Made by a program: the position numbers and the translations under genes. From assembly GCA_022769125.1 (NCBI GenBank), contig JALEKN010000019.1, positions 49,897-81,896 of the forward strand: DNA of 32,000 bases, in the 5' to 3' direction. Below, piece after piece: positions 1 through 32,000 of the stretch; within the stretch, counting starts at the first letter, position 1; every line of letters begins with the position of its first letter. Source of the DNA: Agathobacter sp. GTDB taxonomy: Bacteria > Bacillota > Clostridia > Lachnospirales > Lachnospiraceae. A model generated the notes under the pieces. The model searched no databases. It saw only the letters and a list, made by a program, of their open reading frames with translations, and was not told the DNA's origin.

Positions 1-196
1 TTGGGGAATAACTTCCGCCCTGTTCATACTCGTAGGTGCTTAAGTAATCTTCGTATTTGTTGTAGGACACATAGTGTACTACATAGTAGATAATATAAAA
101 CACCGCGATAACTGCTACGATTCCTAGCAGAACGAGCAGGATACGTTTCATCATGCTCATGGGCATTTTAACTTTTGGTTCTTTTTCTTTTTTCAT
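1..196 (-). CDS. N-terminal fragment of a membrane-anchored protein; the gene continues past the window start and its family cannot be determined from about 65 aa
   Basis: ATG at 196 on the minus strand is preceded by GGAGG, which overlaps the TAG of the upstream gene. Translation is MKKEKEPKVKMPMSMMKRILLVLLGIVAVIAVFYIIYYVVHYVSYNKYEDYL..., a basic N-terminus plus one TM helix. The frame is open to the window edge. It is absent from the ORF track because it is truncated. Confidence 0.5.
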   Translation of the reverse strand, partial: MKKEKEPKVKMPMSMMKRILLVLLGIVAVIAVFYIIYYVVHYVSYNKYEDYLSTYEYEQGGSYSP

Positions 197-206
197 GCCC
201 TGCCTC

Positions 207-848
207 CTAGGTTCTAAAGATCAGCTCAGTATAGATACTGTGGAAGAAGTTATATACCATACCAAGCAAGTTGCTTAAAAGTAAAACTAAAAATACAATT
301 ATGAACATTGCCACAAACGTTAGCAGCAAAGTCAGTAACGTTTTTCCTAATGTATAGTTGTGTACCTGCATGATACCGATCAGCATCATGATCACGCCAT
401 ATGCAATGCCTACAACAAGGATTAACGTGTAAAATGCCTGTTCATCATCCGCGATATACTGGCTTATGATGGTTGCAAGCACTAGCGAAAAGGTGATTGG
501 AACAGTTCCGTATCCTATCGCTATTGCAATGTCCTTCAATCGTCCCTCGCCGCTCATCAAACAGGTGATCGACCAGTTGCTGACACAGATCAGCAGGTAG
601 AATACCAGCACACCCAAAAGCTCATATGCCAGGTTGATGTTTCGTGGATCTAAGTCATTTACTACAAAACTTGCCAGAAGGCGGATTCCCGTAAAGCTGA
701 ATCCGAACAGCACGACCAGAATGATTGCGATTGGTACGCTGCCTCTGTCCTTGTGGCGGATCCAATAGTATCCGTCCATCGGATGGGAAATGGTATACAG
801 AAGATACTTCCATTTTTCTGCTGCAAAGTATTTACGCATTCTGTTCAT
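207..848 (-). CDS. Yip1-domain-like polytopic membrane protein
   Basis: 213-aa ORF with about 5 hydrophobic helices. The N-terminal YTISHPMDGYYWIRHK..SVPIAIILVVLFGF resembles bacterial Yip1-family proteins. The start overlaps the upstream NHL gene by 17 nt (832-848). The TAG stop sits inside the SD of the next gene. Confidence 0.6.
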   Translation of the reverse strand: MNRMRKYFAAEKWKYLLYTISHPMDGYYWIRHKDRGSVPIAIILVVLFGFSFTGIRLLASFVVNDLDPRNINLAYELLGVLVFYLLICVSNWSITCLMSGEGRLKDIAIAIGYGTVPITFSLVLATIISQYIADDEQAFYTLILVVGIAYGVIMMLIGIMQVHNYTLGKTLLTLLLTFVAMFIIVFLVLLLSNLLGMVYNFFHSIYTELIFRT

Positions 849-2343
849 CCCCCTTCTTTTTCTTCTTTGTCACGATAATTCCGCGTTTTTTTAAGTTGTT
901 GTAGATAACGATCAGCACGATCACCACAATCAATGCCGTAAGGTAAACATTGGCATTTTCTGTAAGGAAATTGTTGCGGTGGCGCCGGTATGCCACAGAA
1001 TAATAATCCCTTGCCATACCAAGCTTTAAGTACTTCATCGCCTGCTCGTAATCGCCTGCGGTCAGATAGGCCTTACCAATACCGGTATTTGCAAGCTCGT
1101 TGTTCTCATCCAGATAAAGAACTCTCTGCCACAGATCAACCGCCTCAGCTTCGTCTCCATCGTAGCGGAGTCCAACTGCATCGTTGATCAGCCGTCCGTA
1201 TTCGGTCTCTTTAAAGTAAGTAACCTTTGCATCCGTTGCATCCAGAACAAGAAGATCGTTTCCGACATTCTCTACTGCAACCGGGAGCTTAAAGGTTCCA
1301 GCCTGTGTTCCGAGACCACCGAAGATGTAAAGCAGGTTTCCTTCATGATCATAGGTAAATACTCTGCCACGCTTACGATCTAAGCAGGAATAAATTCCCT
1401 TATCTCTGTACACGACATCCACGAACTGGGATGGTCCGGAGTAATCGGTCGTTCCATCAATCTGTAAGTCGCCTCCGAGGTTCTCATTGGCACCTTTCTT
1501 GATGACATCCTCGCCTCGCGGATTTAACCTGCGCACACCCTGCACGCCGTTCGGGTCAATGTTGGAAGCATATACAAATCCGTCCGGATCAATATCAATA
1601 CCGGTAAACTCTGTTGGGATGAACAATTGGGACTTTGCACGCTCCTCCTTGGATGCGAGCTTTCTCCAGAACTTCTCCCACAAGGTAATCTCTACATTGA
1701 TGGTTCCGAAGAAGCCTGTGAATTCACCATTTGTCTCGAATACCATGATTCCTTCAAACATGTTCTGTGCAACGCAGTAGATACGGTCTGCATAATCGAC
1801 AGATACTTTAAGAGGAACAAACACAAATCCATCATCAAGTGCTTCTGAAGTCGGATTAGATACGATCCTTGCAAGAGTTCCGTCCTCATTCAGTACGACA
1901 ATCCGCTTATTCTGCGAATCGGCGATGTAGAGCTGATTGCTTTCGGAAACTGCAACGCCGGTTGGCTGTTTGAAGGTATCCTCCGTGCCATCATTGTCAA
2001 ATGTTGTTATGATCCGCTTAACCTCTGACATCTTGCCATCCATGACAACGATACGGTTGTTACCGGTATCTGCCAGATAGATCAGTCCCTCATCTGAAAC
2101 ACACATATCCTGCGGTGTAACAAATGGCCCGATCGGTTCCCCGTTATAGGTAAGGTCTTTACCGGATACGGAAAAGTCCGGCTCATATGCAGCAGGTGTA
2201 TATACGATATACTCCCAATAATTGTAATTGTAGGTCGTATACGGAAGTTCGGAAGCCTTCACCGCTTCCGGTGCCATGCTCACTAATGTTACTGCCGTAA
2301 GCAGGAGAGCAAAAATACTTTTTACAATCTGTTTTGCTTTCAT
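832..2343 (-). CDS. Secreted NHL-repeat beta-propeller protein with a TPR-like segment and a C-terminal TM anchor
   Basis: Signal peptide (..MAPEAVKA/SE). NHL-type blades: GLIYLADTGNNRIVVMD, QLYIADSQNKRIVVLNEDG, RIYCVAQN, GFVYASN, LLVLDATDAKVTYF. TPR-like helices: GIGKAYLTAGDYEQAMKYLKLG. One TM helix (VYLTALIVVIVLIVIY) followed by a Lys-rich tail (KKKKKGDEQNA). Confidence 0.75.
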   Translation of the reverse strand: MKAKQIVKSIFALLLTAVTLVSMAPEAVKASELPYTTYNYNYWEYIVYTPAAYEPDFSVSGKDLTYNGEPIGPFVTPQDMCVSDEGLIYLADTGNNRIVVMDGKMSEVKRIITTFDNDGTEDTFKQPTGVAVSESNQLYIADSQNKRIVVLNEDGTLARIVSNPTSEALDDGFVFVPLKVSVDYADRIYCVAQNMFEGIMVFETNGEFTGFFGTINVEITLWEKFWRKLASKEERAKSQLFIPTEFTGIDIDPDGFVYASNIDPNGVQGVRRLNPRGEDVIKKGANENLGGDLQIDGTTDYSGPSQFVDVVYRDKGIYSCLDRKRGRVFTYDHEGNLLYIFGGLGTQAGTFKLPVAVENVGNDLLVLDATDAKVTYFKETEYGRLINDAVGLRYDGDEAEAVDLWQRVLYLDENNELANTGIGKAYLTAGDYEQAMKYLKLGMARDYYSVAYRRHRNNFLTENANVYLTALIVVIVLIVIYNNLKKRGIIVTKKKKKGDEQNA

Positions 2344-2355
2344 ATTTCCCCTCCC

Positions 2356-3246
2356 TTAATCCTTCATACCGGATGTTGTCATCGTCTCGAGGACGTTGCT
2401 CTGACAGATCAGGAAGAAAGTGATCGGCACTGCCGCGATAATAAAGGTTACTGCGGCTGCCGCGCCTGCACGGGCAACACCGCCTGCCGTAATCTGCTGC
2501 AATGAATACTGCAATGGCTTTAACTGCTCATCGCGCAGGAACAATGATCCTGTATTTCCCCACATCTGCTGGAACTGGAAAATTGCCAGTGTCAGCCATG
2601 CCGGTTTTACGTTCGGCATTACGATACTCCAGAAGATCTTCCACTCACTTGCACCGTCTAGTCTTGCAGATTCCATAAGTGAATCCGGAAGCTGTTCCAT
2701 GAACTGTTTCATCAGGTAAAGTCCCATACCAAATGACCATGCCGGAAGTATCAGTGACAGGTATGTGTTATTGATATGTAACCAGCTGATGATCAAATAC
2801 TGTGGAATCTGTGTTACGGTCCATGAGAACATCATGGAAAGAACTACCATGGAAAAGAGCTGCTTCTTAAATGGAAACTCGTTCTTTGCCAGCGGATATG
2901 CTGCCATGGATGCGATCACTACGTGACCGATCATTCCGCCACCCGTGATGATCAGGGTATTTAAAATGTATCGTGAGAACGGAACCCAGGAATCATTCAT
3001 CAGTACGAACAGGTCTGAGAAATTCTCCAATGTAGGGTTGCGCACAAAAATCTTCGGTGGGAACTGGTACAACTCATCCAACGGTTTGAGCGCATTGTTC
3101 ACGATCATTACCAATGGCAATACCATGAACACTCCGCAAATAATCATGATTCCAAACAGAAGAGTGTTGCCGGCCAATGAGCGGTTCAGCTGTTTCTCTC
3201 TGTGGAACAAACGCTTTTTCGGTTTTGTAATCTCTCTCTTGGCCAA
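2356..3246 (-). CDS. Carbohydrate ABC transporter permease (CUT1, MalG-like)
   Basis: 296 aa and polytopic, with EAA loop ESARLDGASEWKIFWSIVMPNVKPA. The start is TTG with GGAG 7 nt upstream, 2 nt after the stop of the preceding permease. Confidence 0.9.
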   Translation of the reverse strand: MAKREITKPKKRLFHREKQLNRSLAGNTLLFGIMIICGVFMVLPLVMIVNNALKPLDELYQFPPKIFVRNPTLENFSDLFVLMNDSWVPFSRYILNTLIITGGGMIGHVVIASMAAYPLAKNEFPFKKQLFSMVVLSMMFSWTVTQIPQYLIISWLHINNTYLSLILPAWSFGMGLYLMKQFMEQLPDSLMESARLDGASEWKIFWSIVMPNVKPAWLTLAIFQFQQMWGNTGSLFLRDEQLKPLQYSLQQITAGGVARAGAAAAVTFIIAAVPITFFLICQSNVLETMTTSGMKD

Positions 3247-3248
3247 AA

Positions 3249-4190
3249 CTATTCTCCAACCCTTCCTAATATTTTTTGTACTAACTTATTGGTTCCAACC
3301 ATCAGCAGGAACAGTATCGTTGCAATTGCTGATGCATATCCCATTTCAAATCTTGTTGAACCGTAGTCCAGAAGATGGGTTACAACCGTTGCACCCGCAT
3401 AGTTAACAGATGGGTTACCTGCAAGGTTGATTGAAATATCTGCTACTGCAAAGGACTGTGTGATCTGCATAACTGCACCGAACATCAACTGCGGCTTCAT
3501 TGCAGGAAGTGTGACATACCACAGTTCCTGCCAGCGGTTCTTGACACCGTCAAGAGCCGCCGCTTCGTACATGCTCTTATCTACCGTCTGGAGACCGGCG
3601 ATAAATGAGAGGAAACCGGTTCCAAGGGAGAGCCATAACTGTACAACAATGAGGACCGGAAGGACATATTTTTCAGTCTGCATCCAAAGGATCGGCTCAT
3701 TGATGATTCCAAGTTTTAATAAAATACCATTTAAGTATCCGTATCTGTCTCCGGTAAGGATCAGGTTCCAGACCAGATATGCGTTACCGCAGATGGACGG
3801 TGCGTAAAAGATCAAAGTAAGAAAAGCTCTGAGTACGCCCTTAAACTCATTGATGATCCATGCAAACAACAGACACAGCATGTAGCTGACCGGTCCGGTA
3901 ATTACTGCAAAGATCAATGTGTTTTTCAGTGCTATCGTGAAGATATTATCTTCTAAGAACAACTTCACGTAATTTCTCCATCCGACGAAGTTCGGAACCT
4001 CCAGCATGTTAAAGTCCGTGAAGCTAAGTACGATTGACATAAGTACCGGTAATACTGTGAAGAAGAAGAACAGGATGAAATATGGAGCCATCATTGCGTA
4101 TGAAGCACGGTTCTTCTTTATCTGGTAGCCAAGGGAGCCCTGCTTTTTCGCGATTTCAAGCGCTTCCTGTGATACGCCGTTTGTTGCCAT
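3249..4190 (-). CDS. Carbohydrate ABC transporter permease (CUT1, MalF-like)
   Basis: 313 aa and polytopic, with EAA loop YEAAALDGVKNRWQELWYVTLPAMKP. It follows the binding-protein gene by 15 nt. Confidence 0.9.
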   Translation of the reverse strand: MATNGVSQEALEIAKKQGSLGYQIKKNRASYAMMAPYFILFFFFTVLPVLMSIVLSFTDFNMLEVPNFVGWRNYVKLFLEDNIFTIALKNTLIFAVITGPVSYMLCLLFAWIINEFKGVLRAFLTLIFYAPSICGNAYLVWNLILTGDRYGYLNGILLKLGIINEPILWMQTEKYVLPVLIVVQLWLSLGTGFLSFIAGLQTVDKSMYEAAALDGVKNRWQELWYVTLPAMKPQLMFGAVMQITQSFAVADISINLAGNPSVNYAGATVVTHLLDYGSTRFEMGYASAIATILFLLMVGTNKLVQKILGRVGE

Positions 4191-4205
4191 TTTTCCACCC
4201 CTTCC

Positions 4206-7200
4206 TTATTCTGATGCAAGCGGAAGATTGAATTCCTCACGCTTGTAATCAATTTCTGCGTTGATGTAAAGAACGTTATCCATAAGTTCCTCTCTCGGAG
4301 TTGCCACATACGTTCTTCCTGTGCTGCTTGCGTCTGTTGTCACACTGTAGAATGCGTTGTTGACATTACGCCAGGTATAATATCCGCCAGGTACCTGTGG
4401 GATTCCCTGTACCTGATCGAACTGCTGCATCAATTCCTCGTAGTCCTTGATCGGCCATGAAAGATTTGCAAGAGCGTCAAGATTTGCGGTTGCAACTCGT
4501 GCGCTCGCTCCCATCAAGCTTTCCATTTCTCTTCCGTACAAGGTCTGTGTCTGTGTGCTGGTCCACCATTTTAAGAATTCCCAGCTCTCCTGTGGATGCT
4601 CGGTATTTGCCATGATGATATCTGCAAGTCCCGCGCTTCCTGTCGTGTGATTGATGGTTCCATCTTCATTCTCAACTCCCGGAACTACTGTGAAGTCCCA
4701 CAATCCCGCGATATCCGGTGCGGATACCTGAAGGTTATTGTAAGTCGTGTAGTCTGAGATGATGATCGGACATTCACCGGTACGGAATCTCTCTTCCACG
4801 CTGGTTGCCTTATCCAGCTTATAGTCGGTATAGAACTCACAGTATTCCTTGAATGTATTGACTGCGATATCCGAATCAAGCATGGATGCGTCACCGTTCT
4901 CGGTGTAATATTCTCCACCGTTCTGGAACAAAAGCATTGCAAAGATCTGCTCTGTCGGAAGCATTCCGAATTCCATCTGGTTCTTTGCCAGAACTGTCAT
5001 TGCGACTTTTACCTCATCCCATGTTGTCGGGACATCGAGTCCGATCTCCGCCAGAATATCCTTGCGGTAGAACATCATCGGGAAGGTCTGTGTATCCGGC
5101 AGTGCATATGTCGCTCCGTTGAACGTAAATGGAACAAGTGCGCTCTCGGAAAACCGTGTTGTCACATCATTAAAATCGTCAAACTGTGTCAGGTCGAGTA
5201 CCGCATTACGAAGTCCGTAGTTAACCGGTGTATCGTTACCTGTATTTAGTACCGCTCCGGCAATACCATTCGTGTTTGCAACCTGAATCGCTACATCCGG
5301 TCCCTCGCCCGCGAGTGTTGCCCGGAGCAGGGTATTCATATCAACCAGCTGTACGTTTACGTTAACTCCCGTTTCATTGGTGAAGTTCTCATCGATCAAT
5401 GCCTTGATGACATTGGCCTGATCTCGTCCGGTTCCGATCCACAGTGTAAGTGTTACGCTGTCATCGGTATCTTCAACCACGTTACCGATCTGGTTGTAAT
5501 CAATAATGAAAGAATAGAACAATCTCTTCATCTCGTAAGAGGCTCTTGAGAACCATCCGGCCGATGCAATCTCCGGTTCGCTGTCCGCGGAGTAAATCAT
5601 CAGGCGGTCAATCTGCAGAGGCTGTGGAAGCACCTGTGTAATCCAGTTACCACATGCTCTTACGTTTACTTTATAAGAAGAAATAACCTCCGTGAACCGT
5701 TCCTCATCTTCGATCAGCTCTTCGAGCTGGTCACTCATTGTCACCAGGACTGTCAGCTTATCGCTGTTGTTTCCAGCAGTCTCACGAAGTGCTGCAAGCG
5801 TGGAATCAATTCCGGCCTTTGCCTCTTCAAGTTCTCCGAGGAGGCTTGGCAGGCTGGCTTCAATCTGATAGTCACGATAAATATCAGGTGAAACACCCGT
5901 AATATAAATTACCTGACGGTAAATGGAGTTTAACAGCTGTACCGTTTCCTGTACCTGGCTGATGATTCCTGCCATGTCACCGAGTACAACTTCCATTTTG
6001 ATGGTGTGATGTCCGGCTTCAAGATAGAAGTTATATGCATTGCCATCATCATCCGCGATCACTTCTTTGCGCCAATTCTGTTCATACGAAAAACCGTAAT
6101 CGTTCATCTCTGAGAATGGCACTTCATCATCGATGTAGATCTTACGGCATACATCAATTCCTCGTACAAAATTCTGCTTGCAATATGCTGCGATATTGTA
6201 ATATCCGGATTCTGCCACATCGAAGTCCCATTCGATCCACTGTCCCGCATCCTGCCATGAGGTTCCGCCGATCGTGTTATTCAGCAGGAGCTTCGGGCTG
6301 GACGGATATACCGCCGGTGATGACTGATCCTGTCTCGGATAAAGCATCTGGGAAGACATCTTTGTTGCGTTTTCTCCCTCGATTCTTACCATCTGTCCGC
6401 TTGTTGCTGTTGCCCCGGCTGCATCCCATGCAGCTTTGGTTGTTGCATAATCATCCACCTCTGATGGATTCTTGAATGTGATTTCATGGAGAAGCATCGG
6501 CTCCTTCAAAGACATTACGGACAAGGTATGTGTTCCTGCTTCTAAGTAAACCTCCAATGGGCTGGTAATGTATCCATTGGAATCATACAGATAGCTGTTT
6601 ACCCATTCCGGAGCTTCAATAGCTTCCGGTTTCACCTGAAAGCCCTGATTATCTGTCTCCCAGGCTTTTACCAAAACCCCGTTCTTATCCGTGTATGTAT
6701 CCTGTACATCCGTTACCCAGATACGATTCAATTCGATAAGGGAAAGTTCTTCATAAGGGAGCTGTCCGTCAATGAAAAAGGCCCGCTGGATTTCTGAGCT
6801 TTTGCCCTCTACCGGATAGTAATCCAGAGATACCGCATAGTATCCGGTTTTTTCAACATTGAACTCGAACTCCAGAAGGTCCTGTTCTCCGGTATAAATG
6901 CTATCCCCTGCAACACCCTCGTAATCTGTCCAGATTTCCGGATCTTTTGCCGTTCCGTCATCCTCACACCGGACGAGTGCATCCACACCTACCGTAATCT
7001 CGTCCTGTACGTATTCCGCATCATGCTGTGTCAGATACTCATTGTAGTTCGGAACGGAAGGATCAACAGAATAAGTACTGATAATATTCTCGAAATCCCC
7101 CATGCTAAGATCCGTCTGTGCGTATGAGTTTTCCGCCAGCTGCGGGCTCATGGTGAAGACCATTGCCAGTGCCAATGATACGGATACAATTCTTTTTGGC

Positions 7201-7217
7201 CATTTGCGATGTCTCAT
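4206..7217 (-). CDS. Giant (1003 aa) extracellular solute-binding protein: two N-terminal CBM-like beta-sandwich modules, a helical linker and a C-terminal SBP_bac_1 domain
   Basis: The N-terminal hydrophobic signal (SVSLALAMVFTMSPQLAENSYA) has no lipobox Cys. Two related modules are present: LLEFEFNVEKTGYYAVSLDYYPVEG..FFIDG..THTLSV and WIEWDFDVAESGYYNIAAYCKQ..IYIDD..HHTIKM. The second opens with VRIEGENA, typical of CBM6/35-like folds. The C-terminal roughly 440 aa (VTLTLWIGTGRDQANVIKALIDENF..) is a family-1 sugar SBP. Confidence 0.85.
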   Translation of the reverse strand: MRHRKWPKRIVSVSLALAMVFTMSPQLAENSYAQTDLSMGDFENIISTYSVDPSVPNYNEYLTQHDAEYVQDEITVGVDALVRCEDDGTAKDPEIWTDYEGVAGDSIYTGEQDLLEFEFNVEKTGYYAVSLDYYPVEGKSSEIQRAFFIDGQLPYEELSLIELNRIWVTDVQDTYTDKNGVLVKAWETDNQGFQVKPEAIEAPEWVNSYLYDSNGYITSPLEVYLEAGTHTLSVMSLKEPMLLHEITFKNPSEVDDYATTKAAWDAAGATATSGQMVRIEGENATKMSSQMLYPRQDQSSPAVYPSSPKLLLNNTIGGTSWQDAGQWIEWDFDVAESGYYNIAAYCKQNFVRGIDVCRKIYIDDEVPFSEMNDYGFSYEQNWRKEVIADDDGNAYNFYLEAGHHTIKMEVVLGDMAGIISQVQETVQLLNSIYRQVIYITGVSPDIYRDYQIEASLPSLLGELEEAKAGIDSTLAALRETAGNNSDKLTVLVTMSDQLEELIEDEERFTEVISSYKVNVRACGNWITQVLPQPLQIDRLMIYSADSEPEIASAGWFSRASYEMKRLFYSFIIDYNQIGNVVEDTDDSVTLTLWIGTGRDQANVIKALIDENFTNETGVNVNVQLVDMNTLLRATLAGEGPDVAIQVANTNGIAGAVLNTGNDTPVNYGLRNAVLDLTQFDDFNDVTTRFSESALVPFTFNGATYALPDTQTFPMMFYRKDILAEIGLDVPTTWDEVKVAMTVLAKNQMEFGMLPTEQIFAMLLFQNGGEYYTENGDASMLDSDIAVNTFKEYCEFYTDYKLDKATSVEERFRTGECPIIISDYTTYNNLQVSAPDIAGLWDFTVVPGVENEDGTINHTTGSAGLADIIMANTEHPQESWEFLKWWTSTQTQTLYGREMESLMGASARVATANLDALANLSWPIKDYEELMQQFDQVQGIPQVPGGYYTWRNVNNAFYSVTTDASSTGRTYVATPREELMDNVLYINAEIDYKREEFNLPLASE

Positions 7218-7253
7218 TTCTCCCTCTTTCCCGTGAACTTTTCACGTTAAATC

Positions 7254-7907
7254 TTATGATTGCTTTTGCTCCCGGTACCACGCATCCTTGTCATCCCCCG
7301 CAGGCGGCATATATGCCAGAAGCATTCTTTCTATAAAATAAGTTGATATGTAGCACCACAATCCCGGAAGGATTACAATGCAAAGCATCGGCAGCTTAAC
7401 AATCACCAGCCAGCCGACAAGTACGGTTCCCGCCACCAAAAGGGCAGAATAATAAATATACCTGACTGCCATAACAAAAGACAGTTTCAAAATACCGGTC
7501 ATTTTCATCTCAAATCTCGAGAAAACCGGAATCAGGCAGCTTGCCACGCAGGCGCTCACTGCAATCAGTACGTCGTATGCAAACAGCAGGAAATTAAATC
7601 CCTCTGTTTCATTTGCCACAGCGTACATTCTTCCGTACCATAATGCTGCTCCCCACAAAAGACCCGCAATAGAAAAAAGGATGCCTTTTTTCAGTGTCCT
7701 TTGCATGGACCGGAAGAATTCTTCTGCCACATATCCACAGTCTCTGCGGATACTTTTTGTGACTGTGTAGTAAAACGAAGTTGTTGCCGGAACAACAGTG
7801 ATAACCGGCACGCAGCACAACAGCCACAACAGGTTGGCAAATATCAGCTTTCCAAGCTTTGTCAGCGCAGTCATCAAATGTCCATCCGGACCCAAAAATG
7901 AACTCAC
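7254..7907 (-). CDS. DUF624/YesL-family integral membrane protein
   Basis: 217 aa. The N-terminus (LTKLGKLIFANLLWLLCCVPVITVVPATTSFYYTV) matches the YesL/DUF624 pattern common in Firmicute sugar ABC loci. The GTG start has GGAGG 7 nt upstream and overlaps the GH26 stop (GTGA). Confidence 0.6.
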   Translation of the reverse strand: MSSFLGPDGHLMTALTKLGKLIFANLLWLLCCVPVITVVPATTSFYYTVTKSIRRDCGYVAEEFFRSMQRTLKKGILFSIAGLLWGAALWYGRMYAVANETEGFNFLLFAYDVLIAVSACVASCLIPVFSRFEMKMTGILKLSFVMAVRYIYYSALLVAGTVLVGWLVIVKLPMLCIVILPGLWCYISTYFIERMLLAYMPPAGDDKDAWYREQKQS

Positions 7908-9427
7908 TGTAATTCCTCCCGTATCGGGTACGTTGTCAGATCAGGAATATCATCCTTCGTGATCACGATATCATTATTGTAAAACTCTTTCAGCTTATCC
8001 TCTTCGGTGTATTGGTCACTGTAGCTGTATATCGAAGTGTTCTTGGCAACAAATTCGGATCCCCATGTACACCAGAACCCCCACATTGCGCCATCCCGTT
8101 TTGCGAGTTCCGGATCAAATACACATCCATTCTCCGACAGCACAACCATTTTCTTTGCGGTTGTATAATTAACCGCTTCCAGATATTTGTTGATCTGCGA
8201 AGTATATACATGCTCGCCCGGATAGATATCTTCCCCGATGATATCCACATATTCATCTCCCGGATACCAATCCGCATCCTGTCCGTTCCACAACCAGATC
8301 AGATTGTTAAGACCATATTCATTGGTCAGCTTATCATATAGTAAAATGTAAAGTTGTTTGTATGCTTCCGGCCCGCTCGCTCCCCACCAGAACCAGCCGC
8401 CGCTTGCCTCGTGAAGCGGCCTCCAGAGTACCGGAACACCGGCATCCTGCAAAATCTGTAACTGTTTTGCTATTGCATCGATGTCATCCATCAGAAGATC
8501 GTACCCTTCCTGATCTTCCCCATTCATGATCTTTGCCAGATCAATGTTTGTCTGTTCTGCGCGGAATCCGCTGTACCATTCACCCGTCAGGTATTTTTCT
8601 GGTGCATTCCAATGCCAGCAGAATGTTACGATGCCGCCTGCATTCCAATATGCAATTGCAAGGTCCGTCGCATTACTGCTGCTGCCGTTCGCCACACGCG
8701 ATGGTGAATATTCGATAAAGTCAAGTCCGAGTATCGCAGGTGTCTTCCCGGTAGCATTCTTAACCACTGTATATTCTTTGCCGTACATGCCATCCGGCGA
8801 ATATTGTCCGGACAAAATGTTCGTTCCGTAATTATCTGCGAGATAGCTCATCAGACGCTTGGTGTTCTCTGTCGCATTCTTATTGACAAGTTCTGCCGGC
8901 ACATCATAGATGGATGCATCTAACGGCTCCGATGTCTGTACAACCAGATAGTCAAGATCGATCCAGCCCCAATACTTCGATACCTCAACTTCATGCGTTC
9001 CCTGTGTCAGATACACTCTTGTGAGGTAGGTGGTTGTAAACTCGGTGTCATCGGAAGTGATCGTTCCAACGGATTCTCCATCCACGCTGACGTAATTCTC
9101 TTTGTAATCACTTGCCGCCGTTGCAAGGCCCAGATCGTAAAATCCATCCTCGCTGATATTGATGGAAAAAGCACAGGCATCTGAGTCGTCCGAGAATCCC
9201 GTTGCATATCCGCTCCCCGAATACCCCTCTCTGCTGCTGCCTATGCTGACATTGCCTTTTAATTGTGCGTCCTCCGCTTCATATGTCCCTACAATCTCAG
9301 GAACAAAAGGGTCAGCGGATTGTGTCTGTGATGTTTCAGTTTCCTTTATCTCTGTCTCCTGCTGTCCGCAGCCGCTTAAAACTGCAGCGCCGGTCAGCAC
9401 CGCCATCACAATTTGTTTTCTCTTCAT
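7904..9427 (-). CDS. GH26 endo-beta-1,4-mannanase lipoprotein with an N-terminal CBM35/6-like module
   Basis: Lipobox AAVLSG/C. CBM-like YEAEDAQLKGNV..YSGSGYATGF..GFYDLGL. GH26 acid/base motif WRPLHEASGGWFWWG and nucleophile motif VVLSENG. Confidence 0.9.
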   Translation of the reverse strand: MKRKQIVMAVLTGAAVLSGCGQQETEIKETETSQTQSADPFVPEIVGTYEAEDAQLKGNVSIGSSREGYSGSGYATGFSDDSDACAFSINISEDGFYDLGLATAASDYKENYVSVDGESVGTITSDDTEFTTTYLTRVYLTQGTHEVEVSKYWGWIDLDYLVVQTSEPLDASIYDVPAELVNKNATENTKRLMSYLADNYGTNILSGQYSPDGMYGKEYTVVKNATGKTPAILGLDFIEYSPSRVANGSSSNATDLAIAYWNAGGIVTFCWHWNAPEKYLTGEWYSGFRAEQTNIDLAKIMNGEDQEGYDLLMDDIDAIAKQLQILQDAGVPVLWRPLHEASGGWFWWGASGPEAYKQLYILLYDKLTNEYGLNNLIWLWNGQDADWYPGDEYVDIIGEDIYPGEHVYTSQINKYLEAVNYTTAKKMVVLSENGCVFDPELAKRDGAMWGFWCTWGSEFVAKNTSIYSYSDQYTEEDKLKEFYNNDIVITKDDIPDLTTYPIREELQ

Positions 9428-9457
9428 GGCTTTTCCGCCTCTCCCAGAAGTTAGCTT

Positions 9458-9471
9458 TTAAGCTCGCTTAA
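9458..9471. promoter_or_regulatory. 14-bp near-palindrome TTAAGC-GA-GCTTAA in the 5' leader of the GH26/ABC operon; candidate LacI-family operator
   Basis: 6 of 7 arm positions are complementary with a CG-containing centre. It lies between the predicted -10 box (9519-9524) and the start codon (9427), and is flanked by repeated TTAGCTT words. Confidence 0.35.
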
Positions 9472-9518
9472 CTTAATTTAGCTTGTTTTAAGTTAATTCA
9501 TATGTTTTATTTAGCTTA

Positions 9519-9547
9519 ATTATAGCTTAGAATCTTAATTTGTTCAA
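9519..9547 (-). promoter_or_regulatory. Sigma-A-type promoter of the GH26-YesL-SBP-permease operon
   Basis: The minus strand reads TTGAAC (9547-9542), a 17-nt spacer, then TATAAT (9524-9519). It sits downstream of the esterase terminator and about 90 nt upstream of the GH26 start. Confidence 0.55.
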
Positions 9548-9619
9548 TGTTTTTTCACATTTGGCTGTTATTTTCGTCTATGTTAATGATTTTTGCATGT
9601 CATTTTTGTGCACTTTTTA

Positions 9620-9658
9620 ACAAAAAGCACTCTTTTGATAAAAAGAGTGCTTTTTTAA
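9620..9658 (-). terminator. Intrinsic terminator after the esterase gene
   Basis: Perfect hairpin AAAAGCACTCTTTT / GATA loop / AAAAGAGTGCTTTT (9623-9654), flanked by A and T runs. It lies 25 nt downstream of the esterase stop. Confidence 0.75.
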
Positions 9659-9682
9659 GTGGTTAAAGTTAATTAATTTAGT

Positions 9683-10975
9683 TTATGAAGTCAAAAATCC
9701 AAGGAGCCAGAACAGTTCCTTTTCTGTCCCTTCCGTCTTCTTTATGGTAACGGTATGTTCTGCTTCTTCCTCCGAAGTGTATACCTCAGTTGCCGTAATC
9801 GCGTCACCCCAGCCATCGGAGAAGTCCGCATTGACCGCGCGCACGCTCTCCCCGTCAACCAATATATCAAAACTGCCGCTCTTGCCATCTGTTGTCGCAA
9901 TATACAGAATCCCAAGGTTGCGGAAACGAAGTGTAACGGTAAGTCCGCCGTCGCCCTCCTCGCATATCCATCCATCTGGGAAATATTCCCCGGTGTCCTG
10001 CTCCGAGAATGTGCCAAGTTCCTCCGGTGTAACGTTGGTACGGTCTGCAATATCCGCATCCGCATAACGGTCATCCGTAGCTGCAGTTATCGAAAAAGCT
10101 TGAGGCTCCGGTAGTTCATCCCGCTGTTCATATACCTGATTCAAATATCTCCACAGCAATTCCCCCGCAATCGCATGCCCGAGTGCGGATGGATGCACCC
10201 CATCCCCGGACAATTGGCTGGCGCTGTACTGCCCGTTTTCCATCATATGCTCGATGCAGTTCGCATAACTGATCATCGGAAGTGCGTATTGAAATCCGAC
10301 AAGCACCTGATTGCCCTGCGCGTTCGTTCCGTTTGTCTGTTCCATAAACAAAAGCATGACCGCCGGGGCGCTTTCCGCCTGCAGGATGTTCCGCAGCAGA
10401 TTATCATAGGACCTTTTATAGAAGAAACTGTTTGCGTCATTTACTGCATACTCCACCAGCACGAGATCCGGCTCCTGCGACAGCACATCACGCTTTAGGC
10501 GGTGCACCCCCAGATAGGAATCTGTTCCGCCGATTCCCGCATTCACAAAGGTGATCTCCGTATCCGGAAACTGTTTTTCCCACCACTCGTGGAAGATATC
10601 CGCATATGGCCGCGAAAATCCGACGGTATCATCCAGATCCCCTTTTGCAATTGTCCCCTGTGTAATAGAGCCACCGATGCAGGCGATCGTTACAGGCTGT
10701 CCTGCCGCCGCCTTTCTCATTACCTTTGCAAGTGCTGCATCATCACAGCTCGGCCATTGATCCGCAAGTGCCATCTCATCCCCGCTCACATAATCCGTAA
10801 GCGGCTCGACTGCTTCTTTTCTAACTGTCTGTCCAGAGTCTTGTTCTTCCTGGTGCTCCTGCTCCCTGGCAGTCTGCGTATCTGCCGGGTCGTAAGTACT
10901 CTCCGGTGCTGTCTGGCAGGCCGAAACAAACATCACTGTAAGTGCAAGTACCGCTGCATACCATCTTTTCTTCAT
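9683..10975 (-). CDS. SGNH/GDSL-family carbohydrate (acetyl-mannan type) esterase lipoprotein with a C-terminal beta-sandwich domain
   Basis: Lipobox MFVSA/C. SGNH blocks: I IACIGGSITQG, II NAGIGGTDS, III EYAVNDAN, V DGVHPSALGH. The roughly 130-aa C-terminal module (GLTVTLRFRNLGILYIATTDGKSGSFDILVDGE..) looks CBM-like. Confidence 0.85.
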   Translation of the reverse strand: MKKRWYAAVLALTVMFVSACQTAPESTYDPADTQTAREQEHQEEQDSGQTVRKEAVEPLTDYVSGDEMALADQWPSCDDAALAKVMRKAAAGQPVTIACIGGSITQGTIAKGDLDDTVGFSRPYADIFHEWWEKQFPDTEITFVNAGIGGTDSYLGVHRLKRDVLSQEPDLVLVEYAVNDANSFFYKRSYDNLLRNILQAESAPAVMLLFMEQTNGTNAQGNQVLVGFQYALPMISYANCIEHMMENGQYSASQLSGDGVHPSALGHAIAGELLWRYLNQVYEQRDELPEPQAFSITAATDDRYADADIADRTNVTPEELGTFSEQDTGEYFPDGWICEEGDGGLTVTLRFRNLGILYIATTDGKSGSFDILVDGESVRAVNADFSDGWGDAITATEVYTSEEEAEHTVTIKKTEGTEKELFWLLGFLTS

Positions 10976-11064
10976 TCCTGTTCTCCGTTTTCTGTCAGGT
11001 CCGCCATGCCCTGCAATCTGTCACCTGCAGCATCGCCGCCCGATCATATCATCCGATGGGAGAG

Positions 11065-12087
11065 CTAGATTCTGCGTACACTGTTCTTGAGCACGAGATG
11101 CCCTTCTACCACATGGATTCTGCTACTGTCTGCCCCATGTGACATTTTCTGGATCAGTGCCGCAACACTCTGCGCTGCCATCTCCTCAAAATCAACTTCA
11201 TAAGAAGTGATCTCCACATTGCACAGATCTGGGTGGATATAATTGTCGTATCCAACCACAGATATATCCTCCGGCACACGATAGCCCTGACGCTGCAATT
11301 TGTTGATCAGTTTCCCTGCAACAAGGTCGCAGTTGCAGAAAAATGCAGTCGGCATCTCATCCGGAAGCACCATCATATTTTCATCATCAATCAGACCGCT
11401 TGATACATTGCGGTCATTGATATGCCAATCCTTACGGATCTCGATTCCATGCTCCATAAGTGCCTTTACATACCCAAGATATCTGTCTGTGATCGAGCTT
11501 GTTGCAAGAAGTGTTCCAACATAAGCGATCTTTGTGTGTCCCATGGAAAGCAGATAGTTTGTCGCATAGTATCCGCCATAGTAATTATCCGATACCACAG
11601 CATCGGTGGTCTTTCCCTCATCCGCGAAATCCATGTAAACGGTAGGTATTTTTGTTTTTTCACGAATCAATGCAAGATAACGCTCGGATGGCTTTCCGAC
11701 AACAATAATACCGTCTACTTTCTGCTCCTCGAGCAGTTTCGGAAGCTCAAGTGCCTTCTCCATCTGCTGGCTGACCACCTCAAGCATGGTAAAGCTTCCC
11801 TTTTCCATCGCATGCGTTGCGACACGCTGGTACATCATCCAGTAAAAAGAGTCATATTTATCCAGATAAGATTCCTGTATGATTACACCAATGTTATAGC
11901 TTTTTACAGCCGGGCGTCTGCCGGCTGCATTTTTTGTAGGTATATACCCCATCTCATCTGCCAGCTTCTGGATGCGTTCCCTCATCTCTTCACTGACTCC
12001 TTTTTGTCCGGAGAGTGCCTTTGATACAGTCACTACGCTGACATTCAATTTTTCCGCAATATCTGCAAGTTTTACTGCCTTTGCCAT
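11065..12087 (-). CDS. LacI-family transcriptional regulator
   Basis: HTH motif VKLADIAEKLNVSVVTVSKALSGQKGVS plus a periplasmic-binding-like sugar sensor domain. I prefer the ATG at 12087 (MAKAVKL..) with GGAGG 8 nt upstream over the longer ORF-track start. This start shares 1 nt with the GH36 stop (TGATG). Confidence 0.9.
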   Translation of the reverse strand: MAKAVKLADIAEKLNVSVVTVSKALSGQKGVSEEMRERIQKLADEMGYIPTKNAAGRRPAVKSYNIGVIIQESYLDKYDSFYWMMYQRVATHAMEKGSFTMLEVVSQQMEKALELPKLLEEQKVDGIIVVGKPSERYLALIREKTKIPTVYMDFADEGKTTDAVVSDNYYGGYYATNYLLSMGHTKIAYVGTLLATSSITDRYLGYVKALMEHGIEIRKDWHINDRNVSSGLIDDENMMVLPDEMPTAFFCNCDLVAGKLINKLQRQGYRVPEDISVVGYDNYIHPDLCNVEITSYEVDFEEMAAQSVAALIQKMSHGADSSRIHVVEGHLVLKNSVRRI

Positions 12088-14279
12088 CAATTGCCTCCTT
12101 CTATAATATGGATCAGCTTCGACTGGAAATCTCCCCACATATTCTGGATCAGAATTCCGGCATTCATCAATGTATCGCCGTAGTACAGCTTGTCTTCACC
12201 CTCAATACGATACTGTTTCTTCGGGTCAAGTCCGTACAGGTGAATCCTGCGGCTGTGATAATTCGGGCGGTTCAACACCTGTACGAAAGTGATCAGTGCT
12301 TCGGATTTGTCCTTTGCCACAACCTCATAACAATCGTACATGTGATTCTCACGATAAGAAGCAATACGATAATAGTCGCCACCACGGACAAGCGGATTGT
12401 ACTTATGATACCGCTCAATCTGCTCCGGAATCTGTGCACGGTCTTCCTCCGGAATCTTCGTAATATCAAGCTCATATCCGAAGGTTCCAGCAAGTGCTAC
12501 ATTGCCTCTTGTTGCAAACGGTGTCACACGGCCCACCGTATGATTCGGGCAGTCGGAAACATGTGCTCCCATTGTGGACAGCGGGTAGATCAGTGATGTT
12601 CCCTCCTGGATGGAGAGTCGCTCGATCGCATCCGTATCATCAGAGCACCAGATCTGCGGGCTGTAGTAGAGCATTCCCGGATCAAAACGTGCGCCACCGC
12701 CGGAGCAGTTCTCCAGAAGCAGATTTGGGAATTCTGCCAGCAGGCGTTCCTGCAGTTCGTATACCGCAAGTACATAACGGTGGCAAAGCTCTCCCTGATT
12801 CTCTTTTCCCAGATAGGTGCTGCCAAGATCGGTAAGCTGACGGTTCATATCCCATTTTACATACTCGATGTTCGCGCTTCTCAAAATATTTGCGATGCTT
12901 TCATATACGTAGTCAACGACTTCTCTGCGGCTCAGATCAAGAGCGTACTGATTTCTGGAGCGGCATGCGGTTCTTCCTTCGATCGCAATCGCCCAATCCG
13001 GATGCTCACGGTACAAATTAGAATCCGGGGAGATCATCTCCGGCTCAAACCAGATACCGAACTTGAGTCCGATCTTGTTGACTTCATCTACCAGATATTT
13101 GATACCACCCTGAATCTTGTTCTCATTGACCGTCCAGTCTCCAAGGCTTGTATTATCGTCATTTCTGTATCCGAACCAGCCATCATCCATGACAAGCATC
13201 TCAATACCTGCCTTTTTTGCCTCGCGTGCAATGGATAAAAGCTTCTCGGTGTCAAAGTTAAAGTAGGTTGCCTCCCAGTTGTTGATGAGGACAGGGCGTT
13301 CCTTTGTGCGGTATGGACTGCGGATCAGATGCTCGCGGTACAGGTCATGCAGATTTCTGCTCATCTGTCCAAGTCCGTTTGCGGAGTAGGTCATGACAAC
13401 CTCCGGCGCAACAAAGCTGTCGCCCGGGCGAAGCTGGTAGCAGAAATTGTCCGGATGGATACCCATCTGTACGCGCAGGCTGTCAAACTGTGACTTTTCT
13501 ACCTGTGCAAGGAAATTGCCGGAATATACAAAGTGGAAGCCATATACAGAGCCGCTCTCCTGTGTGGCTTTCTCTGACACAAGTGCCACAAACGGATGAT
13601 CCTGATGGGAGGACTCGCCTCTGGTAGACCCTACACTCTGCTTTCCATATCCGATATTGCGGAAATCCATCTGACGCTCTCTCGCCCATGAGCCGTGGAG
13701 TGTCAGCATCTGGTAGTCCTCCTGATCCATATCCAGACTTAGTGACATGATCTTTGTCAGATATATTGTCTCCCCGGAAGCATTCTTTACAGTAATGCTG
13801 CGTGTGATCACATCCTCTTTTTCAAATACGGAATAGAACAGCGTAGCCTCTAGTCCAAGAACCGGATCTGCCACATCAAGTTCGAGCGTCATCACTTCTC
13901 CCTTTGGCGCAAAGGTTGCCGGAAGGCCTTTAAGAGCCGGCTTCTCGTCTGTGATTCTGTGTCCGCAATATACAAACTGTACAGCCTCGTGATTCTTTGC
14001 GTCTCTTACTGCAATGGCACTCTCCCGGTAATCACCTACCTGATTGCCCGGATATTCGGTCGGGAAAGTGTCGAAGAAGGAGCTTCTGTCACGGTTGTTC
14101 TTTGACGGTACAAACGGAGCCTCCTCCGTCCGGAGCAGATACGCCACATCAGCGTCACTGATCTTTGCTCCGTAATATGCGTGTCCTAAAAACTGCTCCT
14201 CGTCGCAGATTGCAATTACATAGGTTGTGTTCTTTGTATCTAACTTGAATGTCTTGGTCGTCTCATTAAATTGAATCAT
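12087..14279 (-). CDS. GH36 alpha-galactosidase
   Basis: 730 aa with no signal peptide. GH36 catalytic motifs IEYVKWDMNR and ENCSGGGARFD are present, and the overall length and architecture match AgaA/RafA-type enzymes. Confidence 0.93.
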   Translation of the reverse strand: MIQFNETTKTFKLDTKNTTYVIAICDEEQFLGHAYYGAKISDADVAYLLRTEEAPFVPSKNNRDRSSFFDTFPTEYPGNQVGDYRESAIAVRDAKNHEAVQFVYCGHRITDEKPALKGLPATFAPKGEVMTLELDVADPVLGLEATLFYSVFEKEDVITRSITVKNASGETIYLTKIMSLSLDMDQEDYQMLTLHGSWARERQMDFRNIGYGKQSVGSTRGESSHQDHPFVALVSEKATQESGSVYGFHFVYSGNFLAQVEKSQFDSLRVQMGIHPDNFCYQLRPGDSFVAPEVVMTYSANGLGQMSRNLHDLYREHLIRSPYRTKERPVLINNWEATYFNFDTEKLLSIAREAKKAGIEMLVMDDGWFGYRNDDNTSLGDWTVNENKIQGGIKYLVDEVNKIGLKFGIWFEPEMISPDSNLYREHPDWAIAIEGRTACRSRNQYALDLSRREVVDYVYESIANILRSANIEYVKWDMNRQLTDLGSTYLGKENQGELCHRYVLAVYELQERLLAEFPNLLLENCSGGGARFDPGMLYYSPQIWCSDDTDAIERLSIQEGTSLIYPLSTMGAHVSDCPNHTVGRVTPFATRGNVALAGTFGYELDITKIPEEDRAQIPEQIERYHKYNPLVRGGDYYRIASYRENHMYDCYEVVAKDKSEALITFVQVLNRPNYHSRRIHLYGLDPKKQYRIEGEDKLYYGDTLMNAGILIQNMWGDFQSKLIHIIEGGN

Positions 14280-14353
14280 ACATTTTCTCCATCTCTATAT
14301 ATTTTATTTTCCCACAGTCCATCCACTTTTCTGCGGGTTGTTTCCTTTTCGTT

Positions 14354-15856
14354 TTAAAAATCCGATTCTTTGCTGTATGAAAGGAAACCATTTACTGTCT
14401 CTTTCTGCATTTCAGAGAAAACAGATCTTGGATCATTATAGTACCGGACAAAGTCGTCTATCATCTCATGTCCGTAGCGCGTGCCGTCCGCATCAACGTG
14501 CTCTACAATCGGTGCATAAAAGGTATTGTGCTTTCCAAAGTTCGCCCACAGCAAAAAGTAGGAGCTTTTTGTCTTAGCAACAGCATCGAGCACATCCATG
14601 TACCAGCGCCGGTTGCAGTTGCCAGAACGGAACAGTGCCGTAGCATTGTCTCCCTCGTCCGGGACATCCGTTGCAAGTCCGGTCTCCGTCACCGCCATCA
14701 GACGGTCATGTGCCGCCGCGAAATCCTGTAAAACCTTAAGCTGCTTTTCAAAGTCCTTAAAGAAGATCTCATCCTGCCCCTTCTGCGAGATGCGGTCATA
14801 CATATCCACGCCGACCATGTCCACATAGTCATCTCCCGGATAACGCGCTTCAAATTCCTCCGGGCTTTTCGGTTCACTGCCCGGACTGTATACATAGAGG
14901 AAATTATGCACGTTCTTCGCGTCACGCAGATAGTCAATCGTATACCGGAACAGGGCCTTAAACTCCTCCGGTGTGCAATGCTCCTCGCCCCACCAGAACC
15001 AGCTTCCTGTGTTCTCATGGAATGGGCGGAACATGATCGGTCCCTCCAGAAGATGCGCAAAGTCAGCAATCATATCAAGATACGCAAGGTACACCTCATT
15101 GTACGCGCCGCCCGGCATGATCGCATTCACCACATCACCCTCCAACACATTCGGGGTATATGGGCTGAAATCGTACTTGGCATAAATCACATCGGATGGA
15201 TAGTGCTTCTGCGGCAGTGCAAAATCCGGGTCATCCGCCTGCTGCTTTTTCGCAAGCGACTGTTCATCCTGTGCTGCTGCATCGTCCGCCTGCCCGTCCC
15301 CGCGATACTCCGGGAAAAGCGCCACCTTCGTAAAGTTCGGCATGTGCGCGGATAAGCTGACCACGCTGCCACGCTCCATCGCATAGTTTGCCAGCTTTGC
15401 AGCTGCCACAACATTCGCATAGGCGGTTCCAAGGGCTTCCTCGTTGATCGCTCCGTCCGGAAAGCCGCCTTTTCCGGCATATAGCCGGTTATATTTCTTC
15501 ACGTTAAATTCACATCCGGTAAACGCTAATGCATCCATGCCGATCACACCCGGCAGTTCTCCGGTCACATCTTCTGTATCAGAAAAAGACAGGTCCTTTG
15601 CCCCTGCCTTTTTCCATAGATCATTCTGATGTCCGTACATCACACAGCCAGACCGGCCTACCGCCTCCATATACTGATACAGCCTGCGCGTATGCGCATC
15701 CGCATTTTTGTCTGCAAGCACAGCATCGGTGCGAAGGGCAATCTGCTCCTGTACGTTATCCCCCCGCATAATAACCAAGGAATCCGATTCTATTTTTAGT
15801 CTGTTTTTATTGCACGGTTTAAGCTCCGCGCGAATAATTTCTGCTGTCAATTCCAT
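14354..15856 (-). CDS. GH26-family glycoside hydrolase without a signal peptide (predicted cytoplasmic beta-mannan-oligosaccharide hydrolase)
   Basis: GH26 motifs FRPFHENTGSWFWWG (acid/base) and MAVTETG (nucleophile). The N-terminus MELTAEIIRAELKPCNK is not hydrophobic. There is an acidic low-complexity insertion, GDGQADDAAAQDEQSLAKKQQADDPDF. Confidence 0.8.
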   Translation of the reverse strand: MELTAEIIRAELKPCNKNRLKIESDSLVIMRGDNVQEQIALRTDAVLADKNADAHTRRLYQYMEAVGRSGCVMYGHQNDLWKKAGAKDLSFSDTEDVTGELPGVIGMDALAFTGCEFNVKKYNRLYAGKGGFPDGAINEEALGTAYANVVAAAKLANYAMERGSVVSLSAHMPNFTKVALFPEYRGDGQADDAAAQDEQSLAKKQQADDPDFALPQKHYPSDVIYAKYDFSPYTPNVLEGDVVNAIMPGGAYNEVYLAYLDMIADFAHLLEGPIMFRPFHENTGSWFWWGEEHCTPEEFKALFRYTIDYLRDAKNVHNFLYVYSPGSEPKSPEEFEARYPGDDYVDMVGVDMYDRISQKGQDEIFFKDFEKQLKVLQDFAAAHDRLMAVTETGLATDVPDEGDNATALFRSGNCNRRWYMDVLDAVAKTKSSYFLLWANFGKHNTFYAPIVEHVDADGTRYGHEMIDDFVRYYNDPRSVFSEMQKETVNGFLSYSKESDF

Positions 15857-15936
15857 AAATTTCTCCGTAGCTTCTTCTTAATATCATAGTACATTTTTGT
15901 ATGTCATACTTCTCCGATCATACACCGTACTTTCCC

Positions 15937-15951
15937 TATCATACTATGATA
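15937..15951. promoter_or_regulatory. 15-bp perfect palindrome TATCATA-N-TATGATA upstream of the GH26c-GH36-LacI-esterase operon; candidate operator
   Basis: Seven-bp arms around a single central base. Further ATCATA/TCATAC words occur at about 15883, 15904 and 15918, between the palindrome and the start codon (15856). Confidence 0.3.
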
Positions 15952-16138
15952 TCCCGGTAAAATTTGGAATTGATAAAATCAACAAATTTAATTTATTTTT
16001 TTAGATATTTTAGCTAATTTCCGTTTAATTTAGTCTAGTCGTTTACTTTATTAAACTACTCCGGTAAAATCTAATCTTCTGTAAACTCCTTGCCATCCGT
16101 GAGTTTAATGTAGGTAAAATTGTCTGAGCCTGTAATTC

Positions 16139-16924
16139 CTATTCCCGGTGCGGGCATTTTGCAAACAGGCGGTATGCATTTTCCTCCGTGATCCGCTCTA
16201 CCTCCTGCGGTGTGATTCCCTTCAGCTCGGCAATCTTTGCGATGACATACGGGATATTGCGGGAATCGTTGCGCGTGCCGCGGTGCGGCTCCGGTGCCAT
16301 ATACGGGCTGTCGGTTTCAAGCAAAATCCGCTCCATCGGGATCGTCTGCACCGTCTCCACCAGTTTCTTTGCATTCTTAAAGGTGACAACTCCCCCGACT
16401 CCGATGTAGTAGCCCATGCGCACAAATTCCTGCGCCAGCTCCGGCGAATAGGAATAGCAGTGGATCACACCCGGAATCGTCTTTGCGTGATTGTCCCGCA
16501 TCACCTGAAGCGTGTCTGCTGCCGCATCGCGCGAGTGGATGATCACCGGGAGACCTGCTTCCCTTGCAAGCTGAAGCTGCCTGCCAAACCAGTAGCGCTG
16601 TTTTTCCTGCACATCCGCTTCCTTATCCCAATAGTAGTCCAGCCCGATCTCTCCAACCGCAACTGTTTTTGCATAGGTGGTCTGTTCCTTAAGCCACGCG
16701 AAGGTGTCCTCATTCAGATCTGCAACATCACTCGGATGCACGCCGACCGCCGCGTAGATGAACGGATAGCGCTTCGCCAGCTCCAGCGTCGTCTGCGTTG
16801 AGTGGATGGATGCCCCGACGTTGATGATCGGATGCACGCCGCTCTCATGCACTGCCCGGATCAGCTCGTCCCTGTCCTCCGTGAATTTGTCGTCGTCGTA
16901 ATGTGCGTGTGTCTCAAATATCAT
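16139..16924 (-). CDS. tatD: TatD-family metal-dependent hydrolase/DNase
   Basis: N-terminal MIFETHAHYDD (the HxH metal site), with GLDYYW, IHSRDA and ETDSPY motifs. I prefer the ATG at 16924 with AGGAG 8 nt upstream over the 15-codon-longer ORF-track start. Confidence 0.9.
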   Translation of the reverse strand: MIFETHAHYDDDKFTEDRDELIRAVHESGVHPIINVGASIHSTQTTLELAKRYPFIYAAVGVHPSDVADLNEDTFAWLKEQTTYAKTVAVGEIGLDYYWDKEADVQEKQRYWFGRQLQLAREAGLPVIIHSRDAAADTLQVMRDNHAKTIPGVIHCYSYSPELAQEFVRMGYYIGVGGVVTFKNAKKLVETVQTIPMERILLETDSPYMAPEPHRGTRNDSRNIPYVIAKIAELKGITPQEVERITEENAYRLFAKCPHRE

Positions 16925-16954
16925 TTTATTTCTCCTAATATTCCTATATTTTGC

Positions 16955-17013
16955 ATCTTTCTTATGCAATATCTGTCTTTCTGATGCAATGGCTATCTTT
17001 CTGATGCAATGGC
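16955..17013. repeat. Three tandem 20-bp direct repeats (TCTTTCTKATGCAAT core)
   Basis: Two identical 19-mers TCTTTCTGATGCAATGGCT at 16975-16993 and 16995-17013, plus a degenerate copy at 16955-16973. The array starts 30 nt upstream of the tatD start. Confidence 0.8.
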
Positions 17014-17074
17014 TGGTACCTGCCGGTGTAACATATATTCCGTTGTCGTCTGCGCCATCGTCATTCGTGTTTTC

Positions 17075-17599
17075 TTATCGCTTTCTGCGCTCCAGCAGCT
17101 CCTGCGGCCATTCCATATTTGTAAGAAGCGGAAGGATATAGCCCATAAAAATGGCAAATACAACCGTCTTTGCGGTCAACCGGTGGCAGATTGCCAGCGA
17201 TAGCAGAAGCTGTCCTGCGATATACGCAATTCCGGTATAGCTGCAGAAGCGGAGCAGCTTCTTTCTACGATATAACCGCAGATCTGCACTGTCAATGGGA
17301 ACATATCGAAGGATTGCGGCTATGTTCTTCCCCTCCGGCATCGTGTTCCCCAGTGTCACCTCACGGTACACGCGGTAGGGCTGCAGGTACAGGTATGGTC
17401 CCAAGAAGCCGAAAAACAGCATGATCGCCGGGACGAGCGATACCGTGTGAAGCTCATGCGGAACCCACATGTAAATCCCATATATGACTGCGATAAGTCC
17501 CGATCCGAACCACACCCCGATGCTTTCCGGGCGGTAGGATAAGAACTCCCTGTAAAATTCGTCGATGATCTGTTGTCTGTCTTTTGCATTCGTTTTCAT
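17075..17599 (-). CDS. Small polytopic membrane protein, partner of the second ABC ATPase (family unknown)
   Basis: 174 aa with about 4 hydrophobic helices. The start overlaps the ATPase stop (ATGA at 17596-17599). Confidence 0.6.
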   Translation of the reverse strand: MKTNAKDRQQIIDEFYREFLSYRPESIGVWFGSGLIAVIYGIYMWVPHELHTVSLVPAIMLFFGFLGPYLYLQPYRVYREVTLGNTMPEGKNIAAILRYVPIDSADLRLYRRKKLLRFCSYTGIAYIAGQLLLSLAICHRLTAKTVVFAIFMGYILPLLTNMEWPQELLERRKR

Positions 17600-18240
17600 T
17601 GTGCACTCTCCCCAAATGAGATCAGCTTTCCCTGATCTAAGATCCCAATGTAATCCATTTTTCTGTGCATCTCTTCCTCGATATGGCTTGTCATGAGTAT
17701 CGATGCCTTTTCATCCGCGATCACTTCCTGCAAAAGCCGGAAGAACTCGATCCGGAATACCGGATCCATGCCCGCCGTCACCTCGTCCAGAAGATACAAA
17801 GATGGGTGGTGTGCTATCGCAAATGCCATCTGGAAGCGGAAGAACTCACCGCGTGAGAGCTTGCCGACCGTCCGATAGCCCGGAAGCTCCATCCGTTTTA
17901 TCTGCTCCTTAAAAAGCTCCATGTCCCACTCCTCATAAAATCGTCCCATCAATTCTGCGTTCTGGATGATGGAGCGCTCCATGAAAAACGGATTCTGCTC
18001 GGTCACAAGCCCAATCTTGTTTTTCATCCGGCGAAAGTCCTCCCGGATGTCCACTCCATCGATCCGTATCGTCCCGGTATACTGCTGCATCGGATTTACG
18101 ATGTAGTCGATAAGCGTGCTCTTTCCGGCTCCGTTCTTTCCTGCAAGTCCCATGATATACCCTTCCGGAAGTGCGAAGGATACATCCTGCAATGCAAATT
18201 TTTTATTTGTTCCTGTCACATGTTCAAATTCGAGTAACAT
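17596..18240 (-). CDS. ABC transporter ATP-binding protein (YtrB-like, short form)
   Basis: Walker A GKNGAGKST, degenerate signature LSRGE, Walker B LYLLDEVT, H-loop TSHI. I prefer the ATG at 18240 (MLLEFEHV) with AGGAGG 8 nt upstream. Confidence 0.85.
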   Translation of the reverse strand: MLLEFEHVTGTNKKFALQDVSFALPEGYIMGLAGKNGAGKSTLIDYIVNPMQQYTGTIRIDGVDIREDFRRMKNKIGLVTEQNPFFMERSIIQNAELMGRFYEEWDMELFKEQIKRMELPGYRTVGKLSRGEFFRFQMAFAIAHHPSLYLLDEVTAGMDPVFRIEFFRLLQEVIADEKASILMTSHIEEEMHRKMDYIGILDQGKLISFGESAQ

Positions 18241-18265
18241 TTTTCCTCCTACTCTGTGCCACACG

Positions 18266-18637
18266 CTACGCCCGGTACAACGTCTCCGCCATCTCTACAA
18301 ATTCCTCGCAGCTAAGCCCCGCGCCCTTTGCCGCCTCTATCAGCTCACCAAGCCGTTCCTCCAGCATCATGAGCTGTTTTTCCTTCAGGTAATCCGTGTT
18401 ATACTCGCATACATAGAAGCCCTTTCCTGCCACCGAGCGGATCAGTCCTTCTTTTTCCAGCTCCTCGTATGCACGCTTGGTTGTAATGACGCTCACCTGC
18501 AGTTCCATCGCAAGTGCACGGATGGACGGAAGCGCTTCGCCTGCGACCAGCGAGCCGGTCACGATCTCATTTTTTAGTTGGTTGACAATCTGCTCGTAGA
18601 TTGCCATTGTCCCCTGCGGTTGAATGATGATCTTCAT
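18266..18637 (-). CDS. GntR-family (YtrA-subfamily) transcriptional repressor
   Basis: 123 aa with a winged-HTH (IYEQIVNQLKNEIVTGSLVAGEALPSIRALAMELQVSVITTKRAYEELEKEGLI). The short C-terminal helical extension is typical of YtrA-type regulators. Confidence 0.85.
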   Translation of the reverse strand: MKIIIQPQGTMAIYEQIVNQLKNEIVTGSLVAGEALPSIRALAMELQVSVITTKRAYEELEKEGLIRSVAGKGFYVCEYNTDYLKEKQLMMLEERLGELIEAAKGAGLSCEEFVEMAETLYRA

Positions 18638-18651
18638 TCGATCCCTCCGTT

Positions 18652-19413
18652 TTATCTGTTATTTACCTTTGCTTTTCCGGTGTCGCTATTGAGCAGTGCC
18701 ACTTTTTCATAATCGCAGCCCAATTCGACCACCGTATCCCTGTGCCGCAAGATAAGCGCTGCAAGGATGATCTCTATGCCGGCGACAATGCCGGTTACAA
18801 TTTTTATCCAAAGCTTCTCATAGTCACCCGGCTCCAGTGCGATCACTCCGACCATATACGCGCTGACTCCGATGACCATTTCCAATATACACTGTGTCAG
18901 CAGGGTCCTTTGTGCCTTATCATAAACGCGCTCATATAGCTTCTCATTTCCCTCTCTAAGCCACGAATTTCCTCTCCATGAAGCAAATGCATCCCCGATC
19001 ACAAAGGCGCATCCCGCAATAAAGAATGCAGCGCCTGCCCATGCCGGCGCGTGCTGGAGCTTCGTCCAGATCACGATGGCAACCGCATTGAAGAGATTCG
19101 GGACAAGCAGCTTTAAGCGGAGCATTCCCTTTAGATAGCTGTACCGCTCCTGCATGGTCATCGGCACCAGAAACATCTGCTTTGGCAATCCGATTGCGGC
19201 AGCAGCGCCGCTTACGATGGCAAACATGAGAAAAAGGACTGCCATCAGATACCCTCCTAAGTTGGTCTTCTCGTTCGACATCGTGACAAACGGCACCGTC
19301 ATCATATAGATCGCCCATACGAGCGCACCTGTCTGACCGTTTTTCCCGAGCATTTTCCTTATATTACTTATACGTAACGCATTTATATAATCATGCAAAA
19401 CCTTTTTATCCAT
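18652..19413 (-). CDS. Polytopic membrane protein, partner of the first ABC ATPase (family unknown)
   Basis: 253 aa with about 6 hydrophobic helices. The ATG immediately abuts the ATPase TAG stop (19414). Confidence 0.6.
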   Translation of the reverse strand: MDKKVLHDYINALRISNIRKMLGKNGQTGALVWAIYMMTVPFVTMSNEKTNLGGYLMAVLFLMFAIVSGAAAAIGLPKQMFLVPMTMQERYSYLKGMLRLKLLVPNLFNAVAIVIWTKLQHAPAWAGAAFFIAGCAFVIGDAFASWRGNSWLREGNEKLYERVYDKAQRTLLTQCILEMVIGVSAYMVGVIALEPGDYEKLWIKIVTGIVAGIEIILAALILRHRDTVVELGCDYEKVALLNSDTGKAKVNNR

Positions 19414-20268
19414 CTACCTGTTCCCCCGCCTTAGCTGTTTTTCCATAAAATACATAAGCTCCTCTATGGTTGGCGGTGAGACCGCAAAGCCGTCATAGTC
19501 AAACCGCTTCTTGTGGCGCACCAATGCCTTTCCTCCGTAGTTGCCTTCCTCTAGGGCGATCACATAATCGGGATGGAAACGCCTGAGCTTGTAATTCTCT
19601 CCCTGTATGATCCGGTAATTCCCGCGGATGGTCTCGATGTCCTCCGCTAAGTGGATCTTTCCGTTGTCCATATAGATCAGATAGTCCGCCATCCGGTCGA
19701 GGTCGTCCGTCAGATGCGTGGCAAGCACAACACTGTGCGAGCCGTCTGCGATAAATTCCTGCAGCTTCTGCCAGAAGATCTCGCGGAACTCCGGGTCGAA
19801 ATTGCCGGTCGGCTCGTCGAGCAGAAGTATCTTCGGCTCATGTGCCAGCGCAAACGCGAACTGGAACTTTAACTCCTCGCCTTTGGATAAGGTCTTATAT
19901 TTCTGGTCGCCTTTTAGCTCAAATTCCTGTAACAATTCCTGCATTAAGTTGGATTTGTAGGTTGGGTAATACTGCCCGTACAACTGCGCGTTTGCTTCGA
20001 GTGTCATATCATTTTCGAATAAGCGCTCCTGCAAAACCACCCCGAGCTGTTCACGGATTGCCCGCTCGCTGTCATCGTACTGCATGCCGTTGATCGTGAT
20101 GCTTCCCACATCCGGTCGGTACAATCCAAGGATCAGATGAAACAGTGTCGTCTTTCCTGCTCCGTTGCGCCCGATCAGCCCGGTGATGTAGCCGTCCGGT
20201 ATCGTGAGGGAAATGTCTTTTACGGAAAATTTGTCCAGTTGTTTGCTTACACCTTCCAATTTGATCAT
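19414..20268 (-). CDS. ABC transporter ATP-binding protein (YtrB-like, long form with a C-terminal extension)
   Basis: Walker A GRNGAGKTT, Q-loop, degenerate signature LSKGE, Walker B ILLLDEPT, H-loop ATHL. A roughly 70-aa C-terminal domain follows. Confidence 0.9.
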   Translation of the reverse strand: MIKLEGVSKQLDKFSVKDISLTIPDGYITGLIGRNGAGKTTLFHLILGLYRPDVGSITINGMQYDDSERAIREQLGVVLQERLFENDMTLEANAQLYGQYYPTYKSNLMQELLQEFELKGDQKYKTLSKGEELKFQFAFALAHEPKILLLDEPTGNFDPEFREIFWQKLQEFIADGSHSVVLATHLTDDLDRMADYLIYMDNGKIHLAEDIETIRGNYRIIQGENYKLRRFHPDYVIALEEGNYGGKALVRHKKRFDYDGFAVSPPTIEELMYFMEKQLRRGNR

Positions 20269-20291
20269 CTTGTATTGCCTCCGTGTTTATT

Positions 20292-20333
20292 CTGTATATA
20301 TGTATATATACAGTCTAGTTACAGTTTTGTCAA
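20292..20333 (-). promoter_or_regulatory. Promoter of the ABC/GntR operon with an overlapping 22-bp palindromic operator
   Basis: The minus strand reads TTGACA (20333-20328), a 17-nt spacer, then TATATA (20310-20305). The palindrome CTGTATATAT-GT-ATATATACAG (20292-20313) has 10/10 complementary arms and covers the -10 box and the transcription start region. Confidence 0.65.
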
Positions 20334-20337
20334 TACA

Positions 20338-20500
20338 TTTTTACGTTGCTGTTCTCTTTTCTACAGCGGCCTTTTTTGTATCTATCTTTTTACGGTTGCC
20401 TTTTTCCTTCCTGCATTTGTCTTTTCGCTTTTTACAGTCGTCTTTTCCTTCCTGCATTAGCCTTTTGGCCGCCACCTTTTTCTTTCCTGCATTTACCTTT
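20338..20500. repeat. Degenerate 36-42-bp tandem repeats, pyrimidine-rich on the plus strand, in the divergent intergenic region
   Basis: TTCCTTCCTGCATT occurs at 20404-20417 and 20445-20458, with TCTTTCCTGCATT at 20481-20493. TTTTTAC(G/A)G words occur at 20338, 20387 and 20429. Overlapping plus-strand ORFs here encode repetitive F/L/S-rich peptides. Confidence 0.7.
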
Positions 20501-20504
20501 CCGC

Positions 20505-20557
20505 TTCACTTCTATTCTTTTGTCTTGTATAATAAAGAAATGCGCATATACCGGTAT
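20505..20557 (+). promoter_or_regulatory. Candidate promoter for the plus-strand membrane-protein gene, with a downstream 10-bp palindrome
   Basis: TTCACT (20505-20510), a 17-nt spacer, then TATAAT (20528-20533). The perfect palindrome ATACCGGTAT at 20548-20557 lies just downstream. A strong SD (AGGAGG) lies 6 nt before the ATG at 20617. Confidence 0.45.
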
Positions 20558-20616
20558 GCTTATAGCAATATGATACATACACTTATTTCATTTAGCCTAA
20601 AACGAGGAGGTGTGCA

Positions 20617-21108
20617 ATGCCATTTATCAAAAATGCAGATGGTCCAACATCCATTTTCCTTGCAGGGAGCCTGAATATGAGCTGGTTAAATCTATTCGGC
20701 CTAATCCTTATCATTCTGCTGTTGATTCCAAATATTATTTATGCAACCAAATACAAAAACCAAAGCAACAAATGTACAAATACGACAATGAATATCCTGG
20801 AACAGGTTGGTCGATACGGATGCATGTTTTTCATGATATTTAACATTGGCATTCTGGAATTTGGTTTTTCATCACTTACAATGTTGCTTATCTACTTGAT
20901 TGGGAGTCTGGCGCTTATAGTCTCCTATTGGATTTGCTGGATGATTTTCTTCATTAAGCCAGCCTTTAGAATTCAGATCGCCCTAGCAATCATCCCCACT
21001 CTTCTGTTTTTGCTGAGCGGAATTACATCTAGGCATTATCTGCTCATAATTTTTGCGATTTTATTTGGGATCGGGCATATTTATGTCACTTCACAGAATA
21101 GGGAATAG
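20617..21108 (+). CDS. Small polytopic membrane protein of unknown family; the only plus-strand gene
   Basis: 163 aa with about 5 hydrophobic helices. It has a strong SD and is followed by an intrinsic terminator. Confidence 0.6.
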   Translation: MPFIKNADGPTSIFLAGSLNMSWLNLFGLILIILLLIPNIIYATKYKNQSNKCTNTTMNILEQVGRYGCMFFMIFNIGILEFGFSSLTMLLIYLIGSLALIVSYWICWMIFFIKPAFRIQIALAIIPTLLFLLSGITSRHYLLIIFAILFGIGHIYVTSQNRE

Positions 21109-21167
21109 CTGGCATTACCGTGCGCTGATCGTTTTTTTCTGATGATTCAAGGGGGTTTAGAGGACGT

Positions 21168-21210
21168 ACGGCCTGGAGTGTGTTTTTGGCTCCGCAGGCC
21201 GTAATTTTTG
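21168..21210 (+). terminator. Intrinsic terminator of the plus-strand gene; it forms the first unit of the 72-bp repeat
   Basis: ACGGCCTGGAG (21168-21178) pairs with CTCCGCAGGCCGT (21190-21202) as 8 + 3 bp with a 2-nt bulge. AATTTTTGGG follows. Confidence 0.6.
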
Positions 21211-21370
21211 GGCTGTGGACTGGTGGGATGCGAGAATATTACCGCCGGGAGCGTGTTTCTGGCTCCGCAGGCCGTAATTTTTGGGCTGCGGGCTGGTGAT
21301 TTGCAAGAATATTACCGCCTGAAGAGAGATTTTCGCTCCACAGGCCGTACTTTGCGTTTTCGTAATAAAA
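21175..21370. repeat. About 2.6 copies of a 72/73-bp tandem repeat
   Basis: Unit A is 21175-21246, unit B is 21247-21319, and a degenerate partial unit C is 21320 to about 21370. The shared core is GGCTCCGCAGGCCGTAATTTTTGGGCTG...GAATATTACCGCC. Confidence 0.85.
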
Positions 21371-21374
21371 CAAC

Positions 21375-21414
21375 AAGCATAAAATACCCCCACATGACCT
21401 ATATCATGTGGGGG
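21375..21414 (-). terminator. Intrinsic terminator of the small-protein gene
   Basis: 11-bp perfect stem CCCCCACATGA / TCATGTGGGGG (21387-21397 and 21404-21414) with a 6-nt loop. On the minus strand it is followed by TATTTTATGCTTGTTGTTTT. Confidence 0.8.
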
Positions 21415-21441
21415 CATCTGTTAACTATCCGGTATGCAATT

Positions 21442-21792
21442 CTATGCATAATAATCGATGGTGCTTCCTATCATTTCATAACCGTAGGACTGACGATCAC
21501 TGTCATATCCGGTCATAATCCCGGAAAATCCTGACGCGATGTCGTTCAGTTCACGATTGGTACTCTGTGTCTTTGCAAGTCTGGCTGTTGAATCAACTGA
21601 TGATACAGTTGCATTCGGATAAGATACCGGATTTACATTTCCGATACTTGGAAATGTTCCGACATTCTGCGCTTCTTTTAAGGATTCAGTATATGCAGAA
21701 GATACCTCTGAATGATTCTTCACAGAATAATTCATCGGCTGAACGGATGATATGCCACTATATGCATTTAAAGCGCTGATTGCAAGACTCAT
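21442..21792 (-). CDS. Orphan small Ser/Thr/Asn-rich soluble protein (116 aa), function unknown
   Basis: I prefer the ATG at 21792 (MSLAISALNAYSG..) with GGGAGG 8 nt upstream. There is no TM segment or signal peptide. The gene has its own promoter and terminator. Confidence 0.5.
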   Translation of the reverse strand: MSLAISALNAYSGISSVQPMNYSVKNHSEVSSAYTESLKEAQNVGTFPSIGNVNPVSYPNATVSSVDSTARLAKTQSTNRELNDIASGFSGIMTGYDSDRQSYGYEMIGSTIDYYA

Positions 21793-21838
21793 CAAACGTT
21801 CCTCCCTTCCAAAGATCAAATCCATCTAACTATCTTTG

Positions 21839-21867
21839 ATTCTAGCACTTTTAAGCCCAATCTTCAA
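21839..21867 (-). promoter_or_regulatory. Candidate sigma-A promoter of the small-protein gene
   Basis: The minus strand reads TTGAAG (21867-21862), a 17-nt spacer, then TAGAAT (21844-21839), about 45 nt upstream of the ATG. Confidence 0.45.
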
Positions 21868-21889
21868 CAGATATTTATTACTTATCCTC

Positions 21890-22432
21890 CTACAGATGCG
21901 GTTCGAGCATCAAGAGTTCCTCCATGTCGATACAGTTCGGGATCGCATTCTCCGCAACCGCCCTCTTGCATTCAGAAAAGTCCATCCAGCGCACGCTGTC
22001 GATCTCTTCCTTCTGGACAGAGAACTCACTCTCCTCCTTATCCAGCCACAGCAAAAATACCTTGCTGAACTGCCTATCATGGAAAGGCTCTCCGTAAAAC
22101 TCCTCGTCCAGCAGGATTCGGCGCGTTCCGCACTCTATCAGGTCTTCTGCCTGCACTTCAAGGCCCAATTCTTCCTTAAGCTCCCGAAGCGCAGATTCCA
22201 CAAAATCTACTCCCGCCGGGATATGTCCGGCGCTTGAGATGTCATAGCAGCCCGGATATGAGTCCTTCGTGTCGCAACGCTTCTGCAGAAGGATCTGTAC
22301 CTTTCCCTCATGCCGCCGCACGATCCAGACGTGGGAGGTTCTGTGCCATATTCCGTTGCGGTGTGCTTCCTTCCGCTCGACGGTCTGACCTGTCGGCATT
22401 CCGTTTTCATCTACAATGTCGAAAATTTCCAT
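21890..22432 (-). CDS. Nudix hydrolase
   Basis: The Nudix box GHIPAGVDFVESALRELKEELGL matches Gx5Ex7REUxEExGU. The gene starts 23 nt downstream of metG, consistent with co-transcription. Confidence 0.85.
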   Translation of the reverse strand: MEIFDIVDENGMPTGQTVERKEAHRNGIWHRTSHVWIVRRHEGKVQILLQKRCDTKDSYPGCYDISSAGHIPAGVDFVESALRELKEELGLEVQAEDLIECGTRRILLDEEFYGEPFHDRQFSKVFLLWLDKEESEFSVQKEEIDSVRWMDFSECKRAVAENAIPNCIDMEELLMLEPHL

Positions 22433-22455
22433 GTTGCGATTCCTTCTCTCAACGC

Positions 22456-24498
22456 TTACGCGATCTCAGCTCCTGCCGGCATCGGCTTCTCCGGGGTAAG
22501 AAGTGCGAGGTTGCCATCTGCATCCTCTGCGCACAATAACATTCCCTCAGATAAAACGCCTGCAAGCTTTGCCGGCTTTAAGTTTACAAGAACCATAACC
22601 TTCTTGCCGACCATCTCCTCCGGTGAGTAATACTTGCGGATGCCGGAAACGATCTGCTTTACCTGGCTTCCGATCTTAACCTGTGAGCAGAGCAGCTTCT
22701 TGGACTTTTCTACTGCTTCGCAGGCAATGATCTCTCCAACCTGGAACTGTAGCTTCTCAAAGTCATCAAAAGTGATCTCTGCCTTTGGCTCGATGTCTAC
22801 CACGCCCTTTCCCGAAGCATCATCCTTTTGTGGCTGCTCGTAGCAAGGTGCAGATGCCGGTGTACCTCCGGCAAGACGCGCCTGCTCCTTCTCGTACTCT
22901 GCCTTCTGTGCTGCCTGGATTGCCTCTACCTTCGGCATTACCTCCTTGGCATCAAGACGGGCAAAAAGGATCTCCGGCTTGTCGGTTACGGTCTTTCCGC
23001 TCTCATAGAGTCCGAACTTGTCAAGATCATCATACTCGCGCAGTGTGGTGTTTAACTGTGCAACGATCTTTTCTGCGGTCTCCGGAAGGAACGGATGTAA
23101 AAGGCTCGCTCCGATCGTGATGGATTCGGTCAGGTTATAGAGAACCTCCGCAAGTCGATCCTGAAGGTTCTCATCCTTTGCAAGAACCCAAGGTGTTGTC
23201 TCATCGATATATTTGTTGCAGCGGCGGAACAGTCCGAATACCTCTGTGATGGCATCTGCCACACGGAGCTTCTCCATCTTTGCGGATACGGTATCACGGG
23301 TTGCGGTTACAACTGCCTTTAAGTCTGCGTCGATCGCAGCCTGTGCATCGTCCTGTGTCACGCCTGTGTGCTTTACGACACCGCCAAAATACTTGTTGCT
23401 CATGGAGATCGTACGGTTGACCAGATTGCCAAGAATGTTCGCAAGGTCTGAGTTAAAACGCTCGATCACCAGATCCCATGTGATGATTCCGTCATTCTCA
23501 TAAGGCATCTCATGGAGCACGAAGTAACGGGTTGCATCCACGCCAAACAGGTCTACCATGTCATCTGCATAGATAACGTTGCCCTTTGACTTGCTCATCT
23601 TCTCACCGCCCTGCAGCAGCCACGGATGTCCGAATACCTGCTTCGGCAGCGGAAGGACAAGTGCCATCAAAAAGATCGGCCAGTAAATCGTGTGGAAACG
23701 CACGATGTCTTTTCCGATAAGGTGCAGATCCGCAGGCCAGTTTTTCTTGAACAGCTCGCTTGAACCGTCCGGATCGTAACCGATCTTGGTGATATAGTTC
23801 GTAAGGGCATCCAGCCATACATATACGACATGCTTCGGATCAAAGTCTACCGGAATACCCCAGTTGAAGGAGGTACGGGAAACGCACAGATCCTGAAGTC
23901 CCGGAAGCAGGAAGTTGTTCATCATCTCGTTCTTTCTTGATACCGGCTGGATGAAATCCGGGTGTGTGTTGATATAATCGATCAGGCGATCCGCATACTT
24001 GCTCATCTTGAAGAAGTAAGCCTCTTCCTTTGCCGGCTGTACCTCACGTCCGCAGTCCGGGCACTTACCGTCTACAAGCTGTGATTCTGTCCAGAAGGAC
24101 TCACACGGAGTACAGTAAAGTCCCTCGTAAGAGCCCTTGTAGATGTCTCCCTGATCGTACAGCTTCTTGAAAATCTTCTTTACGCACTTTTCATGGTCTG
24201 CGTCTGTGGTGCGGACGAAATTATCATAATCTGCATTTACCAGATCCCAGATACGCTTTACCTCACCTGCAACCTCATCCACATATTCCTTTGGTGTGAT
24301 TCCGATTGCCTCTGCTTTCTCCTGGATCTTCTGACCATGCTCATCGGTTCCTGTCTGGAAGTATACATCGTATCCTTCCGCCTTTTTGTATCTTGCGATC
24401 GCATCTGCCAGAATGATCTCATAGGTGTTACCGATATGAGGCTTTCCGGACGTGTATGCGATTGCTGTTGTCATATAATACTTTCCCTTATTGCTCAT
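22456..24498 (-). CDS. metG: Methionine--tRNA ligase with a C-terminal tRNA-binding (EMAP/Trbp111-like) domain
   Basis: HIGH motif (GKPHIGN), KMSKS motif, Zn knuckles CTPCESFW..CPDCG, and a C-terminal OB-fold (FQVGEIIACEAVEKSKKLLCSQVKIG). I prefer the ATG at 24498 (MSNKGKYY) because GGAGGA lies 7 nt upstream. The ORF-track ATG at 24513 has no SD. Confidence 0.97.
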   Translation of the reverse strand: MSNKGKYYMTTAIAYTSGKPHIGNTYEIILADAIARYKKAEGYDVYFQTGTDEHGQKIQEKAEAIGITPKEYVDEVAGEVKRIWDLVNADYDNFVRTTDADHEKCVKKIFKKLYDQGDIYKGSYEGLYCTPCESFWTESQLVDGKCPDCGREVQPAKEEAYFFKMSKYADRLIDYINTHPDFIQPVSRKNEMMNNFLLPGLQDLCVSRTSFNWGIPVDFDPKHVVYVWLDALTNYITKIGYDPDGSSELFKKNWPADLHLIGKDIVRFHTIYWPIFLMALVLPLPKQVFGHPWLLQGGEKMSKSKGNVIYADDMVDLFGVDATRYFVLHEMPYENDGIITWDLVIERFNSDLANILGNLVNRTISMSNKYFGGVVKHTGVTQDDAQAAIDADLKAVVTATRDTVSAKMEKLRVADAITEVFGLFRRCNKYIDETTPWVLAKDENLQDRLAEVLYNLTESITIGASLLHPFLPETAEKIVAQLNTTLREYDDLDKFGLYESGKTVTDKPEILFARLDAKEVMPKVEAIQAAQKAEYEKEQARLAGGTPASAPCYEQPQKDDASGKGVVDIEPKAEITFDDFEKLQFQVGEIIACEAVEKSKKLLCSQVKIGSQVKQIVSGIRKYYSPEEMVGKKVMVLVNLKPAKLAGVLSEGMLLCAEDADGNLALLTPEKPMPAGAEIA

Positions 24499-24565
24499 TG
24501 TGTTATCCTCCATTTCTTAATTAAAAAGCGAATTGTTTATAAGTGGAACCAAAACCAATTCTGGT

Positions 24566-24875
24566 AAAACAAAAAGGCCCGCCTTCGTAAAGAAGACGAG
24601 CCGTAATCCCGTGATACCACTTCTATTCGCACATATCTCGCGATATATGCCTCCGCAGATGCAGATTGCTCTTACATCCTCCACTGTAACGGGTGTTCCC
24701 GTCAGAACTTATCCGTGCTGATAAAACTTCGGTTCAGTTCTGCCACTCCAAAGCCATGTTCCACCTGTCTGTTCTCTCTCCCTCTCAGCCTGCGGCCGGA
24801 TTCCGGCGCATGGAAGATTCTCTGTAAAGCGTCCCCAGATGTACTCTCTTTTTCTATGTGTTTTGGTTTATTCTG
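24566..24875 (-). promoter_or_regulatory. T-box riboswitch leader (Met specifier) with a terminator/antiterminator, controlling metG
   Basis: All elements are on the minus-strand RNA. Stem I is AAAG-AGAGUA-CAUCUG...CAGGUG-GAAC-AUG-G-CUUU, with the specifier AUG at 24757-24755. The conserved T-box sequence AGAAGUGGUAUCACGGG is at 24624-24608. The terminator is GGCUCGUCUUC-UUUAC-GAAGGCGGGCC followed by UUUUUGUUUU (24602-24566). Confidence 0.8.
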
Positions 24876-24881
24876 ACCACT

Positions 24882-24910
24882 AATTTAGCACGGAAAAACA
24901 CGGATGTCAA
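24882..24910 (-). promoter_or_regulatory. Sigma-A promoter of the T-box/metG transcription unit
   Basis: The minus strand reads TTGACA (24910-24905), a 17-nt spacer, then TAAATT (24887-24882). It starts 2 nt after the MCP stop. Confidence 0.6.
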
Positions 24911-24912
24911 TG

Positions 24913-26562
24913 CTAGCCTGCATCTGTAAATGTAAAGCGCATCATAATTTCACGAATGGAATCCGCATTATTTTCATTGGTACGGGCAATCTCCGCAAGT
25001 TCCGTTGTGGTCTGCTTTGTCTGCTCTACCTTTTCGAGGACGATATCTGTTGTCGTTGAAGATTCTTCCGGGCCACCTTGAACACTATCAATCTGTTGCT
25101 GAATATCTGTAACAGCCTTGCCAAATTCATCAGAACACTGACTCATCTCATCGATAATCGAGCGGATCTGCTCAATAGACGTATTATATTCATTCGTTGC
25201 ACTAACAAAAGATTCAAATTGGGTTCGTATATCCTTTTCCATAAATGCAATGATGTTATCAAAGCACTGCTGCACCATATCAATATTATGGCGTGTCTCC
25301 TGGCAGATTGTCTGAATTGCCGTTGCCGTCTGGCGTGAGCTCTCCGCAAGGTTGCCAATTTCATTTGCCACAATGCTGAAACCACGTCCTGCTTCCCCGG
25401 CACGTGCGGCCTCAATCGAAGCATTCAGCGCCAGAAGATTCGTCTGGCTAGTAATAGATAGAATCTGGTTTGCCATCTCATCAATCTGTCCGATCTCGCT
25501 CTTATGGTTCAGATACTTTACAAGCCGTGGATCACGCTCGATCTTAAGTTCCTTCAGATTCTGTAGAGCATTTACCACATAGGTAAGTGGTTTTGTTTTT
25601 ACCCTGATAAATAACCACGAAGCAAACGAAATCAGCAGGCAGACTACAATACAGATAATCAGCACTTGTTTCAATACATAATTGATCTGGCTATAAAGCA
25701 GGGACTCTTTCGTTCGCGCAACCGTTATCCATCCATGCGTTGATTCATATTGGTAAGAAAGAAGGCACTTCGTTCCGTCTATGTCTGTATACTCAAAGGT
25801 TCCTGTTGTCTTGGACGGATCTGCACTGACAGAGGAAACAGCCTGAAGAATTCCGACATCCTCCGGGGATGTCATAATCAGGGACTCGCCCTCATCAAAA
25901 ATGTACATCTGTGAGACAACATTAATCATCGAATAGTGGATATAGGAGTTAGACTGACTTTCTAGCTGCGCTAAAAGTGCCTCCAGAGGTGCTACAAATG
26001 GTCCGCCTCCTACATATCCAAGTATAGTTGTCTGATCCACATCGTATACCGGACAATACATGGACAGCGTAAGCTTCTTTGACGCAGGTGATACAATAAT
26101 TCCAGCATTATACAGTCCGTCCGCGCTTGTCATAGCATCCTGCAAAGCCTTTAAGGAATCACCCTCTCTTGTTGTCATTCCCACAACATCAGGATTCGAA
26201 TGAGCAACAATATGCGTATTCCATTCACCCACGTACAAGCCTTCCCATTGATTCAGTCCTGCATAATAAATCTGTGTATATTCCTACGCTGCCGCCTGCT
26301 TCTGGGTATTCGTGACATCTTTCAAGAATTCACGAATTACCGGCGCCTTTCCAAATTGCTGGAGCAGTTCCTCCTGATGCTGTACATACTCACTAATTAT
26401 AACATTCTGCCCATTCAAAGATGCCACCATTTCTTCTCTCGAGGTTCTTTTCAGGACATTTGATACGCCTGACTGAATTGTTATAAACAGAAATAAAAAT
26501 CCTATCACTGTGACAAGCGTAATAATACATGTGATCGCATTCCTCATTTTTATATTTTTCAT
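24913..26562 (-). pseudogene. Methyl-accepting chemotaxis protein (TM1 - Cache-like sensor - TM2 - HAMP-like - signalling domain) interrupted by one in-frame TAG at 26284-26286
   Basis: The ORFs 26284-26562 (TM1 plus the start of the sensor) and 24913-26238 are in the same frame. The 15 codons between them are open and read ..[36 protein letters not shown]... The signalling tip is [35 protein letters not shown]. Confidence 0.7.
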
Positions 26563-26787
26563 TCACATATCTCCTCGCAAAACATAAGTTTCCTTTTATC
26601 TGTAGTACTCTCTTTTAATTACTTAGAATTTTCTAACTTTCTAAAAGCATCACATCTTGAGTTTGACATTTTCCCCATTTTTTGCACTTTTTTATCATTA
26701 TACACTTTTTTCCAGAAAACTAAAGTCTTTTTTTATATTCAGTCAAAAACCTTCACATCCACCCAAGCTTCGACTTAGTGCCGCACG

Positions 26788-26832
26788 TAAAAAAGCGGGC
26801 ATGTACACCCTTACGGCTGCACATGCCCGCTT
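26788..26832 (-). terminator. Intrinsic terminator after the oleate hydratase gene
   Basis: 12-bp stem AAGCGGGCATGT / ACATGCCCGCTT (26793-26804 and 26821-26832), followed on the minus strand by TTTTTTACG. It lies 20 nt after the stop. Confidence 0.8.
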
Positions 26833-26851
26833 CGTCATAATTCCTATTCTG

Positions 26852-28645
26852 TTATTCGATAAGTCCGCTCTCCTTTAAAAGGATCTCGATATCGGTTCCC
26901 TTGACCTTCTTTAACACGATCTTGAGCAGTTCCTTCTCAGCGAAGCTAAGCTTTGCCTCACTAATCGGCTTCTTGTCAATTGCATAGTAGCACGCACGTA
27001 AAAGTTCTCTGACATCATACTTGCTGCCCCATACCTCCGGTACACCACGGTCAATGTCTAACAGTGTATATACGGCCTCCATGCCGGTACGCATAGAATA
27101 CTCGGTCGTGAAGATCGTGTCACGCGGTGTCTCGGCAAACTGACCTAAGAATGCGAAGTTTACAGCGCCTTCCGGAACGATATGCGGACGGTCCTCATTC
27201 TTTCTCGGCTGGAAGAATGCATTGATATATGGCATAAAGCAGGTTGTCGTGTTGCAAGCCTCTTTTGCAAGTGTCTCGATCTCGTTTTCCGGAATTCCGA
27301 TATGGTACAGCCACTCGCGGCAGACTTCTTCACCGGTGCAATCACGCATTGCCTTCTTGACGTAATTTCCTTCCTTGTTGGTATTCAGGGCATACAGCCA
27401 TACCAGCACCATGTTCTTATCCTGGGACTTGAACTGTGGCTGACGATTGATCGTCCATGACAGATACCAATTGTCCATGCTGTCTTTTACGGTTACAATA
27501 CCGCCGGTTGTAACCTTGCCCTCACGCGGATCACGCTTGCAGACATTGATAATGTGCTGGATGATCTCCTCATTTGAAGTTGCAACAGTTGCACTCATCC
27601 AGTTTGTAGCCTCTATGTCATTGCAGAATGCATCCGGATTACCGAACTCACCATGTGTTGCCTGCGCTGCGATTGCCTTCCACATATCCCAGGACTCTCC
27701 GCAGCCATTCTTAAGCTTAGACAGATCTGGTGTATGAGTCTGGTCGCCGTAGCAGGAAGAATCTGTACAGCAGCCGTTCGTGATAAATACAAGGTCGTCC
27801 TCAATCAGGTCAATTGTCTGCTGGAACCCATCCTTTACATATACGATCTGACGTGCGATCTTCTTATCGCCAACTGTCTCGATTATGACATTCTTTACAT
27901 CCATACCATACTCAATCTTTACCCCATGATCCTCAAGATACTTTACAAGTGGCATGATCAGGCTTTCGTACTGGTTGAACTTGGTAAAGCGAAGTGCACT
28001 AAAGTCCGGAAGTCCATCAATATGATGTACGTAACGGCACAGATAACGCTTCATCTCAAGTGCGCTTGACCAACGCTGGAAAGCAAACATCGTCTGCCAA
28101 TACAGCCAGAAATTTGTCTCCCAGAAAGAATCCGGAAGCACATCGGAGATTTTCTTATCCTCAAGGTCTTTTTCCGGTGTGATGAAAAGCTGTGATAAAG
28201 CCATTGCGGATGCCTTGTCCAACTCGAACTTTTTATCGGTATGTGCATCCTCACCGCGATTGATGGATGCACGGCAGAGAGAGTAATTCGGATCATGCTT
28301 GTTGAGCCAGTAGTACTCGTCAAGTACAGATGCTCCTGGTTTCTCTAAAGACGGAACATCGCGGAACGTATCCCACATAACCTCAAAATGGTTGTCCATC
28401 TCACGTCCGCCTCTCATGAAGAAGCCCTTCGTGATATCCTTACGTCCATCACAGCTTCCGCCAGCCAGCTCCAGCTTCTCCAACAGATGGATATGCTCTC
28501 CCTTCATCTGCCCGTCACGGACAAGGTAAAATGCTGCGGTCAGTCCTGCAAGTCCTGTTCCGATGATATATGCTGATTTCTTGTCCACATCCTTTGGTTT
28601 TTCCGGATGTGCAAATGATTCATAAGTTCCTGCTGAATAATACAT
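26852..28645 (-). CDS. ohyA: Oleate hydratase (MCRA-family FAD-dependent fatty-acid hydratase)
   Basis: 597 aa. The N-terminal MYYSAGTYESFAHPEKP..KSAYIIGTGLAGLTAAFYLVRDG (FAD GxGxxG fold) and the overall sequence are characteristic of 67-kDa myosin-cross-reactive-antigen/oleate hydratases. Confidence 0.93.
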   Translation of the reverse strand: MYYSAGTYESFAHPEKPKDVDKKSAYIIGTGLAGLTAAFYLVRDGQMKGEHIHLLEKLELAGGSCDGRKDITKGFFMRGGREMDNHFEVMWDTFRDVPSLEKPGASVLDEYYWLNKHDPNYSLCRASINRGEDAHTDKKFELDKASAMALSQLFITPEKDLEDKKISDVLPDSFWETNFWLYWQTMFAFQRWSSALEMKRYLCRYVHHIDGLPDFSALRFTKFNQYESLIMPLVKYLEDHGVKIEYGMDVKNVIIETVGDKKIARQIVYVKDGFQQTIDLIEDDLVFITNGCCTDSSCYGDQTHTPDLSKLKNGCGESWDMWKAIAAQATHGEFGNPDAFCNDIEATNWMSATVATSNEEIIQHIINVCKRDPREGKVTTGGIVTVKDSMDNWYLSWTINRQPQFKSQDKNMVLVWLYALNTNKEGNYVKKAMRDCTGEEVCREWLYHIGIPENEIETLAKEACNTTTCFMPYINAFFQPRKNEDRPHIVPEGAVNFAFLGQFAETPRDTIFTTEYSMRTGMEAVYTLLDIDRGVPEVWGSKYDVRELLRACYYAIDKKPISEAKLSFAEKELLKIVLKKVKGTDIEILLKESGLIE

Positions 28646-28732
28646 AATGATTACCTCCCATTTCTTATAAATGTGTTTGGTTGCTTGTCTTTATGCTTTT
28701 ATTATATGCCCATTTTTTTGTACTTCCATAGA

Positions 28733-28769
28733 CACAAAAAGCCCCGTGACAAAATCTTTATCACGGGGC
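28733..28769 (-). terminator. Intrinsic terminator after the TetR gene
   Basis: Stem GCCCCGTGA / TCACGGGGC (28741-28749 and 28761-28769), followed on the minus strand by TTTTTGTG. Confidence 0.75.
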
Positions 28770-28790
28770 AGTTCATTGTTTAAATTTTTA

Positions 28791-29372
28791 TCATTTTGCT
28801 TCTTTTGATGTATGATCCGATATTTTAAACCGCTGCAGCGCATTGGAAAAGGAATCCTGCATCAGTATCGCAAGCTTGTCCACGATCACCTTCGGTTCCT
28901 CCTTCATATCGTCCGCAATCCAATCCAGCATCAGCCCTACAAAGATGTAGGTATAGATCCGTGCAATAAAATCCTTATCCTCCTCCCGGACAGGTATATC
29001 TGCCGATTCCTCCTCGATCACATTCATCAGAAGGTTATCCACAAGTGGCTTCAGATACCGTTCCACCTGTGCACGGTCAACACAGCGGTATACGTTCATG
29101 ATGAACGGCTTGTTGTCCTGCACCGCCTGAAAGATCTGTAGAAATCCCTCCTGCCAGGTATCATGTGTCTTTTTGCCTTCCAATGCCTTCTTGGCATCCT
29201 CCAGGCAGGACCACTCCACCAGATCGTAAATATCCTTGAAGTGATAGTAAAAGGTCATGCGGTTGATCCCGCAGTCCTCCGCGATATCGCTTATGGTAAT
29301 CTTGGTGAGCGGCTTTTTCAGGAGCAGATTTTTCAGGGATTGCTCCAATGCGCGCTTGGTCACTTCCGACAT
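28791..29372 (-). CDS. TetR/AcrR-family transcriptional regulator (DhaS-like subgroup)
   Basis: HTH motif LTKITISDIAEDCGINRMTFYYHFKDIYDLVEW. The start lies 12 nt after the kinase stop, with AAGGAG as SD. Confidence 0.9.
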   Translation of the reverse strand: MSEVTKRALEQSLKNLLLKKPLTKITISDIAEDCGINRMTFYYHFKDIYDLVEWSCLEDAKKALEGKKTHDTWQEGFLQIFQAVQDNKPFIMNVYRCVDRAQVERYLKPLVDNLLMNVIEEESADIPVREEDKDFIARIYTYIFVGLMLDWIADDMKEEPKVIVDKLAILMQDSFSNALQRFKISDHTSKEAK

Positions 29373-29384
29373 AACGATTCTCCT

Positions 29385-32000
29385 TTACAGATACTCTTCC
29401 AATGTATCTTCAATATCCTTAACATTGATCGGTTTGGATATATATCCGGTCATTCCTGCCTCTTTGCACTTTTCTCGGTCACTCGCGAACGTATTTGCAG
29501 TCATCGCAAAGATTGGAATGTCCCTGTCTCTCCGCTTGCTCGCCCGGATCTGGCGGGTTGCTTCCAGACCATCCATAACCGGCATCTGCATATCCATAAA
29601 GATCACATGATAGTATTCCAACGCAGAATCACGGAATTTCTGCACGCCGAGGGCTCCGTTCTCCGCCCAATCAACCACAAAGCCAAGCGTCTGCAGCAGT
29701 GCGACCGCAATTTCGGCATTGAGTGCATTATCCTCAACCAGAAGTGCTCTCGTTCCTTTGAAGTGGTCTCTGTCCGGTTTTTCTTTCTTCGCCGGATGGA
29801 GCACAGCTGCCTTCTGTTCCTCGCTTGCAGCCTCAAACGGCAATTCAACGGTAAATACCGATCCCTGTCCCAATGTACTCTCAACATGAAGTGTGCCGCC
29901 CATCAGGTCCGTAAATCCCTTTACAACGGACATACCGAGTCCTGCGCCTTCTGTCTTGGAGATGAGGCTGTCCTCTGCCCTTGCATAATCGTCACAGATA
30001 TGCTGGATAAATTCTTCCGACATTCCAATGCCATTGTCCACACAGCGGAAACAGTATCTGTTATCCAGCAGACGCGTCAGGGATACTTCTATCTTTCCAC
30101 CCGGATTCGTGTACTTTACCGCATTTGAAATAATATTGATCATGATCTGGTTGAAACGGTTTGCATCACCGATCACGACATCATCTCCAACCTCACAGTT
30201 TAAGAGAAGCTTCTGCTCTTTCCGCTCTGCCAGTGGCCGGAGCATCTGCACACAGTCCTTCACGCTGTCCGCAATTGCAAACGGTCCGCAGATCAGTTCA
30301 ACATGGCCGTGCTCCAGCTGGTTTACATCAAGAATCGAATCCAATAACACCATGAGGTAATTTCCCTCAGACGTAATGCTCTCCAATGCCTTTTCCAGCC
30401 TGGTTTCATCGTTTTTGTGTTTCTGTGCGATCTGGGTCATGCCGAGTACAACATTCAGCGGCGTCCGGATATCATGGCTCATCTTCGAGAAGAAGTTCTG
30501 CTTCATCTCGTTTGCATCCTTTGCCTCTGCAAGCGCAGCCGTAAGCTCCTTTGCGATGCGCTTCTGCTCCGCCCTGCTGTGCAGGGACTGAAGATACAGT
30601 GCAATCAGAAACAGGATAAGGCATACAGCCGCGATCAGCACGACCAGGTAAAAAGGATGACGGAACAAAAACGCCATCATGGTAGAGGATTCGGTCGTTT
30701 CTACATAGGACTGCACAACCTCCGCCTCTATCTGGGATGATATATTTGTCAACGTCTTTTCCCATATTCCATAGAAATGGCAGTTATCATGTGCATTGAC
30801 TCCCATCCGGATGTCAAGCGATGCCCCCGGAACGATCTCCACGCGGAAACGGTTCTGCAGGTCATCCTGCGCTAGCCTCTGCGCAGTGTAAGACATAAGA
30901 ACTGCTCCATCCGCATTGCCGCTTAACACTTCCTGCACGCACTCGTCGCAATCCTTTGCCACAAGAATCGTTACATCCGGCCATATTTCGGAGACAATCG
31001 ATTTCAGCATTCCGTTAGCCTCTGGAATCACCAGCGTCCGGATCTTGTCTGAGGATCCGTTCTCCCTTAAGACAGAGATCGTTGTTGTCAGATAGCCGTT
31101 GGTTGTCTTATATCTGTATGCAACATTGTTTACACTCTCTTCACTTGCATCCATCCAGACATCAATGTTCCCTGATTCGATCAGCTTTTGATATTCCTGC
31201 CTTGTGGATACCGGAACAATCTCATAATCCAGGCCAAGCTTCTCCGCGGTCTGGCGGAAAATATCCGCAAGGATTCCCCGGGCCTCGCCGCCCTCATACC
31301 AGGAATACGGCTTTTCGTCCGGATTCATAACTGCCCGGACTACAGCATTGTTCTTCTGCAGCTCCCTTAGCAGTGTCTGCTCCGCCGCTGTCAGCTGTGT
31401 ATTCTGTTCCTGTACCCCATAGTAGCGGTTATATAGCTCTGTCCTCTAGTCCGGGTTCTCTATATTCAGTTCATCCATTGCGGCATCTATCTTATCAATG
31501 AGCGCCTGATCCTCTTTGCGCGCCATGATATAATATGGGGTGTTGCCGAAGTTCTCAATCGTCATCTCGTCCTCCGGCATCCCCAGATAGCTATTGACGA
31601 GTGCGTCCACTTCGCCATTTACCAATGCCTCGGACAGTTCCGTAGGAGTCTCATAGTAAACGATGTCACAGGAGAATCCCTTTTCCTCAACAAATTCGAG
31701 AAACTTGTCGTTGTAAGTATGGCGCTGCAGCAGACCGATACGAAGTCCATCATAGGTAGAATAGTCGCCTGCCACTACCTTCGAATTGCCAACCTTGACA
31801 TTCATGCATGTCGTGGAGGTAATCGCCGGGTGCGTGGAAAAGGCAAACTCTTCCTCCCTCTCCGGTGTCTTTTTCGCAGCGGTATAGATGTCGAGTTCTC
31901 CGTTTCGCAGCATCTCCACGCATTCCTGCGCACTCTTCTCATACCCTACATAGGAAAATGTACACTGCAGATATTTGGATAAATTCTCCATCATCTCATA
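29385..32000 (-). pseudogene. Hybrid sensor histidine kinase/response regulator with tandem extracytoplasmic SBP_bac_3 domains, interrupted by one in-frame TAG at 31446-31448; the 5' end lies outside the window
   Basis: ORF 31446-31994 (SBP_bac_3 domain 1, open to the window edge) and ORF 29385-31328 share a frame. The 39 intervening codons are open: ..NIENPD*RTELYNRYYGVQEQNTQLTAAEQTLLRELQKNNAVVRAVMNPDEKPYSWYE. Downstream are SBP_bac_3 domain 2, a TM helix, the H-box FFSKMSHDIRTPLN, the N box NAVKYT, the G boxes DNGIGMS and GAGLGMS, and a receiver domain (LLVEDN..FMDMQMPVMDG..ISKP). Confidence 0.7.

Follow-up and report, generated by a model that had tools for sequence, protein, structure and literature searches.

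The loci closest to the one analysed here, a mannan locus of a gut Lachnospiraceae bacterium, are the CUT1 polysaccharide loci of Gram-positive bacteria, with which it shares the co-location of a glycanase, an esterase, a LacI regulator, an ABC importer dependent on a binding protein (SBP) and cytoplasmic GH36/GH130 enzymes, and a surface glycanase that produces oligosaccharides for import. The beta-mannan/xylan loci of Roseburia intestinalis reportedly contain one lipoprotein SBP and two permeases, and we know of no described Gram-positive CUT1 polysaccharide locus that includes NHL, Yip1 or DUF5696 genes. Unlike the R. intestinalis loci, the present one comes with two permease pairs, a non-lipidated SBP of ~1000 aa that bears CBMs (SBPbig), and three conserved membrane-anchored accessory proteins. 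The Sus-like utilisomes of Bacteroidota, said to pair SusC/SusD with a surface GH and with proteins that bind glycans at the surface, resemble it by functional analogy only: in both, the genes for a transporter stay linked to those for surface binding proteins and for a surface protein of glycosidase fold, and several copies per genome each have a different enzyme set. Here, however, there is no TonB-dependent transporter, SusD or outer membrane, and none of the components is related to those of the utilisomes by sequence or fold.

In the window (the whole stretch of 32,000 nucleotides that was analysed), all ORFs named in the preliminary description are present on the minus strand, where they belong to one tight operon running from GH26-CBM35 through DUF624, SBPbig, permA, permB, NHL-TPR-TM and Yip1 to a third accessory gene (Table 1). 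The operon starts further upstream than previously described, as it includes the GH26-CBM35 and DUF624 genes; GH26 lies upstream of the module in 59/60 related genome loci, and DUF624 is found in about a third of related loci; in the window, its start and the GH26 stop share 4 nt. The promoter-like site upstream of GH26 is the only one with 10/12 matches on the minus strand within positions 1–12500, and no terminator-like sites were found on this strand between the operon genes. A LacI regulator is encoded at 11065–12138.

Table 1. Positions of the operon features in the window, in order of transcription
Feature	Position	Strand	Evidence
Promoter-like site (TTGAAC, 17-nt spacer, TATAAT), upstream of GH26	9519..9547	-	10/12 consensus matches; consensus match only
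GH26 beta-mannanase with CBM35, lipoprotein (LSGC lipobox), first operon gene	7904..9427	-	PF02156 2.7e-75; PF16990 4.4e-17
DUF624/MusI-like polytopic membrane protein	7254..7907	-	PF04854 5.8e-12
SBPbig, 1003-aa secreted binding protein, signal peptide, non-lipidated	4206..7217	-	PF01547; PDB 5ysb
permA, MalF/UgpA-type ABC permease	3249..4190	-	PF00528
permB, MalG/UgpE-type ABC permease	2356..3246	-	PF00528 1.4e-15
NHL-TPR-TM protein, 503 aa	832..2343	-	PF01436 54.5 bits; TPR matches 395-445
Yip1-family protein, 5 TM segments	207..848	-	PF04893 42.4 bits (cut-off 28.6), 9.2e-11
DUF5696, first 65 codons, N-in TM anchor, cut off at window end	1..196	-	starts at ATG 196; PF18952 in the continuation on near-identical contigs

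The junctions leading from the importer into the accessory trio are as tight as first described or tighter, with gaps of 15, 2 and 12 nt along SBPbig, permA, permB and NHL, overlapping NHL and Yip1 reading frames, and 10 nt between Yip1 and the third gene, whose GGAGG Shine-Dalgarno (SD) sequence overlaps the Yip1 TAG stop as had been noted. The NHL/Yip1 overlap had been given as 17 nt; ATG 839 (210 aa) is the more likely Yip1 start, since it is preceded at a distance of 9 nt by an AGGGGG SD and the gene calls of near-identical MAGs give 210 aa, and this start shortens the overlap to 8 nt.

The NHL protein was described as secreted and six-bladed, with a TPR-like region and a single C-terminal TM helix, and our analysis agrees: an N-terminal signal peptide is followed by an N-terminal stretch rich in Tyr, six NHL-like blades recognisable in the sequence itself, a TPR-like segment at ~390–455, one TM segment at 466–484 and a Lys-rich cytoplasmic tail. 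Its family comprises 1993 clusters (50% identity) at E ≤ 1e-30; some homologues carry a gluconolactonase annotation, and PDB 1rwi, the NHL propeller of the Mycobacterium tuberculosis PknD sensor domain, is among the matches. The Yip1-like protein likewise has the expected five hydrophobic segments. As to SBPbig, PF01547 matches residues 603–891 only and PDB 5ysb residues 584–899 (8.8e-16), while the AF2 model predicts two CBM6/35-like beta-sandwiches (~70–250 and ~270–412, with CBM6/CBM35 fold matches), a five-helix bundle (415–530) and a CUT1 SBP domain (~580–1003), in keeping with the CBM fusion claimed for it. The claim that it lacks a lipid anchor also holds, as a search for a lipobox in the window's SBPbig found none, and this is a family trait (105/112 sequences).

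The third gene was correctly described as having an N-terminal TM segment. Its continuation beyond coordinate 1 was retrieved from two near-identical contigs (L001 and L002, NHL 98% identical), where it proves to be a 780-aa DUF5696 protein followed by a second permease pair (permC-permD) and two lipoproteins, one with a CBM65 and the other an SBP (SBPsmall). The gene is thus no longer anonymous. The accompanying statement that none of the trio has an assigned role in glycan uptake stands, and none has any assigned function: we found no paper on DUF5696, or on an NHL-Yip1-importer module, in a search of full-text literature, and the module is apparently unstudied so far, as the preliminary description had supposed.

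Conservation of the gene order was assessed in two sets of loci, counting only informative loci in the first. In the 80 closest species-representative genomes (NHL at least 61% identical), SBPbig-permA-permB lies upstream of NHL in 69/69 loci, Yip1 and DUF5696 lie downstream of it in 73/73, and the full run continues to permC-permD-CBM65 protein-SBPsmall in 63/63. The distant set consists of 80 diverse metagenome loci anchored on DUF5696 at 26–38% identity. Here Yip1 is directly upstream of DUF5696 in 64/68 loci (three of the four misses being ORF-boundary artefacts), NHL is present in 56/57, and a permease is directly downstream of DUF5696 in 69/73 (the misses again being boundary artefacts), with two permeases directly 3' of DUF5696 almost without exception. 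Ten independent loci with gene calls have a DUF5696-permC junction of -4 to +18 nt, and junctions from SBPbig to permD are all ≤ 30 nt apart from one permC-permD gap of 58 nt (L178). NHL and Yip1 are fused in 68 of the top 150 family clusters, about half. The trio is part of a strictly conserved extracytoplasmic module whose genes are locked to those of ABC sugar importers and which is found in hundreds of species of Firmicutes. That the trio and the importer are neighbours by chance, and functionally unlinked, has a negligible probability and is refuted by the synteny data, given that the order is strictly kept at identities as low as 26%, over about 160 loci, with gene fusions, overlapping stop/start codons and block-wise co-inheritance of the genes (distance-matrix r 0.75–0.94).

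The module is spread over Clostridia and Bacilli, with several copies in one genome; there are two in Mahella australiensis, and the module also occurs in Butyrivibrio fibrisolvens and Paenibacillus cellulosilyticus. The Mahella and Butyrivibrio loci have their own HK/RR pairs. The flanking enzymes vary widely (GH26, GH5/GH9, GH10, GH30/GH106, GH38/GH3/GH2, GH36, GH140, GH29, GH43), and one Paenibacillus module lies among flavin monooxygenases with no GH at all, which argues against the original view that the trio is coupled to a mannan-type importer.

It is moderately probable, judging by synteny, fusion, topology and fold, that the trio forms the front half of a conserved Firmicutes ABC-import module with a scaffold mechanism. 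The invariant core consists of NHL-TPR-TM, Yip1, DUF5696, the CUT1-type permeases permC and permD and, in most cases, a lipoprotein SBP, with SBPbig, permA and permB as a second importer frequently added on; the window holds this add-on and the first three core genes, the remaining core lying beyond coordinate 1. Because the flanking enzymes vary and SBPbig with its permeases is optional, this is a general accessory module of ABC importers, neither specific to mannan nor primarily a tether for SBPbig.

Such a tether had been the favoured role in the preliminary description, with the trio as a dedicated surface device that keeps or feeds the CBM-bearing SBPbig at the membrane over permA/permB. 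The missing lipid anchor of SBPbig, set against the lipidation of GH26, the CBM65 protein and most SBPsmall proteins, fits this idea, as do the 12–26 nt between permB and NHL in all full loci and the possibility that the five-helix bundle of SBPbig docks with the NHL TPR segment. However, of 30 well-flanked loci, 12 have no SBPbig-permA-permB within 8 kb (e.g. L095, L098) yet retain the trio with its TPR segment, and 3 have the unit on the opposite side of the module. In 8 loci the unit is downstream of permD, away from NHL, and it is permC, rather than the SBPbig unit, to which DUF5696 is translationally coupled. The trio's invariant neighbours are permC-permD, so tethering of SBPbig cannot be its primary role, and we consider a dedicated tether unlikely, although the trio may still tether SBPbig where that protein is present. 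The gene neighbourhood originally put forward for checking (SBP, two permeases, NHL, Yip1, third gene) holds in close relatives, while its SBPbig part is optional in distant loci.

A different reading gives the trio no structural tie to the transporters, DUF5696 being an ordinary surface glycosidase (e.g. a debranching alpha-glycosidase) and NHL/Yip1 a separate surface enzyme or lectin, all merely co-regulated. The AF2 model of DUF5696 (pTM 0.79) matches GH129 in Foldseek at E 1e-30 (TM 0.58–0.69), followed by GH101, GH36 and GH31, and a profile of diverse members matches GH129 chains in the PDB (E 2e-5) over the N-terminal motif, barrel strands 1–3 and C-terminal sandwich. From the modelled structure and the profile matches we place DUF5696 as a membrane-anchored GH129/GH101-like fold, which has in common with GH129 (NagBb alpha-N-acetylgalactosaminidase, 5wzn; ZgGH129 3,6-anhydro-D-galactosidase, 5opq) and GH101 an N-terminal beta-sandwich, a (beta/alpha)8 barrel and a C-terminal beta-sandwich. 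Also compatible with an enzymatic role are a polar pocket conserved on the barrel face (W446, D579, R588, N615, N661), the gluconolactonase annotation of some NHL homologues and the frequency of surface enzymes in Gram-positive polysaccharide loci. However, sequence identity is 13–14%, and DUF5696 differs in its N-terminal TM anchor, in always being encoded between Yip1 and an ABC permease, and in a catalytic Asp/Glu pair that is not demonstrably conserved. Within the family we found no clearly conserved catalytic pair; the only carboxylates conserved at 90% or more are D579 and D261 (N-domain), and the rough expected acid/base position is mostly Asn, so DUF5696 is possibly no enzyme at all. 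Fixed enzymatic specificity is also hard to reconcile with GH26, GH10, GH38, GH140 and monooxygenases alike as neighbours, order and tight permease junctions are held at 26–38% identity, far past ordinary co-regulation, and the NHL::Yip1 fusion joins a propeller to a polytopic membrane domain without catalytic precedent. We regard this reading as improbable, somewhat more so than the tether.

For a scaffold there is a precedent in YknW of Bacillus, a Yip1-family protein that modulates assembly of the YknXYZ ABC transporter (PMC4887032). As there, a polytopic Yip1-family protein is found beside an ABC transporter, and we propose an accessory-subunit role for it here, although YknYZ is an exporter of the MacB type that works with a membrane-fusion protein, whereas these are type I SBP-dependent importers in which Yip1 is joined by fusion or by coupling to an NHL-TPR ectodomain. 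MusEFGK2I of Corynebacterium glutamicum, a CUT1 maltose importer, also needs an extra membrane protein, MusI, whose function is unknown (PMC13008276). The window's DUF624 protein gives a sub-threshold match to this family (NF052431 MusI_fam, 57 bits, cut-off 160); MusI is, however, a single small membrane protein, without the ectodomains, glycosidase-fold partner or second permease pair of the present module. In the scaffold mechanism, the three anchored proteins, every accessory domain of which faces outward by predicted topology, would be produced in a fixed ratio with the permeases, and NHL-TPR/Yip1 would serve as a polytopic scaffold positioning the GH129-like ectodomain of DUF5696, and SBPbig where present, above them. 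DUF5696 might bind or trim oligosaccharides from the lipoprotein glycanase (here GH26) and hand them to the binding proteins, with specificity residing mainly in the fast-evolving lipoprotein SBP and the flanking enzymes.

The trio could instead act as a sensor, the NHL-TPR ectodomain reading substrate or transporter occupancy as a trigger transporter would, with the signal relayed through Yip1 and DUF5696 to control transport or expression. One paralogue of the NHL-TPR ectodomain, 41% identical over residues 8–475, is indeed fused to a PF06580 histidine kinase; its gene immediately follows permA/B-type permeases and precedes an AraC-type response regulator. The PknD sensor domain is itself an NHL propeller. 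Nevertheless Yip1 is without a known output domain, a 780-aa glycosidase-fold ectodomain would be superfluous for sensing, and the loci already have regulators (LacI in the window, HK/RR pairs elsewhere), which leaves this a slim prospect, behind the surface-enzyme reading.

An exploratory partial correlation analysis placed the two permease pairs, which served as positive controls, on top, with SBPbig-NHL third at 0.33, a ranking that favours the tether; NHL-DUF5696, SBPbig-NHL and DUF5696-permD came just behind the permease pairs, which is in line with the scaffold module. NHL-Yip1 was almost nil despite the fusions in half of the family, so this signal is weak evidence. Identity across modules rises from SBPsmall (26%) and DUF5696 (31%) to permC and permD (41–42%) and permA and permB (55–57%). 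The unusual conservation of permA (54–67%), permB and the SBP domain of SBPbig between modules with different enzyme sets does not fit a simple substrate-specific importer.

On the minus strand, positions 9427 to 1 form one densely packed string of genes (see table), with intergenic gaps of 36, 15, 2, 12 and 10 nt, overlapping NHL and Yip1 genes, and a GGAGG Shine-Dalgarno (SD) sequence of the third gene that overlaps the Yip1 stop codon. No minus-strand terminator-like site was found between the operon genes, and the best promoter-like site (9547–9519) lies upstream of GH26. Given the tight gaps, the SD/stop overlap and the lack of a terminator-like site, the preliminary description of an importer operon continuing without a break into three further genes (the trio of NHL, Yip1 and a third, membrane-anchored protein) was accurate. 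One detail needs revision, as the overlap between the NHL and Yip1 genes had been put at 17 nt. An AGGGGG SD lies 9 nt before the ATG at 839 but abuts the ATG at 848, and the Yip1 product is called as 210 aa in near-identical MAGs; the Yip1 start is therefore probably at 839, which would give an overlap of 8 nt.

Genes of the importer operon and of the adjoining mannan locus, in window coordinates
Feature	Position	Strand	Remark
Second GH26	14354–15856	minus	
GH36 alpha-galactosidase	12087–14279	minus	ORF as called overlaps LacI ORF
LacI	11065–12138	minus	
GDSL esterase	9683–10975	minus	
GH26 beta-mannanase with CBM35	7904–9427	minus	lipoprotein
DUF624/MusI-like membrane protein	7254–7907	minus	start overlaps GH26 stop by 4 nt
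SBPbig, solute-binding protein	4206–7217	minus	1003 aa
permA, BPD_transp_1 permease	3249–4190	minus	
permB, BPD_transp_1 permease	2356–3246	minus	
NHL protein	832–2343	minus	503 aa; signal peptide, six NHL-like blades, TPR-like segment, C-terminal TM, Lys-rich tail
Yip1-family protein	207–848 (as ORF)	minus	five TM
Third gene (DUF5696 start)	ATG 196 to window end	minus	N-terminal TM helix

The neighbourhood is a beta-mannan utilisation locus, with gene classes of Gram-positive PULs (GH26 twice, GH36, a GDSL esterase, LacI and ABC importer genes) co-located within 1–15856. SBPbig matches PF01547 over residues 603–891 (6.2e-22) and resembles sugar SBPs in the PDB (5ysb, 8.8e-16; 4r9f, MBP1 according to its PDB record, 1.5e-7), while permA and permB both match PF00528, with NCBIfam similarity to UgpA/UgpE and MalF/MalG. 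No MsmX/MalK-type ATPase gene was found in the operon or related loci, a shared ATPase encoded elsewhere being usual in Firmicutes; a ugpC-like ATPase stands at the head of a Paenibacillus module, and the ABC_tran ORFs at 17596–18264 and 19414–20268 belong to other units, not to the importer operon. The DUF624 protein has a sub-threshold match to the MusI family, and only about one in three related loci has the gene. MusI, an essential extra membrane protein of the CUT1 importer MusEFGK2I, offers a precedent for such an importer needing an additional membrane subunit (PMC13008276). The minus-strand genes at 16139–31994 seem unrelated to the mannan locus; they encode TatD, NUDIX, methionyl-tRNA synthetase, MCP and MCRA-family proteins, a TetR regulator, a hybrid histidine kinase with SBP_bac_3 domains, and two ABC ATPases; the ORF that comes after each of these ATPase genes has no Pfam match.

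SBPs of Gram-positive bacteria are usually anchored as lipoproteins. SBPbig has an SPase-I-type signal peptide without a lipobox, which is absent from 105/112 members of its family; by contrast, GH26, the CBM65 protein encoded further downstream and most of the smaller binding proteins (SBPsmall) are lipoproteins. In the confident half of an AF2 model, SBPbig has beta-sandwiches at about residues 70–250 and 270–412 that match CBM6/CBM35 modules in the PDB, and a five-helix bundle (415–530) precedes the SBP domain; the latter was modelled poorly (pLDDT 30–50), which limits interpretation to the N-terminal half. The portrayal of SBPbig as a CBM-fused, non-lipidated binding protein is supported by the module matches and the missing lipobox. 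Longer SBPbig ORFs (1483 aa and 1542 aa) were seen in the related loci L083 and L109, and longer CBM65 proteins (~1015–1025 aa) in L048, L049 and L053; these versions presumably carry extra binding modules.

An exact-sequence look-up of the window Yip1 protein gave no match, and flanking DNA was obtained via the NHL homologue P0001. In the nearest genomes, one an Agathobacter sp. MAG and the other an assembly of a Lachnospiraceae isolate, the NHL protein is 97–98% identical to that of the window. The gene running past coordinate 1, the retrieval of which had been proposed, could be read from two contigs (L001 and L002, NHL 98% identical): it encodes a 780-aa DUF5696 (PF18952) protein, the first 65 residues of which match the window. 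It is followed by a second permease pair (permC and permD), a lipoprotein of 636 aa that carries three CBM65_1 modules, SBPsmall (a 518-aa lipoprotein with a lipobox), DUF624 (the second such gene in L001) and GH130.

A species-representative genome scan with a 12-sequence NHL alignment returned close Lachnospiraceae relatives alone. In the close set, the best 80 of at least 491 relatives (NHL 61–98% identical, all of Lachnospiraceae type), ORFs were called and then searched with the window proteins. Among these best 80 of at least 491, SBPbig-permA-permB lay directly upstream of NHL in 69/69 informative loci, GH26 was upstream in 59/60, Yip1 and DUF5696 were downstream of NHL in 73/73, and the complete run to permC-permD-CBM65 protein-SBPsmall was present in 63/63. 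Wider diversity was covered by representative-cluster look-ups (NHL 33–45% identical to the window protein) and by a metagenome scan anchored on DUF5696 (80 loci, 26–38% identity), in which neighbours were classed by purpose-built HMMs. Yip1 lay directly upstream of DUF5696 in 64/68 metagenome loci (three of the four misses being ORF-boundary artefacts), NHL was present in 56/57, in 28 of them fused to Yip1, and a permease directly followed DUF5696 in 69/73, the misses again being boundary artefacts. The sole true Yip1 miss, L130 (8860–12505), is also the sole well-flanked DUF5696-permC-permD-SBP run with no recognisable NHL::Yip1 upstream; a 394-aa ORF fills that position. DUF5696 is translationally coupled to permC: across ten loci with called genes, the junction between the two spans -4 to +18 nt.

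The trio adjoins importers in both the close (best 80 of at least 491) and the distant (80 metagenome) loci. The accessory genes do exist and are conserved, with a functional tie to ABC importers. The unit of trio and importer is larger than was noted and is centred on the permC/permD side. Its invariant core is NHL, Yip1, DUF5696, permC and permD, usually with a lipoprotein SBP, and SBPbig-permA-permB, the importer seen in the window, is a frequent add-on. The idea that the trio is a dedicated tether for SBPbig suits a binding protein without a lipobox whose importer unit is encoded next to NHL; of the 30 metagenome loci with at least 8 kb on each side, 15 have SBPbig upstream, 3 have it downstream and 12 lack it, and tethering is possible only as a secondary role.

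The supposed mannan-type coupling did not hold, as the module also occurs with GH10, GH38, GH140, GH5/GH9, GH43 and monooxygenase sets. A Clostridia contig has the order SBPbig-perm-perm-NHL::Yip1-DUF5696-perm-perm-SBP-GH26. Mahella australiensis has two copies, one with GH5/GH9 and the other with GH30 and GH106; in a Bacillota MAG the module adjoins GH38, GH3 and GH2; one distant locus has it with GH36 and DUF4832, another next to GH10 with the SBPbig unit downstream, and a further one with a GH140 apiosidase and SBPbig wholly absent. Plasmid tblastn found modules in Butyrivibrio fibrisolvens D1, with GH43, and in Paenibacillus cellulosilyticus (class Bacilli), with a ugpC-type ATPase first and LLM flavin monooxygenases after. 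In the Paenibacillus locus (L177; NZ_CP054609, 80375–104147) the order is ugpC ATPase, SBPbig, two permeases, NHL::Yip1, DUF5696 and two permeases; beyond them come four flavin oxidoreductases of the LLM class, then an NADPH-dependent oxidoreductase and two SBPs. No glycoside hydrolase was found in the surroundings of this module, a context which suggests that the module is not restricted to glycans. A Pfam census of flanking proteins (95 proteins, 115 families) included LacI-type regulators, GH29, GH42, GH2, GH10, GH38, GH3, GH140 and GH18.

The NHL protein matches PF01436 (54.5 bits), has six blade-like repeats legible in its sequence and finds six-bladed NHL structures (Thin, TRIM71, Pizza6) by phmmer at E 1e-22 to 1e-17, and is classed here as a predicted six-bladed NHL beta-propeller. 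The Yip1 protein matches PF04893 with 42.4 bits (cut-off 28.6) over profile positions 3–171 of 173 and has five hydrophobic segments. Homologues of the NHL protein number more than 2500 in a 90%-clustered database (1993 clusters at 50% identity, E ≤ 1e-30), and the best 150 family clusters include 68 NHL-TPR-TM::Yip1 fusions and 65 stand-alone NHL proteins. The two proteins are one functional unit, and the predicted topology suits the fusions, since the tail behind the NHL TM helix is cytoplasmic and would join the N-terminus of Yip1 on the same side of the membrane. The protein P0287 (L089 6481–8703; L090 2935–5157) joins a paralogous NHL-TPR ectodomain, which shares 41% identity with the window NHL protein, to a histidine kinase (PF06580 and HATPase_c); its gene comes immediately after permA/B-type permeases, and an AraC-type response regulator is encoded next. 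The ectodomain can therefore act as a transporter-associated sensing or docking domain. A sensing role for the trio is a rival to its being part of the transport apparatus, supported by the kinase fusion, an arrangement that would also suit docking. The same contig also encodes a 399-aa stand-alone NHL protein after another permease pair.

PF18952 was carried by 120/120 DUF5696 homologues among the matches listed. The AF2 model of DUF5696 (pLDDT 74, pTM 0.79) comprises a TM helix and a (beta/alpha)8 barrel set between N-terminal and C-terminal beta-sandwiches, and Foldseek ranked GH129 first, with 5opq, 8rzk and 5wzn on top (E 1e-30 to 1e-25; 5opq 1e-30, NagBb 1.5e-25), followed by GH101, GH36 and GH31. 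A profile of nine diverse DUF5696 proteins matched GH129 over part of its length only (5opq E 2e-5, NagBb 4.6e-5), a profile from close homologues gave E 0.25, and at sequence level strands 1–3 alone of the barrel align. From the model, the Foldseek ranking and the profile match, the third gene is predicted to encode a protein that is anchored in the membrane, faces outward and has a glycosidase fold like that of GH129. In 66 non-redundant sequences W446, D579, R588, N615, N661, E677, H736, N757 and D261 are at least 90% conserved; D579 (64/66) is the sole conserved carboxylate at the barrel face, D571 and D488 being variable, N615 (60/66) occupies the region expected for the acid/base, and no canonical Asp/Glu catalytic pair could be assigned. 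Equating D579 and N615 with the GH129 catalytic positions was a guess from offset arithmetic, on which we do not rely, as Foldseek gives no residue map. The rival view of the trio as independent, co-regulated surface enzymes draws on the glycosidase-like fold; it has to be weighed against the unassignable catalytic pair and the fused NHL::Yip1 proteins. A general role for DUF5696 as the alpha-galactosidase of its locus was rejected, since unrelated enzyme sets adjoin the module and a cytoplasmic GH36 is already encoded in the window.

Across modules with different enzyme sets (window, L087, L091–L094, L096), mean pairwise identity was 57% for permA, 55% for permB, 41% for SBPbig as a whole (its SBP domain being 40–56% identical to the window protein), 41–42% for permC/permD, 36% for Yip1, 31% for DUF5696 and 26% for SBPsmall. 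SBPsmall is the obvious candidate for a specificity determinant; the far stronger conservation of permA/permB and of the SBP domain of SBPbig is unexpected for a substrate-specific importer. The component distance matrices correlate pairwise (r = 0.75–0.94), indicating that the module is inherited as a block. Partial correlations are led by the two obligate permease pairs (0.44 and 0.34–0.36); next come NHL-DUF5696 (0.46 with 61 loci and 0.20 with 30), SBPbig-NHL (0.33) and DUF5696-permD (0.24–0.29). For NHL-Yip1 the value was 0.07 despite the fusions, an association that mirror-tree partial correlations thus miss, and we therefore regard the co-evolution analysis as exploratory.

All three trio proteins belong to existing Pfam families and bear RefSeq labels that say nothing further than 'NHL repeat-containing', 'YIP1 family' and 'DUF5696 domain-containing', and full-text literature searches, whose coverage excludes subscription-only papers, found no paper on the module or on DUF5696; within that coverage, the trio is undescribed and without an assigned role in glycan uptake. 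The module belongs to a known kind, the Gram-positive ABC-importer glycan locus, with a large unexplored component. The usual picture of glycan uptake in Gram-positive Firmicutes of the gut and rumen combines a surface enzyme with a lipoprotein SBP and two permeases. The present unit is far larger, is intact from Lachnospiraceae to Mahella and Paenibacillus, occurs in multiple copies within genomes and accompanies a wide variety of enzyme sets. In Bacteroidota, the SusC/SusD pair is the marker of glycan loci; SusC TonB-dependent transporter and SusD domains appeared in no Pfam scan of the window or related loci, and the module resembles a Sus-like system or utilisome by analogy only. A YknWXYZ-type exporter has a MacB/FtsX-type permease, an ATPase and a membrane-fusion protein, whereas the neighbours of Yip1 here are BPD_transp_1 permeases and SBPs. 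A role in EPS or cell-wall export was rejected, the permeases being type I importer TMDs accompanied by SBPs and the flanking genes catabolic. An FtsX gene lies near one Mahella module, outside the conserved block.

Going beyond the observed gene content, order, coupling, fusions, topology, folds and distribution, we infer a physical association, with part-by-part roles and any catalysis as follows. As the most likely mechanism, we propose that NHL-TPR/Yip1 is a membrane-embedded scaffold that positions the GH129-like ectodomain of DUF5696, and SBPbig where present, above the permeases; at the surface of the membrane, oligosaccharides that the lipoprotein glycanase has freed would be bound or trimmed before being passed to the SBPs. 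A bolder version, which we advance tentatively and consider rather doubtful, is that one or two ABC importers assemble with NHL-TPR/Yip1 and the GH129-like DUF5696 into a stable supercomplex of the cytoplasmic membrane. It would be the Gram-positive equivalent of the Bacteroidota utilisome, in which a CBM-bearing SBP and a glycosidase-fold ectodomain, sited right over the permeases, would catch long oligosaccharides and process them. If so, the Yip1-DUF5696 pair would be a universal, substrate-independent marker of such Firmicutes loci, like SusC/SusD in Bacteroidota. A complex of these proteins with importers would mean that the transporters have a new architecture, and probably also that there is a new family of glycosidase-like proteins. 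NHL/Yip1, DUF5696 and two permeases would then provide a simple genomic marker by which nutrient-uptake loci of Firmicutes could be found and classified, among them loci of butyrate producers that matter for dietary fibre. Hosts available in culture are Butyrivibrio fibrisolvens D1, Mahella australiensis, Paenibacillus cellulosilyticus and Clostridium sp. KNHs205.

In Mahella australiensis (CP002360; L091, 12131–17528) the DUF5696 gene of the copy with GH5/GH9 is split by an IS21-family insertion (transposase and IstB). On metagenome contig Ga0134096_1000020 two modules (L123 and L126) lie about 40 kb apart, and in L126 the NHL::Yip1, DUF5696 and permD genes are fragmented into several ORFs, possibly reflecting a decaying copy or an assembly error.
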